Virus genome (UHGV): UHGV-0038492
Length of the DNA: 64,000 nucleotides
Source of the DNA: a virus
Strand: one strand, 5' to 3'
The notes beneath the pieces were generated by a model. That model did not search any database and was not told the DNA's origin. It saw only the letters and a list, made by a program, of their open reading frames with translations. The position numbers and the translations under genes are program-made. This document shows positions 1 through 64,000 of the stretch, one piece after another. Positions within the stretch are counted from its first letter, which is position 1, and each line of letters begins with the position of its first letter.

Positions 1-10
1 TGCGGGTATC

Positions 11-772
11 ATGGTGAAAGTCGAAAGCGAATATCGTCTGTATCCGATGGCACAGACTGAAACTTCTGCGGTGTATCTCCAGGAGTTTTATAGTTCGGTT
101 CGCCAGATTATCGACGATCTCGATACCGTACGTGATATTGACGATATTGAAAAGCTGATGGAGCGTGTTTCTAATGACGTCTTCAGACTGCGTGATCTTG
201 CACAACGTTTGTTAATGTACTTCCTCACCAAATCTGATGAGAATGAAACGTATCGTAGCGAATGTTCAGCGTTTACTCGTCGTTTCATTGCAACATTAAC
301 TGTGCTGGTTCACAACGCCATCTCCGTGGCATCTGCTTATGGTAAAGACGTTCCGGGTACGAAATTCGTACAGTTGGAATGCTGCCTGGATGACATGACC
401 TACTTTAAAGAGACGGTGTACGGTCGTACCATCGGTGAAAACGGCGTGAGCAAGTCTGCGGATTATTTCCGTGAAATGTTCCTGCTGATCGCGCGTTCTC
501 TGCGTAAGCTGCACATTCGACTGACCTGCGATAATAAAGCCATTGAACTGTCTCAGGTAACGTACACGATTTCTCTGCAAGCAGATTATCAATCCGCTAA
601 CGATCGCCACATCGTGGAAATCTCATCATTTGGTAATAGCTTCGAACCGATTGTTTCAATCTACGAAGTCATTAACCAGAAAGCACCAGAAGCGTTCATT
701 AAACTTAAGACCCCGTCTCACGTTTATTCGCTACTGAGCACAGGTGACGTTACTGCACCGGTTCGTTATTAA
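11..772 (+). CDS. hypothetical protein; frame is open to the window start so may be 5'-truncated
   Basis: 253-codon ORF from ATG at 11; no in-frame stop between position 2 and 11. Confidence 0.5.
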   Translation: MVKVESEYRLYPMAQTETSAVYLQEFYSSVRQIIDDLDTVRDIDDIEKLMERVSNDVFRLRDLAQRLLMYFLTKSDENETYRSECSAFTRRFIATLTVLVHNAISVASAYGKDVPGTKFVQLECCLDDMTYFKETVYGRTIGENGVSKSADYFREMFLLIARSLRKLHIRLTCDNKAIELSQVTYTISLQADYQSANDRHIVEISSFGNSFEPIVSIYEVINQKAPEAFIKLKTPSHVYSLLSTGDVTAPVRY

Positions 773-816
773 GTTTGGATTGGGGGTGGAAACATCCCCA
801 TTTTTAAGGAGTGCGT

Positions 817-1065
817 ATGGCCGCTTATGTTGATTACAGTAAAGCCAAGATAGAGCTAAACGTAATTGATACCGTAGAGCGTTTAAAGCAACAACTTTCT
901 TTGGAGTTATATCAACTTCGCGTCCGTATTCACGAGCGTGAACAACTTATTGAGAAACGTCCATTATTTATCGACGAGAAGCAGGTAAAACTTATCACTG
1001 CGGAGTTAGAAGTTATGGCCGCAGAGAAACTGTTACTCGAAGAACGTATCGCTGCTATTGGTTAA
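817..1065 (+). CDS. small hypothetical protein, predicted coiled-coil
   Basis: ATG at 817 preceded by TAAGGAG; the track start at 811 is a GTG abutting the SD. Confidence 0.55.
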   Translation: MAAYVDYSKAKIELNVIDTVERLKQQLSLELYQLRVRIHEREQLIEKRPLFIDEKQVKLITAELEVMAAEKLLLEERIAAIG

Positions 1066-1075
1066 TCACCACACA

Positions 1076-1107
1076 AGGAGAGCCTAGGCTCTCCTCCTTT
1101 CTTTTTT
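1076..1107 (+). terminator. intrinsic terminator
   Basis: inverted repeat aggagagcc/ggctctcct followed by a T-run. Confidence 0.6.
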
Positions 1108-1149
1108 ATTCCCAAATTTATTATAGTACCCACTCATTAGGGAATTAAG

Positions 1150-1449
1150 ATGATTAAGTATATTGCAATCAATGTAAACTACGAACGTAACCCACGTTTT
1201 CGTTTTGAGTTACCTGAAACCAAAGCAACCATGGAGTTTAATCGTTACCTGTTAGAACATTCAAACACCAAAATCAATCACGGTAGATACTGGCTTATCT
1301 ACTATAATGCCCGTAATGAGTTACTGAAAGCCGTCAAGAAATCAGGTCAGTCAGAACTGTTAGCGAAACTGATGGCGTTTGATGGCGATCCTTTAGCAAT
1401 AGGAATTATGTTAGACCTTGCTATCAATAAAGACGAAATAGCATGGTGA
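1150..1449 (+). CDS. hypothetical protein
   Basis: 99-codon ORF with ATG start, followed by a hairpin terminator. Confidence 0.55.
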   Translation: MIKYIAINVNYERNPRFRFELPETKATMEFNRYLLEHSNTKINHGRYWLIYYNARNELLKAVKKSGQSELLAKLMAFDGDPLAIGIMLDLAINKDEIAW

Positions 1450-1509
1450 AAAAAAGAAAGCTACTCCGACCCCAGAAGGGTCGGAGTAAGCTCGAATTAT
1501 TTTTTTTTT
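1448..1509. terminator. bidirectional terminator between convergent genes
   Basis: hairpin ctccgacccc/gggtcggag flanked by an A-run upstream and a T-run downstream. Confidence 0.55.
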
Positions 1510-1514
1510 GCTAT

Positions 1515-4184
1515 TTAGAGAGTTTCATCGGTGTTGTCGTCTGTACCGGTATCCGTCTCGTCCGTGCCCTCAGTTGAAACTTCTTCTTCCGTTGTCGTAT
1601 CGGTTTCCGTCGTTTCATCATCGGTCATGTCCAAGTCTTCATCACCGCCCAGATCGTCGCCACCAAAGTCGTTGCCCCCGCCGAAGTTATTGGCGTCTTC
1701 AGGATTCAAATCAGCCGCTTTTGCTATCGTCTGAACTTTACCGGTCGCACGTTTTGCTAACTGAATCAGCGTCTTCGATGCTGCTGCAATTTCATCAGAA
1801 ATCATCTTGACGTTTTCACCACGTTTATCTTCATCGTAGATCAAATCAAACAGATCGGTTTCGATGCCCTGATTACGTAGCCAGTTGCGCGCGTAGAAGG
1901 TCTTAACCATCGTCTTGAGGTCATCAGGTGACATTTCAATACCTTCGTTCTGAAGCATATTAGCAATGTCGTCCGTGACCACCAGATCTGCAAGTTTCTC
2001 GATAAATTCATAGCGTTTATCGAAGAGATCAGCTTGAGATGCTGTTGCAGAAGTATCAGGCGGCGGCAAGGTGACCTTCATACCGTTTATAAACTTCGCC
2101 ATATACTCTGACGTTTGTTTTGTCATCTCTTCGCTAGTTACATTCGGATTCTGCTCACGGATATACTCAACGATAATACGGATGAGTTCTGCTTGCAGTT
2201 TCGGTGAAGCTTGCAGACTGTTTGTAACGTAGCGCGTAAGCGGGGTTGAGAGGATTTCCTGTTTCTTCACAATCTGTTGAGTAACCAACAGCGATTTAGA
2301 ATAAATCTGAGAAGCAAACTCCAGGTTCTCCGGGGTAAGTACAAGGTCAGGATCAACACACGCGATGTGACATGTACGGCGTAACAGGTTCTCGTCAATT
2401 TGTTGATCAGGAACTTTATACTCCGGCGTGGTATCAGACACAGATACTTTGTGGCTGGCGTAGTAATCGTTACCCGTTACGTTAAAGGCAATCCCCGCGT
2501 TAGCCCCCATTGACCAGGCGTCGTTGATATCACCCCACATCGGCAGGCGACGATTGTAGGAATTAAGGATATCTGATTTAACTTGGTCAACAGTTTTTTG
2601 ACCGTTTGCATCATCTGGTGACAGCTCAATGTCGTACTGCATGTGACGTGCCGAGTTCAGTACAGATGAGTTCATCGTTGCGAACAGCAGCGCCATCCTG
2701 ACAGTAGAGATAATAAAGGAGCGCTCAGTAATAGAAACCCCGATACCGTCTTCGTTAAAGTCCGTTGCAAAATAGCACAAGTTATTAACCGGAATGTAAA
2801 CCACCTGAGTATGACGTTTTGCGAGATGCCGCGCTAACAGAATACGACCGAATGTTTCGGTAATATTCATGCTGATTTCTGCGCCACCTAGTGCCTGACT
2901 TAATGCGCGTGCAAATTCGTTTTCAGCGATTTCACCACAACGTGTACTTAAACGGTTGGCGATTTCCGGGGTAATACGAGAAGTGTTCCCTAAGCCCAGA
3001 TTAGAACGGTTAATGATGCTGTCCGTCATCCCGTCGTTATTCAGGTAGTTCATAAAGTTCGCATCGCCGTACAGCGAGGAGCGAGCATTGATGAAGTTAC
3101 CCATGTCATCTACGATGGTCAGATAACCGATAGGGTTACGAACGTCATCGCCAATTACCAGTGGCAGCGTTGACTCTGCGGGCAGTAAACGTTCGATGTA
3201 TTCGATTTTGTTATTCTCATCCATTGAGATAATAGGAATATCACCGTACGTTTGTGTTTTCGGTGTTGACTTATACGCCTCGTTTAAATCACCCAAGTTA
3301 ATGAACCCTTTTTCAGCAGCGTCACGCTGACGGTCATCGAAAGATTGATTAGGGTCGAACGGACTGCCACCGTTTGGTGTAGACGGCTTTTCATATGCGG
3401 CTTGCTCTAATTGCCCGTACAATCCCGTACGTGCGTTCTCATGCGCAATACGACGATACAAATCCGGCAGCATGGTAATGCGCGGGTTATCGGTAATCGT
3501 GATTTCCATCTGGAATTTATCCGAGAACATCGAATCGTGCTTACCGAAATCGATTTTCAATGTTTGTGGACCAGTAACGGCTCCGCGTAAACGGTTGAGA
3601 ATTGATTCTACACCAACTCGCTGCCCTTCTTTCGGCGCATTAATAGGCCCGAGGATACCAAGCTGTTGTTCGAAGAACGCCGTTTGAGAACGACGAATAG
3701 ATTCAGTAGCGACCTTTGTATTCAGACCGAATAATTGGTCGAAGCCGGTATCCGAGATTATCATCACTGGACTTGCGCCTTTGGTTTTTAACGCATCGTA
3801 AATCCACTGATATAATTTCTTAGGTAGCTGACGAATGTTATCGTGATAATCACGGGTCGGTGTCAGTAGCGCGTTACGCAGATCAATGGGGATGTCCGCG
3901 AAGTTGTCGTAAATCAACGTCGTGTTGATTAAGTCTTTTGTTGATAGCAGGCTCGAAGTTGCAATAGTAACGATTGTTTCGAGTTCAGGTAACGCATCAA
4001 AGATACGTTCCGCATTTTTGATAGTACGAATACGTGAACTCGCAATTGCCGTGAGTTCTTGACGTGTTGGCGTAGAACCACCCTCGCTACGCGTACCGCG
4101 TTGTTGCTGAGGTGCTGGGCCCGTAGTTTTACGAAGAATTGCAGCTACGGCGGGGTCGCCCGTTAATTTACTAATATCGTCCAT
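1515..4184 (-). CDS. large hypothetical protein (889 aa) with a strongly acidic Asp/Glu/Thr-rich C-terminal tail; function not recognised
   Basis: long uninterrupted ORF; C-terminal ~60 residues are almost all D/E/T/G; lone minus-strand gene in a plus-strand region. Confidence 0.7.
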   Translation of the reverse strand: MDDISKLTGDPAVAAILRKTTGPAPQQQRGTRSEGGSTPTRQELTAIASSRIRTIKNAERIFDALPELETIVTIATSSLLSTKDLINTTLIYDNFADIPIDLRNALLTPTRDYHDNIRQLPKKLYQWIYDALKTKGASPVMIISDTGFDQLFGLNTKVATESIRRSQTAFFEQQLGILGPINAPKEGQRVGVESILNRLRGAVTGPQTLKIDFGKHDSMFSDKFQMEITITDNPRITMLPDLYRRIAHENARTGLYGQLEQAAYEKPSTPNGGSPFDPNQSFDDRQRDAAEKGFINLGDLNEAYKSTPKTQTYGDIPIISMDENNKIEYIERLLPAESTLPLVIGDDVRNPIGYLTIVDDMGNFINARSSLYGDANFMNYLNNDGMTDSIINRSNLGLGNTSRITPEIANRLSTRCGEIAENEFARALSQALGGAEISMNITETFGRILLARHLAKRHTQVVYIPVNNLCYFATDFNEDGIGVSITERSFIISTVRMALLFATMNSSVLNSARHMQYDIELSPDDANGQKTVDQVKSDILNSYNRRLPMWGDINDAWSMGANAGIAFNVTGNDYYASHKVSVSDTTPEYKVPDQQIDENLLRRTCHIACVDPDLVLTPENLEFASQIYSKSLLVTQQIVKKQEILSTPLTRYVTNSLQASPKLQAELIRIIVEYIREQNPNVTSEEMTKQTSEYMAKFINGMKVTLPPPDTSATASQADLFDKRYEFIEKLADLVVTDDIANMLQNEGIEMSPDDLKTMVKTFYARNWLRNQGIETDLFDLIYDEDKRGENVKMISDEIAAASKTLIQLAKRATGKVQTIAKAADLNPEDANNFGGGNDFGGDDLGGDEDLDMTDDETTETDTTTEEEVSTEGTDETDTGTDDNTDETL

Positions 4185-4195
4185 TGGGGTCTCCG

Positions 4196-6379
4196 ATGCA
4201 GAGATTTAACATATTTCGTGAACAGAACATCGCGTTGGCGAAATCACTGATTATTAAATCAGAATCAATCGCACAACAGATGAATCTGGCAATAACCGAG
4301 AACGGCGGTTTCGTTTCCGATAACCGAAGTACGTGGCGATACTACCTGCATTTAGCAGGACAACGTCACGAATGGGATAAGCCCATTTACATAACGTCGC
4401 TCGACACGCAAGAGCAGATAGAATTAACGACAGCCAACCTGTCCCGTCATAAAAAGACCTCAAACGTATTTCGTTCGAACGGCGAGTACATTGAGGAGCT
4501 GATCAGAACGTATCCTGACTACGCGATTTATATCCGGGGTGTGTTTAATCCGGTGGATATAAACTACGCCATCCGTGTGGCTGACTGCTCTATCCTCTAT
4601 TACGACAGTTCATTAGTGGAGTCGCAAGAGACGTCGCTGATGTCGAGATTGGAAGACAGAATAAGGGCAGCTCACGTTCGCTATATGTCAGAAGGGTGGA
4701 AAGTTCACAACGATGCGTTCGTGTTAGCATTCTACTGTATTCTGTATCCGCAGCTACCCGGCATTATCGGCTATATCCGTTCTTCTTTACAGCATACCAC
4801 GGAAACACATTCTTTTTACGTGACCGAGTTCTTAGCATCACACCAAGAACTTCACGAGTTTATGCCTTATCTGACCCAGAAACAGAAATTCATTCTGTAT
4901 CGGAATATTCGTTACTGGGAGCGTAATTCAGGGAAAGAGGAGATTTTCGACTGGCAGATTGATGCGCTACTGACAGGTTGGGGGATGCCTGCGGTCGGGT
5001 ATAATGTTGCGCAGCAGATACACGAACCGAAGGATGATGACGATTCCACGTTAACACCGTTACCGATTGGTTATCAGCAATCGCTTAACTATACGGAAAA
5101 GGATTCTGGTCGAGACCTTGACATTGTAACGACGACGGACATTATCCAGAAGGAAGTCGCGTTAGCGTACAATAACCCGGCGTACGAACCGGAGTATCAA
5201 GAAGACTTAGATACCCGTTTAAGTTTAACGCAATACCCTAACCTAAAAACCAAACTCATTGAAGTTACAGCAGTCGATCCAGAAGCGATTGAGCGCTTCG
5301 AGTATCTGCATAACCTCTTTAACGAATGGGTACATCTCGTCGCGAAAGGGAAATACAACATTTACCACGAGATTCTTAACCCAACAAACGGGGATACCTT
5401 AAAGCTTAGCTCAAAAGAGTTATTGGCGCTGTTCTTGTACGCGGCGTATAAAGGGTATTCTGACGTTGCGTTAGAAGAGATTCCTGTGTTCAACGTATTC
5501 GGGGTGTTAATCAAACGCTGGGTTCCATTCGATGAAATGGAACAACATTTAATCCCGAGCTGGGAAAACCGTTTCGATGCGTTGATTAACTATTATACCG
5601 ATACGCACACAGAAGTCGTCGGAACGATTCTTAGTGCTGATGAACTTTACGACACGGTTAATGAAATCATTACCCAGAAACGCCGTCGTTGGCGTTATAG
5701 CCAAAACCGTCGGAAGATTCCTGACCGCGCTGCGGGCTTGATGCTGTTTAACTACCATTATCGTGATTATCGTTGCGATTTAAAACTGAACTACCGTAAC
5801 TACGATGAGTTCTTTAAAACGTTTGGGTTAGACTATACGTTGGTTTCGGCGGAGACGTGGCAAGACATTGCTATTGATGCGTTTAACACCGCAACTAACC
5901 TGGAAACCCGCGCAACGATTTCACAGTCTGAGATTCAGCGTGCGATGGTACGACTGATGACGAAGCTGTCATCCTACACCGTACATTTTGCTGCACGAAT
6001 GGGGTCAGATTCTTACGACGTTATGGACCCGCTCTGTCCTATCTTAGGGGATATCCCTATGAGTGGGGAGGGGACAATTACAATTATTGAACCCCTCTTA
6101 GGCGTACAGCAAGTTACGCGTCACCAGTATATGTCCACCGACACTGTGTTACCGGCAGCGCCTGTTATTAAAGAACTGTCGATGCCACAGCACATCAAAC
6201 TCAGGATGAACATTTACATGGGTATCCGAGTGAAAGTAACACAGCAGGTTGTGGTGGATATTAACGAGCCGACTACCGGGGTTGTTAAAGTGAAATCTTC
6301 GCTTGACGATTGGACGTTAAACGAACAGGTGAAAATTAACGATCTGGACGGCTTCACGCTTGACCAGCTACCTAAGTGA
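4196..6379 (+). CDS. hypothetical protein (~727 aa)
   Basis: long ORF; ATG at 4196, alternative TTG at 4184; start abuts the divergent upstream gene. Confidence 0.65.
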   Translation: MQRFNIFREQNIALAKSLIIKSESIAQQMNLAITENGGFVSDNRSTWRYYLHLAGQRHEWDKPIYITSLDTQEQIELTTANLSRHKKTSNVFRSNGEYIEELIRTYPDYAIYIRGVFNPVDINYAIRVADCSILYYDSSLVESQETSLMSRLEDRIRAAHVRYMSEGWKVHNDAFVLAFYCILYPQLPGIIGYIRSSLQHTTETHSFYVTEFLASHQELHEFMPYLTQKQKFILYRNIRYWERNSGKEEIFDWQIDALLTGWGMPAVGYNVAQQIHEPKDDDDSTLTPLPIGYQQSLNYTEKDSGRDLDIVTTTDIIQKEVALAYNNPAYEPEYQEDLDTRLSLTQYPNLKTKLIEVTAVDPEAIERFEYLHNLFNEWVHLVAKGKYNIYHEILNPTNGDTLKLSSKELLALFLYAAYKGYSDVALEEIPVFNVFGVLIKRWVPFDEMEQHLIPSWENRFDALINYYTDTHTEVVGTILSADELYDTVNEIITQKRRRWRYSQNRRKIPDRAAGLMLFNYHYRDYRCDLKLNYRNYDEFFKTFGLDYTLVSAETWQDIAIDAFNTATNLETRATISQSEIQRAMVRLMTKLSSYTVHFAARMGSDSYDVMDPLCPILGDIPMSGEGTITIIEPLLGVQQVTRHQYMSTDTVLPAAPVIKELSMPQHIKLRMNIYMGIRVKVTQQVVVDINEPTTGVVKVKSSLDDWTLNEQVKINDLDGFTLDQLPK

Positions 6380-6386
6380 GAAAACC

Positions 6387-6914
6387 ATGGCATATCGCGT
6401 CGACTTAACGAAAACTCCGAAACAAATTCTGGTAGATCGTATTAACTACGTTTTCGGGGTATCCTATACCACTGATAACATCGATTTTAACGATAAAGGT
6501 GTGCAACCACTGACGAAAGACGAAGCCCGTCGTTACGGACTGGAATCGAAAGTGGCCGCTGACTTTAAAAACGGTGTTACAGGGAACCAGGAATTCATCT
6601 TAACCCGTGTTGACCTGGCAACGTTCTTAGCTGACGAACCGGTTACGGTACCGAAAGGCGAAGTAACCAGCAGCCAAGAACTGGCAGACTATATCGTTGC
6701 CCAGACCGGTATTGATTTGACCCAAGACGACATTATGATCGAGCCTATCAGTGAGGAACTCGATTCTTATGATGTTCGCTTAGTCCCGAATCACTTATCT
6801 TTTAAAGGAACGATTCCGGTCGTATTTACTGACCCCACACCACGCACGTTGGCGTCTCTCGTGACGAAACTTGCGCTGGACGGGTTCCGCCCTGGAGAAT
6901 TAATCAATGTCTAA
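6387..6914 (+). CDS. hypothetical protein
   Basis: ATG at 6387 just after the upstream stop; the track start at 6360 is TTG. Confidence 0.6.
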   Translation: MAYRVDLTKTPKQILVDRINYVFGVSYTTDNIDFNDKGVQPLTKDEARRYGLESKVAADFKNGVTGNQEFILTRVDLATFLADEPVTVPKGEVTSSQELADYIVAQTGIDLTQDDIMIEPISEELDSYDVRLVPNHLSFKGTIPVVFTDPTPRTLASLVTKLALDGFRPGELINV

Positions 6915-7794
6915 TGTCAAAGTTTACGACGGTAAACTCTCGACGGTAACACTTAATGCGATGCGTCTGGCTACCGCATTAATTACCGGTGCCGATGTGC
7001 AATACCCACAGAAGTCCACACTGAATGAGTTTTATAAACTCATGCAAACCCCAGTGCCGGACGGTAAAGCACGTCCCCATTTGCAGTACATGGCGATTGG
7101 TAACCGTGGCCATATGGTCGACACATCAGACGTTGTTGCTGATGTTGTTCCTGTAGCTAAAGAACCTATCGCGTCCGGGATGTTTTCACGCGTTCCGTTT
7201 GTCCTGCGTACTAAAGACAACGATTTGTCTGATGAACAGCGTAAGAACTACGCTTTCCGTACTCTGGAAACCATCAACAAACGTGAGTATTGGGCGTACT
7301 ACTTAAAACGCATTGACATGCGTGCAGTAAAAACTACCGACTACGACATTAAGCGTGAGAACGGTGTTGAAACTGTAGAAGACTTTGTCTATACGGATAC
7401 TGAACTGAACCCGGTACCGAAAGTGTTGCCGGACTACGATTACGATGATGACGGTACCGTTGCAATTCCTGACGGCCGTTATGTGGAATCAGGTGCAGAC
7501 CTGGTTATTCCGTGGACGGACTTTGACGTTCAGGAGTACATGAACGTGACCAGCATTATGCGCGGTAGCCCTCGTAGTTCGATTATCTCTGAACTGGCAC
7601 TGTGCTCTGGCTTAGACCAGGTAACGTCCGGTGACTCTGCTACAGGTTCGAAGTTCAGCTACACTGAAGCTATCGGTGTACAAGCCCTGTATTACATTTC
7701 GATGTTTACTAACCTGGCGCAGACGAACGATAAACTGTCACTGACAATCCGTATCGGTCAACCTGCACCGTTCTTCTTAGGGACAGCGAATTAA
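6907..7794 (+). CDS. hypothetical protein
   Basis: 295-codon ORF, start overlaps the upstream stop. Confidence 0.6.
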   Translation: MSNVKVYDGKLSTVTLNAMRLATALITGADVQYPQKSTLNEFYKLMQTPVPDGKARPHLQYMAIGNRGHMVDTSDVVADVVPVAKEPIASGMFSRVPFVLRTKDNDLSDEQRKNYAFRTLETINKREYWAYYLKRIDMRAVKTTDYDIKRENGVETVEDFVYTDTELNPVPKVLPDYDYDDDGTVAIPDGRYVESGADLVIPWTDFDVQEYMNVTSIMRGSPRSSIISELALCSGLDQVTSGDSATGSKFSYTEAIGVQALYYISMFTNLAQTNDKLSLTIRIGQPAPFFLGTAN

Positions 7795-8438
7795 TGTTGA
7801 TTCCTGAGCCGAGACTTCCCGATAAAATGGTCAGGATCGCGGCGATAGACCCCGGTACGAGCCATCTCGGGATGGCGGTGCTGGATTGGGAATATGGCAG
7901 CGACCAAGCCGAAGTGGTGTGGGCTGATACCATGCACGTATTAGACCCAACACATCCAAGTGCGTTTGCAGAGTGTGTCGGTAAACGCGACGATCGCTTA
8001 GTAAAACTCGAAGCGTGCTACCGTGAGTTTCTTCGGATTGCGCGTCCGACGTTTGTTGCAACAGAAACGCCGTTTATGCGGCGGGCAAAACTCTCCGCGT
8101 ATGAGTCTGGTGTAGAGTTACAGCTGATGTTAAGACGGGCGTTATGGGACGTGTTTCCAGAGAAAGTGTTACACGGGTTCAATCCGATTATTGTAAAATC
8201 ATTCGTCGGTGTGGAAGCGAAAGGAACGGACAAAACAGATATGTTTCGTGCCGTAACGAAGTTGTATCGCGACCACGCGTTGTTTGACATTACAACGTTG
8301 GATGAGCACAGTATCGATGCCGTGGCGGTGGGGAATATCTTTGTCAGGGTAAACCTGTTAAACTTGAATAGTCTCCTACCGCCAAAACAAAAGTCTGCTA
8401 AGACAGCAAAACGGCGGAGAAGACGTCGGAGGAAATAG
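7794..8438 (+). CDS. RuvC-like Holliday-junction resolvase (putative), with a poly-Arg C-terminus
   Basis: N-terminal RIAAIDPGTSHLGMAVLD resembles the RuvC-fold catalytic Asp motif; C-terminus KRRRRRRRK; ATG overlaps the upstream TAA. Confidence 0.5.
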   Translation: MLIPEPRLPDKMVRIAAIDPGTSHLGMAVLDWEYGSDQAEVVWADTMHVLDPTHPSAFAECVGKRDDRLVKLEACYREFLRIARPTFVATETPFMRRAKLSAYESGVELQLMLRRALWDVFPEKVLHGFNPIIVKSFVGVEAKGTDKTDMFRAVTKLYRDHALFDITTLDEHSIDAVAVGNIFVRVNLLNLNSLLPPKQKSAKTAKRRRRRRRK

Positions 8439-8440
8439 CG

Positions 8441-9019
8441 ATGTCGCAACCAACACAAGACGTGTCAGCCGCAATTCTTGACATTCTTATCCAAGCAGGG
8501 AACAGAAAGTTAAGTAAAGAGCAGTCCGAAGAACTGTCTAAGATTCTCAAAGACAACTTCGGTGATGATGTCTCTGTAGACGTAACGCGGTCGGGTACAA
8601 AGATTCTGTCGGAGCTACGCCCAACGCTTCTTGAGAACATTGGAAAGATGGCGGAAAACTTTCAGCAGCAAGCCACAAATGCTGTAGAGAGTTTAGGTGA
8701 CGAAGTAAGCAAAGAAACGATGTTGACACTGTGGCCGAAACTTGCCGGTGCACAGAAGTTCATTATTGTTCTGCTTGCACTCGCCACTGTGGTCGTGACA
8801 GGCTTCTTAGCGTACGACACGCATCAGAACTATCCAACAGACAGTATGGAAGTGTTGTTTGTATCCTTACTTCCGCTGTTCGGACTGGTAGTATTTGCAA
8901 CGTGGCCGATTAAAACGTTGGCTTACAAGTCGTTGGAGATTGCTACCAAAGTTGTCGAGAAGAAACTTGAGAAATCAGGTCAGGTCGTCGCGAAGACGGA
9001 AACAAAGACAACGAAATAA
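8441..9019 (+). CDS. membrane protein (two predicted TM helices)
   Basis: hydrophobic stretches FIIVLLALATVVVTGFLAY and LFVSLLPLFGLVVFATW. Confidence 0.6.
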   Translation: MSQPTQDVSAAILDILIQAGNRKLSKEQSEELSKILKDNFGDDVSVDVTRSGTKILSELRPTLLENIGKMAENFQQQATNAVESLGDEVSKETMLTLWPKLAGAQKFIIVLLALATVVVTGFLAYDTHQNYPTDSMEVLFVSLLPLFGLVVFATWPIKTLAYKSLEIATKVVEKKLEKSGQVVAKTETKTTK

Positions 9020-9025
9020 AACCAA

Positions 9026-9063
9026 CCTCTACCTTCGGGTAGAGGTTTTCTTCTTTTTATTTT
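9026..9063 (+). terminator. intrinsic terminator
   Basis: hairpin cctctacc-ttcg-ggtagagg plus T-run. Confidence 0.65.
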
Positions 9064-9107
9064 ACAATTTTTGATCATACTGTGAGACTTGAACAAGGAG
9101 ACTTATC

Positions 9108-9761
9108 ATGGAACCACTACGTTTAATGACCAGAACGCTACTGATTCCTATCTGGGAATTGAAGCTTGCCCCATTGTCTGCCTCTAATGGGGAGGTCATT
9201 GATTTTATTAAAGACGAAGAATTTGTGTTGACGGCTTTCCAGGAGACGCTGCATCGTTATTATAATGCAGTGCCTTTATCTGGCGGATTAGATTGCCCTG
9301 GTGTAGAAGGGAGTACGTCTGCGTTAATCGCAGAGTATTTAGAACAGAAAGGAATCGGGGTTGGGAAAGGCCGGGTTTATGTGGACGCCGATAAACTGAG
9401 GAGTTACCAGATTGAGCTGACGTTTCAGATAAGAAAATTACTTACCCGCTACGGTCTTTTCTCGATTAACTGTAAGGTTGATGACGTACGGATGTTAGAC
9501 CACGGTTTTACCACTGTCCTCAAAACCTGTCGCGGTAAAAGATTCGTACAGTTTGCGTGGTGGGTACCAGTATTGCGTGGTGAGAGAAAAACGGTGGAGG
9601 GGTTGTACGGCTGGGCGCTATGGAGCGAAGTTCCAGTAAATAAACTCGATGCAGTTATTCCAAAGCACCGAAACGTTCCGCTTAGCAGTTTATTTACTTC
9701 CGGCGAGAACACTACGTGGGCTGAATTCGTTAATAACGTTATGTCAATTGGGGAACAATAA
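9108..9761 (+). CDS. hypothetical protein
   Basis: ATG preceded by AAGGAG. Confidence 0.6.
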   Translation: MEPLRLMTRTLLIPIWELKLAPLSASNGEVIDFIKDEEFVLTAFQETLHRYYNAVPLSGGLDCPGVEGSTSALIAEYLEQKGIGVGKGRVYVDADKLRSYQIELTFQIRKLLTRYGLFSINCKVDDVRMLDHGFTTVLKTCRGKRFVQFAWWVPVLRGERKTVEGLYGWALWSEVPVNKLDAVIPKHRNVPLSSLFTSGENTTWAEFVNNVMSIGEQ

Positions 9762-10237
9762 TGCAGCAATTAGATATTACCGAAGACAAAATCTCCGCTA
9801 AATTTCCACAATTACGTGAATACATCAAAGACTTAAATTCGATACGCGAAACACCGGTCCGCATTACCTTAGCGGTAGAAGATGACATTACACACGGTAT
9901 TGCGATTTGGGAACCGGGCAATCTTATCTATTTGGTGGTGGCGGAAGGTTCTCGACGTTTCGGTGTGGGTTCGTTCTTATTGCAGTACGTTCAGTTGAAT
10001 TCCGATCGTCAAATGGTGACGTGTCGTGTCCACCCTTCGAACATTGACGGCCTGTGTTTCTTTTCGAAAAAAGGCTACCAGATTGACCGTTGGTATATCG
10101 CCAGCGACTCTCGTCGGTATTTTCGTATGACGAACGGTAACGTTGTTTCGTCATACGCCCCGCCGGAAGAAGGATATTTGGTGGATTTTATCGAAAACAC
10201 GCCCATCTTTCTCTCTGTTGCGGATAAAATTTATTAA
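9761..10237 (+). CDS. GNAT-family acetyltransferase-like protein (tentative)
   Basis: VVAEGSRRFGVGSFLLQYV resembles the GNAT acetyl-CoA-binding motif A. Confidence 0.4.
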   Translation: MQQLDITEDKISAKFPQLREYIKDLNSIRETPVRITLAVEDDITHGIAIWEPGNLIYLVVAEGSRRFGVGSFLLQYVQLNSDRQMVTCRVHPSNIDGLCFFSKKGYQIDRWYIASDSRRYFRMTNGNVVSSYAPPEEGYLVDFIENTPIFLSVADKIY

Positions 10238-10253
10238 CCGTTGAGAGTCTAAA

Positions 10254-10730
10254 ATGATACGTGTCGAATATGAGACGCGGTGCTTAGAAGACAATCGAGC
10301 AAAAGCATTACGTTGTGTTGAAATCGTCCCCGAGCACGAACTGGATATCCAAGCTGGTAAGGTTCGGGGCGTTCCGGTTAAGATCGTACAACATAGCCAT
10401 TGTTCGCAATATAAAGAGAAAGCTGTCCCAGTAGTACGTTCCAGTAAACGAGAAGACTTTTCAGAACTCCGTAAGTGTTTTCAACGACACTACCGTCGGA
10501 GTAAATGGAAAGTGTTGGTATTAATGTTAGTCGACGATTTCATTAAAGACCTGGTTTGGGAAGAAGTGCTTAAAGAGCGTGGTTTTCAACCCAAACCGTT
10601 CTCGTATCACTGGGAACGTTTCAAAAAGAAATACCACGAGTCATTGCGTTGGTCTCCGAACACCCGGAATATGATGCCACGTTTGGAATCAATGCCTTGG
10701 CTTCGTGTTTATCTCGATGAGGTAAACTGA
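10254..10730 (+). CDS. hypothetical protein
   Basis: 158-codon ORF with SD-like GAGAG upstream. Confidence 0.55.
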   Translation: MIRVEYETRCLEDNRAKALRCVEIVPEHELDIQAGKVRGVPVKIVQHSHCSQYKEKAVPVVRSSKREDFSELRKCFQRHYRRSKWKVLVLMLVDDFIKDLVWEEVLKERGFQPKPFSYHWERFKKKYHESLRWSPNTRNMMPRLESMPWLRVYLDEVN

Positions 10731-11119
10731 TGAAACGTTTTATTACTCCATTTCTAATGTTACTTTCGTTTTCTGTATTAGCTGATTTTAAACCTTACGA
10801 TATCAGTCGTTACGAACCCGCTGTCCCTGGCGATAAACCGGTTGTGTTTAAAGCAGACGACCAACCCGTCACTGCGGTTCAAAACGATGAGTTTGCAGTG
10901 GTGAATTACGGCAAAACGGACTTATGTCCTGCGGGTGGATTTTATCTGGTGAACATCAAACGTCGGACTTACCAGTTTGTTGATCCGGGTAGCTGCTCTG
11001 CAATGGTTAAGGTGACGTTAGAAACCGTACCTTACACGAATAAAAACATTAATATACAACGTTTAACCTTTTATGCGGGTGATGAAATCACAGCACGTTA
11101 TCCGTTATACGGGTATTAG
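10730..11119 (+). CDS. secreted/periplasmic protein with N-terminal signal peptide
   Basis: MKRFITPFLMLLSFSVLA followed by a polar region. Confidence 0.55.
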   Translation: MKRFITPFLMLLSFSVLADFKPYDISRYEPAVPGDKPVVFKADDQPVTAVQNDEFAVVNYGKTDLCPAGGFYLVNIKRRTYQFVDPGSCSAMVKVTLETVPYTNKNINIQRLTFYAGDEITARYPLYGY

Positions 11120-11142
11120 TGATTAGCCCCCACGGAGTTCGT

Positions 11143-11781
11143 ATGTCTTTTGTAATTGATTTCGACGTTGGCCACAGACAGAACTTACTTAATCTCGTTA
11201 GTTATTGTAACAGTGACAGTGTACGGAAAAAGCTTTCGGCTGAAAAGGTAGACGTTACGCTCGTCGGTGCCCCAACACCGGAAGGACGCTATAAGGTAAA
11301 GTTAACGAACCGTAACGACATAAACGATGCGGTACTGATTACCTACACAAAGCTTCAACTGAACGACTTCCTTGAGATTCCTGCCAAGTATCTGGATTGG
11401 TTTGATTTCGAAAACGGTCAACCTAAGAACTACGATACGTGGGCAGCTTCCGCTAAAGTCGCTGTAGAGAAAATGTGCCAAGACCGAGGTATGGTGATAT
11501 CTCGCGCTTGGGACACCGGTTCACAGTGTCACATTGAGTTTGACGAGTCTATCGAACGGTATGTGGTTGTCTACGAGTGCGACTCTTTTATTTATAGTGC
11601 GAGAAACCGATTCATCTTACCTCTACACTTAGGGCAGGTGATCAACGACACGACATTAGACGGTCTTGATTACAATAACGAACTGAACAAGAAACCATTG
11701 GCGGATTTGGACGGTGAGTTAGAAGTGTGGATGGGTCAGGCGTTGGTTGAGACAGTCGTCTTAAGCGGCCTGGAAGTATAA
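11143..11781 (+). CDS. hypothetical protein
   Basis: ATG at 11143 with GGAG upstream; the track start at 11119 is GTG. Confidence 0.55.
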   Translation: MSFVIDFDVGHRQNLLNLVSYCNSDSVRKKLSAEKVDVTLVGAPTPEGRYKVKLTNRNDINDAVLITYTKLQLNDFLEIPAKYLDWFDFENGQPKNYDTWAASAKVAVEKMCQDRGMVISRAWDTGSQCHIEFDESIERYVVVYECDSFIYSARNRFILPLHLGQVINDTTLDGLDYNNELNKKPLADLDGELEVWMGQALVETVVLSGLEV

Positions 11782-11793
11782 TAGTAACGGCGG

Positions 11794-11834
11794 GTAGAGA
11801 GAGCTTTCGGGCTCTCTCTACTTTTCTTTTTTTT
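11794..11834 (+). terminator. intrinsic terminator
   Basis: hairpin gtagagagagc-tttc-gggctctctctac plus T-run. Confidence 0.65.
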
Positions 11835-11864
11835 CCATTATCGACGGTCTTTATGGAGGTGACC

Positions 11865-12419
11865 ATGAAAGACTATAGAATTGCAATCATCGGGTCTCGA
11901 GAAACACCGGAAGACGTTATGCAGGAAATGTTAGACACGTTACGGGAAGGGTTTCGAATCTTACGAAAGAAAGGCTACACGATTACCACCCGTTCTGGCG
12001 GGTGTTATAAAGGCCCAGACCAGCTTCAGTTTATGATAGCACGTACCGAGGACGTTAAGAGCGTTTGTTATCTGCCGGATGAAAAGAAAATGTGGTTAGG
12101 GAAAATACACCCTAAGGTAGAGTTTCGTTATATCCCACAAGACGTTCAGTACCGAGCGATAGTTGCTTCACTTCACCCAAATCCAGATAAGCTCTCACCG
12201 ATTGCCTGGGCGCTACACGGCCGTAATCTGAATATCATCGCAGGTGACTGCTTAGACGAACCGGTAGACGCAGTCTATTACTTTAGCGACCACGACAAAC
12301 ACGGAAACGCAAAAGGTGGTACTGCGATGGGTGTAAAATACGCGAAGTCAATCGACGTTCCTTGTTACTACCATACCGTCGATCGGGATAAGTGGTTGGA
12401 AAGTCTTCGTTTATTATGA
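11865..12419 (+). CDS. SLOG/DprA-like Rossmann-fold protein (tentative)
   Basis: IAIIGSRE and TTRSGGCYKGPD resemble DprA/Smf-LOG family motifs; ATG at 11865 preceded by GGAGGTG. Confidence 0.35.
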   Translation: MKDYRIAIIGSRETPEDVMQEMLDTLREGFRILRKKGYTITTRSGGCYKGPDQLQFMIARTEDVKSVCYLPDEKKMWLGKIHPKVEFRYIPQDVQYRAIVASLHPNPDKLSPIAWALHGRNLNIIAGDCLDEPVDAVYYFSDHDKHGNAKGGTAMGVKYAKSIDVPCYYHTVDRDKWLESLRLL

Positions 12420-12542
12420 ACTTGACTTTAACCGCGTAGTTGAGTTCAGCGATTCACCGTGCGATGGGAACAGAAGTTACTGTGTATCCGTTAGCAGGGT
12501 GAACTGGGTAAAAGTAAGATCAAAGCAAACGAGTAAATTATC

Positions 12543-13676
12543 ATGTCAACGTTAGATAGCGACTTAGAAGTGCTTTGTGACGATTACGACCGACTCGTAG
12601 CGTTAGAATCCATTGGAGTAAAAGACAATTATCCGGCTATCGTTGCTATCCGTAAACGTTGGCTTTTGGATGATGTGGTTGTTGCGTCAGAGTCTGCGGC
12701 CATGATGCACCGTGCACAGTTTTTGTCAGACACGGAACCTGATAAAGGGATAGGCAAAGCGGCGGCACGACTCACCGGACGTGCGGTTCGTGGCGTAAGT
12801 CGGGTAGCAGGACGTGCTGCCAGTGCAGGTGCAAAAGCATCGGCGAACTTCGCAGGTAAACATTCCAAACAACTTGCTTTACGTTTTGTGGATTTTGCTG
12901 AGGCTGCGGGTAAAGAAGTCATTAAGGAATTAAAAGAAGCGACGTCTAAAGCGACGACCTTAGAGCGCAAACTGCAAAAGTTAAATGCACGTCTAAATTT
13001 AATCGGTGACAAAGACACCTTAAAACCGGTTGACTGCGACACGGGAAGCTGGACGACCAAAGTTTGTTTAGAAGACAAACCTAACGTAAAAGCGTGTATT
13101 GAGTTCAGTAAGAACCTGAACGCAATGGATGCGATGGTCAACGAGTATACCGTTAAAACGCGCACCATTATCGGTAAGAGCAAGAAAGTTACTGAGAGTG
13201 GCTTGGAGAAAGTAGGTCGCTCAACGAACTGGGCGATTAAACGTAGTGCAGGGCTGTTCGGTATTATCGATCCGTTTAAAACGGTGAAAGCGTATCCGTG
13301 GCCAGGTAACGTGGTGGTCGTTGAACACGACAACGGTAAGATTGAGTGGGCGATTGCCCGTGATGGTGATTTTGGCCACTCAATCAAATCTCTGAACTTA
13401 CACGAAATCGGTTCGGCTCTCGAAGCCGTTGAAAAAATTATCCGAGCTTTACGTCAGCGTGGTACGAAGCGACGTAGCGTTGGTTATACCGGTATTTACG
13501 ATGAAGTTCAGCGAATGAAAAAAGAGCTGAAGTCGTTAGACGGTCGTGAGTTACGCGATGCTACCGTTCGGTATAAGAACGCACTGCGTTTAGAAGATGC
13601 GTTTACTACCTCGTTAGTGCGTGTTGCGGAAGGCTTACTGGAATGGTGCAGGTTGTCGCTGATTGAGGTTAAATAA
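12543..13676 (+). CDS. hypothetical protein (377 aa)
   Basis: long ORF in an operon-like run. Confidence 0.6.
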   Translation: MSTLDSDLEVLCDDYDRLVALESIGVKDNYPAIVAIRKRWLLDDVVVASESAAMMHRAQFLSDTEPDKGIGKAAARLTGRAVRGVSRVAGRAASAGAKASANFAGKHSKQLALRFVDFAEAAGKEVIKELKEATSKATTLERKLQKLNARLNLIGDKDTLKPVDCDTGSWTTKVCLEDKPNVKACIEFSKNLNAMDAMVNEYTVKTRTIIGKSKKVTESGLEKVGRSTNWAIKRSAGLFGIIDPFKTVKAYPWPGNVVVVEHDNGKIEWAIARDGDFGHSIKSLNLHEIGSALEAVEKIIRALRQRGTKRRSVGYTGIYDEVQRMKKELKSLDGRELRDATVRYKNALRLEDAFTTSLVRVAEGLLEWCRLSLIEVK

Positions 13677-14143
13677 TGCGTATTACTATTATTCTCAAAC
13701 CCGACAGTAAATACGGAAAGTTATACGGCGACCAGGTACTCAAACTGCACAACATGTTGTTCGCAGAAGAGAAAGTGCGTATTAGTCAGTTAACTGGACG
13801 TGACACGTTCAACCCCATCGAACGTTTAGAAGAGATTTGGCCTCAAGACTATCTCTGTGCGTGTGCGGTGGGTGACAACGAACAGCTTCTGGGATTTATG
13901 ACGTTCTCATTGGGTTCTTGCTCAAAAGACACGTTTGTTTACATCGGGAATTACTATGTGATTCCTGAAGCACGTTCTCAAGGGGTAGGGCGTGCGCTTA
14001 TGGACAAAGTCCGTGAATACGGAAAGTCCAAAGGTTGTGGTTGGATGAGTCTGGATGTGTTAGACAACAACGTTAAAGCTATCTCCTTGTATGAGAAAAT
14101 GGGATTCCGTACCGAATGCAGGGAAATGATAAAGGAAATCTAA
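13676..14143 (+). CDS. GNAT-family N-acetyltransferase
   Basis: ARSQGVGRALMDKVREYGKSKGC...SLYEKMGF matches GNAT motifs A and B. Confidence 0.6.
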   Translation: MRITIILKPDSKYGKLYGDQVLKLHNMLFAEEKVRISQLTGRDTFNPIERLEEIWPQDYLCACAVGDNEQLLGFMTFSLGSCSKDTFVYIGNYYVIPEARSQGVGRALMDKVREYGKSKGCGWMSLDVLDNNVKAISLYEKMGFRTECREMIKEI

Positions 14144-14144
14144 A

Positions 14145-14777
14145 ATGGCTGCAAGATTCGTACCGTTTCATGACGGGTCTAGATATACTTTTGGTGTAGA
14201 GCGTTACGCTGTGGGTTTTCGTCCTGGTTGGAGAGTGGTACGAATCGATAAAGCGTGTTGGTGTTTACCGACCGGCATTTTTGATTACTTTACGCCTGAA
14301 GCTTTAACGCGGTTTGTTTCTCTGGGTTCTCCCACGCAACGTGCTGCGTGGGAAAAGAATATTCGTTGCCGTTATTTGGGTAAAACACGAAACGCGACGG
14401 TACGTGGTGTTTATCACGTAGGGAGTCGTTGGTTACACGTTGAGCCAACACATCCCCGTTGTGCCGTCACACCCTTTAACGGTGAATATCGCGGTCAGGT
14501 GTACACGGGGTTACATTTTGCGTTCCCGGATAACCCTGACCTTAATTATTTTCTGGCTACCCCGAAAGACGTTACATTAGCCACGTTCTATAAATACCTT
14601 TTGTTCTATCCTGCCTACGTCGTTGCAGAATACGAACACAAAGCATTTCCTCTGCCTTACGGTAGAGACAGGAGATTAGCAGGATGTTCTATCGAGAACT
14701 TCAGCAATACACCGACGCTCTCCGAAAAGCGACCATTGATGCTCACAACAACCTCAGAGATGTCGTTAGCGTTATAG
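14145..14777 (+). CDS. hypothetical protein; 3' end overlaps the next ORF by 94 nt
   Basis: 210-codon ORF. Confidence 0.5.
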   Translation: MAARFVPFHDGSRYTFGVERYAVGFRPGWRVVRIDKACWCLPTGIFDYFTPEALTRFVSLGSPTQRAAWEKNIRCRYLGKTRNATVRGVYHVGSRWLHVEPTHPRCAVTPFNGEYRGQVYTGLHFAFPDNPDLNYFLATPKDVTLATFYKYLLFYPAYVVAEYEHKAFPLPYGRDRRLAGCSIENFSNTPTLSEKRPLMLTTTSEMSLAL

Positions 14778-15055
14778 AACAGTGTTCGGATGTATTGTAT
14801 GCGGAAACGATTGAAACGCCAACCCACGACGGTGTGAAATCGCTCCAGCTACACGTTTGTAGTAAACACGGCAGTCTGTCGTTAAACTTCCGTGTAGGTT
14901 TAGATTATTACATGGTTCGTAAGAGCTATTTAAGTTGTGACGGTGACCTTTATCCGGTTGTCTGGAACAACGATTATTCTAAGTTTGTTTATCCACTTGA
15001 AGAACACCGACGCACGGTTTATGAATTTGTGAAAGCTGTTCTCGAGGGGTTCTAA
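14684..15055 (+). CDS. hypothetical protein
   Basis: ATG at 14684 preceded by AGGAG; no later in-frame ATG available. Confidence 0.5.
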   Translation: MFYRELQQYTDALRKATIDAHNNLRDVVSVIEQCSDVLYAETIETPTHDGVKSLQLHVCSKHGSLSLNFRVGLDYYMVRKSYLSCDGDLYPVVWNNDYSKFVYPLEEHRRTVYEFVKAVLEGF

Positions 15056-15068
15056 AGAGGGTATTGTG

Positions 15069-15674
15069 ATGTCAGAGATGATTCTCGACTCATTACTGCT
15101 GATTACGGTGGCGTATATCAACAAAACCGGTAAGCTACCAAAGCGTGGGGTGACGATTGAACGGGAGGGGTTTAAGCACCGCTACCCGTTAACGAAAGTT
15201 CTCGATTTGGCAGCGCGGTTAGCGAAGATGCGTAGACCGACGTCAGACGCAGCACCGAAGTACGTCTTAGTGGTACTCCAACGTGCGATTTCTGAAGTCC
15301 GTCGTGCGCGTCGTCGTGCCTCGTTTCGCTTTTATCCAAACTCTACGCAGCAGGTTGTGGGGGTCTATAACGAAATGGTTGTTGATTTACGTACCGAACA
15401 CTGTAACGTTACAGGACTTGCGTATAACCGCCTCAAACGCATTCTGGACGACTCAGACGCGTTTACCACACCGCAAGAAGGTCAAGCGGCTTTAGCGCTT
15501 CTACGAGGCGCTGAGCTCGTTATTGTGGACACCGCAGTACAGGCCGCAAGAATGCAGCACTATCTTGCTAAGCAAGGATTAGTTTTACTGTGTGTTCCGT
15601 CTGCACAGGCTGCTAATCTTACCGCACCGGAAACGTCAGAAGTGTGGAGTGGTCCGATTGTTGACCATCAATAA
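15069..15674 (+). CDS. hypothetical protein
   Basis: ATG at 15069; the track start is the adjacent GTG at 15066. Confidence 0.55.
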   Translation: MSEMILDSLLLITVAYINKTGKLPKRGVTIEREGFKHRYPLTKVLDLAARLAKMRRPTSDAAPKYVLVVLQRAISEVRRARRRASFRFYPNSTQQVVGVYNEMVVDLRTEHCNVTGLAYNRLKRILDDSDAFTTPQEGQAALALLRGAELVIVDTAVQAARMQHYLAKQGLVLLCVPSAQAANLTAPETSEVWSGPIVDHQ

Positions 15675-15681
15675 AACCTTA

Positions 15682-15716
15682 CCCCTACCTATCGGTAGGG
15701 GCGGGTTTCTTTTTTT
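15682..15716 (+). terminator. intrinsic terminator
   Basis: hairpin cccctacc-tatc-ggtagggg plus T-run. Confidence 0.65.
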
Positions 15717-15813
15717 ATCCTAAAATTTATTACAACCAATAGCTATTATGTGAACGCCGGTATGGAATAAAGAAGTATCGGTTTAAATTTTTGTGCGTAA
15801 AGGTAAAACGATA

Positions 15814-16437
15814 ATGCTTAAGACAGTGTCTATTGATGGCCCTGACTTTTCTGGGAAATCGACGTTGTGCAAAATAGTAAAAGGTATGCTGGAATCTGCG
15901 GGGTTAAAGGTCTGCATCCGTAATCACCCTACGACGGAGACCGAAGCGGGTATCCGCGCACGCAGTTTAGTCGTTCAGTCCGCAGCAAAAGCAAAAATTG
16001 CCGAAGCGATGTGCGACGATTTCCTTCACACGTTAGACCATGTTGTTGACGATTACGATGTTGTTATTTTCGACAGGTTCTGTCCCTCTACAATCGTTTA
16101 CCAGGGTGTCGACGGTAAAGACGAAGTTTTCCGACGTAAGCTAACGCGTCATTTCCACGCACCAGATTTGTACGTTTGGACGGACGTGGATTACGACGGC
16201 GCAGTAGCACGCTTTAAGAAACGGGTAGAAGAACAAGGTAAGAATTGGGACGACGAGGTTCTTACCGTTAAGTATTTAAAAGACAACCAAAGTTGGGAAG
16301 CGTTACGTGACCACTACCGCTTTGCCCACCACATCCTCACTGAAGGCGGTTGTCTGCACCATTTATTACCCGTGAAGCAAGACGACGATTACCGTTTGAA
16401 AGCGGCTGAAATCGTTGCTTGTATTTTAGAGAATTAA
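15814..16437 (+). CDS. thymidylate kinase-like dNMP kinase
   Basis: P-loop GPDFSGKST near the N-terminus and a DRF...YQG motif typical of TMP kinases; ATG at 15814 puts the P-loop at residues 9-16. Confidence 0.6.
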   Translation: MLKTVSIDGPDFSGKSTLCKIVKGMLESAGLKVCIRNHPTTETEAGIRARSLVVQSAAKAKIAEAMCDDFLHTLDHVVDDYDVVIFDRFCPSTIVYQGVDGKDEVFRRKLTRHFHAPDLYVWTDVDYDGAVARFKKRVEEQGKNWDDEVLTVKYLKDNQSWEALRDHYRFAHHILTEGGCLHHLLPVKQDDDYRLKAAEIVACILEN

Positions 16438-16444
16438 TCACATA

Positions 16445-16479
16445 CCCCTACCTTCGGGTAGGGGATTATTTAATTTTTT
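16445..16479 (+). terminator. intrinsic terminator
   Basis: hairpin cccctacc-ttcg-ggtagggg plus T-rich tail. Confidence 0.65.
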
Positions 16480-16520
16480 CTCAGATATATATTACCTTAG
16501 TGAGATTACACAGTAATCTC
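16480..16520 (+). promoter_or_regulatory. conserved promoter-like motif TCAGATATATATTACCTTAG followed by a 5' hairpin
   Basis: the same ~19-nt motif recurs at 38019 and 42447, with a variant at 21778; AT-rich upstream, TATATT -10-like core. Confidence 0.45.
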
Positions 16521-16555
16521 TTTACGACTTGTTCTACAGATTAGGATTAAATATC

Positions 16556-16915
16556 ATGGCTTACAATCACAACTCTATTGTTTTAGCAAAACGTAAATTC
16601 GGTCTTCATCTTTCTTACGTGATTCGTCATTTGACAGCGAAAGACATTACACAGCGTGAACTTGCCCAGCTTGCGAAAGTTTCACAGCCGGTTATTTCAT
16701 CTATTAAGAACGATCATAGCGAACGCCTGAGTCTACCAATAATGATGAAGGTTGCTGATGCAATTCGTCTGAAATATCAGATTACGTTTAATTCTGTTAA
16801 AGGGCGTTGCTCAGTAACGGTTCACGTAGAGTCTGCGTTGGACTACGTTGCAAATACGTCCCTTAAACGTACAGCGAAAAATATTCGTTTTGTTACTAAC
16901 AGCGCAACACACTAA
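16556..16915 (+). CDS. helix-turn-helix DNA-binding protein (putative transcriptional regulator)
   Basis: ITQRELAQLAKVSQPVISSIKN resembles an XRE/Cro-type HTH; ATG at 16556. Confidence 0.45.
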   Translation: MAYNHNSIVLAKRKFGLHLSYVIRHLTAKDITQRELAQLAKVSQPVISSIKNDHSERLSLPIMMKVADAIRLKYQITFNSVKGRCSVTVHVESALDYVANTSLKRTAKNIRFVTNSATH

Positions 16916-16936
16916 TCAACCTAAAGGAGTATTATC

Positions 16937-17620
16937 ATGGCACCGAAAACTAAGAAAACTGAAGTTAAAGAAACTGTAGAAAAGCCGACTGATACTAAGG
17001 AAGCGGAAGTTAAGCAGACTGGGCCTAGCAAGAAGCTTGCGCTTATGCCACCCACCACAGAAATACACGGGGATAAAATCTTAAGTTACACTCCGCGCGC
17101 GAGTTTAACGATGGATATTTACCATTACCCGGTATTCGACCTGTACACGCTTGTCTGTCGACTCGACGATGAGATACTGGCAGTCGTTCCAGGTATCCAC
17201 AAAGAAAAACTGCTTACGGGTTCAGTCATTAGCGAGATTTTCCTGCGCTTGATGTTTAAATCAGACGATAAGATGATCAGCCAGATTGCTAGTAAATTGA
17301 CTGACTTCTTTGTTGAGGCTTCAACGTGGTTAGGCTTTCACCCAACGGCTTATTTCATTTTCGACACCAAAATGTTGTATGCTGAAATGGGCGATAGCGT
17401 TAAGTATCCTATCTTGCTTAATGAAGAAGTCGTTCCGTTTTCCCTTACCAGTCCTAACAAACATCTTCGCTTTCATCCTGCGTTAGAAAACCTGATTGAA
17501 TACAATCGGTTGGAAAAATATTACGCTTATCATCGCATGTTCTTTGAACTTCTGCGTGATAAATTAAGAGGCAAAGTTCCAGATTCTAGTGCAGCATTCA
17601 CTAGTTCTAAGCTTTGGTAG
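16937..17620 (+). CDS. hypothetical protein with Lys-rich N-terminus
   Basis: AAAGGAG upstream of ATG. Confidence 0.6.
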   Translation: MAPKTKKTEVKETVEKPTDTKEAEVKQTGPSKKLALMPPTTEIHGDKILSYTPRASLTMDIYHYPVFDLYTLVCRLDDEILAVVPGIHKEKLLTGSVISEIFLRLMFKSDDKMISQIASKLTDFFVEASTWLGFHPTAYFIFDTKMLYAEMGDSVKYPILLNEEVVPFSLTSPNKHLRFHPALENLIEYNRLEKYYAYHRMFFELLRDKLRGKVPDSSAAFTSSKLW

Positions 17621-17632
17621 TTTGTAACAAAC

Positions 17633-17660
17633 AGGGAGCTTCGGCTCCCTTTTTCTTTTT
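17633..17660 (+). terminator. intrinsic terminator
   Basis: hairpin agggagc-ttcg-gctccct plus T-run. Confidence 0.65.
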
Positions 17661-17706
17661 ACAACTTTTTCTTTTGTTGTGAGGAAAGCCGATAAGGAGT
17701 ATTAAA

Positions 17707-18693
17707 ATGGTATATCGTAAAACGATAGAAAGAACCTCTTCTGATTTAACCGTAGGACGCTTAACCCGTAGAGATATTCGCAATCCTCAGCTTCAGGCAT
17801 GTTTAACGGGGCCTAACGGTGCGGTGATTCGAGAAGCACTGTGTAATACCGAGCTGAATACGTTCTCTTTACAAAAAGGAAAAACAATCCAAGGGTTTAT
17901 CATCACAAAACACATTTACGGCGACCCAACGTTACACTGCTTGTATATGCACGAAATTGTACCTGGGTGTTTGAACAAACTGAGCCTTCTATTGGTACTT
18001 GACTATACGGGTTTTACGTACCTTAACCGAATTGCCAGAGGTGTGGAAGAAATCGCCGAGCTTAACGATTTAGGGTTTAGACATACCCACACAGCATATC
18101 GTTTAGGTACACGTAAGTTACTGGATGTCACTTTACCGACGAACGTGAAGAACGTCTCCGACGACTTCTATAAAGACTTAACCGGAGCACAACGTGAACA
18201 GCTTATGATGTTGCTTGGCACTAGCGTCGTTGAAAACATCAATGCTGACCCTGTAACGCGTTCTCGACAAATAATGCCACAAGTTGAAACATTGGTGGAA
18301 TTAGTGCGGCACGTCAATCACTACACTTACGTTTGGATGGACGGTAATGACGTTGTGGGTGTGGTGCAAGTTAAATCACGCAATCTTAGCGAGTGCGAAC
18401 TAAAAGCCATTGCGGTAAGTGAAACACACCGGGGCCGTGGGATTGGGCGTGCGTTGTTGTACCGTGCTTTACAGATTGCATCGACAACAGCGGCACCATT
18501 AGAAATAGGGTGTTACAATAACAACCCAGCATTTAGACACCTGGCCGTAGATTTGTTTAAATTCCGTCCCTACGAGTACGAATTTGTTTTAGTGCGCGAC
18601 GACGATGTCGTCAGTTGGGAGCGTCGGAAAAACCGCGTCGAGTTAGTGTTAGGCGACGAAATGTCATCGTTACAAGGCGGAATTAATGCATAA
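17707..18693 (+). CDS. protein with C-terminal GNAT acetyltransferase domain
   Basis: ELKAIAVSETHRGRGIGRALLYRALQIA matches GNAT motif A; ATAAGGAG upstream of ATG. Confidence 0.5.
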   Translation: MVYRKTIERTSSDLTVGRLTRRDIRNPQLQACLTGPNGAVIREALCNTELNTFSLQKGKTIQGFIITKHIYGDPTLHCLYMHEIVPGCLNKLSLLLVLDYTGFTYLNRIARGVEEIAELNDLGFRHTHTAYRLGTRKLLDVTLPTNVKNVSDDFYKDLTGAQREQLMMLLGTSVVENINADPVTRSRQIMPQVETLVELVRHVNHYTYVWMDGNDVVGVVQVKSRNLSECELKAIAVSETHRGRGIGRALLYRALQIASTTAAPLEIGCYNNNPAFRHLAVDLFKFRPYEYEFVLVRDDDVVSWERRKNRVELVLGDEMSSLQGGINA

Positions 18694-19501
18694 ACCAATT
18701 ATAAAGTGGATGGGTGGCAAATCGCGGATTATCGACACCTTACTACAAGTCTTACCTGAACGTACCACTTTCGTTGAACCGTTTGTTGGCGCAGGGTCAG
18801 TGTTTTTGAACACACGTTATAAACGTTACATTCTTGCTGACTCTAACCCTGACTTAATCCAGTTGCTGAATGTAGCGAAAGACCAACCTGAAGAACTTAT
18901 CTTGAAGTCGAAACCGCTATTCGAAGACGGTAACGATTGTATTAAGTATATGGAGAGACGAGAACTGTTTAATCGCGAAACGGATATGGCTCCGTTAGAC
19001 CGGGCAGCAATGTTTCTGTACTTAATGCGTCACGGTTTTAACGGGATGTGTCGTTACAACGGCAGCGGGGGTTTTAACGTTCCGTTTGGTCGCTATCCTA
19101 ACGGTGTGTATTACCCGTTAGAAGAGATTCGTGGTTGGGCTAAACGTTGTCAAGAACCGGAATACTTAGAAATTGTTTGTGAAGATTTCCGAACAGTTTT
19201 AGAGCGTACGCCGGAAGACAGTGTGATTTACGCAGACCCACCGTATATACCGCTCTCAGAGACCGCTAAACACGCGCAATACCATCGGAAGGAGTTTTCC
19301 CAGGCCGACCATCGGGAACTCGCCAGAGCGCTGTTTAAGCAGGTTGAGAAGGGGAATAGCGTTGTGTTGTCCAATGCGGATACGTTACTAACGCGTGAGA
19401 TTTATTACGGGTTCGAATGGCGTTCTGTGGAAGTTGGCCGATACATGGGTGCGTCAGGTGCTGCTCGTAAAACGGTAACGGAATTGTTAGGAGTGCTCTA
19501 A
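18686..19501 (+). CDS. dam: DNA N6-adenine methyltransferase (Dam-like)
   Basis: IIKWMGGKSR, FVEPFVGAGSVF (motif I) and ADPPY (motif IV). Confidence 0.8.
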   Translation: MHKPIIKWMGGKSRIIDTLLQVLPERTTFVEPFVGAGSVFLNTRYKRYILADSNPDLIQLLNVAKDQPEELILKSKPLFEDGNDCIKYMERRELFNRETDMAPLDRAAMFLYLMRHGFNGMCRYNGSGGFNVPFGRYPNGVYYPLEEIRGWAKRCQEPEYLEIVCEDFRTVLERTPEDSVIYADPPYIPLSETAKHAQYHRKEFSQADHRELARALFKQVEKGNSVVLSNADTLLTREIYYGFEWRSVEVGRYMGASGAARKTVTELLGVL

Positions 19502-20274
19502 TGCGTATAGTGGATATCCACGATTATCGTAATGACCATTTAGCGATTGGTGTAGAAGGTAAGATGGTTTCGTTAACCCGTGTACGCAAAGGGTTAATGG
19601 AAAAGGAGATCATTCGGGAGTCCGAAGACCCTACCTTTATCATCCTTTCGAACACTAATCAGTTACAGGGCATCTTTTCAGGGCGTGCTGACGGTAAGAT
19701 TTTCTATATGTCCGCAATCGTTGTGTTTGCGAAGAAGAACATCAACTTTGCCCAACTCAAACGTTTGTTAAACGTGAAGATGTTTGATGTCACCTACCCT
19801 GCTAATGACCTAAAACGTCGTGATCAGTTAATGGCGTTTTTGGGTATGCAGCCAACGTCAATCGATTATGACCTTACGATTACTGAAAAGCCGGAAGTAC
19901 GTACTGACTTACCTGACGTGGTCGACGTTGAATCCCTAACGTTAGAAGAGACGTTTACGATTCCTAAGGTTGTTAATGTCAACCTGGACACGCACTGTTT
20001 AGGGTTGTTAGCCGTAGGTGCAGCAGAAGGGTTGTGTTGTCGTAAAGACGGTAAGGTTGAAGGAATCTTAGTCTATTCGAAAATCAACGAAAAGACGTTT
20101 GCCACCGAAGGCTTTTTCTATAACGACTGTACTTACGGAAACGCACTACTAACCACGTATTTCCGTATTGCTTATCTGAAAGGCGCAACTGTACGCCTCA
20201 CGTTTCCATACACAGCTCCACCGTCTATGGGTGGAGTTGAGGTAGAACCATTAACCGGCCACTTTATCTTTTAA
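19501..20274 (+). CDS. hypothetical protein
   Basis: 257-codon ORF with overlapping stop/start. Confidence 0.6.
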   Translation: MRIVDIHDYRNDHLAIGVEGKMVSLTRVRKGLMEKEIIRESEDPTFIILSNTNQLQGIFSGRADGKIFYMSAIVVFAKKNINFAQLKRLLNVKMFDVTYPANDLKRRDQLMAFLGMQPTSIDYDLTITEKPEVRTDLPDVVDVESLTLEETFTIPKVVNVNLDTHCLGLLAVGAAEGLCCRKDGKVEGILVYSKINEKTFATEGFFYNDCTYGNALLTTYFRIAYLKGATVRLTFPYTAPPSMGGVEVEPLTGHFIF

Positions 20275-20283
20275 GGATGATGA

Positions 20284-20511
20284 ATGGAAATCAAACGTAT
20301 TGTAACCAAAAACAAACAGATTGTTTACGTCGCAGGTGATAACGAATTCTCGGCGGTAATCAACAGCGAAAATGTGCTCGTTATCGGTTATCCGGGTAAA
20401 GTTATTACGCGCAGTCACCAACGTGTGATTGACAAACTTATCGCAAAAGCGAAAGCGCGTGACGGTGTTGGTTCAGTACAAACCCACACGGGGTTAACGC
20501 TGGCCCTCTAG
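20284..20511 (+). CDS. small hypothetical protein
   Basis: 75-codon ORF in the operon. Confidence 0.45.
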   Translation: MEIKRIVTKNKQIVYVAGDNEFSAVINSENVLVIGYPGKVITRSHQRVIDKLIAKAKARDGVGSVQTHTGLTLAL

Positions 20512-20550
20512 TCAGCAGGTAATATGACCTCTTAACTGGAGACTTTAATA

Positions 20551-21057
20551 ATGAGTGAGACTCTGGATTTTAATCAGCTCGAACAACACGATTTCGACCT
20601 CGGTGTTCGTGATATCGATGCTGATCATGAAACACGTTGTAAAGAGCTGTTTAACCGTTACGGTCAGCTCATCACCGGTGCCTCTGATGACACCGAATTC
20701 AGTTTAGATGAGTTTGAAAAAGTTCTGTCGTGTTTTATCACTGACTGTCTGGCGAAGAAAGCGTTGCTGGTCGAACTGAACTTAGACTCCGTCGAACCTA
20801 CTGATGCCCATGCGGTGTTGAAAGAATCCATTATCCCAACTGATGAGATTATGGACACTGTCGCAGGTATTCGCGGTACGTTTGAAACTGCCGTAGAAGA
20901 ATACACGGAACAGCTTCGTGAATCAGGACTGACGTTGTGTGCGCCAGCAGGTGAGCCTTTACCGTCCGACGAAGAAACTGAAGAAGCGCGTAGTCGCTTA
21001 GCGCGTTATGTTATTACGTCTATCTTGGTAGATGATCGCGAAGAGAATCTGCTATAA
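20551..21057 (+). CDS. acidic hypothetical protein
   Basis: 168-codon ORF with SD-like GGAG upstream. Confidence 0.55.
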   Translation: MSETLDFNQLEQHDFDLGVRDIDADHETRCKELFNRYGQLITGASDDTEFSLDEFEKVLSCFITDCLAKKALLVELNLDSVEPTDAHAVLKESIIPTDEIMDTVAGIRGTFETAVEEYTEQLRESGLTLCAPAGEPLPSDEETEEARSRLARYVITSILVDDREENLL

Positions 21058-21061
21058 GCTG

Positions 21062-21099
21062 CCCCTCTCTCCGTTTGGAGAGAGGGTGTATTTATTTTT
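21062..21099 (+). terminator. intrinsic terminator
   Basis: hairpin cccctctctcc-gttt-ggagagaggg plus T-run; near-identical stem to 22109. Confidence 0.65.
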
Positions 21100-21155
21100 A
21101 CGCGTATAGCCGTAGTTATGCACAAGTAAACAAAATTAATTGAGGAAACAATCTG

Positions 21156-21473
21156 ATGTGGTTAAGTGCTATTCACCGTGATTTGCCAAAACGTGAAGTG
21201 TCGTTTACTGTTGAGGACGCACCGATTGAGGTAGGCGTCGCGAAATTCGAAAGAATCGAAGAAGGGCAGTTTGTTGTAATGGATGACAACGACAACGAAT
21301 TTATGTTGTTCCATCCGGAAGTTGACACGTCTGAAATTTGTGACGGTGTTCTTTTGTTGTCTTGGCAAAACCCTGAAACCAAAGAATGGATGTGGTGTGT
21401 TGCTAAACCGACAAATGAAGCCGAAACTGCATACGTGTTTGGGGAAATTTATGTCGAGCCAGAACCGCACTAA
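21156..21473 (+). CDS. hypothetical protein
   Basis: GAGGAA upstream of ATG. Confidence 0.55.
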   Translation: MWLSAIHRDLPKREVSFTVEDAPIEVGVAKFERIEEGQFVVMDDNDNEFMLFHPEVDTSEICDGVLLLSWQNPETKEWMWCVAKPTNEAETAYVFGEIYVEPEPH

Positions 21474-21762
21474 TACTGATGAGTCCAATATACAGCGCTT
21501 GCAACGGGCACTAACTGCGCCTCTAGGCGGCGAGATTCACGATCGTTGGGTAATTGCGAGGGTGGTAGAGATTGATTATTCTCAGGGACAGTTAATGTTA
21601 AATAACTGCTCGACGAACGTGCCTTTCACGTTACCGCGCGATATATTCCGTCTTACGCCCAACGTTGATGAAATACTGACAATTGACAGGAAACTTCTAT
21701 CGATAGAACTTCAGCATTTCCCCCTGCCTGGTAAGTCGGTTAACATTGCTTTGTCCAGTTAA
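21451..21762 (+). CDS. hypothetical protein
   Basis: internal ATG at 21451 of the longer track ORF; overlaps the upstream gene by 23 nt. Confidence 0.4.
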   Translation: MSSQNRTNTDESNIQRLQRALTAPLGGEIHDRWVIARVVEIDYSQGQLMLNNCSTNVPFTLPRDIFRLTPNVDEILTIDRKLLSIELQHFPLPGKSVNIALSS

Positions 21763-21777
21763 CGGTCTAAAAAATTT

Positions 21778-21817
21778 AAGATATATTTCATCTATGTGAG
21801 AATTCTCACTTAACTAA
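21778..21817 (+). promoter_or_regulatory. variant of the ATATAT promoter-like motif plus hairpin and TTAACTAAA
   Basis: agatatatttcatctatg followed by hairpin gtgagaattctcac then ttaactaaa, as at 42466. Confidence 0.35.
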
Positions 21818-21832
21818 ATGGAGTAATCTAAA

Positions 21833-22102
21833 ATGGCTAAGATTTACATTGTTGAAAAACGTTCAGGTAATGTTATTTCTTATCACGAAGAAGGTAAACC
21901 TGAAAAAGTTAAAACACTCAAGCTTGAAGGTTTTGATGTGAAAAGCCTGCGTAAAGGCGTGAAGATTACTTTCAAAGGTTTGATTCGTGCAGGTAACTTA
22001 CACATCATCAAAACAGATGGAACGATGGTTGCGTTAGCACCGGCTACCGCTGCGAAAACGACAGCCGGTCGTGGTTGCTACGGCAGCAGTCGTAAGTTTT
22101 AA
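21833..22102 (+). CDS. small hypothetical protein
   Basis: 89-codon ORF with GGAG upstream. Confidence 0.5.
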   Translation: MAKIYIVEKRSGNVISYHEEGKPEKVKTLKLEGFDVKSLRKGVKITFKGLIRAGNLHIIKTDGTMVALAPATAAKTTAGRGCYGSSRKF

Positions 22103-22108
22103 GCAGTG

Positions 22109-22148
22109 CCCCTCTCTCCGCTAGGAGAGAGGGTACTTTTATTTTTCT
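22109..22148 (+). terminator. intrinsic terminator
   Basis: hairpin cccctctctcc-gcta-ggagagaggg plus T-run. Confidence 0.65.
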
Positions 22149-22160
22149 TCGAGGTGTGTG

Positions 22161-22649
22161 ATGACAACGGTATTAGTAACAAAGGATTACATTTTAGCCG
22201 ATCGGTTGGTTGATTACGGCGGTACAGTTAAAGAGCTTCCTAAATTACACAAATACAAAAACAAATTCGTTGTTTACACTGGGGAACGTGTATTGGACTC
22301 TGATCTCTGGAAAACGATGATAATGTCCGCAGCAGAAAAATATTTAATTGAAGAAAAGCGAACTAAGGTTGAAGGGATATTTAAAGATCTTATCGAAAAA
22401 GAACGACTTTTCGATCAGGTTATTATTTTTACAGCTAAGGAAACGTTTTGGCTAGGGTTGGTAGCAGATAAATTTGAAGCCCACACATTGAATAAAAACA
22501 CGGTTTGGACAACGGGTTCAGGTCAAGGTTTTGCTCGAGCAGCATGGGCATCAGGCATAGCCGAAAAGAATATCGTCCCCTTAGTAGGTTCGATCGATAC
22601 AGCGACATCACAGTCTTACGACTTGTTTTACAGGAAGCATTTACGATGA
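22161..22649 (+). CDS. hypothetical protein
   Basis: ATG at 22161 preceded by GAGGTG. Confidence 0.55.
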   Translation: MTTVLVTKDYILADRLVDYGGTVKELPKLHKYKNKFVVYTGERVLDSDLWKTMIMSAAEKYLIEEKRTKVEGIFKDLIEKERLFDQVIIFTAKETFWLGLVADKFEAHTLNKNTVWTTGSGQGFARAAWASGIAEKNIVPLVGSIDTATSQSYDLFYRKHLR

Positions 22650-23167
22650 AAATAAATGCGGTTTTAATTGGCGAAGAAATATTCGTGAATACAAAAACAC
22701 AATACTTGTGCTACGAAGGCATTACTGTAATAGATGACTATTACGGTAAGTACGGTTGGTGGATTCCGTCACCTAACTCTTTGCGATTAGAAGAAGCAAT
22801 AACTGCCGAAGAAAACAAACTGGATGATGAATGGACTTATATCAGCTCCGTAATTGACGTTAGCGGACGAATTAAAGACGTCTTCTGGGCTAAAGGTATA
22901 GGGTGGCGTGTTACGCTACATCAAGCCACACCGGTAAGATTGTTGTACGACCACACTGACACTTCGGAGTTAGCGTTTACCATTGAGACGCTCTCAGTGC
23001 GTAAAGATTTAGATAACGTAGGTAAAGGGAAGTGGTCGATTGAACGTATAGAGGAAATTCTCAGTCACTTTAAAGCCAACAACCAATTTAAACGTTGGTG
23101 TACGCTACCTGAGTTAGTAGAAGAGTTGAAAAAGCGGGATTGCAAGCCGCTACCTTTTAATCCGTAA
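22646..23167 (+). CDS. hypothetical protein
   Basis: ATGA stop/start overlap at 22646. Confidence 0.55.
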   Translation: MKINAVLIGEEIFVNTKTQYLCYEGITVIDDYYGKYGWWIPSPNSLRLEEAITAEENKLDDEWTYISSVIDVSGRIKDVFWAKGIGWRVTLHQATPVRLLYDHTDTSELAFTIETLSVRKDLDNVGKGKWSIERIEEILSHFKANNQFKRWCTLPELVEELKKRDCKPLPFNP

Positions 23168-23211
23168 CTTTTTACGAATGCAGCTATTTTAATGATTAGG
23201 AGAATATAGAG

Positions 23212-23607
23212 ATGACAGCAATACTAGGTGTAATGGCAAGAAAAGCCGACATCATTGAAACGTTTATTGAGCAATACAACAACTCGCCGTATACGCGTTT
23301 TAGATTACATAAACCGAAGAATAGTACAGAATGGGTTCGCTGGTTCAGGATTTGGGATAAAACAATAAGTAAAATTGATCCGTTATTTAGAATAACGGTT
23401 GAACCTGCTTATTGGATTGTAATGGAAATTTCGCTATTACGTATTATCGAAAAACGTCCGATTGACACTATGACGATGTTTGGGAAAGATACGTATAAAA
23501 TGTTGACCAATGGTTTTGTGGGTAATGGGGAACACACGTTGTATCAGGCGATGCTGGAAATGTGTTTGTTCGATTTAGTTACTTACGAATTGGGGATTTC
23601 AAAATGA
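23212..23607 (+). CDS. hypothetical protein
   Basis: TAGGAG upstream of ATG. Confidence 0.55.
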   Translation: MTAILGVMARKADIIETFIEQYNNSPYTRFRLHKPKNSTEWVRWFRIWDKTISKIDPLFRITVEPAYWIVMEISLLRIIEKRPIDTMTMFGKDTYKMLTNGFVGNGEHTLYQAMLEMCLFDLVTYELGISK

Positions 23608-24068
23608 ATTGCTTCGAATCTAAAGAAATTGTTGAGTTGTTTAAGCAACGTGAGAAAACAACATTCCGTGACCTGTACGATTCCGATTACCGTCCTCTGT
23701 TTGCGGTATTGTTGAAACTGGATAAAGAACCCGAAATCGCACTAGCAGAAGTTCAGCATCATCACATCAGTTTCGTGTTAACTGAAAACAAGGAACGTTG
23801 GGTAGATGACATACTGGGTCGTATTGCGCTTTTGGAAACGCCGCATCGCTGGGAAGTGGTTATTCAGAAATCGTTGTTCCCGCGTGAAGACATTTTCAAC
23901 AATTATCGTCCGAAACAGTATTACAACCACGACGGGTCACCAAAACGTGCTTTTCTGGCACCCCAGCATTTCGTAACCTACGTAACGTTGCGTTACAAAG
24001 ACACCGTGGTACCGTTTGACACCTACCTGGAAATGCGTGAGATAATTTTAGGGAAGAATCCAACATGA
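23604..24068 (+). CDS. hypothetical protein
   Basis: ATGA overlap at 23604. Confidence 0.55.
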   Translation: MNCFESKEIVELFKQREKTTFRDLYDSDYRPLFAVLLKLDKEPEIALAEVQHHHISFVLTENKERWVDDILGRIALLETPHRWEVVIQKSLFPREDIFNNYRPKQYYNHDGSPKRAFLAPQHFVTYVTLRYKDTVVPFDTYLEMREIILGKNPT

Positions 24069-24547
24069 TTCAATTTTCTGTTGACGCAGAAAGACTGGCG
24101 TCGTTTAAAGAACGTGCTCAGTCTGCAACTAAAAACGGCTATATCGAGAAAGGTGTTCGTGATACCTGTAAACTAATTAACGACCATCCGCACCTGGCGA
24201 CAATGTGGAGCTGTGAAGGTCACGGTATGTATTCTAAGTCACCTGGAAATCTGCATATCGTTTTTGCAACAGACGCTATTGGAAGTCAGATTCCAATGCA
24301 GGTTATGTCCGAACTTGCAAAATCGGATTTACCTAATTTTTGGAATCTTAGTTTGTGTCGTCTTTATATACCAGATTCATACACGGATTTGGTATATCTT
24401 GAACCTGACTATGGGCTAAACACCGACGACACGTCTTACTGGGCTTGGAAAATCGGATACATGTGCTTGATTAATCGGCCAGCATTAATTGAGACACGTC
24501 AAGCTCTTTACAAAGCATTTCACACAGTATTAGTTGAGAATAAATAA
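24065..24547 (+). CDS. hypothetical protein
   Basis: ATGA overlap at 24065. Confidence 0.55.
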   Translation: MIQFSVDAERLASFKERAQSATKNGYIEKGVRDTCKLINDHPHLATMWSCEGHGMYSKSPGNLHIVFATDAIGSQIPMQVMSELAKSDLPNFWNLSLCRLYIPDSYTDLVYLEPDYGLNTDDTSYWAWKIGYMCLINRPALIETRQALYKAFHTVLVENK

Positions 24548-25239
24548 TGGCTACCAAACAAAAGAAACCTCGTAACAAAAAGTATAACCCGAAAGCGGCT
24601 GCTAACCGTACTGCGCACACCATTGCTGAAAATGCGCTAAACCGTATTACTTTCGTCGGTAGCTCTATTCGTCCTATTGGTCCGTACGCAGGCCGTGGTT
24701 TCCAGTTCACAACGTCACCGCGTATGCGCATGGCAGCGACTGATATGTTAATCGGTGGTTTGTTTGACGAACCACGTAACTGGAAACTCTGGGTTGCGCA
24801 TCTGTACGAAACGGATAATGGTGTACAAGCAGAAACCGTCGTGGCAACGCTTGACGACTACACGTTAAGTGACTTCTGTCAACACGGCGACAAAATCATC
24901 AAGTCGTTACGTGAGACAGAAGAAAACTACTTCGGTTACGCTTTCGTTGCTGCACCTAACGAACGCTATGATTTCGACCAGGGAGAAGAACGCTTACTGG
25001 AAAACTTCATGCATTCTGGACTGTTAGACAAATCCTTACACTTACCTGAAGAAGAACTGATGGTTTCGCGTAAGGATATGGTAACGTTGCTGTTAGCCGA
25101 CCGTGGTCGTTTTGATATCACCGAGCCACATGTACGTAAGGTACAGAAACTCGTGGATAAGGTAGACGAAACTGACCTGGACACTAATGAAGTCGCAACG
25201 CGTATTCAAAGTGTAGTAAACCAGATTGAGGATTACTAA
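24547..25239 (+). CDS. hypothetical protein
   Basis: 230-codon ORF; start overlaps the upstream stop. Confidence 0.6.
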   Translation: MATKQKKPRNKKYNPKAAANRTAHTIAENALNRITFVGSSIRPIGPYAGRGFQFTTSPRMRMAATDMLIGGLFDEPRNWKLWVAHLYETDNGVQAETVVATLDDYTLSDFCQHGDKIIKSLRETEENYFGYAFVAAPNERYDFDQGEERLLENFMHSGLLDKSLHLPEEELMVSRKDMVTLLLADRGRFDITEPHVRKVQKLVDKVDETDLDTNEVATRIQSVVNQIEDY

Positions 25240-25241
25240 AC

Positions 25242-25772
25242 GTGATAGCACGACTTGTGGGTTGGTTTAAGCAACGTCGTGCAAAGGCGGTCGAATGGCC
25301 GCCTATTACGCATGACGAGAAAGTGGCTCTTTTTTTGGGGTATAACAAAGACTTGGGGAGATTAGGCGAGTTAATGCACTTAACGGAACGCCAGGTTTTT
25401 GCTAAGATTTCGAGCAGCGAGTTGCGTAAAGAAGTAATTCCCCACCTATCCTTTTTAGGGCAGGTTTATGCAAAGACGACAGAGGAATTTTTATCAACCC
25501 AAGGTAGCGAACGGCCACATATTCGGTTTTCCGTCGTAGGTGAACCTGATACGGTAGGTGAAATCGATTTTAAGATGCTGTATCGCAGAATAAAAGATGA
25601 TGGGTTTATACATGTTAAACGATTATCAGAAACTTCTGTGGTGATTTATCATCGCACTGATCAGGATTTGTTAGGGTGTGTTATAAAGCTATCAAATTTA
25701 CATAGTTTTTACGTTGATTTACTTACGGACTTTTATCCAGAACCTTGGTGCTTTATAGATGAAAATAAATGA
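25242..25772 (+). CDS. hypothetical protein (GTG start)
   Basis: 176-codon ORF; no obvious SD. Confidence 0.45.
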   Translation: MIARLVGWFKQRRAKAVEWPPITHDEKVALFLGYNKDLGRLGELMHLTERQVFAKISSSELRKEVIPHLSFLGQVYAKTTEEFLSTQGSERPHIRFSVVGEPDTVGEIDFKMLYRRIKDDGFIHVKRLSETSVVIYHRTDQDLLGCVIKLSNLHSFYVDLLTDFYPEPWCFIDENK

Positions 25773-25971
25773 CGGATATATCATTTCAGCAATCGTTTCA
25801 ACTGCGTTGATTGTAGCGATGTTGATGTTCTACGTTAAGACGTCTGACGAATCACGTAGAGACTCCCTTTATCGTGAATGTATGTCAGGCACTACTGTAG
25901 ATAGCCCACGTTACGCTGAATTAGTAATGGCGTGTACGGAATACGCTAATCGAATGGGAGGAGGGAAATGA
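25759..25971 (+). CDS. small membrane protein
   Basis: single hydrophobic helix ISAIVSTALIVAMLMFYV. Confidence 0.45.
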   Translation: MKINDGYIISAIVSTALIVAMLMFYVKTSDESRRDSLYRECMSGTTVDSPRYAELVMACTEYANRMGGGK

Positions 25972-26165
25972 AAATTTGGTTGCCGATTGTAGTTTTTATC
26001 GTTATTGCAGGGGCTTTAGCGAATGCCGAGTACGACTCTCGTACTTTAGAAACGAAACGTGAATTGTACCAGGACTGTATAAAGGATTATACACCGGGCA
26101 CAGAACTTCATGCGCAAGCTGTAAAAAGCTGTGCGCTGATGGCTGAATCGCAGACTCGTTCCTAA
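25968..26165 (+). CDS. small membrane protein
   Basis: hydrophobic helix IWLPIVVFIVIAGALA; GGAGGG upstream. Confidence 0.45.
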   Translation: MKIWLPIVVFIVIAGALANAEYDSRTLETKRELYQDCIKDYTPGTELHAQAVKSCALMAESQTRS

Positions 26166-26539
26166 TGCGTATCTGGACGCTACAACTCGCTAAGTGGCGG
26201 TTAGCTAAGCAGAAAGGATTTCACGCAGTGGATATCACTGTGAAGTCAGGGCGGAAGGAACTCGCCCCCGACTGGGATTTCCTAATGGCGTATAAAAACT
26301 CTGCCCAAGACGCCGCCGCTGAGCGTGAATACACGATAAAGTATTTGTACAAGCTCGAACGACTGTTAGATGCCGATGCCGAAACGTTGGTCTCGTTGCT
26401 TAGACACGAAGATTTGGTTTTGATGTGTTATTGTCCCGCAGGTAAGTTTTGTCATCGTCACCTACTGGCGAGCAAACTTCAAGAAGTAGGAATGATGTTC
26501 GGTATCGATGTTGAGTTGTGTGGCGAATTAACCGAATGA
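26165..26539 (+). CDS. hypothetical protein
   Basis: 124-codon ORF. Confidence 0.5.
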   Translation: MRIWTLQLAKWRLAKQKGFHAVDITVKSGRKELAPDWDFLMAYKNSAQDAAAEREYTIKYLYKLERLLDADAETLVSLLRHEDLVLMCYCPAGKFCHRHLLASKLQEVGMMFGIDVELCGELTE

Positions 26540-26603
26540 AAAACTTTATCAAAACCTTCCGAAAATCACCAATCGTTCTTGATTTTTAAGTACAGAATAG
26601 TCT

Positions 26604-26648
26604 CCTACCGCCCGATTCTATGGGCGGTAGGTGTTTTATTTTTTTTTC
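26604..26648 (+). terminator. intrinsic terminator
   Basis: hairpin cctaccgccc-gattctat-gggcggtagg plus T-run. Confidence 0.65.
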
Positions 26649-26664
26649 GATCTTGGAGGGTTAA

Positions 26665-27228
26665 GTGGCCACATCTTACGTACCTGATTTGAGTCTGACC
26701 TCAGCAGAGCTAGTGGTCGCTTTAATCAATCATGATAACGGGTTACAGCTTACACTAAACGAAATCCGTATTAGCGGAACTGTAACAAACCCATCCCCAA
26801 CAACTTCGCGACGTAACACTATCACCGAAATCAGTAAAATCAGAAAACCAGATGGTGCGTCTGTTGTGGTTTACTACGACAGACTTGACGCCGATGAGGT
26901 ATTAACGTCCGAACCTATTTTGATTTCGTTAGACGGTACCGAAGCGAACATTCGTGATGTGCTTAGTGTTGTAAATGAATACTGCGGTACGAATTTACAA
27001 CCTGAGGACTTACGTGCCTCAGATATTACTTCAGGTAATGATCCTATTGCTATTAACGTTGCTGACGATTCTCCTGCCTGGATGAATGCGTTTATGGTGA
27101 CGTTGTTTGATAAAACCGAACGTGCGTTAGCGAACGAAGAAGATGAAATCTTCTGCATCGGTGACGATAGCGTTCTTACATTCGAGGTTACAGATGGCGA
27201 CAGCACTGAAGAAGACGAGACTCCATGA
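26665..27228 (+). CDS. tail-fibre-associated protein, member of a six-gene paralog family (paralog of 36829..37341)
   Basis: GTG start after GGAGGG; N-terminus PDLSLTS...NHD and C-terminal NEYCGTNLQPEDL shared with 36829. Confidence 0.6.
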   Translation: MATSYVPDLSLTSAELVVALINHDNGLQLTLNEIRISGTVTNPSPTTSRRNTITEISKIRKPDGASVVVYYDRLDADEVLTSEPILISLDGTEANIRDVLSVVNEYCGTNLQPEDLRASDITSGNDPIAINVADDSPAWMNAFMVTLFDKTERALANEEDEIFCIGDDSVLTFEVTDGDSTEEDETP

Positions 27229-27655
27229 GCTCGAAAGCTACGCAGGCACACCCCAAGGCGGGGTACTGCTGTATAGCAAAGACAATAAAGAATATAAAAT
27301 TGATGTTGATAAGTTAGCCCCGGTTGCGACAGTCACCACGGTTAACGGTTCGAATAATGCCGCCACGTTGGATTTCAATACCAGCACTGACATTATTCTG
27401 GTGTTAAACGATCCTAACACTACAGTGACGTTCGCAGCCCTTACCAACGTTGCAGAAAATACCCGTTTCGAAGTAATGCTAACGATTAAGCAAGGAACAG
27501 GGGCGAATAAAGTAACCTGGCCTGAAAACGTTAAATGGCCTCACGGTGCACAACCGGTTTTATCCTACGCGGCAAATGCGGAAGACACTCTGTCGCTTTA
27601 TACCCTTGATGGGGGTGCCACCTGGAAAGGTTCTCTTCTTGCAGCGGGTTACTAA
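27194..27655 (+). CDS. short fibre protein carrying the conserved fibre N-terminal domain
   Basis: N-terminus LKKTRLHELESYAGTPQGGVLLYSKDNKEYK matches the N-termini of 30743 and 37344. Confidence 0.55.
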   Translation: MATALKKTRLHELESYAGTPQGGVLLYSKDNKEYKIDVDKLAPVATVTTVNGSNNAATLDFNTSTDIILVLNDPNTTVTFAALTNVAENTRFEVMLTIKQGTGANKVTWPENVKWPHGAQPVLSYAANAEDTLSLYTLDGGATWKGSLLAAGY

Positions 27656-30600
27656 ATGAGAAAACATTTTCAGCGTCACGCGATTAGCTACGCGTTATCG
27701 TTAGCTTACGGACACCAATCCTTCGTTACCCGGAATACGGGAACGACTCACGACGCGCACAACGAACACTATATTCAAAACGAAGAAGGTGTTCTGTCGA
27801 ATAACCGTCATTTCATTGCTGACACTATGGCGGAATACCAACCGAACGGGGATGCGACGACCGAGGGTCAGTCGTTACACGTTATTGGTTACTGCCACAT
27901 GTATATCGCGACGAAAGACGAAAGATGGTTAGATGCGGCGAAACGTGCCTGGGATGCGTACAACACGTACTTCTACGTCGGACAACCTATTCCGACCACA
28001 CCCCAGCGTCGTATTTGTAACTGGTTGGTAAACGGGAAAGAACCGGTATTAGCACATTATCCAATACATCCTACAGAACCTACCCAAGGTGGGTATAAAA
28101 GCGTTCCTGTAAGGTTTACAAACGGACAGTGTAAAATACCGCATGGTGCACCGTTCTGGGGAGAGTATTTGGATACCTTTACGTTTGCGCATCGTGGTCA
28201 CCCTGCCTGGGAAGCCATTAACGCAGACGTACAGATTATCAAGGAAGACAAAGAAGGGTCAATTAATTGGGAAGATGTTTTAACTCACGTTATTACCAAT
28301 CCTGATAAACCCTACGAGGCCAAAGCGTGGGTTGATTGGCCTACGTTATTAAACAACGCTACAGGGTACACCCCGCTTTGGGGTGGGAGCGCAACAAAAG
28401 CCCCTAAACACGACGTTGACTGGATAATTGCCTGGACAGGTAACAAAATCCAGGACAGTGAGATTATTGAAACAGGATTAGCAGATGCTGATAAAGGTAC
28501 CGTACAGTTAAAAGACACGCAGTTAAACGGTGTCTATTTGATTAACTACGCGGTAAAACTGCCTGTCGAACACGGTGGTTACGAGTTTAAACGTAACGAA
28601 CCGTGGCACAACCGTCCAGTTCACACGCCGTTCTTAGGATCGAAAAACCAATACGGTAACGCCGCTGATGCTGAACTGTGGTTTATTGACGCCTGTTATT
28701 TGCTGTGGCGAATCACGGGTGAAGAGAAATACAAACAAGCATTAGACTGTACTTTCTACACAGCACACGAGTACACGTATATTGATGCGGTAGATAAATT
28801 CTTCCGTCGTTCTACCGCTGCGGAAACACCGTTTACGGACGGCATTTCGTACGACTTCAATTACCCGGACACCGTAAGTGCTACATACGGCCGTGATGAG
28901 AATGGGGATATTACCATCCATGTGCCTGAAGCGGCACAACACTTTATGGAGCAGAAAGCGGTTCGATTCAGGATTAACAAAGACTCCAAACTACGTGTCA
29001 CGTACGGCGGGGTTTGTAAGAACGGCGATCCTGTCTACTGTAAAGCAATGGTAAACATTAACCCTGTGAAAGCTGATACCGAGGAAGTAAACTGGTACGG
29101 TTTAACTTTACCTCGGTCTACGGTAAATACCGTTAAGCAGTACGATGTTGACTTAGGCCAACTTGCCCGTATTAGCACCCCAGAAGGGGAAGATTACCTG
29201 ATAGCTGATGACCGTGCGTGTTCGGACTATGGTGGTTGTACGTGGGAAGAACGTTTTGAGGACAGCATTTACGACGGTCGCGCGGGTACCGTTATAGAAG
29301 CTGAATTTCCTGATGACGGTGCCGGGTTTATTATCGGGTTCTGGTTAACCGCTGAAGAGAAGGTAAAACCGGTTTCTATTGTCTACCGTGCGGACGCAGA
29401 TTTTAACCTGCGTTTAGCTGACAGCGATAAGTGGCGTTGGTGGTGGATGTTACCCAACACAAACAACGAATGGCGTCAGGTAACGTTAAATCCGGATGAT
29501 GCCACACTTTCCAGTTATCAGCCGGACCACACAGACGACGACCCTAAACCGGCAGCGCCGAATTTCGATAAGGTGGATCAGGTCACGATTCTCCCTGACT
29601 CTACGGTTGACCATGCGCACTTTGCTTACTATTGTGTTAACGATGTTCCACCGCTCTTTAATAAAGACGACGGTTATATTCTCACCTTCCGTATTGGGTT
29701 ACGCGGCGGTGGAGAGTTTGATGCGAAGGTCGGCGACTGTACGATCAAAGATTACCGTTTGGATTCGTTAGCGTATTGTCCGGGTACGATACCGTTCTCG
29801 AACAACTATTCAGAAGGTTCAGAACAGTTAGGTGCTTGGCACGGGATGCCTTATCCGGGTTATCAGTATCCGTTTATGTACACTATCCACAAAGACGACC
29901 GGTATAAGCTGTGGTTAGATAACCAGATTCAATTCATGTACGATTCGCAGTTGGCTTACCAACGGCAGCTCGGTGAATTAGGGCCTGGTTGTGCAGCTTA
30001 TATTTGGAACCGTTGGGACAACTACACCTACGGAGAAGCGGATACCTGGACAACGTTCCATTGGAGCGACGACCATCCGTGGCCAGGGTATCAACCTCGT
30101 GCGTTTCATGCTGCGTGTCGTTGCTGGTACGAACTGAAACTAAGAGGTAAAGAGGTTCCTGAAGCGTTAACAAGCTATATTGAAAACTGGGTGAATTGGC
30201 TAGGTGGGTTTGTGGATCGGTTTAACGGACACACCCCTAACGAGTTTCCTACAGCACCGAATAAACCCGTTTGGGTGGAAGATGACTTCAACGCACATAT
30301 GTGTGCGTTGTGGTTAGCAGGCTGTTGTTGGGCATTACTCGCTGGTGCAACGAATCCGAACTACGATAAGGTAGTTAATGCGGCAATTAAGGAGTTAGGT
30401 GAAGGGTTTACGATTACCTCAATTCCGAATAAGCCGATTAACGGGGCGTGGTCTCCAGCCGCTCGAGAGTCTTCCGATAACGGTATGGCTTTTGGGTTCT
30501 ACAGTGGGGAAGCGTTCCGTGCGTTAGGTCTCTACGTTACTTACAAAACTTACGGAGCCAACGCTAATATTTATCGTGACTTAGCGATTACTGACCACAG

Positions 30601-30661
30601 TCAAGCGGTTTTAGACGTTACGTTAACGATAGAAGACGATGCATTAAAACCAGAGCAATAA
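27656..30661 (+). CDS. large Trp-rich protein (1001 aa), probably a virion fibre/receptor-binding component
   Basis: long ORF inside the fibre module; function not recognised. Confidence 0.65.
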   Translation: MRKHFQRHAISYALSLAYGHQSFVTRNTGTTHDAHNEHYIQNEEGVLSNNRHFIADTMAEYQPNGDATTEGQSLHVIGYCHMYIATKDERWLDAAKRAWDAYNTYFYVGQPIPTTPQRRICNWLVNGKEPVLAHYPIHPTEPTQGGYKSVPVRFTNGQCKIPHGAPFWGEYLDTFTFAHRGHPAWEAINADVQIIKEDKEGSINWEDVLTHVITNPDKPYEAKAWVDWPTLLNNATGYTPLWGGSATKAPKHDVDWIIAWTGNKIQDSEIIETGLADADKGTVQLKDTQLNGVYLINYAVKLPVEHGGYEFKRNEPWHNRPVHTPFLGSKNQYGNAADAELWFIDACYLLWRITGEEKYKQALDCTFYTAHEYTYIDAVDKFFRRSTAAETPFTDGISYDFNYPDTVSATYGRDENGDITIHVPEAAQHFMEQKAVRFRINKDSKLRVTYGGVCKNGDPVYCKAMVNINPVKADTEEVNWYGLTLPRSTVNTVKQYDVDLGQLARISTPEGEDYLIADDRACSDYGGCTWEERFEDSIYDGRAGTVIEAEFPDDGAGFIIGFWLTAEEKVKPVSIVYRADADFNLRLADSDKWRWWWMLPNTNNEWRQVTLNPDDATLSSYQPDHTDDDPKPAAPNFDKVDQVTILPDSTVDHAHFAYYCVNDVPPLFNKDDGYILTFRIGLRGGGEFDAKVGDCTIKDYRLDSLAYCPGTIPFSNNYSEGSEQLGAWHGMPYPGYQYPFMYTIHKDDRYKLWLDNQIQFMYDSQLAYQRQLGELGPGCAAYIWNRWDNYTYGEADTWTTFHWSDDHPWPGYQPRAFHAACRCWYELKLRGKEVPEALTSYIENWVNWLGGFVDRFNGHTPNEFPTAPNKPVWVEDDFNAHMCALWLAGCCWALLAGATNPNYDKVVNAAIKELGEGFTITSIPNKPINGAWSPAARESSDNGMAFGFYSGEAFRALGLYVTYKTYGANANIYRDLAITDHSQAVLDVTLTIEDDALKPEQ

Positions 30662-30742
30662 TAACCCGCTTATAAAAAAAATATTGGGGGGGGGGTAAGC
30701 TACTCCCCCCGATCTTTAGCTCCCGATAGAGAACTTAATATC

Positions 30743-33700
30743 ATGGCAAAAGCGGTAAAGAAAATACGATTACATAATCTTAGACCATATACCGGTGATA
30801 TCGGTGAAGGCGTTTTACTTTTCTCCAAGGATGAGAAAGATTATAAGTTACCAGTCCGTGAGATCATTGCGGATATTGACACCGTACGTAATGCGGTGGC
30901 TGAAGCACAGACAGCAGCAACACAATCACAAGAAGCTGCAACTCAGGCTACACAAGCAAAGAATTTAGCAGAAACAGCAAAACAACAAACTGACACCGTT
31001 GCAGCTACGGTTGCTCAACAAGCGCAAACTGTAACCGAAAAAGCAACTGAAGTCGGTACAAAACACACTGAAGTGTTAGCCGCGAAAACTGCGGTAGACG
31101 AAGTATCAGTGTCGGTGAATGAGAAGGCTCAAGCTGTCGCCGCAAGCGAACAATCGGTGACGGCTGCTGCGGCTGATGTAACTAAGAAAGCAGAAACGGT
31201 TGCGCAACAGGCCGGACAAGTTCAACAGACGGCTACCAGCGTCGCAAATACTGCGGCATCAGTTGAGGCCAGTAAAGGTGCAGTGGAGAAAATTGCTGCG
31301 CAGGTCACGAAAGATAAAGAAACGTCGGAGGGCGCGGCTACCCGCTCAGAAGCGGCCGCACAACGTGCTGAGAAAATCGCCGCCCAAGGCTTAGTTGACG
31401 CTAGTACGATCGGTAAAGGCATCGTTAAACTTAACGATACCCTGACTAGTGAATCCGTGACGGAGGCTGCCACGCCGTCCACGGTTAAACAGCTGAACGA
31501 CGAATTACAGTTAAAAGCCAATAAACATTCGCCGAATTTTACGGGTAAACCGACATCCCCAAAACCGCCGAAGGACTCGAATGACACGAGCATCTCCACA
31601 ACGTCCTGGGTGCGTGACGCGATTGCTGAATTGGTTGGTTCCTCACCCGAGACGTTAAATACCTTAGCGGAATTAGCAGAGGCGTTAGGTAATGACCCTA
31701 ACTTCGCAACAACGATCACTGAGGAGCTTGCGCAGAAGCAACCTATCAGCCCATTACTCACCGCAATCGCTGCGGTTACAAGTGCAGCAAACAAACTCCT
31801 GTATTTCACGGGCTCTAATAAAGTCGAGTTAACCGATTTTACAGAAACTGCCAGATCCTTGTTAGCGAAAGGGTCAACTGCGGATATTATTAACTTCCTG
31901 GGTTTGAAACCCACCGTTGATAAAGCAAACGGCGCACTACAGAAAAACTCTAACGGTGCTGATATCCCAAATAAAGAAACTTTTGCTCGCAACATCGGCC
32001 TATCTCCTGATACCTATCTGCGTTTCCGTGGCAAAATGCCTGTAGATGCTGATATTAACACATTTGCTCCAGATGCTAATTACACAGGAACGTGGTCTAA
32101 GTCGACATCAACCAATGCGTCGATGGCAAAACACTTCCCAGAAGACGGTGCAGTCGGTTATCTGGAAGTGTATAAAGCGGGCAACTACAGTGGCGCGCAA
32201 CGTTTTACCTGTCGTAATGGTAACGTGTACAACCGTATGTTGTCAGCCGCGTGGAACGGAACTAATGGCCCGTGGTCGCCGTGGAGAATGGTAACTACCG
32301 GTGTACGCCCGTTATCTACATCGATTGATCTGAACTCTTTAGGCGGTGCCGAACACATGGGTAACTGGCGTAACTCGTCCAGTTCGTTAGCGGTGTTTGA
32401 CAGACATTATCCTGAAGAGGGCGGTGGCGCTCAAGGTGTTCTGGAAGTCATGGAAGGTGGTCTTTACGGACGGTTGCAGCGATACACTACGCGTCGTGGC
32501 ACAATGTATGTCCGTGGTTTGACTGCAACATGGGATTCATCAAACCCACAATGGGAAGATTGGATTCAGGTTGGTTATCAGACTGACGGTGCTTTCTTTA
32601 AAGCCAATTTTAACGATCTCGTTAAACCGGGTCGTTTCAGTGTCACTGGTCAGGCAACTAACGGCCCACTTACCGGTTCTTCTGGCGAAACCATATTAGG
32701 CGTTTGTGAAGTTACCTTACGCTTAGACGGTACAGGGGTCGAACAGAATTATACCACATACGGCACGGGTGCAGAAACTAAAGGTCGTAAATTCCAACGT
32801 ATCCGTACGGGTAACATTTGGAGCGATTGGCGTGAGGTTTTCACATCCTATTCGCTTCCGTTGGCCTTAGGTATCGGTGGGGTTGCTGCCAAGGTCGATC
32901 CGTTAGACTGGCAAACCTTCGACTTCGTTCCTGGCCAGATGATAAGCACACCGTTGAATACCATGAAAAACATTCCTGCGGGAATGGATTGGGGTGTTAT
33001 TGACGGTAACTTGGTCACTATTCTTGTAGGGGCGTCGGAGGACACCGGTACTGGTCGGAGTATGTTGGTCTGGCGTGGTACAGTGTCTACTGCTAACTAT
33101 CGCTTCTTTGCAGTACGTATCGCCGGTGAGAAGGGTAGCCGTACGATTACGCCACGACAGATGCCTGTGTTAAATGCAGCACACACTTGGGCCGAGAAAC
33201 AAACGTTCTCTAAAGGCTTAGCGGGTGAATTGACAGGTAATGCGTCAACGGCAACGAAACTGAAAACAGCCCGTTTAATCGGTGGTGTAAGTTTCGACGG
33301 CACTAGCGACATTCCACTCCCTGGTGTTAACCAGCAAGGTAATCAAAACACCACTGGGAACGCGGGAACCGCAACCAAATTACAAACGGCTCGAAACATC
33401 AACGGTGTGAAATTCGATGGCTCTAGAGACATCAATATCAACACCTTGGTAGGACGTGGACGTGTTACTGCACTGACGGGATCAAACAAAGGTACGCCTG
33501 GTATTCAGATGTACGAAGTTTACAATAACGGTTATCCGACCGCTTATGGTAACTTATTGCATTTGGGTGGTGCTACTGCGCTAGGCGAAGGCGAGTTGTT
33601 AATCGGATGGTCGGGGACGAGTGGTGCGCACGCGCCAGTTTATATTCGTAGCCGACGTGATACGGCTGACGCGCCGTGGTCAGATTGGGCACAAGTTTAT

Positions 33701-35302
33701 ACTGCCCGTGACAGCATTCCTGGCGTAAATGCCACAGGTAATCAAGATACTACCGGCAATGCCGCTACCGCGACGAAACTGAAAACCGCTCGCAGAATTG
33801 GAGGCGTTACCTTTGACGGTACTGGGGATATCAATTTACCGGGGGTTAACCAAGCCGGTAACCAGAATACGTCAGGTAATGCTGCGACAGCGACTAAACT
33901 TCAGACTGCGCGAAATATAGGCGGTGTGGCTTTTGATGGTACTAAAGACATCAGTTTACCTGGTGTAAACCAGACGGGTAATCAGTCGACTACCGGAAAC
34001 GCAGCCACGGCCACAAAGTTGCAGACAGCTCGTACCATTAACGGTATCCCATTTGACGGCACTAGAAATATATCGTTAGGGCCTGCCGATATAGGTTGCC
34101 CGGCATCACCTAGTGGTTGGTTAGAAACTGGCGCTGATGGCGCTGCAATAACTACAGCACAGCTAGTGACGTTATTGAAAAATAACGGCGCGTTTACCAC
34201 AAGATCGTGGGTTGCTCGCTGCGCATGGGCTTATGCCGCTAGTGCAAGTATACCTCATAGCGAGACGGGTTGTGGTGTTATTCCATTAGCTGGGGCTGTT
34301 ATAGAAGTGATTAGTAACGGCAACAGCACAAACAACTACACGATCCGTATAACGACCGCCACAACGACGAGCGTCTCCGGCGCACTCACTAATGCGGAGT
34401 TTATCTACGTATTTAACGGCGATACTTACTCACCAGGTTGGCGTCGCGTGTACAATACGAGAAACAAGCCAACTGCTGCGGATGTTGGGGCGTTGCCATT
34501 ATCTGGCGGTCAGTTGAATGGCGCGTTGGGTATTGGAACCACTAATGCTTTAGGTGGGAACTCCATAGTTTTAGGGGATAATGACACCGGCCTTAAGCAG
34601 AACGGGGATGGCGTTCTAGATGTTTACGCCAATAATGCTCATGTTTTACGCTTTACGAGTGGGGCTGTTCAAAGCAATAAACCTCTCAACGTTACCGGAG
34701 ATATAAGAACCAATACTTGGGTTTATGCAAATAGATATTCTATTAACAGCAACTCAGGTTCTTGGATTAGCATGAGAGACCATAACGTTATTTTTGGTCT
34801 TAATCCGGTAGGAACTAGTTCTGCTCAGGCATTGTTAAGACAAGACCATGCTGATAGGAAATTTTTTGTTGGTGGTTTAGGTAACTATCAATTCGGCTTT
34901 TACATGATAAACAACTCACGTACTGATAATGGCACCGATGCTAATGCTTATTTGCAAAACGACGGTACTTGGGTTTGTGGTGGGAACGGTAACTTTAACG
35001 ACGTTTATATACGATCTGACGCCCGGCTGAAAAGTAATTTCTCTCCAATAACTAATGCATTGGAGAAGGTAAAGGAATTGTCAGGTTTAATATACGACAA
35101 AAAGGAGAACTTTAAATCCACTAATGTTCATCGTGAGGCTGGTGTTGTAGCGCAGACCTTACAAAAAGTGTTACCTGAAGCAGTTTCTACTTATAAAGAC
35201 GCTAATGGTGAGGACGTTTTGACGGTCTCTAACTCTGCACAAATAGCTCTACTTATTGAAGCAATAAAGGAGTTGGCGGAGATAATTGAGACCAAGTTAT
35301 AA
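30743..35302 (+). CDS. long tail fibre protein with Phage_fiber_2-type repeats and a C-terminal intramolecular chaperone (S74-like) domain
   Basis: N-terminal Ala/Gln-rich coiled-coil; six GNAATATKLQTAR-x-I-x-GV-x-FDG repeats; C-terminal IRS-DARLKSNF autocleavage motif. Confidence 0.8.
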   Translation: MAKAVKKIRLHNLRPYTGDIGEGVLLFSKDEKDYKLPVREIIADIDTVRNAVAEAQTAATQSQEAATQATQAKNLAETAKQQTDTVAATVAQQAQTVTEKATEVGTKHTEVLAAKTAVDEVSVSVNEKAQAVAASEQSVTAAAADVTKKAETVAQQAGQVQQTATSVANTAASVEASKGAVEKIAAQVTKDKETSEGAATRSEAAAQRAEKIAAQGLVDASTIGKGIVKLNDTLTSESVTEAATPSTVKQLNDELQLKANKHSPNFTGKPTSPKPPKDSNDTSISTTSWVRDAIAELVGSSPETLNTLAELAEALGNDPNFATTITEELAQKQPISPLLTAIAAVTSAANKLLYFTGSNKVELTDFTETARSLLAKGSTADIINFLGLKPTVDKANGALQKNSNGADIPNKETFARNIGLSPDTYLRFRGKMPVDADINTFAPDANYTGTWSKSTSTNASMAKHFPEDGAVGYLEVYKAGNYSGAQRFTCRNGNVYNRMLSAAWNGTNGPWSPWRMVTTGVRPLSTSIDLNSLGGAEHMGNWRNSSSSLAVFDRHYPEEGGGAQGVLEVMEGGLYGRLQRYTTRRGTMYVRGLTATWDSSNPQWEDWIQVGYQTDGAFFKANFNDLVKPGRFSVTGQATNGPLTGSSGETILGVCEVTLRLDGTGVEQNYTTYGTGAETKGRKFQRIRTGNIWSDWREVFTSYSLPLALGIGGVAAKVDPLDWQTFDFVPGQMISTPLNTMKNIPAGMDWGVIDGNLVTILVGASEDTGTGRSMLVWRGTVSTANYRFFAVRIAGEKGSRTITPRQMPVLNAAHTWAEKQTFSKGLAGELTGNASTATKLKTARLIGGVSFDGTSDIPLPGVNQQGNQNTTGNAGTATKLQTARNINGVKFDGSRDININTLVGRGRVTALTGSNKGTPGIQMYEVYNNGYPTAYGNLLHLGGATALGEGELLIGWSGTSGAHAPVYIRSRRDTADAPWSDWAQVYTARDSIPGVNATGNQDTTGNAATATKLKTARRIGGVTFDGTGDINLPGVNQAGNQNTSGNAATATKLQTARNIGGVAFDGTKDISLPGVNQTGNQSTTGNAATATKLQTARTINGIPFDGTRNISLGPADIGCPASPSGWLETGADGAAITTAQLVTLLKNNGAFTTRSWVARCAWAYAASASIPHSETGCGVIPLAGAVIEVISNGNSTNNYTIRITTATTTSVSGALTNAEFIYVFNGDTYSPGWRRVYNTRNKPTAADVGALPLSGGQLNGALGIGTTNALGGNSIVLGDNDTGLKQNGDGVLDVYANNAHVLRFTSGAVQSNKPLNVTGDIRTNTWVYANRYSINSNSGSWISMRDHNVIFGLNPVGTSSAQALLRQDHADRKFFVGGLGNYQFGFYMINNSRTDNGTDANAYLQNDGTWVCGGNGNFNDVYIRSDARLKSNFSPITNALEKVKELSGLIYDKKENFKSTNVHREAGVVAQTLQKVLPEAVSTYKDANGEDVLTVSNSAQIALLIEAIKELAEIIETKL
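33230..33440 (+). repeat. intragenic fibre repeats (two copies)
   Basis: GNASTATKLKTARLIGGVSFDG / GNAGTATKLQTARNINGVKFDG. Confidence 0.7.
33724..34078 (+). repeat. intragenic fibre repeats (three copies)
   Basis: three consecutive ~40-aa units GNQxTxGNAATATKL(K/Q)TAR..G..FDGT.DI.LPGVNQ. Confidence 0.7.
35017..35299 (+). other. intramolecular chaperone / autoproteolytic domain at the fibre C-terminus
   Basis: S-DARLK motif at the domain start followed by ~95 residues. Confidence 0.65.
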
Positions 35303-35349
35303 TTATCAGTGAGGGGTTCCCCCTCACTGACTCACAAGTACGTTATAAG

Positions 35350-36141
35350 GTGGTTATTTTGTCTGTATCAGCGACTCCCGGATGGATTGGTTCTTCAGCA
35401 AAAGCTGAAGCTGGTAATGGTTGGATGTCTGGCGCGATGCACACACTCGGTGTGCCAGTTCCAGGCTGGATGTCGCAATTGGCGGGAAAATCAAAAGAGG
35501 CTCAGTATTCGATCGGGGCTAATCACAATTACAATAAAGATACGCTTATTAACTATTTACGTTCCATAGGCTCTACTGCTGTCGTTGTGACCATTACAGG
35601 GGATTTAGTGTCTTATAGTAGCGGGGTTCCTTGTTTAGAGTTCCCTAGCAATCTTCCAAATTCGTATATTACCCTCATCATCAATCCTGGGGTTACAGTA
35701 TACGGCAGAGGAGGCAACGGCGGTTCTAACTCACCAGGCGGTGCAGGTGGAACCGCAATACAGAACGGAATAGGAAACAGACTGCGTATAACCAACCGTG
35801 GCGCTATTGCCGGAGGCGGTGGCGGCGGTGGCGGCGGTAACAGGGGTAGACTAATATTTGGTGGTGGCGGTGGTCGCCCATTCGGTGCTGGTGGGTCTTC
35901 CTCTCATATGAGTTCCGGTGCGGCTGCTGGTACTATTTCCGCTCCTGGTAGAGGATCTGTTGGTGAGGGGTCTCTTAGTGCATATACAGGCGGTTCGGGT
36001 GGTAATGTCGGTGCTGGTGGAGGAAGATGTAATACTCATGGTAACGGTACAGAATATAACGGCGGAGCAGCTGGTGCAGCTGTTACTGGTAATGCGCCAA
36101 GATGGGACGCAGTAGGTGCAATATACGGTTCACGTGTTTAA
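35350..36141 (+). CDS. gp38-like tail-fibre tip adhesin with polyglycine motifs
   Basis: N-terminal PGWIGSSAKAEAGNGWMSGA and polyglycine blocks GGGGGGGGGN, GGGGGRPFGAGG; start uncertain (GTG 35350 or TTG 35359). Confidence 0.55.
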   Translation: MVILSVSATPGWIGSSAKAEAGNGWMSGAMHTLGVPVPGWMSQLAGKSKEAQYSIGANHNYNKDTLINYLRSIGSTAVVVTITGDLVSYSSGVPCLEFPSNLPNSYITLIINPGVTVYGRGGNGGSNSPGGAGGTAIQNGIGNRLRITNRGAIAGGGGGGGGGNRGRLIFGGGGGRPFGAGGSSSHMSSGAAAGTISAPGRGSVGEGSLSAYTGGSGGNVGAGGGRCNTHGNGTEYNGGAAGAAVTGNAPRWDAVGAIYGSRV

Positions 36142-36157
36142 TTAAAAAGGAGGGTAG

Positions 36158-36670
36158 ATGGGGGTAGCGTCAGGATGGGTCGGATCTTCAGCTAAGAATG
36201 AAACTGGCCAACAATGGATGAGCGCTGCGGGTAGTAAATTAGGATTGGGTAGACCTTTTATGATGAGCCAAATGGTAGGCAAGTCCGTAGGTTGCAAAAT
36301 AGCAACAGCTTATTATAAAACGTCAAATACTGATAAAGTAGAGAACTGGGGTGCTGTCGGAGCCGATTGGCCGTTGGTAGATAAGAACAAAGGAACGCTT
36401 TCTGGTGCCTCGAACTGTGGCTTAGGACGTTTAGTGGGGATCGTACTTACGCAAGCTCACTACATTTCTGGTGTTCCACCCACTGCGGCTTTATACATCG
36501 CAGGAGGAAGGGCAAGTAATATTACAGTAACAGTTGGTGGTGTTTCGCAAGCATTTACTTACGATAGTGTTATTAACGGTTTTCACTATTATTGGCAAGG
36601 AACGCCTAGTTCGGCCTTTATAGCGGCAATGAAGAAGACGGGTGTTACACAAGATTTGAAAGTTAGCTAA
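36158..36670 (+). CDS. gp38-like N-terminal domain protein (adhesin/chaperone paralog lacking polyglycine blocks)
   Basis: N-terminus GWVGSSAKNETGQQWMSAA parallels 35350; AAGGAGGG upstream of ATG. Confidence 0.5.
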   Translation: MGVASGWVGSSAKNETGQQWMSAAGSKLGLGRPFMMSQMVGKSVGCKIATAYYKTSNTDKVENWGAVGADWPLVDKNKGTLSGASNCGLGRLVGIVLTQAHYISGVPPTAALYIAGGRASNITVTVGGVSQAFTYDSVINGFHYYWQGTPSSAFIAAMKKTGVTQDLKVS

Positions 36671-36828
36671 CTAATTGGGGTAAAACGATAACTAAAACTA
36701 GTAAAATAAGAGTTCGTGAATTCGTAATTCAATAATTTTTTATAGAAAGATTGATTTATTAGAATCGGAGGGGTGCGATGTTTTTAGCCAACATTTTACG
36801 TCTCCCCAATCATAGGAGGTAACCATAC

Positions 36829-37341
36829 GTGGAACAATTCACGCCAGATTTGTCGTTAACTTCACTTAACATGGTTATTTCACTGGTTAACCATGACCTC
36901 CAGCTTGACTTGCAAGAGAACGAGGTTGAAGTCAGCGACGTAAAGACCAGTAACGAAATGGATCGTGACACCACTGCTGTTGTAAAGATAAAACGTCCCG
37001 GTAACAGAACGTTACAAATCTATTACAACCGTTTAACCGCAGAACGTTGGTTAAACCAGCAACCTATTCTGGTGCAAGTAACTGGAGAGGGGTTTAACAC
37101 ACACGATTTAATCGATGCGATTAACGCAGCCTGTGGTAGTAACCTGCAACCCGAAGATCTTCAGGACGATTCATTTACAGTAGGAAAAGACGCTGTAACG
37201 TTACAGGTATCACCTAACTCCCTAAGTTATAAAGGCCAATTCTCTGTTTTGGTTTTTGGTAACGGCGAAGAGGCCGCAGTAACAAAAGATGACAACCTAA
37301 TCGTTACCGCAGATAATCGCGTCTTAACCTTTGGAGGTTAA
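36829..37341 (+). CDS. tail-fibre-associated protein, paralog of 26665..27228
   Basis: GTG start after AGGAGGT; shared PDLSLTS and NAACGSNLQPEDL motifs. Confidence 0.6.
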   Translation: MEQFTPDLSLTSLNMVISLVNHDLQLDLQENEVEVSDVKTSNEMDRDTTAVVKIKRPGNRTLQIYYNRLTAERWLNQQPILVQVTGEGFNTHDLIDAINAACGSNLQPEDLQDDSFTVGKDAVTLQVSPNSLSYKGQFSVLVFGNGEEAAVTKDDNLIVTADNRVLTFGG

Positions 37342-37343
37342 CA

Positions 37344-37964
37344 GTGGCTGAACTGGTAGGAAAGGTACGCATTCACGAGCTACCGTCACTTTCAGAAGAC
37401 ATTACTGGTGTGGTGGTGTTAGCGTCTAAGGAACAAACCGAATACCAACTCCCGATTGAGAATTTAGGGGGTGGTGAGGTTACAGTGAGTCCGTCAGCGA
37501 ATAACATCCTTAAGTCTAACAGCGATGGACTGTTTGTTGATGGCGCACATCCTATTGTACCGAAAATGGATGCAAAAACCTTATCGGGAAATATGGTGGT
37601 AGAAAAAACGCTGACAGGTGGTGCGGTAATCTGCAAAACAACGGTTGACGTTAATAATAGGCTGGGGATTTCGCAATTATCTGGGGTGTCAATTTATAGC
37701 CAGTGCCTGCTGGAAAATAAATTGGTTTACCTGGCAGAAGACGGCAGTATTATTGATGCGTACTTCTACATTAGTAATACAAAGAACACGGCCAGTACAA
37801 TAACCCACACCATTCGGGTTGTCTTAGCGAAAGTACCTTCTAAAGTTGTCGATATCACCGATTTATCTGAAACTGAGGTGCAGTATCAGGATGCTAATTT
37901 GCCTGTTAAGATCGTTATTAAGCATCTTACAGGGACAACACTTTCCCAGAACGGAATGAAATAA
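37344..37964 (+). CDS. short fibre protein with the conserved fibre N-terminal domain
   Basis: N-terminus VGKVRIHELPSLSEDITGVVVLASKEQTEYQ; GTG start after GGAGG. Confidence 0.55.
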   Translation: MAELVGKVRIHELPSLSEDITGVVVLASKEQTEYQLPIENLGGGEVTVSPSANNILKSNSDGLFVDGAHPIVPKMDAKTLSGNMVVEKTLTGGAVICKTTVDVNNRLGISQLSGVSIYSQCLLENKLVYLAEDGSIIDAYFYISNTKNTASTITHTIRVVLAKVPSKVVDITDLSETEVQYQDANLPVKIVIKHLTGTTLSQNGMK

Positions 37965-37969
37965 GTTAT

Positions 37970-38016
37970 AGGTAGTAGGGGCTAAGCCCCTACTACCTTT
38001 CTTTTTTTTTATTTTT
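37970..38016 (+). terminator. intrinsic terminator
   Basis: hairpin ggtagtagggg-ctaa-gcccctactacc plus long T-run. Confidence 0.7.
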
Positions 38017-38018
38017 TC

Positions 38019-38060
38019 TCAGATATATATTACCTAGAGGAGAGCGAAATTTACATTCGC
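38019..38060 (+). promoter_or_regulatory. promoter-like motif TCAGATATATATTACCTAG plus hairpin
   Basis: exact copy of the motif at 16480 and 42447. Confidence 0.45.
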
Positions 38061-38090
38061 TCTATTAGTTATAGCCGAAAGGAGGATTAG

Positions 38091-38942
38091 ATGTATCACC
38101 CGTATTATCTCCCGCACATTCTAGCAAATAGGGACCCTGATTACTACTACGAACAAACAAAAGGATCTTTTAATCGGCTCTACATTCGCGAATTTAATAC
38201 CGATGAAATGACGGACGACCAGTATCTGGAGTATCTAAAAGACCTTTACGGTTTTTCAAAATCGAATAAAGGTGACTTTGGACGTTCCGCAGTCATTAGG
38301 GTTGGTGAATATCGACATTTGGCTAAGCCTGTTACGTATCCTATTGTTACACGCGCCTATACATCGGATAGGCAATATATTGCTGAACTAAAATTTCCTT
38401 TACGGATAGACGGGCCCCAAATTAGCGCTATAGAAGTAGAGATTCAACCAATTGCTGAAGACTATATTGAAGACTACTTCAAGAAAGCTAAAGACGTACT
38501 CGAGGAGGGTTTAAGCTACTCTGAAGAAGGAACGATTTGTCTTCTCTCGTTACTCTCGAAGACTTATGTCACAGCAAATTTCCGTATCTCCGATTCCAGT
38601 AACTACAATACACTTACCCCCTCTAAAACAAAACCTGTTTATTGGGACGATCGGTTAGTCGACAGACAACGCTGGCTTACTATCTTAGATAAAGTAAAAT
38701 TCGAACCCCCTAAACACACCGAAGACGATTTTATTTTATTGCACAACTTTGAACCAATTTATATTCCGACGCATTTTGATCAAGCCTTACGTCATCGGTT
38801 GAAGTATGTGTTGGAATTACGGTACGGAAAGATAAACGGACTAACCTGTTCCGGTGAATTGGGTGAAGAAGAACGCGAGAAGATAAAAATCGTGTTTGAT
38901 AAGTTGGTTGAAGATTACATTAAGAAGGAAGGACAAATATGA
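38091..38942 (+). CDS. hypothetical protein
   Basis: GAAAGGAGG upstream of ATG. Confidence 0.6.
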   Translation: MYHPYYLPHILANRDPDYYYEQTKGSFNRLYIREFNTDEMTDDQYLEYLKDLYGFSKSNKGDFGRSAVIRVGEYRHLAKPVTYPIVTRAYTSDRQYIAELKFPLRIDGPQISAIEVEIQPIAEDYIEDYFKKAKDVLEEGLSYSEEGTICLLSLLSKTYVTANFRISDSSNYNTLTPSKTKPVYWDDRLVDRQRWLTILDKVKFEPPKHTEDDFILLHNFEPIYIPTHFDQALRHRLKYVLELRYGKINGLTCSGELGEEEREKIKIVFDKLVEDYIKKEGQI

Positions 38943-39382
38943 AACCAAATACTACTAATGGCATTATGCTACTTTGTGATTCTGAAACGTTAGCAAACCG
39001 TATTCGTGGTTTGATGGAAGTACGTTGGAAGCAAAAGGTTCGCGTGGACTATGCTGCACCGTTTGTTCACGTTACTTGGTTACCAGAAGCTAACGATTTC
39101 AAAGAAAATATCACCACGAAAAGAATTAAAAATTGGTTAATGGCAATCATTAACAAACAGATTACCGTTATCAATTTCCAGTTGTTCGGTAGTAAAGAAG
39201 AACATGAAACCTTAAAACGCTGTTTAAGGGGATTGGATCTTGCCTTTTCTGTTCGTGGAAACTGTTACACAGCGTTCTTCATCGGTTCTCTTGAGTTATT
39301 TCAGGGAACATTAAACATTCAACTAAAAGAAGATTACGGGATTGTAAATAAGATTGATTTCGAATTCCCAGCAATGATTTAA
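38939..39382 (+). CDS. hypothetical protein
   Basis: ATGA overlap. Confidence 0.55.
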   Translation: MKPNTTNGIMLLCDSETLANRIRGLMEVRWKQKVRVDYAAPFVHVTWLPEANDFKENITTKRIKNWLMAIINKQITVINFQLFGSKEEHETLKRCLRGLDLAFSVRGNCYTAFFIGSLELFQGTLNIQLKEDYGIVNKIDFEFPAMI

Positions 39383-39393
39383 GGAGTAGTAAC

Positions 39394-40236
39394 ATGTTTC
39401 AGTTCGAACTAACCGAAGAAGAAAAGGTTATCAACAAGTTTAAAATTTCCCCTATCCCTACTGAAGAACAAATTAAGGAAATCGCTGAGCTACAAAACAC
39501 GTACACGTTTTACTATAAAGTTAAATCAGAAGCGTTTAACATTTTCTGGGTAGAAGGCGAGGTCGATTTCCCTAACAAGCTCATTAGTGCGGTTATGGAT
39601 ATTTTAGTACGGCCTGTTGAGACGCCTAAAGATCCAGAAATTCCGGATCAAATGACTTGTAGGCTAAAAGACAAGCCAACTGCGAAAGACGTCGCTTACT
39701 TCACAGACGAGATTCTACTTACCCCAAAACAAGCAGGCAAAGTTGAACCAATAATAGACCTTTTTTTCAGTGACGAATTCACTTATGTGGCTGAAGACAA
39801 CAAGCTAAAAGTGAGCTATGAGAGTGCTTGTTGTCACTCTCTTTTAAAAGATCTATTGGAAGACATAGAGGATGAAAGAATTCTGCTATTTACCGTTGAA
39901 AATATTACCGAACTCGATGCTGATGTATTTATCCACGACGTGGATGATGAAATTGGACGTTTTGTAATGGCAATTTGTCAACAAAAATATCTTGAAGGTA
40001 ACTTGCATCTCTTGGTCAAAAACGAACCACGGGTTCTTAAAGTTTTGAAGTCCCATGTACGGAAAATTAAGAGAAATAATGAATTATATAAACGTGTTTT
40101 CGAGAAATACGAAAAGGAAGTCAGACAACGTTTTTCACGCCATTGTTCCGGCTGGTTCGAAAATCACGGTGTGGAACTCGCCCAGCTGTTTGATCAGTTT
40201 TATAATGAGATGAGGAAGATTCAAGATCTTAAATAA
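39394..40236 (+). CDS. hypothetical protein
   Basis: AAGGAG upstream of ATG. Confidence 0.6.
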   Translation: MFQFELTEEEKVINKFKISPIPTEEQIKEIAELQNTYTFYYKVKSEAFNIFWVEGEVDFPNKLISAVMDILVRPVETPKDPEIPDQMTCRLKDKPTAKDVAYFTDEILLTPKQAGKVEPIIDLFFSDEFTYVAEDNKLKVSYESACCHSLLKDLLEDIEDERILLFTVENITELDADVFIHDVDDEIGRFVMAICQQKYLEGNLHLLVKNEPRVLKVLKSHVRKIKRNNELYKRVFEKYEKEVRQRFSRHCSGWFENHGVELAQLFDQFYNEMRKIQDLK

Positions 40237-40322
40237 AGGGTTGAAACCCACTTTCGATAATTATTAAACAGGGGAATTTACCCCCCCCCTCCACATAGAG
40301 TAAATCCCTAAAGGAGCATTAA

Positions 40323-40838
40323 ATGTCTGTAACAATCAACATGAATCTTTATACCAAACGTGAACGTCAAATCTTGGCTAATCAGCCAGGCGTTACTACT
40401 ATCGACGGTAAACCTATCGACCCATTAAAAGTCGTTGTCGCACACAACTGTTTCGAGAAAGACTGGGACATCATGTATTTCCGTTGCCGTTCTGTCGCAA
40501 ACGCACTTACCCAGCTCTCGAATTATCATCCTGGTCCAGTATTAAAAGACTGGGTTTGGTTAGTCCCTAAAACACCTTCAGCGATTGAGTATCCGTCGGG
40601 TATGGTCTATATTCGTCCTGTCGCTTATCCAGAACGTTTAAAAGAATATCTGGAGGTTATCTGGGACCGACCTCGTAAAGAGCTGGTGACGATTATCCGT
40701 TTACTTCAAATGTGCGATATCCCCAATGTTTCGAATCTGAAACTTACGTCTCGCGATGTTAACCAGGCTTACTGGGAACTGGAGTGGACTGAAATGAAAT
40801 TCGAAAACACTAACCGCATTTTCTTGCACCGGGGGTAA
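40323..40838 (+). CDS. hypothetical protein
   Basis: AAAGGAG upstream of ATG. Confidence 0.6.
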   Translation: MSVTINMNLYTKRERQILANQPGVTTIDGKPIDPLKVVVAHNCFEKDWDIMYFRCRSVANALTQLSNYHPGPVLKDWVWLVPKTPSAIEYPSGMVYIRPVAYPERLKEYLEVIWDRPRKELVTIIRLLQMCDIPNVSNLKLTSRDVNQAYWELEWTEMKFENTNRIFLHRG

Positions 40839-40840
40839 AA

Positions 40841-41122
40841 ATGTTAGATTGGTTGTTGGGCTTAATTAACTCACGTCAACAGGAGCTTTATAAAGAAAAC
40901 ACGCGGTTACGGCAGCAGCTTAGTAACAATCGTCAAACCAAACGACAATTAATTCGGATGGTAAAACAACAGGCGCGCTGTATACGCGATATCGATTATC
41001 AGTATCACCGTCTGAATACCTTAGACCCAACAACAAAAGCTTTAGGTAGTACGATTGGACACGCACGTAAAGTCAGTCACGATGCGTTAGTTCGAATCGA
41101 TACAGTCGAAGAGAAACTGTGA
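40841..41122 (+). CDS. small hypothetical protein
   Basis: 93-codon ORF. Confidence 0.5.
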   Translation: MLDWLLGLINSRQQELYKENTRLRQQLSNNRQTKRQLIRMVKQQARCIRDIDYQYHRLNTLDPTTKALGSTIGHARKVSHDALVRIDTVEEKL

Positions 41123-41165
41123 TTAGCTCTCCCTCGGGATTACCGAGGGAGATAAGGCGATTTAC

Positions 41166-41555
41166 ATGATGCGTTTATCTTACATTAAAAGACGTTTGTT
41201 ACTAAAAGCTCAACTGTATGCTAACGGGAAAGTTAAAAACTGGCTATGCGGTGAAAGGGTACAACGTATCGTTAGTGAGGGCGACTGGTATACAGAAATC
41301 GTGGTTTCACCAAACGGTGAGCTTATAAACGTTACTATTCGTGACGTTTTAGTTAAGATTGGCAGGGCAGGTGGCCTGCTGTTTGAATCGGAAACTACAA
41401 AAGTCGTTGCTAAACAATTGAAAGAAGGTCGGGTTATATTCAATGTCACCGCCCAGAAATATTACGACCATTTATTCGAATGTCAACGAGCTTTGGACAG
41501 AATGACCCGTGAGATGCGAAGAATGCACATCACGGAGATCACTATAGGGGTTTAA
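41166..41555 (+). CDS. hypothetical protein
   Basis: 129-codon ORF. Confidence 0.5.
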   Translation: MMRLSYIKRRLLLKAQLYANGKVKNWLCGERVQRIVSEGDWYTEIVVSPNGELINVTIRDVLVKIGRAGGLLFESETTKVVAKQLKEGRVIFNVTAQKYYDHLFECQRALDRMTREMRRMHITEITIGV

Positions 41556-41866
41556 TGATGGAAAGTAAAATCACGAACACAACGACACCTGAGAACATTG
41601 TCAACTACATTCTCAGTGGCGGGTTATTAGAAGACAACAAAGAAACGTGCGATAAACTCGTTTCTCAACTACTGCCGATTCGTTCAGAATACTGCGAAGT
41701 CGTTATCCTGGGTTCTGAGTATTGCGTACGTTCCTACTGTCGTCGTTTCGAAGCCTTACGTGTTCCACGTACGTTAGGTGGCGTGATACTCTTAGTCTCT
41801 AACTTTCACAATGCACACGTTCGTGTTGCAACCTGGATTGCTAACGGTGGTGACAATGGTTTTTAA
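41555..41866 (+). CDS. hypothetical protein
   Basis: 103-codon ORF with overlapping start. Confidence 0.5.
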   Translation: MMESKITNTTTPENIVNYILSGGLLEDNKETCDKLVSQLLPIRSEYCEVVILGSEYCVRSYCRRFEALRVPRTLGGVILLVSNFHNAHVRVATWIANGGDNGF

Positions 41867-42164
41867 ATTGTTAGGTTTCGGAAAATGCAAAGAGTGCGCA
41901 AAGCACGAAGAATATATCAAGTTATTAGAAGAAACGGTTGAAACGCAAAAAGAACTTATCTCTGAATACCGCGCGAAAACCGGTTCAGTGGAATATCTGA
42001 CCATCCTTGTTTGTGCTATTGCTGAATTGGGTTGTGAGGGAAAATTACCTAAAGAAGAGATATTAAAATTATTAAAAGAAAAAACAGAGTTCTACCGTAA
42101 AGAAATTGATGATTATAAACGTGAAGTTATAAGAGCGAATTGGGAGGTTATTAATGAAGCGTGA
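41856..42164 (+). CDS. hypothetical protein with CKECAK motif
   Basis: internal ATG at 41856 of the track ORF; overlaps the upstream stop by 11 nt. Confidence 0.45.
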   Translation: MVFKLLGFGKCKECAKHEEYIKLLEETVETQKELISEYRAKTGSVEYLTILVCAIAELGCEGKLPKEEILKLLKEKTEFYRKEIDDYKREVIRANWEVINEA

Positions 42165-42435
42165 AACAGTTGTATTTCGTAGCAACGGTGATGTGGTTTT
42201 GTATCGTGGTAAGAAACGTATTCGTACGTTAGAATACCGAGAAGCAAAACGTTTTGTTGAAGAGTGTGCATGGTTAATGCATTACGAAGGGAACTATCGA
42301 GCTATCTTAGAAGCACCGCGTTTAGAACGTGCGGTTGCACAGATGGCAATAGGTAATCCTAAGAACTGTTACCTGGCACGTAAGCCAAAATACCTACAGC
42401 GGCTTTCGTTAGGCAGCTTTATTGCTGGATTTTAA
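42154..42435 (+). CDS. hypothetical protein
   Basis: 93-codon ORF. Confidence 0.5.
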   Translation: MKRETVVFRSNGDVVLYRGKKRIRTLEYREAKRFVEECAWLMHYEGNYRAILEAPRLERAVAQMAIGNPKNCYLARKPKYLQRLSLGSFIAGF

Positions 42436-42446
42436 TAAAAATAATT

Positions 42447-42496
42447 TCAGATATATATTACCTAGGTGAGAGTTCAGCTACTCTCACTTAACTAAA
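42447..42496 (+). promoter_or_regulatory. promoter-like motif TCAGATATATATTACCTAG plus hairpin plus TTAACTAAA
   Basis: exact motif copy; hairpin gtgagagt-tcagct-actctcac. Confidence 0.45.
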
Positions 42497-42516
42497 CCAT
42501 TTTAGGAGCATATACC

Positions 42517-43011
42517 ATGAACTTCACTAGACTTGATTACACTAACGAATTAGTTGACAAAGAAAAATACAAATTCACCGTTGATTTGGGTTACGGATTA
42601 CTGGACGTAGAAAAAGATGTTCTGCACAAAGAATTCCGTGAGCAGTTCGGTGCTTTGTTCTGCGCAGGTTTCCGCAGAAACACTATTGATATCGGCTATA
42701 GCGCAACAGCGTATACCGACGAAGAAATGTTTAAGCTGGTAACACAGATTGTCGGAACGCGTGGAGCCAAACGACTCAACTATTCCAATGAGCTTGTTTC
42801 GAAAGAACATTACAAGTTCACCGTTAGACTACCTGTTCACCTCACAGAAGAAGATAAGAACATCCTCTATAAAGCTCTTCAAACCGAATTCGGTAAAACG
42901 CTCAAAGTAGGGTTCCGTAGTCGTAGTATCGACATCGGGATTAGTGTAGACGTATGCAGTGACGATGACCTTTACGAACTAGTTTCGGAAGTTATCGGAA
43001 AACATCTTTAA
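42517..43011 (+). CDS. hypothetical protein made of two tandem ~80-aa repeats
   Basis: halves RLDYTNELVDKEKYKFTV... and RLNYSNELVSKEHYKFTV... align. Confidence 0.6.
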   Translation: MNFTRLDYTNELVDKEKYKFTVDLGYGLLDVEKDVLHKEFREQFGALFCAGFRRNTIDIGYSATAYTDEEMFKLVTQIVGTRGAKRLNYSNELVSKEHYKFTVRLPVHLTEEDKNILYKALQTEFGKTLKVGFRSRSIDIGISVDVCSDDDLYELVSEVIGKHL

Positions 43012-43055
43012 CGTAAATTAACACTTCGACTTGTAAATCTAAAAGGAAAAATAAA

Positions 43056-43847
43056 ATGGCTACTTTAACTATTGCTAATACTCTTACTCCTCGTAAAATG
43101 AAACGTCTTACGACTTTTATCTCTCGCTGCACACCTAGCGTCAAATTGGAAACGACCTCTGACAAAATCACGTTTTGGACTTATAGTGACGTAGAACTTG
43201 AAACTGTGAAAGGGTTTGTTAATGGGCTAGTTGAAAATACCGCATCATCGCTCGTTATTAGCTTCACTAGCGAAAATAGCGAGATGAACGAAGCAACAAT
43301 TTCGGATGCAATCTATTACGCGACTGGCAATAATTTTGATACCGCCGACAGACTTAATCTTTCTAATAACCTTTGTAAAATCGACGACAAGACTTACATC
43401 CTATATTTTAATAGTCCGTTCCCACAAATCGGAGGTTTTAAACATTATCTTTCAATGAAACCTATCTTGGGTATAGAAGTTTTCTCTACGGATCTTGAAG
43501 ACAATGTACAGCTAAACCGTATTCGTTATCGCGGTAAACGTCCAACCGAAACAGATTCTGAATACGGTGCTTGTGCTGAATATATTCTGGTTCATAAAGA
43601 TCGCTTCGCTTACTACAACCAAGACGATATTGAACGTCTTGTAGAAGCCGTCAATTTATACACTCGTGATTTTGCATTCCGATTGGTTTATAACACTTAT
43701 CCGAATGGTGTAACGGCTTTCTATATCCCTCCCTACCTTTTCGACAAGGTTTATTGTATTCTGTCTAAAGAACTGGAAAAAATTAAACCGGTTTTCGTGG
43801 GCGAAGACGCTATGGCTTATATCAGGAGTGGTGCTAATGTCCTCTAA
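43056..43847 (+). CDS. hypothetical protein
   Basis: 263-codon ORF. Confidence 0.6.
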   Translation: MATLTIANTLTPRKMKRLTTFISRCTPSVKLETTSDKITFWTYSDVELETVKGFVNGLVENTASSLVISFTSENSEMNEATISDAIYYATGNNFDTADRLNLSNNLCKIDDKTYILYFNSPFPQIGGFKHYLSMKPILGIEVFSTDLEDNVQLNRIRYRGKRPTETDSEYGACAEYILVHKDRFAYYNQDDIERLVEAVNLYTRDFAFRLVYNTYPNGVTAFYIPPYLFDKVYCILSKELEKIKPVFVGEDAMAYIRSGANVL

Positions 43848-44268
43848 ACTTAAAGATGAATTGCGTGATTACATTCGTAAATACCCAGCCAGTATTCCGG
43901 TACTGGCTTCACTCTCTTTATCGGGTATGGACCTTAATACCTTAACGGTAGAAAAATTCCACGAAGTGGTAAAATCGTCGTATCAAATTGTTACCGATAT
44001 GTCAGTGCGGAAACGTGCTGACTACCCAGACGGTGATTTCGGTACAGAGATGTTCACAGACTACGCAGTTGCGTATCTGATGGGACGTCACTTTATCGAT
44101 AAGCTCAATACAGCTGTAGAAGGAGAAACCGTTACGGAAATTGTCAATGCTTGGCAACAACGTATTGTGAGTGACGCTTACTGTCGTCAAGCCTTAAAGA
44201 AAATGTCGGCGGTAGCATTAACCAACGACCAACGTGCTTTAGAGTTCCTTAAGCACAATTACGAATAA
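43837..44268 (+). CDS. hypothetical protein, paralog of 45532..45963
   Basis: LKDELRDYIRKYPASIPVLA vs LKDDIRNYIRNNPIALGVLA; ATG at 43837 after AGGAG. Confidence 0.55.
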   Translation: MSSKLKDELRDYIRKYPASIPVLASLSLSGMDLNTLTVEKFHEVVKSSYQIVTDMSVRKRADYPDGDFGTEMFTDYAVAYLMGRHFIDKLNTAVEGETVTEIVNAWQQRIVSDAYCRQALKKMSAVALTNDQRALEFLKHNYE

Positions 44269-44289
44269 TTTACCAAAAGGAAAAGTACC

Positions 44290-45462
44290 ATGTTTAATAT
44301 TGAGATTACACCGCTCGTTAAAACTGAAATCCGTCCGGTTCCTGAAGCACAGTTACTCGATCAACTTTATCGTATATTCCTGGATAAAGGTGTGCATTTC
44401 CGTGTAGAACAGGTCAATGACGAAAGCATCGTGTTCTACTGGACTCACAGCAACGATTATCTTTGCGATACTATCGCGAAAGAAATTGGTGAGTTGCTCA
44501 ACCCAGCAGCCACGAACGCCAAGGTAGAAACGACCGAGACTGAACAACCGAAAGTCGAAGAACAGCAGTGGCCTGAAACCAGCGCCGACAACCCGCTCGT
44601 CTATCGGTATGGTGCCGAAACGAATGAGAAAATTAAAGAAACATTAGAGGCTCTCTATCCTGATTATTTAACCATCAGTCAACAATGCGACGTGTTAGTT
44701 ATCTGGATGAATGATTTCGAACCCAAGCTCATTAAAGCTATTCGCATCACCGTTGCACTGATCGTCAAAGACGCCGTTCGCCTTATTTCGTTTGAAGGTA
44801 TCGGTCGACGTGACGCGGATGATTTCATGCGTGATGTCGTTCACGAACACAAGGAGAAAATTCTTCGGTCTAATTATGTTGGTGACACTCTAATTGTGCT
44901 TGTTGATAATGATCCCGTTATTATTAATCAGCTGAACATCCGTATGCGTAAGTTAACAAAGAAAATTTTTCTTAAAGGGGAGCAATCGCTTGAAGAGTCC
45001 AAAGTGTCTAAAGTCTTTACTTACACTGGTCCAGATGCCAAAGCGATTAACGATACTTTGGCAGCTTTCTATTCTAGCAAAGTAGAGACTAAACTCGAGG
45101 GCGAAGAACTCACCATTAAATGGAAATGGTGGGACATTGCTCTTGAAGAAGAAATTCATAGTCTTATTAAAGAGATTGTTGACAATCGTCTACGTCTTCT
45201 AACAATCACTACTATCGGTGGAGAAGATGCCGATGCGTTTATAAGCGGGGTTCTTCGCGCGTATCCTGAGAAAGTCCGTCAATGGACTTACAATGACGAT
45301 ACACTTATCATCCTGCTCAACTATGAACCTGGCCTTATTGGGAAATTGAAGGATCGTCTACGCGATCTGTGGTACAAACGATTTCTTAAGGATGGGTCGA
45401 AAGAGCTCATTAAACGATTGTTTTCTGATTGCAACTGTCCTATATGTCAGAAGCATCGCTAA
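44290..45462 (+). CDS. hypothetical protein with internal duplication and C-terminal CNCPIC motif
   Basis: repeats FEGIGRRDADDFMRDVV... and TIGGEDADAFISGVL... Confidence 0.6.
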   Translation: MFNIEITPLVKTEIRPVPEAQLLDQLYRIFLDKGVHFRVEQVNDESIVFYWTHSNDYLCDTIAKEIGELLNPAATNAKVETTETEQPKVEEQQWPETSADNPLVYRYGAETNEKIKETLEALYPDYLTISQQCDVLVIWMNDFEPKLIKAIRITVALIVKDAVRLISFEGIGRRDADDFMRDVVHEHKEKILRSNYVGDTLIVLVDNDPVIINQLNIRMRKLTKKIFLKGEQSLEESKVSKVFTYTGPDAKAINDTLAAFYSSKVETKLEGEELTIKWKWWDIALEEEIHSLIKEIVDNRLRLLTITTIGGEDADAFISGVLRAYPEKVRQWTYNDDTLIILLNYEPGLIGKLKDRLRDLWYKRFLKDGSKELIKRLFSDCNCPICQKHR

Positions 45463-45531
45463 TTAACTAAATTCGTACAAGGGGTGGTTTACCACCCCTC
45501 TATTATTGTATTTACCTAAAGGAGTATTAAA

Positions 45532-45963
45532 ATGTTTTTCGTATTAAAAGATGATATTCGTAACTACATTCGTAACAATCCGATTGCTCTAGGCGTTTTA
45601 GCAGGTTTCTGTCGTCCAAATACTGACTTCGATTTAGTTAAGTTAGAAGAATATCAAGAAATTGTGAATACTACCTACCTGCACATCTGTAGCTGGGGTA
45701 AACGTCCTCGTGAAGAGTACCCTGTGGGTGAGTTAGGTGACACCATGCACCGTGACCAGAATCTGATGCACGAATTCGTTGAATACACACTGGAAAATCT
45801 TAACTATCCGCTCCTGGTCGACACTGTACCAGAAATGGTTGACGAATGGTTAAAACGTGTTTATAGCGATCCTACCGCCAACAAGTTACTGAGCCAGATG
45901 TCACAAACTTCTCGTGACATCGACACTCGTACGCTGATGTACTTAGCACATAATGTTCGCTAA
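45532..45963 (+). CDS. hypothetical protein, paralog of 43837..44268
   Basis: AAAGGAG upstream of ATG. Confidence 0.6.
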   Translation: MFFVLKDDIRNYIRNNPIALGVLAGFCRPNTDFDLVKLEEYQEIVNTTYLHICSWGKRPREEYPVGELGDTMHRDQNLMHEFVEYTLENLNYPLLVDTVPEMVDEWLKRVYSDPTANKLLSQMSQTSRDIDTRTLMYLAHNVR

Positions 45964-45969
45964 CCTCTT

Positions 45970-46030
45970 TCCGCTATAGGCTTCGGTCTATAGCGGAATT
46001 AATTTTCTTCCCCTTTTCTTTTTTTGTTAT
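45970..46030 (+). terminator. intrinsic terminator
   Basis: hairpin ccgctatag-gcttcggtc-tatagcgg followed by T-rich tract. Confidence 0.55.
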
Positions 46031-46130
46031 TTTGACACCACTTTACTTACACCCTACCCGACTATTCCTATGCTGGCTGAGGGATGTAAAACGACCTCTT
46101 AAACCTTTTTACTTACTGTGAGTTAACGCG

Positions 46131-46979
46131 ATGTCTCTTACGTCAAAACAGAAACTGCTAAAACTCATCAACACTGAAAACAATATTATTCCACCGTTGA
46201 CTTTCAGTGATGTTGAAATCGGGGAACCTACCGGTACTGGGGTTGATACCCAGGTGGTTCTGACCTCTAAACTTAAAGGCGATGAGTCTACTACTTTAAC
46301 AGTGACTTACCACCGTCGTAACTTACCTGACTACCTAACCGGTGAGTTGGTATTCGGTAACGACAGTGTGGTAACCGCATCAGATTTGCTTAATGCGATT
46401 AACGCAAAATACAACCTAAATATTTTACCCTCGGATATCGTTGACGCAAAAGTTGAAGGCGAAACCCATCAGCTTACCGCTAACGAGAAATCTTACGAGT
46501 GGTGCGGTGTAGTAACGCTTACGCTGCGCGATCCTATTGACCTGACTGAACTGTTACCGGTTACTCAATTAGAGAATCTGGTAGAGTATCCGTCCACGAA
46601 GAAAGGTAACGCGGCGGTTTATTCTCACCCGATTGATTTCACCGCAGAAAAAGATTACCTTGACCCGATTACTATCAACGACGCTGTAGACTTGGTAGAA
46701 TTAGCTACTAAACTGGATAGCGTCGTTGACGAGAAATGGGTAAGCGTACCTAAGAACGCGGCTAACAACCTGTACGGAGCGAAGATTATTTACGATGGTC
46801 CAACCGCAGGTTACGAAGGCGCAAATACGAAGTTCACTCGTGTGTTGGTGCTAACACTCAGCCCGCTGTGTTCTAACCTGACCGGTAACCTGTTAATTCA
46901 CTTTAACGGGACCGATCGTCCGAAGTCGAAGATTGAATTAGCACAGACTAATCCGGTCTTACCGGGATTCTTAGATTAA
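46131..46979 (+). CDS. member of the six-gene structural-protein paralog family
   Basis: DLLNAINAKYNLNILPSDIVD aligns with the NLQPEDL motif of 26665 and 36829. Confidence 0.55.
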   Translation: MSLTSKQKLLKLINTENNIIPPLTFSDVEIGEPTGTGVDTQVVLTSKLKGDESTTLTVTYHRRNLPDYLTGELVFGNDSVVTASDLLNAINAKYNLNILPSDIVDAKVEGETHQLTANEKSYEWCGVVTLTLRDPIDLTELLPVTQLENLVEYPSTKKGNAAVYSHPIDFTAEKDYLDPITINDAVDLVELATKLDSVVDEKWVSVPKNAANNLYGAKIIYDGPTAGYEGANTKFTRVLVLTLSPLCSNLTGNLLIHFNGTDRPKSKIELAQTNPVLPGFLD

Positions 46980-46992
46980 GAGGATTACAGTA

Positions 46993-47472
46993 ATGGCCAA
47001 TCAAGAAACTATCTTCGACCTTATTAAAAAGGCTAACCCGGACGCTGAGTTCGACACCACCAAAGTCACACTGGGTGAACCGGTTGTGACCACCGGTACT
47101 TACAATACCGAAATTACGGTTGCGTCGATTAAGAATCTCGGTTATGTTAATAAGCAAACGTTCCAGTATAACCGCATTGACGCAGGTTTGTATTTCCTGA
47201 ACGTATTACCGAAATTGTTGGTAGAATCTGCAACGACTACCGCTGACTTACTGCCCGTCATTAACGAGCAGTACAGCCTAACCCTTACAGAAGACGACGT
47301 GTGGGTAGAACAGGTTGGTGAGTTACCGTTAGACGGTAGCGCAATCGAACACGGTATTTTCTTCCGTCCTGAGTGTCTGACCTGGGTTGGTGGTTTTACA
47401 GTGCGTGTTGCGCGTAAACCGGCTGACGCCACACCGCCAAAGACGGCGTCTCGCGCTAAAAAGAAAAAATAA
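46993..47472 (+). CDS. member of the six-gene paralog family; Lys-rich C-terminus
   Basis: ADLLPVINEQYSLTLTEDDV motif; N-terminus parallels 46131. Confidence 0.55.
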   Translation: MANQETIFDLIKKANPDAEFDTTKVTLGEPVVTTGTYNTEITVASIKNLGYVNKQTFQYNRIDAGLYFLNVLPKLLVESATTTADLLPVINEQYSLTLTEDDVWVEQVGELPLDGSAIEHGIFFRPECLTWVGGFTVRVARKPADATPPKTASRAKKKK

Positions 47473-47476
47473 TCAC

Positions 47477-47511
47477 AGGGTGGGGTAATCCCCACCCTCT
47501 TTTCTTTTTTG
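47477..47511 (+). terminator. intrinsic terminator
   Basis: hairpin agggtgggg-taat-ccccaccct plus T-run. Confidence 0.7.
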
Positions 47512-47534
47512 TGTAAAATAGGAGTTAAACGAAA

Positions 47535-48125
47535 ATGGCCGAACGTTGGACTAAAGAAGGTATTATTGAATCCAAAACCGATTTGGAAGGTGGGTACGTC
47601 AACGACCCTGACGACAAAGGTGGAGAAACCTGTCACGGGGTAACACTGACAACTGCACGCGAATACGGGTACAAAGGAAGAATGAAAGATCTGACCCGTG
47701 CGCAAGCGTTTGACATTTACGATCGTGGTTGGTGGAAGAAACTTAAACTCGATGAGATTTTCGCTATCTCGCCGATACTCGCCGACCGGATGTTTGATTT
47801 TGCTATTAACTCTGGCCGTGTTAACTGTGTGAAGTCATTACAACGTATTCTCAACGTTTTAAATAACGAAGGGAAACTTTACGCAGATATTGACACCGAC
47901 GGTGGTATGGGACCTAAAACACTAGGTGCTCTGAATGCTTATCTAAATTACCGTAAAGGCGAGGGATTAGGCATCTTAATCTTTGCGTTAATCTCACACC
48001 AGGTAACCTACTACACGGAAATCTCCGAAAAGCGTAAGAAGAATGAAAAATTCGCTTACGGCTGGTACGGACGTGTGTACAGGGAAATGCCGGATTATGT
48101 AGTGAAGGCGGGGTTAGTAAAATGA
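47535..48125 (+). CDS. endolysin: GH108-type lysozyme-like domain with C-terminal peptidoglycan-binding region
   Basis: N-terminal LEGGYVNDPDDKGGETCHGVT matches the GH108 signature; C-terminal GPKTLGALNAYL fits a PG_binding_3-type region. Confidence 0.7.
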   Translation: MAERWTKEGIIESKTDLEGGYVNDPDDKGGETCHGVTLTTAREYGYKGRMKDLTRAQAFDIYDRGWWKKLKLDEIFAISPILADRMFDFAINSGRVNCVKSLQRILNVLNNEGKLYADIDTDGGMGPKTLGALNAYLNYRKGEGLGILIFALISHQVTYYTEISEKRKKNEKFAYGWYGRVYREMPDYVVKAGLVK

Positions 48126-48226
48126 ATTGGTTTGCTAAACTCTTAGCGTTATTGTGGAAAGCGTTAACGTCTGGTCGAAAACGTAAAGACGAAAAACGTG
48201 GGCAAGAATTCTTCTGGTTTTTGTAA
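48122..48226 (+). CDS. possible 34-aa peptide overlapping the endolysin stop (not in the ORF track)
   Basis: ATGA overlap; MNWFAKLLALLWKALTSGRKRKDEKRGQEFFWFL is hydrophobic/amphipathic then basic. Confidence 0.25.
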   Translation: MNWFAKLLALLWKALTSGRKRKDEKRGQEFFWFL

Positions 48227-48241
48227 GGAAAGGTGTGGGTA

Positions 48242-48907
48242 ATGGAAAAGCTTCAATATAAACGTTTAGATGATAAGTGGTTTGTATTAACGGAGGATTA
48301 CCATTATCCGTTTACGTTACGTGAGATTTATCACGACCACGTACACTTAGACCGTGCGGTTTATTTAACCGGTGTATTACCTGACACGCAACTGTGGTTA
48401 ACCGCTCCGAAAGGGTTCGTAACGGACTTAGCGTCGATACCCGAACACTTACAGGGAATTTTCCATCCTGACGGGCCTTGGGCACCGGCTGCGTGTATTC
48501 ACGACTTGTTATACCAGAAATGCAGTACGGAACGTAGCTACCCTATGACGCCCGGTGGAAACGTTTCTCGCATTATCGATAAAGAGTTCGCTGACTTAAC
48601 GTTTCTGCGTATTATGCAGTCGTTAGAAATCTCACCGTATATCTGCCAAACGTTTTATAAAGCCGTTGTAGGATTCGGTTGGGATGCTTACGTAGACCCT
48701 AACGCGAAACCGTCTTATACCACTAACGACTACCGTACGTTAGATTACAATCGAAACTATTTGTTCGTTCGCGAGTTTAAGGAGCCTGCTATTCCTGACC
48801 ACGAACGAGTTGATATCACCACAGGTTGTCCCGTTAATGTCAAATACCTGAACATTAAACGGGCTTTTCTGTCTGGGAGGGAAGATGTTTCATCCAAATC
48901 CGAGTAA
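48242..48907 (+). CDS. hypothetical protein
   Basis: ATG at 48242 after AAGGAAAGG; the track start at 48233 is GTG. Confidence 0.55.
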   Translation: MEKLQYKRLDDKWFVLTEDYHYPFTLREIYHDHVHLDRAVYLTGVLPDTQLWLTAPKGFVTDLASIPEHLQGIFHPDGPWAPAACIHDLLYQKCSTERSYPMTPGGNVSRIIDKEFADLTFLRIMQSLEISPYICQTFYKAVVGFGWDAYVDPNAKPSYTTNDYRTLDYNRNYLFVREFKEPAIPDHERVDITTGCPVNVKYLNIKRAFLSGREDVSSKSE

Positions 48908-49400
48908 CTTTAAAATCAAAGAGTTAGTACCGCAATCGTACATCACCAAATACGGTGATTCTGCAATTCGGTTTATGAACCCGCTGTTAATGATTTCGCT
49001 ACAGCAGATTCGTAACCGTTTCGGCAGAATGGTAATTAACTCGTCTGCTGCGCAACAACGTGGTTTAAGAACCTTAGACTTTTTCATCAACCAAGAAAAG
49101 CCTAAGGGTGGTAACTATAAACAACGTGCTTTACAACTCTATTCCGATTCAGGAAGTCAGCACAAGTTCGGTAACGCGTTCGACGCAACATTGTTAGATT
49201 CAACGGTAAAACAAGTCCACGATTACATCGCCGCCAATCCTGATGAGTTTCCGTTTATTCACTTTATTGAATGCGACATCAGTTGGTTACATATCGATGT
49301 TCGTAACCAACCGAATATCACGTTCTGGTCACCGAATCGGGGTACTGTGAAAGTCGCGAAACAAAGCCCTATCGATTGGAGCGCCTTAGTTAAAATCTAA
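48885..49400 (+). CDS. peptidase M15-like zinc metallopeptidase (peptidoglycan peptidase type)
   Basis: SQHKFGNAFDAT fits the SxHxxGxAxD zinc-binding motif and a later WLHIDVR fits the second His motif; GGGAGGG upstream. Confidence 0.5.
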   Translation: MFHPNPSNFKIKELVPQSYITKYGDSAIRFMNPLLMISLQQIRNRFGRMVINSSAAQQRGLRTLDFFINQEKPKGGNYKQRALQLYSDSGSQHKFGNAFDATLLDSTVKQVHDYIAANPDEFPFIHFIECDISWLHIDVRNQPNITFWSPNRGTVKVAKQSPIDWSALVKI

Positions 49401-49493
49401 GCGCATATTCCTTAACTTAGGGTGATTGTACCTTATTTTGTATAAACCGTCTTAGAACGCGTTCTAGCGCGCTCTACGGACAAAATAAACCTA

Positions 49494-49524
49494 CCCTCCT
49501 GCTTAGCAGGAGGGTATTTATTAT
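49494..49524. terminator. bidirectional terminator between convergent genes
   Basis: hairpin ccctcctgc-ttag-caggaggg plus T-rich tail. Confidence 0.6.
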
Positions 49525-50000
49525 TCTACCGGGTGCAGCATAGTGCCGGTATCTGGAATGCTGCCTTCGTGACATCTGAAGAACGTTACACCTTTACCTT
49601 CACCTGTTTTGTAGTTGATGGTAGAATACGCAAACGTTGGGGTTTTCGACAGTAACCCGTTTACACGGTAATAGCGCTCACCGGTAACAACGTTTAAGTT
49701 ACCGTCCACTTTACCTAACAGGTCTTTATAAAGTTGCGGAGATTCAATTTTACCTTCGTCCCATGTAGCGACCCAATTCGCTCCTGTATCCATGACTAAC
49801 ACCGAAAGGGGCATCAGTTTTAGGCTAGACGGTACCGGTTTAAAATCAGCGAATTCTTGAGAAGCACCTGTACAGGTGTAAATGACCATATCGTGTTGGT
49901 CAACAGGTACGGTGGAGAACTGACCTTCTGCGTTCGGCTGAATAGCACAACTTGCCAATGTCATTACAAAAGCAACGACCACGAGAATGCGTTTTAGCAT
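49521..50000 (-). CDS. lipoprotein (signal peptide with lipobox LASC)
   Basis: ATG at 50000 after AAGGA; MLKRILVVVAFVMTLASCA; the track start at 50060 is TTG. Confidence 0.6.
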   Translation of the reverse strand: MLKRILVVVAFVMTLASCAIQPNAEGQFSTVPVDQHDMVIYTCTGASQEFADFKPVPSSLKLMPLSVLVMDTGANWVATWDEGKIESPQLYKDLLGKVDGNLNVVTGERYYRVNGLLSKTPTFAYSTINYKTGEGKGVTFFRCHEGSIPDTGTMLHPVE

Positions 50001-50139
50001 AATCTCATCCTTATTAAAATTAAGAAAAATTAATTTTTTCAGGTTAGCGCTTACTGCCAACCGTCATATCTATATTTTAGGAAATGTCTAAAATAACATT
50101 CTTATGCAATCCACCCCTGCCACTTACGAGGTAAAAACG

Positions 50140-50676
50140 ATGGCTAAAGCCTTCAAACAGCAGCTCATCGAAGCTGTAATTGCTAAAAACTCAGAAACCG
50201 CTTCTAATCTGACGGTTGCTGATGTTGATTTTGGCGCTGTTGCTGAGTTCAGCGGAGACGCTGGCCGCAACACTAAAATTACCCTGACCGCCAAGGCAGA
50301 AAGCCAGAACTTCAAAGGCGAGAAAGAATTCCACTACATTCGTCTGGCTTCTCAAGACCTGATCGGTGCTAAAGCTTACGAACAAGCCGGTAGCCTCGAT
50401 CTGGAAAACTCTGCCATTGTAACCAAACTGAACGAAGAAATGGTTACTAAAGGTTATGTCGATGACGAGTTTGCAGAGAGCGAACTGTCCATTGAGAAAT
50501 CCGAAGGCGACAGCGGTGCTAAAGTTTACACTGTCAAAGTAAGCGAAGGTCACATCAAATTCCTGGCTGGTACCATTGCCACCTTCACTTATTCCAACCC
50601 AGCTCCTGAGAAGGTAGCACTGAGCGGTCTGGAAGGTGAACTTGATGGCTTCACTGCGCCGGGTGTCGGTGGCTAA
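50140..50676 (+). CDS. member of the six-gene paralog family (paralog of 50748..51278)
   Basis: GRNTKITLTAKAESQNFKGEKEFHYIRL and C-terminal GELDGFTA shared with the next gene; ATG at 50140 after GAGGT. Confidence 0.55.
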   Translation: MAKAFKQQLIEAVIAKNSETASNLTVADVDFGAVAEFSGDAGRNTKITLTAKAESQNFKGEKEFHYIRLASQDLIGAKAYEQAGSLDLENSAIVTKLNEEMVTKGYVDDEFAESELSIEKSEGDSGAKVYTVKVSEGHIKFLAGTIATFTYSNPAPEKVALSGLEGELDGFTAPGVGG

Positions 50677-50747
50677 GTAAGTTAAATCGGGGGGGGGGTG
50701 ACCTCCCCCGATATTTCTTTAACTCGTATTATTAAGGACCTAAGATA

Positions 50748-51278
50748 ATGGCCGCTACTAACCAGATGATGTTGGTCGCGCTTTATAATGCTGCTAACAC
50801 TGAGCTACCGCATCAGATTACAGATAAAGAAGTGTCCTTTGGTTTGCCTGCTGCGCTGGAAGGCGAAGGTAAGAATACCAAAGTTACCATGACCGCACTA
50901 CCGGGTTCTGAGAATTTCAAAGGCGAAATCGAACTGCATTACGATCGTCTGGAGCCAGGTGTTGTAGGACGGATTGAACTAACTGACGATCTGTCTCGCT
51001 GGGTTCAAGAAAATGAACTCCGTGCTTGGTTACAGTATTACATCAACAAAGTAAAACCTGACGACGCTATCGCACCAGGCGACGTTGTGTACAACACCGA
51101 AGACCAGAAAGACGAACATGAAAACGTCACTCTGCGTACCGTGACGTGCACCGTTACTGAAAAGAACCTCCGTTATAAACCAGGTGTAATGGCAACTTTC
51201 GTAATTACACCGAAGGTTGTCGATAATCGTATTGACCTGGCCACCACCAACGGTGAGTTGGACGGCTTTACTGCTTAA
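50748..51278 (+). CDS. member of the six-gene paralog family
   Basis: GKNTKVTMTALPGSENFKGEIELHYDRL; C-terminal NGELDGFTA. Confidence 0.55.
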   Translation: MAATNQMMLVALYNAANTELPHQITDKEVSFGLPAALEGEGKNTKVTMTALPGSENFKGEIELHYDRLEPGVVGRIELTDDLSRWVQENELRAWLQYYINKVKPDDAIAPGDVVYNTEDQKDEHENVTLRTVTCTVTEKNLRYKPGVMATFVITPKVVDNRIDLATTNGELDGFTA

Positions 51279-51315
51279 TCGCTAAGTCAACTACTATAAC
51301 AAAAAATAATAAGTT

Positions 51316-51352
51316 TACCTACCTCCGTAAAGGAGGTAGGTATTTTTTTTTG
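51316..51352. terminator. bidirectional terminator
   Basis: hairpin tacctacctcc-gtaa-aggaggtaggta flanked by an A-run and a T-run. Confidence 0.65.
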
Positions 51353-51359
51353 CCGCTAA

Positions 51360-52031
51360 TTACAGCCCTTGCTCTAATGCAAACGCTTTAATTGAATCGT
51401 AATCACGGGCTTCGGCCCAAGCTCTGACTTCTTTTTTCTGTTCCGTCATTGCCTGATGCAGTTGCTGGTCGCGTTGCACAATAGCACCCAGCAGTGTTTT
51501 GCACTGCTCTAACGTAAACGGTTCGATACGGGTGTTGTTGGCCGTTAACCAATACGCTGGCGCGGTTTCTGACTGAATATAACGACTCAGTGCTACCTGT
51601 GACTTCTCATCTGCCTGGAAAGTGAAATCACCCACTTGAATCTCGGCATACCGCGCATCCTGATAACGGAATTCCAATGCGCTTAGGATTTTCTGAACAT
51701 CGGTAAAGATATACCGCACAGTGGAGCGTAAACCCGTACGAATCTCTTCCAGGTCAATTCCCAACGTGTCGTTAACAAAGTCTTTCGCTTTCTGTAACGT
51801 AAATCGTGCTTCGATTTCAGACATGTCGTAGTTACGCATTTGTTCCAATGCTTCACGATCGGACATCCCATCAATCAATTTATAGTGCAGTAACGCACAA
51901 AAACCCGTACGACCATGATCTTCGCTACCGATTTTTTCCATATAGTTACCATGGCGGTCAATCGGTAAATCGTGCTCAAAATAACGACGACGGATTTCTT
52001 CTTTCGTTAAGCCTTCACCAGTAGCAGACAT
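51360..52031 (-). CDS. hypothetical protein, last gene of the radical-SAM cluster operon
   Basis: 223-codon ORF co-oriented with the cluster. Confidence 0.55.
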   Translation of the reverse strand: MSATGEGLTKEEIRRRYFEHDLPIDRHGNYMEKIGSEDHGRTGFCALLHYKLIDGMSDREALEQMRNYDMSEIEARFTLQKAKDFVNDTLGIDLEEIRTGLRSTVRYIFTDVQKILSALEFRYQDARYAEIQVGDFTFQADEKSQVALSRYIQSETAPAYWLTANNTRIEPFTLEQCKTLLGAIVQRDQQLHQAMTEQKKEVRAWAEARDYDSIKAFALEQGL

Positions 52032-52579
52032 TCATCGTCTCCTTTAATCAATCCTAATTCGATTAACAGTTCAAAATCGATATGACGGAATCTTGTATCA
52101 AAATCCGATTCCCAATCGATGCGGATACCCTGGCACTCTTCTGATGTTAGCTCGGGAAAAATTACGGTATTAAATTTCTCACGCTCATCGTAAAACCCAT
52201 CAATCGGTGAGTTCGGGTTACGCGTTGCGAAAATAGTAATACCAGGGAAAGATAATGCTAACACAGTGATAGATTCTGCGCTGGGCTCACTTAAAGAGCG
52301 GCGTAGAAACGCAATTTTGTGGCGTGGGAAGTCCAATACGCGTTCTTCAAACCCTGGATTACGTTTTTCGATTTCCGCTACCGACAGGTCAGTAAGTTCG
52401 GTGCAATACATTGGGATGATTACAGTCACGCCGTGGCGAATCAGTAAACGTTTTACGTCATCGGTAAAATCTTCGCCGTTAATCATCACGTAACAACCGA
52501 ACAGCTTACTGTTTTCCAGAAACTTATCCAGAAGTCGAATTCTACGCTTCGTAATATTGTTGATCAGAATTGGTTTCAT
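52007..52579 (-). CDS. hypothetical protein in the radical-SAM cluster
   Basis: 190-codon ORF; AAGAGAAG upstream of ATG; start overlaps the upstream gene. Confidence 0.5.
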   Translation of the reverse strand: MKPILINNITKRRIRLLDKFLENSKLFGCYVMINGEDFTDDVKRLLIRHGVTVIIPMYCTELTDLSVAEIEKRNPGFEERVLDFPRHKIAFLRRSLSEPSAESITVLALSFPGITIFATRNPNSPIDGFYDEREKFNTVIFPELTSEECQGIRIDWESDFDTRFRHIDFELLIELGLIKGDDECLLLVKA

Positions 52580-53864
52580 CTTTGGCTTCTCTTAATAATT
52601 TTTCCTTTTGGGCGCGTTCACGAACACAGCGTGGGCAATAACACATACTCGTGTCGTGGAACGCTTTTGCTGACGTCGTACCCATCTTCTGTTTCCAGTA
52701 TTCCGCCACCATCAGTTTCGCTGTCGTCCACCCGCACTGACGTCGCTCAGCGTGATACGCTTTACGGTCTTCCAGTGTCCCTTCACCGTTTTCGTAAGAA
52801 GCCGCAGCGCAGCTACCACAAGCGTGTTTCATCGGACAACCTAAGCACGTCTCTGGATAGTTGGTATATTGTGTTTGAATCTCTTCTAACAATTTACCGT
52901 TGTCCAGGCTGACGAATTCCCGACCTACCAACTCAAATACCGCAGAACGTGATGTTACGGTTGACATAAAGCGATTGCAACCGAAGATCTTACGGTCAAA
53001 ACCTAAACACGTCATGTGTGTTAATGTCCCACAGAACGGACGTAAACGTTCTGGGTTCAACCGCACCGTGTCATTATAAAGTAATTGATCACGCCAGTTC
53101 GGTTCCCAAATCGTATCGAAATCCAACCCTTCTGGGATGATGTGCGATAAGATATTACGTGGGTTGGTGTGTAATCCTTTCTCGACCCAATAATCAATCA
53201 CATCCATCATCTGCAATGCAATTGAAGTAGCCATCCCACGTGGCATAATGTCTTCGAAGGTTACGTTGCCGGAGATAGTTCCGCCACCAGTAATATCAAT
53301 TAATGACTTCATTCCGGCAGCATAGTACGGTAACGTTTCTAACGTAAAGGTCGCCTTTACGCCAAGCTCTGCAATGCCAACCTCTTTTAAGTAGTTATAG
53401 CCTCGTACTGCGGCTTCGTAAGAACCCTGGCGCGTCGTTGTAAAGATACGATAACGGTCATGGGACTCAGGTAAGCCGTCAATTGAAACCCCAACCGAAA
53501 GTTTGTCTTTCCAACGCTCTACGATCTCACGGTTCAACGGGCGATCTAACAACGTCCCGTTTGTGGAAATACTAAACATAAACGGCCGATTATGTTCTTT
53601 ACACAACTGCTCGGCGGTTTCAAATGCAGCCAGCAGCAACTTAGGCTGCATGAACGGTTCACCACCGATAATGTCAATAATAACTTCAACATTCGGTTCG
53701 TTTTTATCGCGTTCAAAACAGGCGTGCAAGAAATCAACAATATCTGCCGCTTTGTTGTTACGCGGGTACTTACGTTCGTAACAATATTCGCAGTCCAGGT
53801 TACACGAAAGGTTCGTTACAATCTGATACGTTAGCTGCTTAGGGAATTCATTTACCTGACTCAT
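52542..53864 (-). CDS. radical SAM enzyme with SPASM-type C-terminal Cys-rich domain (anSME/peptide-maturase-like)
   Basis: CNLDCEYC (CxxxCxxC) at residues 21-28, GGEP SAM motif, C-terminal cysteines in CGTLTHMTC...GC and CLGCPMKHACGSC; GAGGGG upstream of ATG. Confidence 0.8.
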   Translation of the reverse strand: MSQVNEFPKQLTYQIVTNLSCNLDCEYCYERKYPRNNKAADIVDFLHACFERDKNEPNVEVIIDIIGGEPFMQPKLLLAAFETAEQLCKEHNRPFMFSISTNGTLLDRPLNREIVERWKDKLSVGVSIDGLPESHDRYRIFTTTRQGSYEAAVRGYNYLKEVGIAELGVKATFTLETLPYYAAGMKSLIDITGGGTISGNVTFEDIMPRGMATSIALQMMDVIDYWVEKGLHTNPRNILSHIIPEGLDFDTIWEPNWRDQLLYNDTVRLNPERLRPFCGTLTHMTCLGFDRKIFGCNRFMSTVTSRSAVFELVGREFVSLDNGKLLEEIQTQYTNYPETCLGCPMKHACGSCAAASYENGEGTLEDRKAYHAERRQCGWTTAKLMVAEYWKQKMGTTSAKAFHDTSMCYCPRCVRERAQKEKLLREAKDETNSDQQYYEA

Positions 53865-54771
53865 TTGCCGCCCCTCTATTACGACCTGCCATCACTACGC
53901 GACGAATATATTCGTACGCCTCTACACCGATAGAGAAGGCCAGTTGGTTACACCCGGATTCCAGTACGTTAGGTGCGTTCTGGAGCTGGTGCTCACCACC
54001 GTCTGCATTAATCCAGAGACTTTCGCTGCAAACGTTACACCCTTCTTCAAACACTTTACTTACCGTAAAACCACATTCACGACTGTTTACTACATTCAGT
54101 CGTTCAATGTTGTCCTGAACCCGATAGTAGCCGTAAATAAAGTTCATGACGTGGTCAGGTGATAAAGGCTTTGGCATTTTCGCATCTAAGAGTAACGTCA
54201 TTGCTCGGAAACCGTAATGGTAAATCGCGCTGTGCAGCTGAATAATATCTTCATGCCAACGTTTATCCCCCAAACGGTCCCGTGTCAAGACACCCCAAGT
54301 CTGGACATTATCCAGCTCGTAGATCGTTTCCAGTGCTTCGTAACAGCCTTCGTCAATAAAGCGCATAAATGGACGCTCAGACGACTTAAACCCATCGATG
54401 CTAACGTAGACATTGTCAAACTGTTTTAGCAACGGGAGATGCGATTTACGCATCTTTAAGCCATTGGTATACAACTGGTGTTTGAGTTCTGGACGAATCA
54501 CTTTTAATTCGTCAACAAACGCCTCAATTTTACGGGTTGCCAATAGTGGCTCACCACCCGTCCACTGAATTTCGGTAATGGTTGGATTAGCTTCCAGCGC
54601 TTCCAAAATTCGCTCACGTTGAAACTCTCGCGGAGAATCTTCACGATTCATGTAATAGGCTCCACCGCAGAAGCTACAATCCAGGTTACACTTGGACGTA
54701 GCGACTACGGACAATACGGTGGGTTTATCGTATAAACGATTCGATAACCTTGGTTCTGCATTGGTTGTCAT
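53848..54771 (-). CDS. radical SAM enzyme (paralog, shorter Cys-containing C-terminus)
   Basis: CNLDCSFC at residues 28-35, TGGEPLL motif, C-terminal CGF...CNVC. Confidence 0.75.
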   Translation of the reverse strand: MTTNAEPRLSNRLYDKPTVLSVVATSKCNLDCSFCGGAYYMNREDSPREFQRERILEALEANPTITEIQWTGGEPLLATRKIEAFVDELKVIRPELKHQLYTNGLKMRKSHLPLLKQFDNVYVSIDGFKSSERPFMRFIDEGCYEALETIYELDNVQTWGVLTRDRLGDKRWHEDIIQLHSAIYHYGFRAMTLLLDAKMPKPLSPDHVMNFIYGYYRVQDNIERLNVVNSRECGFTVSKVFEEGCNVCSESLWINADGGEHQLQNAPNVLESGCNQLAFSIGVEAYEYIRRVVMAGRNRGAANESGK

Positions 54772-54792
54772 TGCAGGTGACTCCGGTCGTTT

Positions 54793-55680
54793 TTAAATAT
54801 AATCAATGGCGAACAAAGGATCGTCGTCTACGTTAGCACCAGGGGTTAACAAGAATGGAGAGTTATACGCTTCCAAAATACGGTTAAGGTCTTTATAACG
54901 GACATTTAAACGTTCTAAATCCGCTAACGTTACGTTACGGTCCAACACCGCCGACACTGCTGCTTTCTCTTCGTCAGTTAACGTGACTTTCGTCATTAAG
55001 AAACTAACGAGTTTTGCCAGATCCGCTTCTGTTGACGGATGCTCGCCGATACGCGTTTGAATCAAATGCTGCATCCATGGTTTACGGATGCGTTTTGTGA
55101 TCTCATGTTCATCCGTTAGGGCAACCCACACGGAACGTTCACGATCCCACACGAACTTATAGCTATACGCCATTAAATCCGCTAAACAATTAATCCCTAA
55201 GGCTTCGTACCCTTCAATTTCAATATACGATTCCGTATCGAAATAGTTCTTCGTTTCTGGTGTTACCAGGGTAAAGAAATACGGGAACGAGCCCAAGTAA
55301 TCTGGTGACCACCAACGACGGGCAACCGGTTTTGCACCCATTTCTTCAAACGGGGTAAAGAACAATTCCATATCCACGGAGTTATTCAAAATCCCATCAC
55401 TAAAGAAATATTTACCTGCAACCAATTTACCACGCAACTCAGAGTCACCGGTAAATACCACTACACTTTCTGCCGTCAGATCACGAATCTTAAACGTATT
55501 TTCTACACGATAGTTTTTACGATCGGTAAAGAAACGTCCGCGCACTTTAGGCCATTCGCCTGGCAATTGCGTCAGCAGACGAACTTCATCTGCTAAGTGT
55601 GCACGTACGGAATCAGGGGAAGAAATGTGAAGTGGATGATTGAAAATCGTTTTGTACGCTAAATGTAAATCATTCTTCAT
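54793..55680 (-). CDS. hypothetical protein in the radical-SAM cluster (possible accessory/partner protein)
   Basis: ATG at 55680 after GGAG; the track start at 55692 is TTG. Confidence 0.55.
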   Translation of the reverse strand: MKNDLHLAYKTIFNHPLHISSPDSVRAHLADEVRLLTQLPGEWPKVRGRFFTDRKNYRVENTFKIRDLTAESVVVFTGDSELRGKLVAGKYFFSDGILNNSVDMELFFTPFEEMGAKPVARRWWSPDYLGSFPYFFTLVTPETKNYFDTESYIEIEGYEALGINCLADLMAYSYKFVWDRERSVWVALTDEHEITKRIRKPWMQHLIQTRIGEHPSTEADLAKLVSFLMTKVTLTDEEKAAVSAVLDRNVTLADLERLNVRYKDLNRILEAYNSPFLLTPGANVDDDPLFAIDYI

Positions 55681-55947
55681 TGATTGCTCCAACTATTTTA
55701 CGGTCAAACGGACGTTCAGGGTATAGAACCCACCCCGCCATTGTCTGCCGGTAACTTGAAACTCAGCAGTAAACCCATTCGATTTACTCGGTTGCTGGTT
55801 AATCGCCATACTACCGCCGGAATTCTTAAAACCTCTAAAGAGATAGAAGCAGAAGTCGCATTACCGATTGAGTCTATCTTAAAACTAGCCGCATCTGTAA
55901 AATTGACAGTAATACCATCACCCATCGCAACTCGGGGAAAGGCTTAC

Positions 55948-56154
55948 TTACCGCCCCCCTGCTCCCTTACTACAGCTACCGCTGCACGACCAGCTACATC
56001 CACCGTTACAGTTGTAGTGGCTTAAAGGTAAACCGGCAAGGTTATTGGTTGAAGACACGGTACCCTGGTTTGCAATATAGTTGTTTGCGTTAGCGGTCGT
56101 AATATACCCTTCCGCTGTTACTAAACGATCACGAAGGTTCTTAAGGCTAATCAC
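55948..56154 (-). CDS. Cys-rich peptide, short third copy (leader plus 4-Cys core)
   Basis: GTG start 2 nt after the upstream stop with GGGAGG SD; leader ISLKNLRDRL... and core CNGGCSWSCSGSC. Confidence 0.5.
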   Translation of the reverse strand: MISLKNLRDRLVTAEGYITTANANNYIANQGTVSSTNNLAGLPLSHYNCNGGCSWSCSGSCSKGAGGR

Positions 56155-56156
56155 AA

Positions 56157-56555
56157 TTACCTCCCAGAACACCCACCGGAACAAGAACCTGAACAGCCTG
56201 AAGAACAGTTCCCTGTACACGCGTTAGAACAGCTCCCCGTGCAACTTCCTGAACACCCACCGGAGCAGGTATTCGAACATCCGCTACAGCCCGCGCTACA
56301 ACCTGATACGCAGTTTGCAGAACACGAGGAACCACAACCACCGGATGCGTTTCCTGTGCAGCCACCAGAACAACTCGAACACGTCCAGCTACAACTACCT
56401 CCGCAGTCGTAGTGATTGCGGGCCTGTCCTCCGAATAAGTCTGCGTTGTTTGTCGCTTTCCCGCGAATATAGTTTTGTACTGCACCCGTATTCTTCAATG
56501 CAGTGCTGTCAATGTTATTTAACCGCGCTTGTAGCGCAGGTAATCCAATTGCCAT
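56157..56555 (-). CDS. Cys/Gly/Ser-rich peptide precursor (about 50-aa Cys-free leader, about 80-aa core with 20 Cys)
   Basis: AAGAGGTG upstream of ATG; core of repeated C-x2/3 units such as CSGGCSGSCTGSCSNAC. Confidence 0.65.
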   Translation of the reverse strand: MAIGLPALQARLNNIDSTALKNTGAVQNYIRGKATNNADLFGGQARNHYDCGGSCSWTCSSCSGGCTGNASGGCGSSCSANCVSGCSAGCSGCSNTCSGGCSGSCTGSCSNACTGNCSSGCSGSCSGGCSGR

Positions 56556-56565
56556 TTTTCACCTC

Positions 56566-56961
56566 TTAGGTTGGGCCAGAACAGCCGCCAGAGCAGGCAC
56601 CAGAACAACCCGTAGAACAACGGCCTGAGCAAGCACCCCCACAGGTTCCGCTACAACCTGAACACCCACCTGAACACGTTGAGCTACATCCAGTACATTG
56701 GTTACCGCACGCAGAGGAGCAGCTGCCTACACACACAGACGTACAAGTACCCGAACAGCTCGTACAACCATGCGTACAGCCGTTTGAGCACGTCCAGCTA
56801 CAACTACCTCCGCAGTCTAACCGGTTTGGCGTCCAACCCGAAAATGTGTCGGCTGCATTATGTGCTTTCGACGCAACTTGCGGATCAACACGTGGGCCAG
56901 TTGCCATTTGGTTCTCTACGTTGGTGATTCGGTCACGTACGTTTTTAACACTGATCGCCAT
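56566..56961 (-). CDS. Cys/Gly/Ser-rich peptide precursor (leader plus core with 21 Cys)
   Basis: ATG at 56961 after TAAGGA; leader VKNVRDRITNVENQ...; core begins CGGSCSWTCS. Confidence 0.65.
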   Translation of the reverse strand: MAISVKNVRDRITNVENQMATGPRVDPQVASKAHNAADTFSGWTPNRLDCGGSCSWTCSNGCTHGCTSCSGTCTSVCVGSCSSACGNQCTGCSSTCSGGCSGCSGTCGGACSGRCSTGCSGACSGGCSGPT

Positions 56962-56982
56962 CACGTATCCTTAAAATAAAAA

Positions 56983-57020
56983 AGAATGGAGGACTACGTC
57001 CATAAACATAGTTCCTCCTG
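56983..57020 (-). terminator. hairpin plus T-run between the 399-aa fibre-like gene and the first precursor gene
   Basis: on the minus strand, arms ggaggaac/gtcctcc are followed by ttcttttttatttt. Confidence 0.4.
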
Positions 57021-57028
57021 TAATTAAA

Positions 57029-58228
57029 TTATTTCGTACCCGCTTCCGCCTGTACGTCATCACGAGACGTCAGGTTAGCGTTAACGTGTACTGCGGCCTG
57101 AACCACGCCACCGTATTTCTTGTGGAGATAACCGGTGTGTGGGTTATCTGCCGCAATGTGGTTTTGTAGGTTTTGGTTCGCTTGACTGATTGCGTTCGTG
57201 TTATTGTTAACCTGCTGTTTAAGCGCATCCAGGCTTTGTTGTACCTGATTGATTTTCTGATCGGTTTCTTGACCCTGTTGCTCTAACGCGTCAACACGCT
57301 GAATAACCTGATTCAGTTTTGTGTTTAAATCGTTGATGTTCTTTTGCAGCTGTAACACTAACGAGTTCAGGTTCGCTAACGCTAAGGCCATTTTCTGGTA
57401 GTTTTGAGCAACCACGTTAAGTTGGTCGTTCCACGCTTCCAGAGAGTTGACAACAGCGTCAATACGTTTACCTAAAGCTTCGTCCGCTTTCTTCAGTGCA
57501 TTGATTTCCGTAATCGTTGCATCGATAGCAGACTGAACGTCACGAATAAGCGCACGGATTTCAGTTTCTCTTAACCCGTTAACCTGGTGAATATCAAGAT
57601 GGTGAACGTTACCCGTTGCGTTGATGTGTGCATTTAAAGCATCTAAGAAGTCATTTTTCAGACTTTCTAAAATCGCTTTAATGTTCTCTAACTGTACCGC
57701 GTCACCAGAACTGATCGCATCTTTAATCCCCGCCAATACGGTGATGATATATTCAAAACCGTAGATGTCACCCACGTCTTTATACGTCGGTGCAGACGGG
57801 AATGTATCCGGTACGTTACGTAAGTCTTTAAACGCAATCGTACGGTTATCGAGGTTTAACTCAGCAATCGCCTGTTCGATAGCCACGATGTTCGCAGACT
57901 GTGGACCACCAACGACCTGCGCAGATACCGTAATATCTGTTGGAATCGCTGTGTTAGTGACCACCACCGCCATAACAATCTCGCGGTTTTTAGTCAGCTT
58001 TTCATAAGTCGGGTGTGCAAAAATCAACTCATAATCGGTACCACGTTCGTAGGTTGCTTCCGGTCGGTTAGCAACGCGTAAACGGAACGTGTCCGCAAAG
58101 AACGGACCATCAGGAAAAGCAAAAGCACGGTTTACTTTACCTGTACCTAACGTAATCTGACGCTCCACAGCGTTAGACGTTAGCGAGCCCGTTAAATCTA
58201 AAGGATATTGATAAACAATGGAGGCCAT
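57029..58228 (-). CDS. fibrous coiled-coil virion protein (fibre/whisker-like)
   Basis: ATG at 58228 after AAGGAGAG; long heptad-like Q/N/L-rich C-terminal half; N-terminal PDGPFF motif shared with the 1727-aa protein. Confidence 0.65.
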   Translation of the reverse strand: MASIVYQYPLDLTGSLTSNAVERQITLGTGKVNRAFAFPDGPFFADTFRLRVANRPEATYERGTDYELIFAHPTYEKLTKNREIVMAVVVTNTAIPTDITVSAQVVGGPQSANIVAIEQAIAELNLDNRTIAFKDLRNVPDTFPSAPTYKDVGDIYGFEYIITVLAGIKDAISSGDAVQLENIKAILESLKNDFLDALNAHINATGNVHHLDIHQVNGLRETEIRALIRDVQSAIDATITEINALKKADEALGKRIDAVVNSLEAWNDQLNVVAQNYQKMALALANLNSLVLQLQKNINDLNTKLNQVIQRVDALEQQGQETDQKINQVQQSLDALKQQVNNNTNAISQANQNLQNHIAADNPHTGYLHKKYGGVVQAAVHVNANLTSRDDVQAEAGTK

Positions 58229-58268
58229 GGCCACTCTCCTTTATTCGAGACGTCCTTGTCCCGAGTCA

Positions 58269-61200
58269 TTAAGATGTAAACATAAGATTGAACTGGAGTT
58301 TGTCGATATCGCGAGTTTCTGCTGGATTCACACCATCGTACGCGGTCGCTACGTAAACCGTTAGCGTGCCGTTAGCGTAAGACGATTTCACCGGTGGGTT
58401 AGTTCCAGTCTGACCATCTCGCACAATGAGTGTAGGTTCACTTGGGAGATTATCAAACTGACCCTTGACCGCTTTATACACCAAACCAGATTGCGCAGAC
58501 AGTTCAGTGTCCGTAAAGACAAAGAACGGTGTGTCGATATCAGCCTGTTTAATCGTGGTACCGGTCTCGACGTCAATCAACTGTACCGCCCCAAACTTCG
58601 TACGATAACTTTCATACTCGTTCTTCGGAATAACGAACGTGACGTGAACGCGAACCTCCTCGGCAGGTTTAAACCCAGCGTGCTCTTTTTCCAGGTACTG
58701 GTTGGCGGTTAACGTGACGTCCTGCTCTTTCATCGTACCACCGGCCTGGTTTAATGCATAGCGAGCTTCAACAATACCGGTTGGCGCAGCAAGTCGCAGT
58801 TTCAGAGCACGATTTGCCGTTCCTGGATTACCTGGCACCTGAACGCGCAAACTCAATGCTAAGTAAACATTCGTTCCGGTAGTCGGTTTCGTATACGCAC
58901 CAATCCATTTCATGTTCGCAGACGCTGCCTGCGTGTTCTCAGAAGCAGTGGCTGTCGCAATGTTAGCAGCTACCGCTTTCTGCCAGAATTGGTCAGCGCA
59001 GTTCTCATACGCTACCCTGGCCACGCTCTTATAACCCGAATACGTTTCCTGAATTGGTAACTTAGGACGCGTCGTAATACCAGACAATGAACCCCATTTT
59101 TGACCGTCAACATACCCTTCGCCCTTCGACGCAGACGCCGTAGGCGCTTTAACGGGTTTGTTAACCAGTGTTAATAGAGGACCCGTCTTTCTGTCAAACG
59201 CTGCTGCAACATCATGTTGGTCGATAATTGCTGCGTGGTCTTCCAGTTCTTTCACACGACCCAAACGTTTTACTTTGTCGATGTTGATACCAGTAATACG
59301 GCTGGAATCGGTGGTTACTGACCCGACGAACAGTCTTGTTGAAGTGTCAGCTAACTGCTCCAAACCGATACGGTATTGCGCAGTAGAACCTGACACCTCA
59401 GCGTGCACGTAGAACGTCTGGTTAGCGTGGTTAGACGGGAATTCGCTGCTTAAATCCACAGACCACGTTGGGAGTGTGTAACTGCTGCTACCGAAGTCTA
59501 ACTTGACTTCTTCTGTCAAATACAGAATCCAGCCTTCTGCTGTCTCCACACCGGCAATAATAACAGCCTGACCTCCGGTTGAGAACCTCGTGTCGTTAAC
59601 GAACTCTGCGGCTGTATACGCGTTACCTGAACAGAAAACACGGTCAGCTTTAGAGTAAATCAACGCCATCTTGTCCCAATTACCCGCACCCATATAGCAC
59701 CCAGATTCTGGGTTATGTGCAGGGGCCATCTGTCGTAACTGTGACTTACCAGGAACGCGAGACCAACCTGAACCTGGGTCGTAGGTATACTTCGCGGCGT
59801 AACCTAGTGCATTTAAGTCCCCGATATTTCGGATAGTTAACGTATAAGGTAGCCAAATACCGAAGTTTACACCGTCGGCAGAAGCAAAAATTGGCTGACC
59901 GACACGTCGTGTTTTATTACCCGCTTCTTCCCTCAGAGACTGATAACTTAAACCATAATCGAGGTCTAAGAACCAGTCCACCAACTTAAAGGTGGCTGAG
60001 TTGAAACGTAAGTAGCCGTTCTCTTTAGATGGACTCACCATGAAGTAATAGATGTCAAGAATTCGACGTCCGTTACTTGAGGTTTTCATGCACGAAACTT
60101 GCAACAAGTCAAATTCGCACACGGTGTTGATACCCAACATCCAAAGAGCAAACAGTGCATTACCGGTTTGATGTGCAGCACTGATGCGCTCATTCGCGTA
60201 ACCATTTGCTTGACCAGATGGCGCACCGTCAACGATCATCCGAATCATTTTCTGACGATCGGCTTCTTCTAGCGTTAAGCGTTCGGAAGACAATGCGAAA
60301 TTACCGTAGATGTTACGATACGGGAACGTTTCTGCTTTGGTCAAATACCAACCGTTTAGCTGCCCGTGACGCTCCTCAGGAGTCATGCACGCAGCCATAC
60401 AGCTAAGCTGCTCGTAGAGCGTTGGATCGACTTCACGACGGTTGTTGTTCGGACCGTATCCGCTATAACCCGGAACATCGTAAGGTTTGTTCGGATCAAC
60501 TTCTACTTCGATGGTGTAACGGTTACGTGGGTTAGACAACCACACTTTATTCGAACCGCCTATTCCGACAGGATGGGAAAGACCGATGGTGTAAATAGAA
60601 CCGCGACCTTTATCCCAGGTAAACGTTCCTTCGCCCGAGGTGTTGTTTGGGTTATCGTAACGCAGATAATCGAAAAGCTCTTTGCCTTGTGTACCCTTAA
60701 TAGAAACATTAGGCATTTGGTCCGCATCGTTAATCTGCCAGCAGGAAAGCATCATTCCTGTACCGTTAGGTTTTGCATACGTCGCGAAACAACGGTTGTT
60801 TGCCTGACCACCACCCCACTTACGACTGGTTTCTACAGTTGAACCATCCGCGAACGAGAGTGCAGTAGCATCAGCCTTGATGGGGAAGCGTTCGCGGCCT
60901 TCTAACGTAACCTTGCCCGTCAACGTATCGATTGTAAAACTTGTTGCCCATTGACGAAAGTTAATTTGTGAGCTGTCGGCCGCTGCAAACCACACAGTAG
61001 GCATATGGTTCACACGAATCACGCTTTCGCGTACCGCACACGCGTGGTTACATTCTGGCCCGTGAACAAAGTTGTGGCCAATTGTCCATTTAGCCCGTGC
61101 TTCCGGCGTCAAATACGTAAAGAATTGACCCGTCTGCGACTCTTCGGTTTTCTGGCCAATACGTAGGCAGAGGTTATCTCCGAATTGTCCCATTTCACCG

Positions 61201-63452
61201 GTTAGTGTTACACGTTCAAATTCTAACGTAGTGTTAGTAGACAAATCGTCTTTACGTAAGCGCCATGCTGCAACAGCGTAAGCAGAGTTATTTACCGTGG
61301 AGCGGAGAAGATAAACATAGTCCTCAACCAACACAACGTCATCGGCTTCTGGCCACGGATTCCAGGTTTGTTCTGTAGTACCGCTGGGGTTACCGTTACG
61401 GTACATAGGCATCGTGACACGACATACCACCGTGTGTTTAGTGTGGTCCATCGAACCATTAAACAGCACCAAATAACGATTATTGTCAGAACCCAGGCAA
61501 ATAATCGCTTCCTGACCACCGATCAATATCGCTTTTAGGGTCACTCCAGGATATTTACTCATCCCGGCAGGGTGATATTTCACTGAGGTCTGCTGCGGAT
61601 TTACAAACGCGTTTGAGGTGTTAATGTCCGCGTAGCCGTAATAAATGGCTTCTGTACCCGGCACGCCATTAGAACCGTTACGTAGCGAATAAACCTTACC
61701 CTGCTGATACCCAACAACCCCTTTCTGGTAAGACTGGTTTTTGGTATAGCCCGCGTAGTTACCTAACGCTGGGATAGGTAAGAAGTTCTTATTACCGAAC
61801 TTCGCACCGCCTACCGTCCATGCCGGTAAGATGGTATTCAGTTTATCAGAGACTTTCTTAATCTCTTTTGCGAACAACCACCCTTGACGTGACGTGACAG
61901 CTTTATCATTAGTGGTGTCAATTGCATCCCACAGCTGTAAGACACCGTCAACCGTTGCACTACCAATTGGGACGTTATCCAAGTCAGCAGTGGTGTGGGT
62001 GTGCGTTTTCAAACTCTTGTTTTTCAACACGTTCGTTAACGCTTTTGTCACAGGCTTAGCACTCGGTATGGTGTTATCCATCTTATCGATACCGAAATCG
62101 GTTTTCGTTAAGGTTAACACCATCTTGTCGCCCGTCTTAACAAACCCTTTACCGTTAACGGTATAGTCATCGTCAACGTACAGGTCCAAACGGTCTTTTA
62201 GTTCGGTTACGGCTTTCTGGGAGATGGCAGTACCTAACGCCGCAGACGTAGAGATGTTCGTAATCGAGAACAACCCATAAACTGATTCGGACGCTGTGGG
62301 AATATTCGCGTTTAACGTGACCGGGTTAGTCTGTTTTGCAGTACCGTACGGTTTTACGGTGTCTGACGCTTTGAAATACGCGTTTGCTTCAAGCAACGTT
62401 ACTGACGTCAGATACATGTTCACCATTTCTGGCGTGACCAGGTACACGGAGTTATAAACCGGTGCTAATACATCCTGTTCTGACCCCGAGTGAACCCAAA
62501 GCGTATTCAGACCCGCACTAAACTCCACCGCTAAACCTGATTCGTTATTGTCCTGGTCTGCTTTAATCACTAACGGTTGCGGTGAGGTAATTAACCACTT
62601 ATCACCACGAATACTGATGATGTGACCACCTGACGTTTTAAACGTTAATTCATTACCGTTCGTGGTACCCCATCGACCGTAAACAGTACCGAGGGCTTCA
62701 CCCATTAACTGATCAACGTCGGATTGCTCGATACCCGCTGAACCCATCAGCGTAGCCAATTCGTCAATCGTCAACCCAAATGCTTTTGTGGCGTCAACAG
62801 CGCGTCCTAATACGGGGAGAGCAGCAACGTCGTCAGTGGTATAGTGATGCGCGTTAGGGTTACGGTGATGCTGGTATAATTCTTCGTCGAAAACCTTTTT
62901 CCCGTTCTCGTAAATCAGGTTAGTGACTTCGCTAAACGCAGCATCCAACTCCGTAGAACGCTTAATGATTTTCTTGCGAATGTCTTCTAACGCCTTAACA
63001 ACCTCGTCCCTCAGAATCGCTTCTTCTAAGTTAGCAGGCGGGTCGATAGGCTGAATAACCGGCGCATACGCCATTAGTTCAGACCAGTCCACGTTACGTG
63101 GGTCTTTCAGGTCAGTACGAACTAAGAACTTCCCGATTTCAGATTGTGGTACACGGTATTGTCGTGCTACCCCTAAAATCTCATATTCGATTTCTGTTGC
63201 GGTAAGCAACATAAACCCGCCATAAATCTGATCTTGCTCAGCTTCGGCGAGTTCTTTAAAGTAATAGCCTAAATAGTAGTCCAACCCCTCAATCAGAGTA
63301 CGACGTCCGTTAGGCGCGGTATCGTCGGCTACTGTGAGTTTTAATCCGATACGATAAAAAGGTCCTTCAGGCGGAATGACCACGTTAAATCGGTTAGGGT
63401 ACGTCGCTGTGCTTAACGTACCGTTAAACTGCGCCGCGTCTTCTCTCGGCAT
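58269..63452 (-). CDS. very large structural protein (1727 aa), probably tail fibre/host-specificity protein
   Basis: AGGAG upstream of ATG; N-terminal PPEGPFY motif parallels the 399-aa protein. Confidence 0.7.
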   Translation of the reverse strand: MPREDAAQFNGTLSTATYPNRFNVVIPPEGPFYRIGLKLTVADDTAPNGRRTLIEGLDYYLGYYFKELAEAEQDQIYGGFMLLTATEIEYEILGVARQYRVPQSEIGKFLVRTDLKDPRNVDWSELMAYAPVIQPIDPPANLEEAILRDEVVKALEDIRKKIIKRSTELDAAFSEVTNLIYENGKKVFDEELYQHHRNPNAHHYTTDDVAALPVLGRAVDATKAFGLTIDELATLMGSAGIEQSDVDQLMGEALGTVYGRWGTTNGNELTFKTSGGHIISIRGDKWLITSPQPLVIKADQDNNESGLAVEFSAGLNTLWVHSGSEQDVLAPVYNSVYLVTPEMVNMYLTSVTLLEANAYFKASDTVKPYGTAKQTNPVTLNANIPTASESVYGLFSITNISTSAALGTAISQKAVTELKDRLDLYVDDDYTVNGKGFVKTGDKMVLTLTKTDFGIDKMDNTIPSAKPVTKALTNVLKNKSLKTHTHTTADLDNVPIGSATVDGVLQLWDAIDTTNDKAVTSRQGWLFAKEIKKVSDKLNTILPAWTVGGAKFGNKNFLPIPALGNYAGYTKNQSYQKGVVGYQQGKVYSLRNGSNGVPGTEAIYYGYADINTSNAFVNPQQTSVKYHPAGMSKYPGVTLKAILIGGQEAIICLGSDNNRYLVLFNGSMDHTKHTVVCRVTMPMYRNGNPSGTTEQTWNPWPEADDVVLVEDYVYLLRSTVNNSAYAVAAWRLRKDDLSTNTTLEFERVTLTGEMGQFGDNLCLRIGQKTEESQTGQFFTYLTPEARAKWTIGHNFVHGPECNHACAVRESVIRVNHMPTVWFAAADSSQINFRQWATSFTIDTLTGKVTLEGRERFPIKADATALSFADGSTVETSRKWGGGQANNRCFATYAKPNGTGMMLSCWQINDADQMPNVSIKGTQGKELFDYLRYDNPNNTSGEGTFTWDKGRGSIYTIGLSHPVGIGGSNKVWLSNPRNRYTIEVEVDPNKPYDVPGYSGYGPNNNRREVDPTLYEQLSCMAACMTPEERHGQLNGWYLTKAETFPYRNIYGNFALSSERLTLEEADRQKMIRMIVDGAPSGQANGYANERISAAHQTGNALFALWMLGINTVCEFDLLQVSCMKTSSNGRRILDIYYFMVSPSKENGYLRFNSATFKLVDWFLDLDYGLSYQSLREEAGNKTRRVGQPIFASADGVNFGIWLPYTLTIRNIGDLNALGYAAKYTYDPGSGWSRVPGKSQLRQMAPAHNPESGCYMGAGNWDKMALIYSKADRVFCSGNAYTAAEFVNDTRFSTGGQAVIIAGVETAEGWILYLTEEVKLDFGSSSYTLPTWSVDLSSEFPSNHANQTFYVHAEVSGSTAQYRIGLEQLADTSTRLFVGSVTTDSSRITGINIDKVKRLGRVKELEDHAAIIDQHDVAAAFDRKTGPLLTLVNKPVKAPTASASKGEGYVDGQKWGSLSGITTRPKLPIQETYSGYKSVARVAYENCADQFWQKAVAANIATATASENTQAASANMKWIGAYTKPTTGTNVYLALSLRVQVPGNPGTANRALKLRLAAPTGIVEARYALNQAGGTMKEQDVTLTANQYLEKEHAGFKPAEEVRVHVTFVIPKNEYESYRTKFGAVQLIDVETGTTIKQADIDTPFFVFTDTELSAQSGLVYKAVKGQFDNLPSEPTLIVRDGQTGTNPPVKSSYANGTLTVYVATAYDGVNPAETRDIDKLQFNLMFTS

Positions 63453-63483
63453 CGTAAAGACTCCTACTTTTAAATAAAATGGA

Positions 63484-63515
63484 TACCCCTCCCCGTTACA
63501 GGGAGGGGTTACCTA
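63484..63515 (-). terminator. intrinsic terminator upstream of the 1727-aa gene
   Basis: on the minus strand, hairpin cccctccctg-taac-ggggagggg followed by a T-rich tract. Confidence 0.5.
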
Positions 63516-63546
63516 CGGACACACAACTGCCCGCAGGCAGCCTGTC

Positions 63547-64000
63547 CTAAGTACGATCCCCTAACTGCTTCCCGTTAAGTTCTCGTTTCAGTACAGAAAG
63601 TATCCATTTCCACGCTTTACTCGTGATATGGTACGGATTGCGTTTCTCCATTAAGAACTGCTTTTCACCGCTACGCAGTTCGAAGCTCTGCGCATTAAGA
63701 AAGTCCTGACGATAGACTTTCTCGTCAAAGACTTCCAGTGCACAGGTAAAGTTAAGTTCGTAACCTTCGGGATTATCACCTGGCGGTTCCAAGACAATAT
63801 AGATGTCCTGACCTACACGTAAATCCCTTGGGGTGATGGTAATCGCTTTACCCACATCAGCGCTGGTCGACAGAGCAAACTCCGCACTATCGGTGGACGC
63901 TAAGAATGGGTCTTTCCCTGCGTCGCCGATAATCACTTTACCAGGCCAGTTACACTTCACAGTTCCTGACACTTTTGCAATTCGATATTGTTGTTTCTCA
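63547..64000 (-). CDS. hypothetical protein, 5'-partial (frame open to the window end)
   Basis: no in-frame stop between 63972 and 64000 on the minus strand. Confidence 0.5.
   Translation of the reverse strand, partial: EKQQYRIAKVSGTVKCNWPGKVIIGDAGKDPFLASTDSAEFALSTSADVGKAITITPRDLRVGQDIYIVLEPPGDNPEGYELNFTCALEVFDEKVYRQDFLNAQSFELRSGEKQFLMEKRNPYHITSKAWKWILSVLKRELNGKQLGDRT

Follow-up and report, generated by a model that had tools for sequence, protein, structure and literature searches.

Which protein caps the tip of a phage tail fibre when two candidate adhesin genes follow the fibre gene? The question is raised by a three-gene module in a phiKZ/SPN3US-like jumbo phage, analysed here within a 64-kb window (the whole stretch of DNA under study) and alongside a complete 222-kb relative. 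The three open reading frames (ORFs) of an initial annotation were all present (Table 1), namely a fibre ending in an intramolecular chaperone (IMC), a polyglycine gp38 adhesin, and a smaller adhesin that begins with the same kind of attachment domain. The IMC and gp38 together are the known, textbook T2/S16 tip pathway; less ordinary is the tandem that follows the sole IMC fibre of this jumbo phage, in which the two adhesins belong to different classes. We favour, with moderate confidence, two alternative caps with homologous docking domains for one IMC fibre, most likely yielding virions of mixed specificity, so that a single type of fibre probably binds two receptors.

Table 1. Features of the fibre/adhesin locus (window coordinates)
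Feature	Position	Strand	Basis or remark
Tail fibre	30743..35302	+	1519-aa ORF; Pfam Phage_fiber_2 and Peptidase_S74; PDB matches Mu S, S16 gp37
Pre-cleavage motif GNGNFNDVYIR	34982..35014	+	Last 11 residues of predicted mature fibre, ending R1424
IMC (Peptidase_S74), aa 1425-1519	35015..35302	+	PF13884, E 6.8e-15; S16 gp37 IMC alignment
GC-rich 11-bp stem-loop just past fibre stop	35306..35330	+	RNA fold; no T-run after
Polyglycine gp38 adhesin, T2/S16 type	35350..36141	+	Pfam GP38 and Gp38_N, phrog_2056, 6f45_D
gp38 N-terminal attachment domain	roughly 35374-35505	+	
gp38 beta-helix and PGII sandwich, five glycine-rich blocks	35506-36138	+	
Second adhesin, RB43-style, 170 aa	36158..36670	+	Gp38_N; phrog_1121 "tail fiber adhesin"
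Small adhesin Gp38_N attachment domain	36158-36289	+	
Small adhesin C-terminal domain, ~125 aa, unrelated to that of gp38	36290-36667	+	
DUF7941 virion protein	36829..37341	+	Pfam, PHROG
206-aa protein, N-terminus resembling fibre anchor motif	37344..37964	+	N-terminal alignment
Strong intrinsic-terminator-like hairpin, 13 bp then TTCTTTTTTT	37970..37998	+	Closes fibre/adhesin block

Fibre and predicted cleavage site

From its N-terminus, the fibre runs through an anchor motif, a coiled coil rich in Ala and Gln, a Phage_fiber_2 repeat, about five repeats of 40 aa each, and Mu S-like segments to the tip, with the IMC last. Matches in the PDB were to Mu S (5yvq, 8ju3) and S16 gp37 (6f45_A), with the fibre C-terminus aligned to the S16 gp37 crystal construct, IMC included. 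The Peptidase_S74 match (aa 1425 to 1481 of 1519) lay at the extreme C-terminus and exceeded the curated cutoff (55.6 bits versus 22), and the IMC was 44.7% identical to the C-terminus of T6 gp37, which bears out the self-cleaving chaperone domain proposed initially, with cleavage itself as a prediction. The sequence around the site (...NFNDVYIR-SDARLKSNF...) carried the signature S-D-x-R-x-K as S1425-D-A-R-L-K1430 (Ser codon, 35015 to 35017; Lys five residues past the Ser). At SDARLK, we take the Ser to be the nucleophile and the Lys to complete the dyad, an assignment presumably that of MEROPS S74 and Schulz 2010.

Cleavage had initially been placed after the Ser. By homology to the sites of S16 (DLNVS^SDRRIKK) and the fPS phages (DVYIR^SDGRLKI) (PMC7917993), the predicted autocleavage falls before it, between R1424 and S1425, and would release the IMC. 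The 11 residues that precede the cut are a candidate docking element for Gp38_N, judging from sequence conservation: the form GNG(x)FN[DN]V[YQ]IR^SD was common to fibres partnered with polyglycine gp38, small adhesins, or both. One copy of the motif was found in the window and one in the 222-kb relative.

Two adhesins of different classes

Depending on the start codon used, gp38 begins 47 to 56 nt past the fibre stop and is 263 aa long (GTG, 35350) or 260 aa long (TTG, 35359, the start chosen by gene callers on identical metagenome contigs). It matched Pfam GP38 (PF05268; E, 6e-69; profile positions 1 to 218 of 218) and Gp38_N (PF21721; E, 2e-11), phrog_2056 (E, 4.5e-90), and, in the PDB, S16 gp38 (6f45_D; E, 7.5e-50 over aa 11 to 261) and 9v85_A (E, 7.3e-38), in agreement with its first identification as a polyglycine gp38 adhesin and with the structural similarity expected of one. 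A PGII sandwich is defined by five glycine-rich motifs (GRMs) with hypervariable segments between them (PMC12032242); five Gly blocks could be read in the window gp38, and the GRMs were conserved in the residue alignment with 6f45_D. As in S16 gp38, an N-terminal attachment domain, a beta-helix, and the PGII sandwich with its five glycine-rich blocks were present, and W12, W25, and W40 aligned with the three Trp "prong" positions of S16. Nucleotide identity to Krischvirus gp38 was about 80%, which implies recent exchange. Gp38 is monomeric (PMC12032242).

The small adhesin follows after a 16-nt spacer and starts at an ATG with a strong Shine-Dalgarno sequence (AAGGAGG) 5 nt ahead. Its only Pfam match was Gp38_N (aa 1 to 40; E, 1.8e-20), and 6f45_D matched aa 1 to 43 only (E, 9e-4). 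The Pfam and PDB scores of the three proteins lie well above what chance would give. [quoted passage not shown] It is not a truncated gp38 copy. The protein matched phrog_1121 over its full length (E, 4.3e-54; protein 1 to 169, profile 1 to 179 of 181) and was 66% identical to the ORF66 adhesin of Stx phage P13374. The attachment domains of the two window adhesins were 58% identical; the invariant columns of the Gp38_N alignment were W, G, S, G, W, A, S, and G, and where S16 and the window gp38 have their third "prong" Trp, the small adhesin has a Met (PFMM).

The gp38 of RB43, RB42, and RB16 (Trojet et al. 2011, PMC3157838) has the same build, with about 170 to 174 aa, a T6/S16-gp38-homologous stretch of ~45 to 50 aa, and then a non-polyglycine specificity domain of ~120 aa, and its gene lies directly behind a T6-like IMC fibre. 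RB43 gp38 (174 aa) is a proven host-range determinant, and host-range mutations of RB43 and RB42 map to the C-domain (Q100) (PMC3157838). Identity between RB43 gp38 and the small adhesin was 38% over 123 aa (BLASTP, to residue 125; E, 2e-16), with strong similarity confined to the N-domain and weak similarity past it, and RB43-group phages were absent among the 22 phage records that matched the small adhesin C-domain (tblastn). The two proteins share an architecture, and their C-domains probably belong to different families. In RB43 the small type is the only adhesin, whereas in the window it stands behind a polyglycine gp38.

An AlphaFold2 model gave the small adhesin a beta-rich C-domain at moderate confidence (best pLDDT, 72.9; other four models, 47 to 51), and no solved structural relative of the model was found. 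An exhaustive HMMER search of 1.84 billion representative proteins with the C-domain returned only about four true clusters; multi-stretch matches P0023, P0025, and P0026 were dropped as spurious (Ig-like or NUMOD repeat proteins). The species-representative genomes of GTDB held only three distant loci and were uninformative.

Transcription and conservation of the pair

The region from 35290 to 35365 folds stably (−26.9 kcal/mol; z, −3.8; 0 of 200 shuffles as stable), and since a T-run is absent, the stem-loop just past the fibre stop was not called an intrinsic terminator. No terminator was found between the two adhesin genes. The two genes downstream of the adhesins kept their order in relatives and are probably cotranscribed.

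Of the 59 loci examined, about 50 had a Gp38_N gene directly behind an IMC-ending fibre, and among phage records bearing Gp38_N, only about 1% had two such genes. Besides the window, five jumbo contigs or records (L001, L007, L008, L034, and L035) kept the tandem of a polyglycine and a small adhesin, and the small adhesin stood behind gp38 in every shown metagenome contig reaching upstream. Both adhesin genes are under purifying selection, with dN/dS values of 0.10 to 0.15 for the small adhesin and 0.10 to 0.26 across the two genes, at dS up to 0.4 to 0.8. Recombination breakpoints coincided with domain borders. Relative L034 was 98 to 100% identical to the window in the fibre tip, IMC, and gp38, and its small adhesin was 93% identical in the N-domain and only 54% in the C-domain; L001, L008, and L035 had a swapped tip and IMC and retained both adhesins. 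The receptor-binding parts of the two adhesin genes diversified independently among relatives.

Comparison with known tips

In T2, T6, and S16, gp37 trimerises before its IMC is cut off, and this cut exposes the gp38 docking surface (PMC7917993; PMC3157838; bioRxiv 10.64898/2026.05.12.724579). The window shares with these phages a fibre ending in a Peptidase_S74 IMC with SDxRxK and gp38 as the next gene and, by homology, the same order of folding, cleavage, and capping. Unlike S16, the window virus is not a member of the Straboviridae, lacks the gp34-36 context, and carries a second adhesin gene after gp38; its tip body is Mu S/SSU5-like, and only the cleavage-adjacent motif resembles the fPS/T2 type. 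Because the window tip differs from the crystallised S16 tip, the docking geometry is extrapolated.

Elsewhere, either class occurs by itself. In the Stx2a phages P13374, phi191, and 75-02 (Oslovirus; ORF65-ORF66), ORF66 is a full-length homologue of the small adhesin behind an IMC fibre. The small type is the sole post-fibre adhesin in P13374 and in a Shigella sonnei SSU5-like phage-plasmid, whose protein is about 84 to 85% identical to that of the window, and polyglycine gp38 takes the same slot in Escherichia coli pCPF6. Fibre tips 78 to 79% identical to the window tip (those of SSU5 and pCPF6 among them) were paired with polyglycine gp38 (L004) or with the small adhesin (SSU5 L006, L049). 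Each class works alone in these settings. Whereas the window has two adhesins, the Stx2a phages and SSU5-like phage-plasmids have one per fibre, small or polyglycine; one exception is L049, an SSU5-like IMG/VR contig with both classes and two ORFs between them. Their virions are those of a podovirus or siphovirus, in contrast to the jumbo myovirus of the window.

Two adjoining Gp38_N genes after one IMC-type gp37, as in the window, were also seen in Edwardsiella phages PEi20 and PEi26, Klebsiella phage KLB31, and Morganella phage vB_Mm5. These pairs are of a single class (two small or two polyglycine adhesins), whereas the window pair is mixed; the second copy in PEi20 is a distant homologue of the small adhesin C-domain (31% identity). 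The searchable literature yielded no relevant paper on tandem or duplicated gp38 and no functional study of any tandem pair, and nothing specific on jumbo phages with gp38 or on SSU5 adhesins.

Alternative explanations

The strongest competitor, which we consider unlikely, is that virions use only one adhesin, which would leave the other as redundant or as a spare cassette, for example a reservoir for host-range recombination or a gene being lost. SSU5-like phage-plasmids and Stx phages manage with one adhesin, recombination is known to concentrate in GRMs (PMC12032242), and a 48-aa in-frame deletion within the glycine core of the L035 gp38 hints that gp38 may be dispensable there. A spare gene fits poorly with two intact ORFs held at the low dN/dS values given above, each with a ribosome-binding site and no terminator between them, with the independent diversification of both receptor-binding parts, and with the persistence of the pair in six contigs or records from related jumbo phages and in every sampled metagenome contig reaching upstream.

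It is improbable that the small adhesin caps another fibre or baseplate protein, which would give two separate receptor-binding organelles. The anchor motif of the fibre recurs in the ORFs at 27143..27655 and 37344..37964, which makes several fibre-like proteins in the virion probable, and the two Gp38_N genes of the L049 phage-plasmid are set apart. However, both of these ORFs lack an IMC and the tip motif, and searches with six diverse IMC queries (tblastn), three Gp38_N queries, and a regular expression for GNGxFNDVxIR found exactly one IMC/pre-cleavage motif and two Gp38_N genes in each of the two sequences covered in full, the window and the 222-kb relative. Neither held a second docking partner or IMC tip. 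The usual place of Gp38_N genes, directly behind IMC fibres, argues the same way.

Slightly less probable still is a role for the 170-aa protein as an assembly factor, tip-blocking cap, or regulator instead of a receptor-binding adhesin. Many database records do give genes of this kind the label "distal long tail fiber assembly catalyst", but the label is inherited from T4 gp38, which belongs to an unrelated family. The RB43 host-range mutations fall in a C-domain of the same architecture, no Gp38_N protein other than the 170-aa type follows the fibre in Stx phages and the Shigella phage-plasmid, and the cassette-like swap of the C-domain in L034 is the behaviour of a specificity domain. T4 gp38, Mu U, and lambda Tfa, like the window proteins, are each the product of a small gene that directly follows the fibre gene, and Mu S is homologous to part of the window fibre; these are, however, unrelated assembly-chaperone families that act in trans, a role that in the window falls to the IMC of the fibre itself. 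For either small protein, Pfam and PHROG gave no similarity to T4-type gp38 or Tfa chaperones, the only matches being GP38/Gp38_N adhesin families and unnamed PHROGs.

The initial view of the locus as an unusual mix of two normally alternative tip-maturation strategies is contradicted by both the published work and the locus survey and is very improbable, for although T4 gp38 is a trans-acting chaperone and T4 gp37 lacks an IMC, so that the two can look alternative, T2, T6, and S16 use IMC and gp38 adhesin together, cleavage creates the docking site, S16 and T6 gp37 align with the window IMC, and most Gp38_N loci show the same pairing; T2-type gp38 (an adhesin) was probably confused with the unrelated T4-type gp38 (a chaperone).

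Proposed mechanism and significance

Under the two-cap reading that we favour, the fibre would trimerise with the aid of its C-terminal IMC, which would then cut itself off and expose the tip ending in the pre-cleavage motif. A monomeric adhesin would dock there through its ~45-aa Gp38_N attachment domain, the cap being either the polyglycine-sandwich gp38, of the class that in T-even phages has outer-membrane porins as receptors, or the small RB43-style adhesin, whose C-terminal receptor-binding domain is different. With both genes functional in one block running to the terminator at 37970, the two caps would most likely compete for the same tips, because there are a single IMC fibre and one monomeric cap per trimeric tip, and virions with mixed fibres and two receptor specificities would result.

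A broader proposal is more tentative. Two structurally unrelated monomeric adhesins with interchangeable docking domains may compete for a single tip type, making each virion a stochastic two-specificity mosaic that could serve as a bet-hedging or dual-receptor device. The ratio might be set by translation signals (a weak TTG/GTG start for gp38 versus ATG and a consensus Shine-Dalgarno sequence for the small adhesin), and the arrangement may have arisen repeatedly, in jumbo phages, the SSU5-like contig L049, Kanagawavirus, and Morganella phage Mm5.

The locus places the T2/S16 module outside the Straboviridae, in a phiKZ-like jumbo phage. GNGxFNDVxIR^SD is conserved among tips that pair with adhesins of either class, which makes it a candidate for a small docking element that is portable. 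If both caps are mounted, the pair would offer a simple route to two receptor specificities on one fibre and a natural precedent for host-range engineering, in which a second Gp38_N-tagged cap would be added rather than the first replaced.

The window derives from a phiKZ/SPN3US-related jumbo phage, with a phiKZ internal head protein, large virion proteins, and a radical-SAM pair. At the nucleotide level it is ~72% identical to the SPFM phages, Proteus phage 7, and Erwinia pEa_SNUABM_29. The radical-SAM genes adjoin, and are themselves ~72% identical (nucleotide) to those of the Salmonella SPFM phages and Proteus phage 7. The closest relative, from an isolate of Enterobacter ludwigii, was a circular record of 222,441 bp deposited as a "plasmid" (NZ_CP134650.1, here L001; 76% coverage, 88.6% identity), in which gene order is that of the window. 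A 94%-identical adhesin was found on a 224,826-bp contig named Salmonella Typhimurium by NCBI. A phiKZ-like phage in isolates, held as an episome or carrier state, would be worth a look in itself.

Features of the fibre/adhesin block and of the phage backbone (window positions)
Feature	Position	Strand	Remarks
phiKZ internal head protein	12543..13676
First ORF with shared N-terminal motif	27143..27655
Shared N-terminal motif	27194..27352, 30743..30922, 37344..37466		47% and 37% identity to fibre
Fibre ORF	30743..35302	+	1519 aa
Fibre mosaic region (~40-aa repeats, Mu S-like segments)	33230..34980		~5 repeat copies; fibre aa ~830-1410
Stem-loop	35306..35330		11 bp, GC-rich; no T-run
gp38-like gene	35350..36141		263 aa from GTG
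Small adhesin gene	36158..36670		170 aa
DUF7941 virion protein	36829..37341
Last ORF with shared N-terminal motif	37344..37964
Strong terminator	37970
Radical-SAM genes (two)	52542..54771	-

The fibre and the two genes after it were present as initially annotated. The call of a C-terminal self-cleaving (intramolecular) chaperone also stood, with Peptidase_S74 matched at fibre residues 1425-1481 (Pfam; E value, 6.8e-15); the fibre C-terminus aligns both with T6 gp37 and with crystallised S16 gp37 (6f45_A), a construct that contains the SDRRIK chaperone. Cleavage had been placed after the serine. Because the known sites in S16 (DLNVS^SDRRIKK) and in fPS phages (DVYIR^SDGRLKI) (PMC7917993) align with DVYIR-SDARLKS in the window, cleavage is expected, by homology, before Ser1425. 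The initial annotation had further treated such a chaperone and a gp38 adhesin as normally alternative strategies, which is wrong: PMC7917993 and a 2026 preprint (bioRxiv 10.64898/2026.05.12.724579) are explicit against it, S16 and T6 gp37 align, and in a tblastn survey a gene with Gp38_N (the ~45-aa docking domain of these adhesins) directly followed a chaperone-ending fibre in ~50 of 59 loci. The combination is thus the rule, not the exception; the locus is the canonical T2/S16 tip-maturation pathway, and the finding as first framed is ordinary, its claim of novelty mistaken.

The fibre is a mosaic, with copies of a repeat (GN..TGNAATATKLQTAR.I.G..FDG..DI.L) and two segments homologous to phage Mu tail fibre protein S (5yvq, E value 6e-36; 8ju3, E value 1e-28) directly before the T2-like cleavage motif; NFNDVYIR-SDARLK of the window corresponds to NFDSRYVR-DVRLG in Mu S. 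A stem-loop straight after the fibre stop codon (fold of 35290-35365, -26.9 kcal/mol; z, -3.8) could attenuate transcription or stabilise mRNA, thereby helping to set the fibre-to-adhesin ratio. A motif of ~45 aa (MAxAVKKxRLHELxSYxGDIxGGVLLxSKDxKEYKLPV) is found at the N-terminus of the fibre and of two further ORFs; it probably anchors all three to the baseplate or an adaptor, implying several interchangeable receptor-binding proteins.

The first adhesin gene was confirmed as gp38 (Pfam GP38, 6e-69; Gp38_N, 2e-11), and among solved structures its product matched S16 gp38 (6f45_D; 7.5e-50; residues 11-261) and PP01 gp38 (9v85; 7.3e-38). In identical metagenome contigs its start was called at TTG 35359, giving 260 aa. 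Nucleotide identity was ~77-82% (35530..36141) to gp38 of Krischvirus (RB49, JSE, Phi1) and of ~110-kb E. coli phage-plasmids, and 89-90% over the last ~340 nt to other E. coli T-even-like phages (~166-170 kb); these identities indicate that phage lineages unrelated to one another have recently exchanged the adhesin horizontally. In L035, a 224.8-kb relative, gp38 (L035:5319-5978) has an in-frame ~48-aa deletion between two GAGG repeats that takes out the central glycine-rich core, and the small adhesin is intact; gp38 may have been knocked out naturally there, or the deletion may be an artefact of assembly.

The second gene does repeat the N-terminal domain, with Gp38_N as its sole Pfam match (1.8e-20; residues 1-40), and 6f45_D was matched over the first 43 residues only. 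Over its full length the product falls in phrog_1121 ("tail fiber adhesin"; 4.3e-54). Its architecture is that of RB43 gp38 (174 aa), in which ~50 aa homologous to T6 gp38 precede a novel ~120-aa C-terminal specificity domain where host-range mutations map (PMC3157838); the two are 38% identical over 123 aa, mainly from the N-domain (BLASTP). The adhesins annotated in Stx2a phages (P13374 ORF66, phi191, 75/02; 66% identity) and in a Shigella sonnei SSU5-like phage-plasmid (~84-85%) are homologous to it from end to end, and each is the sole adhesin after a chaperone-ending fibre. E. coli pCPF6 has a polyglycine gp38 in that slot. When 16 relatives were aligned, the N-domain (~41 aa) was invariant and the C-domains behind it were diverse; the C-domain in the window belongs to a narrow family (22 phage records; ~4 clusters among 1.84 billion representatives). 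An AlphaFold model had a beta-rich C-domain (moderate confidence) and a disordered N-domain, with no convincing relative among solved structures and resemblance among viral models to other small Gp38_N proteins only.

Gp38_N was matched at 945 places in 936 phage records, so at most ~1% of records have two such genes. The pair consists of two small adhesins in PEi20/PEi26/KLB31 and of two polyglycine adhesins in Morganella phage Mm5. The mixed pair of one polyglycine and one small adhesin is kept, in tandem, in L001, in jumbo IMG/VR contigs L007, L008, L034, and L035, and in every metagenome contig shown that has the exact 170-aa protein and reaches upstream. It appears to have arisen independently in L049, an SSU5-like IMG/VR contig (106,833 bp; L049:5983-8816), where the small adhesin directly follows the chaperone-ending fibre and the polyglycine gp38 lies ~1.4 kb beyond, with two ORFs between, one lipoprotein-like. 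A literature search found no paper analysing tandem Gp38_N pairs.

Several observations argue that both adhesins are functional and belong to one fibre. Between relatives, the small adhesin had a dN/dS of 0.10-0.15, and gp38 one of 0.19-0.26. Recombination breakpoints fall on domain borders. In L034, a stretch that starts at the fibre tip, takes in gp38, and includes the small-adhesin N-domain shares 97.5% identity with the window; the match breaks at ~36310, and the C-domain is only 54% identical. L001, L008, and L035 have another tip and chaperone (Gp34_trimer type, P13374-like chaperone) and regain homology at 35380, the start of the gp38 N-domain. Both tip types, like P13374, SSU5, pCPF6, and PEi20, end in GNG(x)FN[DN]V[YQ]IR^SD, regardless of adhesin class downstream. 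Exactly one chaperone tip and two Gp38_N genes were counted (tblastn, six chaperone and three Gp38_N queries, plus motif search) in the window and the complete 222-kb relative alike. Between the adhesin genes lie 16 nt, with a consensus Shine-Dalgarno sequence and no terminator, and a strong terminator closes the block. Finally, a gp38 adhesin caps the trimeric tip as a monomer (PMC12032242).

The locus has a further mosaic junction in L034, next to the swapped C-domain: the DUF7941 virion protein there forms the end of a ~647-codon open frame (L034:6208-8151), with an additional ~1.3 kb of sequence upstream.

In the most economical model, which we consider fairly probable, either adhesin would dock on the fibre tip after chaperone autocleavage, and we infer that the two caps would compete for the same tips. 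The remaining interest lies in the finding that a jumbo phage has a mixed-class adhesin pair behind a single chaperone-ending fibre, a new variation on an established system.

Follow-up and report, generated by a model that had tools for sequence, protein, structure and literature searches.

In the 64,000-nucleotide stretch of the virus genome UHGV-0038492 analyzed here (hereafter the window), a run of five ORFs, A to E, lies behind an early-promoter-like element and is closed by a strong terminator-like hairpin (Table 1). A sixth ORF, the D paralog U, belongs to the preceding run of genes about 4 kb upstream of D and was missed by an earlier sequence-only reading of this DNA. The order A/B/C/D/E is identical in every relative that spans the block. 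Upstream of it are tail-fibre and adhesin genes (30743-36670), and downstream are DUF7941 virion-protein genes (46131-47472), of which the ORFs 46131-46979 and 46993-47472 match PF25613, the SPN3US head paralog family B, with 176 and 99 bits at a cut-off of 27. Such a placement between tail-fibre/adhesin genes and head-protein paralogs would fit a structural or assembly role too.

Table 1. Genes, protein repeats and candidate transcription signals of the region (nucleotide positions refer to the window)
Feature	Position	Strand	Residues	Remarks
Upstream copy of TCAGATATATATTACCT	38019-38035	+		72 nt ahead of the ORF at 38091; at the head of the earlier gene run that includes U
Hairpin after upstream 17-mer	38041-38063	+		-10.6 kcal/mol, z=-3.4
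ORF U	39394-40236	+	280 aa	single-unit paralog of D; outside the genes of the sequence-only reading
Early-promoter-like 17-mer TCAGATATATATTACCT	42447-42463	+		70 nt before the A start codon
phiKZ-type TATATTAC core	42454-42461	+		inside the 17-mer upstream of A
Hairpin GTGAGAGT-TCAGCT-ACTCTCAC	42466-42487	+		directly after the promoter element; predicted 5' stem-loop of the transcript
ORF A	42517-43011	+	164 aa	
A repeat 1	42517-42762	+	aa 1-82	
A repeat 2	42763-43008	+	aa 83-164	
ORF B	43056-43847	+	263 aa	
ORF C	43837-44268	+	143 aa	
ORF D	44290-45462	+	390 aa	
D modules 1-5			aa 9-70; 103-159; 163-229; 240-297; 301-377	predicted
D linker			aa 71-100	acidic, disordered
D unit 1	44590-44985	+	aa 101-232	modules 2+3
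D unit 2	45004-45399	+	aa 239-370	modules 4+5
D C-terminal motif C-x-C-P-x-C-Q-K-x-R	45430-45459	+	aa 381-390	
GC-rich hairpin AGGGGTGG-TTTA-CCACCCCT	45480-45499	+		18 nt past the D stop codon; terminator-like, weak T-run
ORF E	45532-45963	+	143 aa	
Intrinsic-terminator-like hairpin	45969-45998	+		strong, T-rich tail; closes the block ahead of the DUF7941 genes

The 17-mer occurs in three exact copies in the window, against 0.10 expected. At all three sites it is an AT-rich motif with the TATATTAC core; the copies ahead of A and of the ORF at 38091 are intergenic, and upstream of and co-oriented with a run of genes. It fits the published predicted promoters of phiKZ (TATATTAC) and 201phi2-1 (...TTTRARR_BTATATTACDWHDGTG; Table 2 of PMC7058600), and a conserved AT-rich motif before early operons is a general property of jumbo phages that encode their own RNAPs (PMC7598289). 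The stretch holding the copy ahead of A (42434-42488) is the only one that megablast shares with 44 SPN3US/Erwinia jumbo phages, and the element and the hairpin after it are conserved in 12 of 12 relatives examined. In the complete genome of one relative (NZ_CP134650.1), all eight copies are on the plus (coding) strand, six of them at a distance of 71-75 nt from the annotated start codon that follows; SPN3US has the same element ahead of a run of tiny hypothetical genes. The hairpin behind the element (-15.5 kcal/mol, z=-5.0; 0/200 shuffles as stable) retains its stem among relatives while the loop varies. The one past D (-15.3 kcal/mol, z=-2.5) is kept in 14 relatives and takes the form of a different, fully compensated stem in relative L014, and the one past E (-20.9 kcal/mol, z=-6.1) is likewise conserved, one C-G pair having become G-C in L014 as a compensatory change. 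We predict that A to D form a single unit, which starts behind the promoter motif and 5' hairpin and ends at the conserved hairpin after D, with E having its own putative terminator; as the hairpin after D has a poor T-tract, E may also be co-transcribed. This unit is apparently transcribed early from a phiKZ-type (virion RNA polymerase) promoter, the label "early" being given because of the promoter motif and the analogy with phiKZ-like phages. Two blocks of non-structural accessory genes, both apparently transcribed early, lie next to each other here, and the A-E region is the second.

To judge from its proteins and gene order, the phage is a jumbo (giant) relative of Salmonella phage SPN3US and Erwinia phage Asesino: its tail protein is 77% identical to that of Asesino and 72% to that of SPN3US, and the window is syntenic with both, except that about 10 kb more separate the tail protein from E, a region which encodes, among others, a T4-like long tail fibre and gp38-type adhesins. 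Homologs are found on 222-227 kb contigs from assemblies of Salmonella, E. coli and Shigella, as well as on two circular 222 kb "plasmids". The proposed genus "Bapsvirus" of the Chimalliviridae was described as having ~220-249 kb genomes in Salmonella, E. coli and Shigella assemblies that are syntenic with, but only distantly similar to, Seoulvirus (PMC12768965); because contig sizes, host labels and synteny all fit, the phage of the window probably matches this description. The group is one of widespread, uncultured giant enterobacterial phages.

ORF A consists of an alpha+beta domain of ~80 aa that has been duplicated in tandem. Residues 5-80 and 86-161 are identical at 33 of 76 positions (43%), with a Smith-Waterman score of 180 against 25.7 +/- 5.0 in 2000 shuffles (z=30.8; 0/2000 reach it) and 99.2% for repeat versus repeat in hhalign. 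Each copy is predicted to be a beta-beta-alpha-beta-beta-alpha domain, the AlphaFold model being based on a shallow alignment (22 sequences at 85-97%). The protein is 164 aa long in 20 of 21 near-full-length database clusters and 162 aa in the other, at 85-97% identity.

In D, residues 104-229 and 242-367 are identical at 40 of 126 positions (32%; score 154 against 28.8 +/- 4.9, z=25.3, 0/2000 shuffles), and an HMM of this 130-aa unit matches the protein twice (1.6e-62 and 2.2e-65). Its AlphaFold2 model (pLDDT 77.4, from a shallow alignment of 69 sequences with 72-99% identity to the query) shows five beta-alpha-beta-beta-alpha modules, and hhalign pairs module 2 with module 4 (95.9%) and module 3 with module 5 (99.4%). 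In this model D is composed of five ~60-aa modules, and a two-module 130-aa unit is duplicated in tandem. The aligned copies of its motif, G-I-G-R-R-D-A-D-D-F (aa 170-179) and T-I-G-G-E-D-A-D-A-F (aa 308-317), give the pattern (G/T)-I-G-x-x-D-A-D-x-F; across 69 family members the first copy is mostly E-A-D. The C-terminal C381, C383 and C386 are invariant in 69 sequences. U consists of an N-terminal module and one 130-aa unit, with ELDADVF at aa 173, and lacks the Cys motif of the D C-terminus. It is recovered by BLASTP with D (E=6e-8) and by the unit HMM (3e-12 over aa 111-229), and hhalign places module 1 of D on U 13-73 (99.5%), module 4 on 101-161 (99.0%) and module 5 on 161-233 (99.7%).

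C and E are identical at 43 of 137 positions (31%; BLASTP E=1.9e-26, z=37.8), and both belong to phrog_8484 (C 2.4e-15 over residues 3-129; E 2.1e-17 over residues 2-129). The HMM of this family finds one ORF only in each of SPN3US and Asesino, and it is E that matches these single homologs in tblastn (SPN3US_0135 and Asesino gp152; 23-26% identity, E 6e-8 to 2e-9), with synteny in agreement. C and E derive from a gene that SPN3US and Asesino carry once, by a duplication peculiar to this phage group. The sole DNA-level trace of any duplication is a stretch of 29 nt at 83% identity (43852-43880 versus 45547-45575), which encodes the conserved N-termini of both proteins. The sequence-only reading had proposed two tandem ~80-aa repeats in A and the paralogy of C and E, both of which these scores bear out. 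It had also seen two copies of an (F/T)-x-G-x-x-DAD-x-F segment in D; the copies are there, but the first motif position was off by one register, the F168 it cited lying two residues upstream of the position aligned with T308.

The variation among relatives is concentrated in two genes. At B, DNA homology to relatives ends at 43056 and returns at 43857, i.e., at the gene borders, and the product is only 24% identical to the 254-aa occupant in three relatives (L003, L004 and L005), against 96-98% for the flanking genes. The slot holds at least three gene-precise cassettes, its occupants being the 263-aa protein of the window, the 254-aa type, a 258-aa protein 47% identical to the latter and an unrelated one of 157 aa; a word-based search of 5.8 billion proteins found only one other cluster of the 263-aa allele (96% identity). 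Variation at B is best read as an exchange of whole-gene cassettes whose limits are exactly those of the gene, on a background that is otherwise 90-98% conserved. D varies at a finer scale. Its module 2 has a mean pairwise identity of 0.56, against 0.83-0.90 for modules 1, 3 and 5, and falls into four discrete allele groups, 30-60% identical to one another and with indels; the C-terminal helix has two alleles, and all eight combinations with the module 2 alleles exist, so that these alleles recombine freely. At 90% identity D forms more than 250 clusters and A 23, and dS reaches ~1.0 inside module 2 of D, against 0.12-0.31 in module 1 and 0.11-0.40 in A, C and E. The number of 130-aa units is two or one, a change consistent with recombination between repeats. 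B types and D alleles reassort independently on the conserved A/C/E backbone. A diversity-generating retroelement is not indicated: no long direct repeat is present in 42400-46100, and D varies as discrete indel-bearing alleles rather than by point hypermutation. The U slot is variable as well: its occupant in L004 is 72% identical to U, and L003 has an unrelated ORF of 175 aa in its place.

The sequence-only reading saw in these genes a locally duplicating, fast-evolving accessory module. The accessory label stands: neither Pfam nor any PHROG of known function matches the genes, and SPN3US and Asesino lack A, B, D and U. The duplications are likewise sound on alignment (z 25-38, 0/2000 shuffles), and ongoing birth-and-death of genes and domains in a module evolving fast as a whole would draw on three independent duplications within 3.5 kb plus U upstream, on the one or two units of D among relatives and on the divergence of D and B far beyond their neighbors. 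We nevertheless consider ongoing duplication unlikely. The repeat copies are only 31-43% identical and retain almost no DNA similarity; the one-unit variants of D (P0122 and P0124) look like losses, one retaining unit 1 and the other unit 2; and a three-unit D or a third C/E copy was never seen among the relatives examined. Copy number differs among relatives for the D units but is constant for A and C/E, and a count in the complete genome of one relative gives exactly two genes each for D/U and C/E and a single A and B, with no extra copies. Fast evolution, too, describes B and D, the most variable positions of the neighborhood, but not the module as a whole: A, C and E are constant in length and order in every relative, with dN/dS of 0.03-0.21 (C 0.18-0.21, E 0.08-0.09), similar to the flanking genes, and the identity of C is 97-98% to one group of relatives but 78% to a second one. 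No dN/dS estimate exceeds 1 (the maximum, 0.78, is on 50 codons), and positive selection is therefore unsupported; the B/D pattern could reflect relaxed constraint together with recombination. The duplications are old and mostly fixed, with A, C and E conserved under purifying selection. Turnover is confined to the B slot (whole gene) and to D (module 2, C-terminal helix and unit number), and the variability of both looks like recombinational exchange of old, deeply diverged alleles.

With regard to function, A-E and U have no Pfam, NCBIfam, PADLOC-family or PDB sequence match that provides one. Pfam gives nothing at E<=0.1, DUF7941/PF25613 included, and the PADLOC defence models yield only a marginal match for D (PDC-M13C, E=0.0097, 14 bits) and none for A, B, C, E, U or the alternative B cassettes. 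Fold matches are only to generic small alpha/beta domains, namely secretin N-domains, KH, ACT, designed ferredoxin folds and pterin dehydratase. We lean, with modest confidence, towards a second early accessory block with old, fixed duplications, in which diversity resides in the B slot and D. Its products may be early non-virion binding or scaffold proteins, not enzymes, made during cell takeover; this non-enzymatic reading is of low confidence, being drawn from the absent family matches and the generic predicted folds. The conserved modules would form the scaffold, and module 2, the C-terminal helix and the B cassette would be surfaces recognizing a variable partner—for example, a target of defence or takeover in the host, or else a rival phage—with different alleles maintained and exchanged among co-circulating phages.

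One alternative is that A-E belong to the virion or help to assemble it as chaperones, in connection with the structural genes on either side. D and B, for example, could be chaperones or accessory factors co-evolving with the highly variable upstream genes for the tail fibre and gp38-like adhesins, or with the downstream head paralogs of DUF7941. The location of the block between these genes agrees with this, as does the variability of the tail-fibre and adhesin genes themselves (52-95% identity among relatives), and the D profile has a weak, non-significant match to the tail fibre assembly protein 5yvq_B (E=0.48). This appears improbable to us, given the early-type promoter ahead of A, the strong terminator between E and the structural genes, the lack of any match of A-E to DUF7941 or a structural PHROG, and the failure of B types and D alleles to track each other. 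Further, the main text of two SPN3US proteome papers (PMC5694885 and PMC5105663) has the SPN3US head paralog family begin at gp138 and does not name the gp125-137 counterparts as virion proteins.

Another alternative has A and D serving a peptide-modification system of two radical SAM/SPASM enzymes encoded 7-9 kb downstream (52542-53864 and 53848-54771, both on the minus strand), with A as a tandem HxsD-like accessory and the Cys-rich C-terminus of D (C-x-C-P-x-C), with its three invariant cysteines in the last 10 residues, as the modified substrate. Among the many radical SAM peptide maturases that the enzymes match are HxsB (1.7e-21) and HxsC (4.5e-10), but these two are not their best matches, and all matches fall far below the cut-offs. 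Repeat 2 of A matches HxsD (TIGR03976) weakly over 30 residues (E=0.025, 14.9 bits; whole A 13.9), far under the cut-off of 50 bits, and repeat 1 has no match. As the enzymes are on the opposite strand, with lysis and structural genes between, and U is without the Cys motif, we regard this as very doubtful. Finally, chance similarity or ORFs that are not real genes, for which only the absence of database annotation speaks, have a negligible probability and are ruled out by the shuffle z-scores, full-length conservation in hundreds of assemblies, dN/dS well below 1 and confident predicted folds.

Returning to the accessory block with exchangeable parts, a far-reaching extension of it, which we put forward as a long shot, is that nucleus-forming jumbo phages have in D and U a new family of modular "specificity" proteins, in which small, conserved alpha/beta modules would serve as the scaffold for exchangeable recognition cassettes, namely module 2 and the C-terminal helix. 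Together with the swappable B, they would set which host defence or rival phage a strain neutralizes, their alleles being kept under balancing selection and shuffled by recombination among phages persisting in the same bacterial isolates. In any case, variation within this phage group is pinned down here to the slot of one whole gene, B, and to two cassettes smaller than a gene in D, downstream of a predicted early promoter. If these sites do face host defences or rival phages, B and D would be the first candidates for host range, persistence in isolates and phage-phage exclusion in the Chimalliviridae; otherwise, the region is an ordinary case of old paralogy among function-unknown phage genes.

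The closest known counterparts are the runs of small hypothetical genes that SPN3US (gp125-gp137; Seoulvirus) and Asesino (gp142-gp153; Erskinevirus) have in the same position, flanked by the tail protein and the head paralog family. Here the window ORFs 40323-40838 and 41555-41866 match SPN3US_0127 and SPN3US_0131, the E homologs occupy the corresponding place, the first DUF7941 gene comes next and the same promoter element is present; these phages differ in having a single gene of the C/E family, and none of A, B, D and U is detectable in them. Similarly, C and E match phrog_8484 over nearly their full length but occur as two tandem copies in the window, against one in the characterized relatives, and the family carries no functional annotation. 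In structural terms, the model of D is a string of five modules with the beta-alpha-beta-beta-alpha topology of ~60-70 residues seen in secretin GspD N-domains, KH and ACT; its best Foldseek matches in the PDB are GspD-type secretins (8co1, E=3.4e-6), designed ferredoxin folds, KH, ACT and BMC-T. However, whole-chain TM-scores are 0.1-0.2, searches of Pfam, NCBIfam and the PDB show no relationship at the sequence level, and D has no signal peptide, secretin domain, GXXG loop or ligand-binding signature; the modelled resemblance would be that of a very common fold only. Pterin-4a-carbinolamine dehydratase/DCoH-like and HMA-type alpha+beta sandwiches are also among the closest known systems. Lytic phage genomes carry accessory-gene hot spots, in which cassettes are replaced with gene precision between conserved flanks (genome mosaicism). 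No occupant matches a known defence or anti-defence family, so the functional side of this parallel is inferred; the likeness itself lies in the breaks of homology at exact gene borders, which recur at the B slot, the U slot and the ORF 41166-41555, and in the presence of unrelated or barely related occupants in one and the same slot.

Five ORFs, A to E, are packed tightly on the + strand at 42517-45963, and the three similarities that the sequence-only reading had seen in them are genuine and well above chance. The halves of A are tandem repeats with 43% identity across 76 residues (Smith-Waterman score 180 versus 25.7 +/- 5.0 in 2000 shuffles; z=30.8), D is internally duplicated (amino acids 104-229 versus 242-367; 32% identity; z=25.3), and C and E are paralogs (31% identity across 137 residues; BLASTP E=1.9e-26; z=37.8). 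The motif reported to recur in D does occur twice, at amino acids 170-179 and 308-317, with its first position, given as F/T, one register off; the corrected form is (G/T)-I-G-x-x-D-A-D-x-F. A further D paralog, the upstream ORF U, had been overlooked (BLASTP E=6e-8; D-unit HMM 3e-12), and three D modules match it at 99.0-99.7% in profile-profile comparison. At the DNA level, the only trace of the duplications is one 29-nt stretch of 83% identity.

Coordinates of the ORFs, D modules, putative transcription signals, replaced segments and DUF7941 genes
Feature	Position	Strand	Size	Remark
ORF A	42517-43011	+	164 aa	
ORF B	43056-43847	+	263 aa	
ORF C	43837-44268	+	143 aa	
ORF D	44290-45462	+	390 aa	
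ORF E	45532-45963	+	143 aa	
ORF U	39394-40236		280 aa	lies 4 kb upstream; contains ELDADVF
D modules 1-5	aa 9-70, 103-159, 163-229, 240-297, 301-377			AlphaFold2 model
Promoter-like element TCAGATATATATTACCT	42447-42463			70 nt before A start codon; found by megablast
Hairpin after element	42466-42487		8-bp stem	-15.5 kcal/mol; z=-5.0
17-mer plus hairpin sites	16481-16522, 38019-38063, 42447-42487			
GC-rich hairpin	45480-45499			3' of D
Strong terminator-like hairpin	45969-45998			3' of E
Gene-precise replacements versus close relatives	39402-40291, 41123-41551			first is the U slot
DUF7941 genes	36829-37341, 46131-46979, 46993-47472, 50104-50676, 50748-51278			SPN3US head 'paralog family B'

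In the AlphaFold2 model of D (mean pLDDT 77), five beta-alpha-beta-beta-alpha modules follow one another, with an acidic disordered linker at amino acids 71-100. What has been duplicated in tandem is a two-module unit, with the module pairs 2/4 and 3/5 matching at 95.9% and 99.4% in profile-profile comparison, and U is composed of module 1 and one such unit. At the extreme C-terminus of D lies a C-x-C-P-x-C-Q-K-x-R motif (amino acids 381-390; 45430-45459), found in all family members, one-unit variants included, and absent from U; its three cysteines are invariant in 69 sequences, and the tail could serve in metal binding or dimerisation. The model of A (pLDDT 77) has two beta-beta-alpha-beta-beta-alpha domains. 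Fold searches returned generic small alpha/beta domains only, which for D come from secretin N-domains, designed ferredoxin folds, KH, ACT and BMC-T proteins and uncharacterised giant-virus repeat proteins. A single hidden module family running through A, B, D, U and the ORFs at 38091-38942 and 38939-39382, suspected by eye, was unsupported: profile-profile comparison favors D-U, A1-A2 and C-E only, with every other pair at 10% probability or less, and A and D have a general alpha/beta architecture in common, nothing more. Pfam, NCBIfam, PADLOC and PDB sequence searches gave no match for A-E, U or two alternative B cassettes, nor could PHROGs assign a function to any of these; C and E belong to phrog_8484, a function-unknown family. 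For D, no homolog beyond the phage group came up by tblastn in 50,697 phage records, and a profile search across 1.84 billion representatives retrieved four clusters of its own family and a 2,289-aa protein (E=2.6e-6) that we judged spurious, its sequence being repetitive and surface-type. Families A, B and D/U are new to the databases.

The neighborhood is syntenic with SPN3US_0124-0138 of Salmonella phage SPN3US and gp141-155 of Erwinia phage Asesino, and the tail protein at 27656-30661 shares 77% identity with Asesino gp141 and 72% with its SPN3US counterpart. The SPN3US-related lineage of the window is missing from the collection of 50,697 phage records, and megablast against phage records gave no DNA-level match to the region except an intergenic element of ~50 nt. 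Many bacterial assemblies (Salmonella, E. coli, Shigella and Enterobacter) do contain it, in the form of large contigs or 'plasmids'. D and A have homologs on contigs of 222-227 kb, from metagenomes and from Salmonella, E. coli and Shigella assemblies, and on two circular 222 kb 'plasmids', NZ_CP173450.1 (E. coli 98232; 221,873 bp) and NZ_CP134650.1 (Enterobacter ludwigii; 222,441 bp).

The order A/B/C/D/E is identical in every relative spanning the region, and in a complete relative genome the D/U and C/E families number exactly two genes each, and A and B a single one. A is 164 aa long in 20 of 21 near-full-length database clusters (162 aa in the other; 85-97% identity), and A, C and E are 94-98% identical to those of two relatives, with dN/dS of 0.03-0.21, as in the flanking genes. 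SPN3US and Asesino each carry one gene of the C/E family and lack A, B, D and U, all of which the window phage has; SPN3US_0134 (146 aa), the neighbor of SPN3US_0135, was ruled out as a second C/E paralog, any relation to C or E being undetectable. By this distribution, the A, D and C/E duplications arose within this phage group or earlier, and all are fixed today. It is very probable that the region is a phage-group-specific accessory block of old, fixed duplications, with two localised recombination hot spots on a conserved backbone. Of the 'locally duplicating, fast-evolving accessory module' proposed earlier, the accessory character stands, as does fast change at B and D only; module-wide duplication and fast evolution are contradicted by the fixed copy numbers and these dN/dS values. 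Ongoing duplication is made unlikely by the same constancy of gene copies across relatives, where only the units within D vary, between one and two.

At B, DNA homology ends exactly at 43056 and restarts at 43857, the borders of the slot. The relative loci L003-L005 have a 254-aa occupant with 24% identity to the B of the window, and other relatives carry either a form of 258 aa, 47% identical to the 254-aa one, or an unrelated ORF of 157 aa, the latter found in a relative whose D and E are 94% and 99% identical to those of the window. Similarly precise replacements occur upstream: an unrelated 175-aa ORF fills the U slot in L003, and the ORF at 41166-41555 shows 95% identity in L003 versus 43% in L004.

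D falls into more than 250 clusters at 90% identity, versus 23 for A. Module 2 (amino acids 101-160) has a mean pairwise identity of 0.56 and four discrete allele groups, and the C-terminal helix (amino acids 351-380) a mean of 0.64 and two groups, with modules 1, 3 and 5 at 0.83-0.90; all eight combinations of module 2 and helix alleles are found. In module 2, dN/dS is 0.4-0.5 and dS reaches ~1.0, versus 0.12-0.31 in module 1 and 0.11-0.40 in A, C and E. Such saturation indicates old alleles and not rapid in-situ change, and no segment exceeds 0.78 in pairwise Nei-Gojobori dN/dS. The module 2 alleles are old and have been moved by recombination, and positive selection is not demonstrable. A diversity-generating retroelement was rejected, the template repeat being absent from 42400-46100 and the pattern of variation wrong. 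The one-unit forms of D appear to be losses through recombination between the repeats, because either unit can survive: the variant P0122 retains module 1 and unit 2 (modules 4 and 5), and P0124 has module 1 and unit 1 (modules 2 and 3) fused to the C-terminal tail. In the E. coli 98232 element, D is likewise a one-unit form with the same length, 253 aa.

The 17-mer preceding A occurs three times in the window versus 0.1 expected. Within a few bases 3' of every copy lies a hairpin of differing sequence (z -3.2 to -5.0 versus shuffles), which suggests early transcripts with a structured 5' end. The element agrees with the promoters that PMC7058600 lists as predicted for phiKZ (TATATTAC) and 201phi2-1 (...TTTRARR_BTATATTACDWHDGTG). 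According to a review, jumbo phages that encode their own RNA polymerases all have a conserved AT-rich motif ahead of their early operons, and transcript mapping, wherever done, has shown it to be the early promoter (PMC7598289). NZ_CP134650.1 has eight copies, all on the coding strand and six of them 71-75 nt before an annotated start codon; element and stem are kept upstream of A in 12/12 relatives examined, and in SPN3US the element lies ahead of a run of tiny hypothetical genes. The hairpins after D and E are both conserved, and in the most distant relative their stems have changed in a compensatory way. The promoter motif and the hairpin and terminator evidence suggest that A-D, perhaps with E, would be read as an early operon, preceded by a second putative one from 38019 to 42435 that contains U. 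The D-E spacer at 45500-45531 (CTATTATTGTATTTACCTAAAGGAG), near-invariant across 14 relatives, ends in ATTTACCT, like the 3' end of the promoter element (ATATTACCT), and might be a weak internal promoter or a processing site for E. Sigma-70 promoters show no excess (27 versus 27.2 expected in shuffled sequence). Early, non-virion expression is probable, given the promoter motif, the terminators and the SPN3US head paralog family, which starts only at gp138 in the main texts of PMC5694885 and PMC5105663.

Elsewhere, this Chimalliviridae-type genome encodes a 1519-aa tail fibre and two gp38-like adhesin ORFs at 30743-36670 (+), a position at which SPN3US and Asesino have small hypothetical genes only. 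Their homologs in relatives carry Phage_fiber_2, Gp34_trimer, Peptidase_S74, Gp38_N and GP38 domains and are highly variable (52-95% identity). A radical SAM/SPASM peptide-maturase-like pair, 52542-53864 (-) and 53848-54771 (-), adjoins a DUF4376 protein and a 190-aa ORF; genes of 51360-54771 (-) are 51-85% identical among relatives, versus 94-99% for their surroundings.

From the want of catalytic signatures, the modular repeats and the diversity pattern, we tentatively propose that the A-E proteins would be non-enzymatic binding or scaffold proteins, whose exchangeable parts (D module 2, the D C-terminal helix and B) would recognise a partner that varies, in the host or in a rival phage. An alternative, consistent with the variability of the neighboring tail-fibre and adhesin genes, is a structural role, or one as assembly chaperone, tied to those genes. 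A link of A and D to the downstream radical SAM pair, prompted by an HxsD match to A and the Cys-rich D tail, was rejected, the match being sub-threshold and confined to one A repeat. These results are most useful as an exact list of the positions that vary in a phage genus that is widespread and uncultured. The positions are candidates for experiments on host interaction or phage competition.

SPN3US has 20 members of paralog family B, 17 of them in a single array (gp138-154), versus five DUF7941 genes in the window, so here the family is far less numerous or more scattered; the relatives' counterparts of 36829-37341, 50104-50676 and 50748-51278 have the DUF7941 Pfam domain too. In synteny, contig size and host labels, the window phage would fit the recently proposed genus 'Bapsvirus' of the Chimalliviridae (247 genomes of ~220-249 kb from bacterial assemblies, syntenic with Seoulvirus), a lineage already published with discussion of a carrier-like state (PMC12768965). 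The region itself is of a familiar type, a jumbo-phage cluster of variable accessory genes that includes paralogs.

Follow-up and report, generated by a model that had tools for sequence, protein, structure and literature searches.

Phage-encoded lipoproteins of the bacterial envelope are a familiar kind of protein, and several described systems offer themselves for comparison. T5 Llp and the Cor proteins of phi80, N15 and T1-like phages, with about 60 residues in the mature form, bind the periplasmic face of the outer-membrane receptor of their own phage and inactivate it. A position directly after a tail fibre gene and its assembly chaperone is classic for genes of this type, and cognate receptor-blocking lipoproteins are swapped together with the receptor-binding protein, as between T5 and BF23. 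The λ bor gene, the product of which is Iss-like, lies beside the lysis genes in reverse orientation and has its own terminator. The bacterial inhibitors MliC, PliC and PhiA (PF09864), and functionally T4 Spackle, act in the periplasm on peptidoglycan hydrolases, and the PF09864 proteins carry SxSGAxY and YxxxTKG motifs. The o-spanins (λ Rz1, T4 PseT.2 and proteins of the CR5_184 type) are outer-membrane lipoproteins with periplasmic cysteines, encoded near an endolysin gene. Curated two-component spanin genes form adjacent pairs or, rarely, lie about 700 bp apart, and the λ Rz1 o-spanin depends on a Pro-rich region (PMC6139136).

Here we describe a lipoprotein gene on a 64,000-nucleotide stretch of the viral genome UHGV-0038492 (the window), the family and fold of which are unrelated to the known examples. 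Judged by its sequence, the window phage is an SPN3US-like, nucleus-forming jumbo phage of the Chimalliviridae. The region is collinear at the protein level with Salmonella phage SPN3US (Seoulvirus) and with the Erwinia phages Asesino, phiEaH2 and Wellington, jumbo phages of ~240 kb that belong to the nucleus-forming Chimalliviridae. Orthologues of the lipoprotein were identified as SPN3US gp159 (original numbering), Asesino gp174 and Wellington gp172, and a 33 % identical orthologue as gp088 of phage Goslar. Near-identical DNA for positions 47000–52000 was not found in a 2025 phage collection at the megablast level. The lipoprotein was found, either exactly or as a 97–98 % variant, on 220–227 kb contigs in many assemblies of Salmonella serovar and E. 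coli isolates and in metagenomes, and a complete Enterobacter ludwigii genome carries it on a circular 'plasmid' of 222,441 bp. The presence of these contigs and of the circular 'plasmid' in isolates suggests persistent carriage of the phage lineage.

The gene is the sole minus-strand gene between its two plus-strand neighbours, the M15-type peptidase gene and the first DUF7941 gene (Table 1). The initial annotation had described it as a lone reverse-oriented unit between lysis and structural genes, and both parts of that description were upheld, as the GH108 endolysin and the M15-type peptidase lie on one side and the DUF7941 virion proteins on the other. Its further premise, that the gene lies next to receptor-binding genes, is wrong for the window, where the neighbours are head proteins and the nearest tail-fibre candidates lie more than 8 kb away. 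DUF7941 corresponds to SPN3US paralog family B, the ~20 members of which are head proteins and occur in tailless particles (PMC5694885), and gp160 is among the most abundant proteins of this family (Table S4, PMC5105663). The DUF7941 neighbours are head proteins, not receptor binders.

Table 1. Features of the lipoprotein locus and its surroundings in the window
Feature	Position	Strand	Basis or remark
GH108 endolysin with PG-binding domain	47535–48125	+	Family match
34-aa cationic amphipathic ORF	48122–48226	+	Overlaps endolysin stop codon
DUF1353 protein	48242–48907	+	
M15-type peptidase	48885–49400	+	SxHxxGxAxD motif; PHROG 'endolysin' match
Two-way intrinsic terminator hairpin	49492–49516	both	Fold energy and shuffles
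Lipoprotein precursor CDS	49521–50000	-	ATG at 50000, TAA at 49523–49521; 159 aa + stop
Signal peptide and lipobox, residues 1–18, MLKRILVVVAFVMTLASC	49947–50000	-	Read from sequence
Divergent intergenic region, 139 bp	50001–50139		Common to lipoprotein gene and gp160-like head-protein gene
Shine–Dalgarno AAGGAT	50007–50012	-	AAGGA (50012–50008), 7 nt before ATG; direct reading
TATGAC motif, putative phiKZ-type late promoter	50063–50068	-	~65 nt upstream of start codon; cross-genus conservation
Two small DUF7941 genes	first at 50140–50676	+	Followed by DUF4376 and two radical-SAM genes (-)
Baseplate/tail-fibre candidates (SPN3US gp168-170 class)	58269–63452 and beyond		>8 kb from lipoprotein gene

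The gene is real, as indicated by the recovery of homologues in 56 phage genomes by tblastn, the invariant cysteines of the family, an excess of synonymous changes and a G+C content (0.454) like that of the window (0.45), its composition being native. Compared to 96 % identical relatives, 12–16 codons were changed synonymously and 4 non-synonymously; selection on the gene is purifying. The ORF and its position stood as first annotated, although the protein is 159 aa plus a stop codon rather than 160 aa. A longer, TTG-started version (from 50060, 179 aa) was rejected, as all homologues align from the ATG. Across 15 diverse members of the family, C18, C43, G73, R109, Y111, R112, S126, G133, G135 and C143 were invariant, and L15 was nearly so (at least 90 % conserved).

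The family is tiny. Among 5.8 billion proteins it accounted for 13 clusters (90 % identity), and 14 representatives were recovered among 1.84 billion proteins, three of which were block-shuffled gene-prediction artefacts. The distant homologues P0016, P0017 and P0025 had no match in IMG/VR, and the contig that carries P0017 is only 646 bp long. Neither the lipoprotein nor 13 plus 6 homologues matched any entry in Pfam, NCBIfam or PADLOC, even at E values of up to 10, and a sequence-profile search of the PDB returned only noise (E at least 0.09). The lipoprotein belongs to PHROG 9559, 'unknown function', and the existing annotation of the gene reads hypothetical or 'Lipoprotein' only. A 'DUF2846' label in pEa_SNUABM_43 could not be reproduced. 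Our literature search for SPN3US gp159 and for the Goslar lipoprotein found no paper.

At the N-terminus of the protein, a basic n-region (K3, R4) is followed by ~10 residues of hydrophobic core and by the lipobox L15-A16-S17-C18 (codons at 49958–49947 on the minus strand), an order that agrees with the general pattern of bacterial lipoproteins, namely a basic n-region, a hydrophobic core and [LVI][ASTVI][GAS]C near residue 15–25. The lipobox (LASC) given in the initial annotation was confirmed in this way, with C18 invariant throughout the family, and this gene was the lone credible lipobox ORF within the 64-kb window. Cys18 is predicted to be the lipidated first residue of the mature lipoprotein. 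In enterobacterial Lol sorting, Asp at position +2 retains a lipoprotein in the inner membrane, and lipoproteins with other residues at this position pass to the outer membrane. Residue +2 is Ala here and is Ala, Val or Ser in all homologues, never Asp; by the enterobacterial rule this points to outer-membrane delivery, and the protein is probably anchored in the outer membrane of the host.

The ribosome-binding site and the two-way terminator reported for the gene were likewise substantiated. The hairpin is a perfect inverted repeat of 12 bp, with a G+C-rich stem of 11–12 bp that is followed by a T-run on both strands. Its folding energy is -28.4 kcal/mol (z = -5.8), a value that was not reached by any of 200 shuffles. 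This terminator is common to the lipoprotein gene and the convergent M15-like gene. On the other side, the gp160-like gene that shares the divergent intergenic region probably starts at 50140. Within this region the heptamer (A/G)TATGAC (50068–50063, on the strand of the lipoprotein gene) is conserved, in the same register, between the window, SPN3US, Asesino and Wellington, and is also present in Machinavirus. A second conserved motif, TTATGC at 50100–50105 (+), with TATG at 50101–50104 (TTCTTATGCAAT), was found in the same genomes, including Machinavirus. In phiKZ, the non-virion RNA polymerase uses a late promoter of the sequence 5'-TATG-3', of which the G is +1 (PMC4666361). It is therefore a reasonable reading that TATGAC may be a late-type promoter of the lipoprotein gene, with transcription starting at the G of TATG (position 50065). 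TATG was not enriched upstream of the genes of the window (~10 of 30 upstream regions, about chance level), and hence it is only the conservation of TATGAC across genera that argues for a late promoter. Our data strongly indicate that the lipoprotein gene is its own transcription unit, with a TATG-type upstream motif and a terminator. Much stronger is another motif of the window, CAGATATATATTACCT, which follows terminators at positions 16487, 38025 and 42453 and fits the description of jumbo-phage early promoters (PMC7598289); it was not present at the lipoprotein gene.

The organization of this unit bears on the possibility that the gene is a host-modifying 'moron' like λ bor, which would change the envelope of cells that carry the phage for a long time. 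As with bor, the gene is reverse-oriented, self-contained and self-terminated beside lysis genes; the lineage occurs as the large contigs and the circular Enterobacter ludwigii 'plasmid' described above, and 33 nt upstream there is a weak match to a σ70 site (TTGGCA-16-TG-AAAAAT). However, this site was not conserved in relatives, and such sites were no commoner than in shuffled sequence, so a σ70 promoter was rejected. The native composition of the gene and its age within the clade also speak against a moron, as does the report that Chimalliviridae transcribe independently of the host RNA polymerase (PMC4666361). Furthermore, the lipoprotein has no homology to Bor or Iss, the phage has no known lysogeny and the upstream motif looks like a late promoter of a phage rather than a promoter of the host. 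We regard a Bor-like role as rather improbable.

The structure of the lipoprotein was modelled with AlphaFold2 (mean pLDDT 79.6, pTM 0.68). In the model, a signal helix and a disordered tether precede a ten-strand all-β domain, in which pLDDT was mostly 83–93. Residues 18–22 are disordered, with low confidence to about residue 27, and residues 149–159 are disordered at the other end. The mature lipoprotein, of 142 residues, is accordingly predicted to be a small β-barrel of ~120 residues on a tether of ~10 residues. Of the two conserved cysteines, C43 lies in the first long strand of the model and C143 in the last strand, which makes a Cys43–Cys143 disulfide probable. A Foldseek search of the PDB returned nothing at E ≤ 0.001, and a Foldseek-type search of BFVD returned only family members and a few unnamed viral barrels; the predicted fold is generic.

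PhiA is a hydrolase inhibitor of the PliC/MliC type, and the lipoprotein gene lies beside genes for muralytic enzymes; for these reasons we compared the family with MliC/PliC. Such a protein would inhibit a peptidoglycan hydrolase in the periplasm, as T4 Spackle or MliC, PliC and PhiA do, either blocking the tail lysin of a superinfecting phage or restraining the phage's own GH108 or M15 enzyme until lysis. The design of the protein is MliC-like, with a lipobox, a 'Y-x-C' in the first strand and a Cys in the last strand, and in a weak hhalign alignment T-G-E-R-Y was paired with S-G-A-R-Y of MliC and Y-T-C with Y-Q-C. The gene is also convergent with the block of GH108 endolysin, DUF1353 and M15-peptidase genes in SPN3US-like phages, and the M15-like protein of SPN3US, gp158, is a virion protein located outside the head (PMC5105663). 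However, when the family was compared by hhalign, profile to profile, with an MliC/PliC alignment built in this study, the probability of 43 % obtained with signal peptides came from the signal peptide only, and that for the mature domains was 0.45 % (E 0.13). No member of the family matched PF09864 at E values of up to 10, and membership of this family (MliC/PliC/PhiA) was rejected on both results. The SxSGAxY and YxxxTKG motifs are not conserved in the window lipoprotein, which is ~40 residues longer and has extra strands; the model suggests a loose architectural resemblance to MliC/PliC, that of a generic fold. The distribution of the gene also counts against an inhibitor, as its presence is uncoupled from that of the M15 gene (Asesino and Wellington carry the lipoprotein without the M15 gene, and CR5 the M15 gene without the lipoprotein) and in Machinavirus and Goslar it does not lie beside the endolysin. 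Inhibition of a hydrolase is in our view improbable.

The proximity to the endolysin also invites comparison with o-spanins. A protein of this kind would be a lysis component, either an o-spanin-like outer-membrane partner or a regulator of the final lysis step, and the lipoprotein shares with o-spanins its probable outer-membrane anchor, its periplasmic cysteines and, in SPN3US-like phages, its position adjoining the endolysin block; the possible late-type promoter would also suit such a role. However, no i-spanin-type ORF was found adjacent to or near the gene, the only ORFs of the window with a transmembrane domain being those at 8441, 25759 and 25968. The clade moreover has a dedicated spanin-like pair elsewhere. 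A scan of the whole SPN3US genome found two adjacent genes (180017–180487 and 180497–180976), the first encoding an N-terminal transmembrane domain, a coiled coil and a Pro-rich tail and the second a lipobox (LTGC), and the same pair was present in CR5 as CR5_183/184 and in all 73 relatives found. CR5, which was listed by Kongari et al. as having a 'separated' two-component spanin (PMC6139136), does not carry the gp159-type lipoprotein. In addition, the lipoprotein is Pro-poor (6.4 % Pro) and is modelled as a confidently folded barrel, unlike the Pro-rich λ Rz1. Identity as an o-spanin was rejected based upon the lack of an adjacent i-spanin, the folded, Pro-poor barrel and the separate spanin-like pair in the clade. 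In the Enterobacter record of the window lineage (NZ_CP134650.1), the homologue of the o-spanin candidate has no canonical lipobox, which leaves the outer-membrane anchor open there and counts in favour of a lysis role for the lipoprotein. Taking all of this into account, we consider such a role highly improbable.

The context of the gene across relatives was informative. In close relatives the arrangement is identical to that of the window. In Wellington, the block formed by the gp160-like gene, the lipoprotein gene, the DUF1353 gene, a small ORF and the endolysin gene has been inverted as a whole. The endolysin block has been relocated in Machinavirus, where the lipoprotein gene still diverges from the gp160-like genes and converges with genes for head proteins. 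In Goslar, none of the neighbours seen in the window are nearby; gp088 lies directly downstream, on the same strand, of a P1 S-like tail fibre gene (gp090) and an assembly chaperone gene (gp089). The lipoprotein is missing from CR5, although the surrounding genes are present, and tblastn found no homologue in Derbicus, EarlPhillipIV and Phobos, which also keep the surrounding genes. The absence from these four phages indicates a dispensable accessory gene, and its presence did not track the M15-like gene, the endolysin gene or the gp160-like gene. The lipoprotein gene is an old yet dispensable accessory, nearly always an opposite-oriented island among late genes. The virion mass spectrometry table of SPN3US includes gp155 and gp160 and has no row for gp159 (Table S4, PMC5105663), which indicates that the gp159-type lipoprotein is non-structural. 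Taken together, the evidence strongly indicates that SPN3US-like jumbo phages (Chimalliviridae) encode the lipoprotein as an accessory, non-virion protein.

The initial annotation had read the gene as a receptor-masking superinfection-exclusion factor, and this reading was only partly sustained. Masking in the strict sense of Llp and Cor would explain a small phage lipoprotein that is made in the infected cell, probably anchored in the outer membrane on a short tether, and encoded by a lone, opposite-oriented accessory gene that is dispensable in some lineages, and the Goslar orthologue does adjoin a tail fibre gene and its chaperone. However, such adjacency to a receptor-binding gene was not seen in the window or in SPN3US, where the gene is flanked by head and lysis genes, and the lipoprotein shows no similarity to Llp or Cor in sequence or fold and, at 142 mature residues, is about twice their size. 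Its conservation resembles that of a core gene. Identity to the SPN3US, Asesino and Wellington proteins was 54, 59 and 48 % for the lipoprotein, compared to 62, 64 and 53 % for the endolysin and 46, 45 and 37 % for the gp160-like protein. The lipoprotein is thus 48–59 % identical across phages of Salmonella, E. coli, Proteus and Erwinia, similar to the endolysin (53–64 %) and to the DUF1353 protein, and no co-variation with receptor or host specificity was observed across these phages. The evolution of the gene is not that of a host-range determinant. For SPN3US, the flagellum has been reported as the receptor (PMC11428620), and it could not be masked by a lipoprotein facing the periplasm. We judge strict receptor masking to be improbable as well, and a strain-specific surface receptor is an unlikely target of the lipoprotein.

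The reading that we tentatively prefer, and hold as a possibility, is that the lipoprotein is an envelope-level exclusion or protection factor. The protein would be exported, lipidated at Cys18 and delivered by Lol to the outer membrane, where the short tether of the model would place the barrel domain at the inner (periplasmic) face of the outer membrane of the infected cell. From there it may make the envelope refractory to further phage entry (superinfection exclusion), and/or may prevent the dead-end adsorption of released progeny to debris. Because the protein is conserved across host genera and SPN3US has a flagellar receptor, a conserved target is favoured over a specific surface receptor, and the likely target would be a component of the host envelope or a conserved part of the penetration machinery of the incoming phage.

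Exclusion or protection is supported by the non-virion, non-spanin nature of the protein, by its dispensability, which is usual for exclusion genes, and by its encoding as a unit of its own. It is also consistent with the retention of a lone, opposite-oriented unit through the rearrangements in Wellington and Machinavirus, and with the position of the Goslar orthologue directly behind a tail fibre and chaperone. Against it, no homology to any exclusion protein was detected (Pfam, NCBIfam, PHROG function and PADLOC), no experimental report on any member of the family was found in the literature, and the genes that flank it in the window encode head proteins and lysis enzymes. If the late-type promoter is real, it would be less typical of exclusion than early expression and would fit the protection of progeny.

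A more far-reaching version of this reading is that the lipoprotein represents an envelope-level system of superinfection exclusion or progeny protection, the first of its kind in nucleus-forming jumbo phages, formed by an undescribed family of β-barrel lipoproteins that acts on a conserved step of entry rather than by masking a variable receptor. We put this forward as speculative and, as a whole, unlikely. Candidate targets in such a system would be the tail-associated cell-wall hydrolase of the phage that is entering, or the portion of the flagellar or another entry route that lies in the outer membrane. The lipoprotein might also aid the apparent long-term carriage of the lineage by isolates of Salmonella, E. 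coli and Enterobacter. Superinfection, spanins and lipoproteins are not mentioned in a 2026 review of the biology of jumbo phages.

In summary, the lipoprotein, which has no relatives outside the clade, is well defined and would be inexpensive to study by plasmid expression and knock-down, and SPN3US and Goslar both have genetic tools. If it has no role in exclusion or protection, it would be an ordinary hypothetical accessory gene. Should related phages prove to be excluded, this would matter for cocktails that contain SPN3US-like phages, and if exclusion is true, a new protein family would join the short list of envelope exclusion factors.

Besides the soluble GH108 endolysin, our analysis of the lysis block noted two small genes, the first of which is a 34-aa ORF whose product is an amphipathic helix bearing a basic tail. 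This ORF was conserved in SPN3US, where the counterpart is unannotated (L001, 7978-8085, minus strand), and in Asesino as gp172. In Wellington and Machinavirus, too, the endolysin is followed by an ORF of about this size. The product is a possible membrane-active lysis peptide, either a disruptin or a holin accessory in type. The second gene, which comes right after the endolysin, encodes a 171-aa protein that matched a PHROG 'endolysin' family and shared 78 % identity with SPN3US gp158, which is reported to be a virion protein that is missing from tailless heads (PMC5105663). On the basis of this distribution, the PHROG match and the zinc-peptidase motif, the 171-aa protein is likely to be a tail-associated cell-wall peptidase.

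Features of the window and of related genomes, with their coordinates
Feature	Genome	Coordinates	Strand	Detail
34-aa ORF (MNWFAKLLALLWKALTSGRKRKDEKRGQEFFWFL)	Window	48122-48226	+	Start codon within endolysin stop codon (ATGA overlap)
171-aa protein	Window	48885-49400	+	SxHxxGxAxD zinc-peptidase motif (SQHKFGNAFD)
Four DUF7941 genes	Window	46131-47472 and 50140-51278	+	Both sides of lysis block
Tandem pair of small ORFs that overlap (70 and 65 aa)	Window	25759-25971 and 25968-26165	+	
Two adjacent radical-SAM genes	Window	52542-54771	-	Just past DUF4376 gene
AT-rich motif (T)CAGATATATATTACCT	Window	16487-16496, 38025-38034, 42453-42462	+	Strongly conserved, three sites
Terminator-like hairpins on G10/C-rich runs (GGGGGGGGGGTGACCTCCCCC)	Window	50686-50712, 30662-30742		
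Spanin-like pair, adjacent genes	SPN3US (L021)	180017-180976		N-terminal-TMD coiled-coil protein and lipoprotein (LTGC)
Spanin-like pair, adjacent genes	CR5 (L027)	168815-169786		N-terminal-TMD coiled-coil protein and lipoprotein (LTGC)
Spanin-like pair, adjacent genes	NZ_CP134650.1 (L026)	27153-28115		Enterobacter 'plasmid' copy of window-lineage phage

A spanin-like pair is carried by the clade, with coordinates given for three genomes. In NZ_CP134650.1 the N-terminus of the second protein (MKMLLFIMILCVGLVSNSYG) had no canonical lipobox. Three entries of the representative protein library (P0018, P0019 and P0022) carry gp159 sequence blocks in reversed order, or as 21 fragments within a 5404-aa 'protein', and appear to be exon-style gene-prediction artefacts on phage DNA rather than true members of the gp159 lipoprotein family.

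The DUF7941 genes are counterparts of the head proteins that make up 'paralog family B' in SPN3US. For the ORF listed from 50104, the most probable start is at 50140 (MAKAF...), which has a good SD, and the ATG at 50104 belongs to a conserved TATG promoter-like motif. At all three sites of the AT-rich motif a terminator hairpin was followed by the motif and then by a gene, and the motif itself agrees with what has been published on the early promoters of jumbo phages, which the virion RNA polymerase reads (PMC7598289). The homopolymer-based stem of the G10/C-rich hairpins is unusual, and recurs between late genes of the window.

Elsewhere, the radical-SAM pair was kept clade-wide (82 and 69 % identity to SPN3US). 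The tandem small ORFs had no PHROG match; the product of each starts with a transmembrane or signal segment and has a short C-terminal domain with a cysteine pair.

No near-identical genome of this jumbo-phage lineage was found in the 2025 phage collection. The lineage was assembled as a circular 'plasmid' of 222 441 bp (NZ_CP134650.1) within one complete genome of Enterobacter ludwigii, and as 220-227 kb contigs (L010-L017) in the assemblies of many isolates of Salmonella serovars and E. coli, with protein identity of 97-98 % at the gp159 locus. The 'plasmid' and the contigs suggest that the lineage often persists in cultured isolates in a carrier or pseudolysogenic state.
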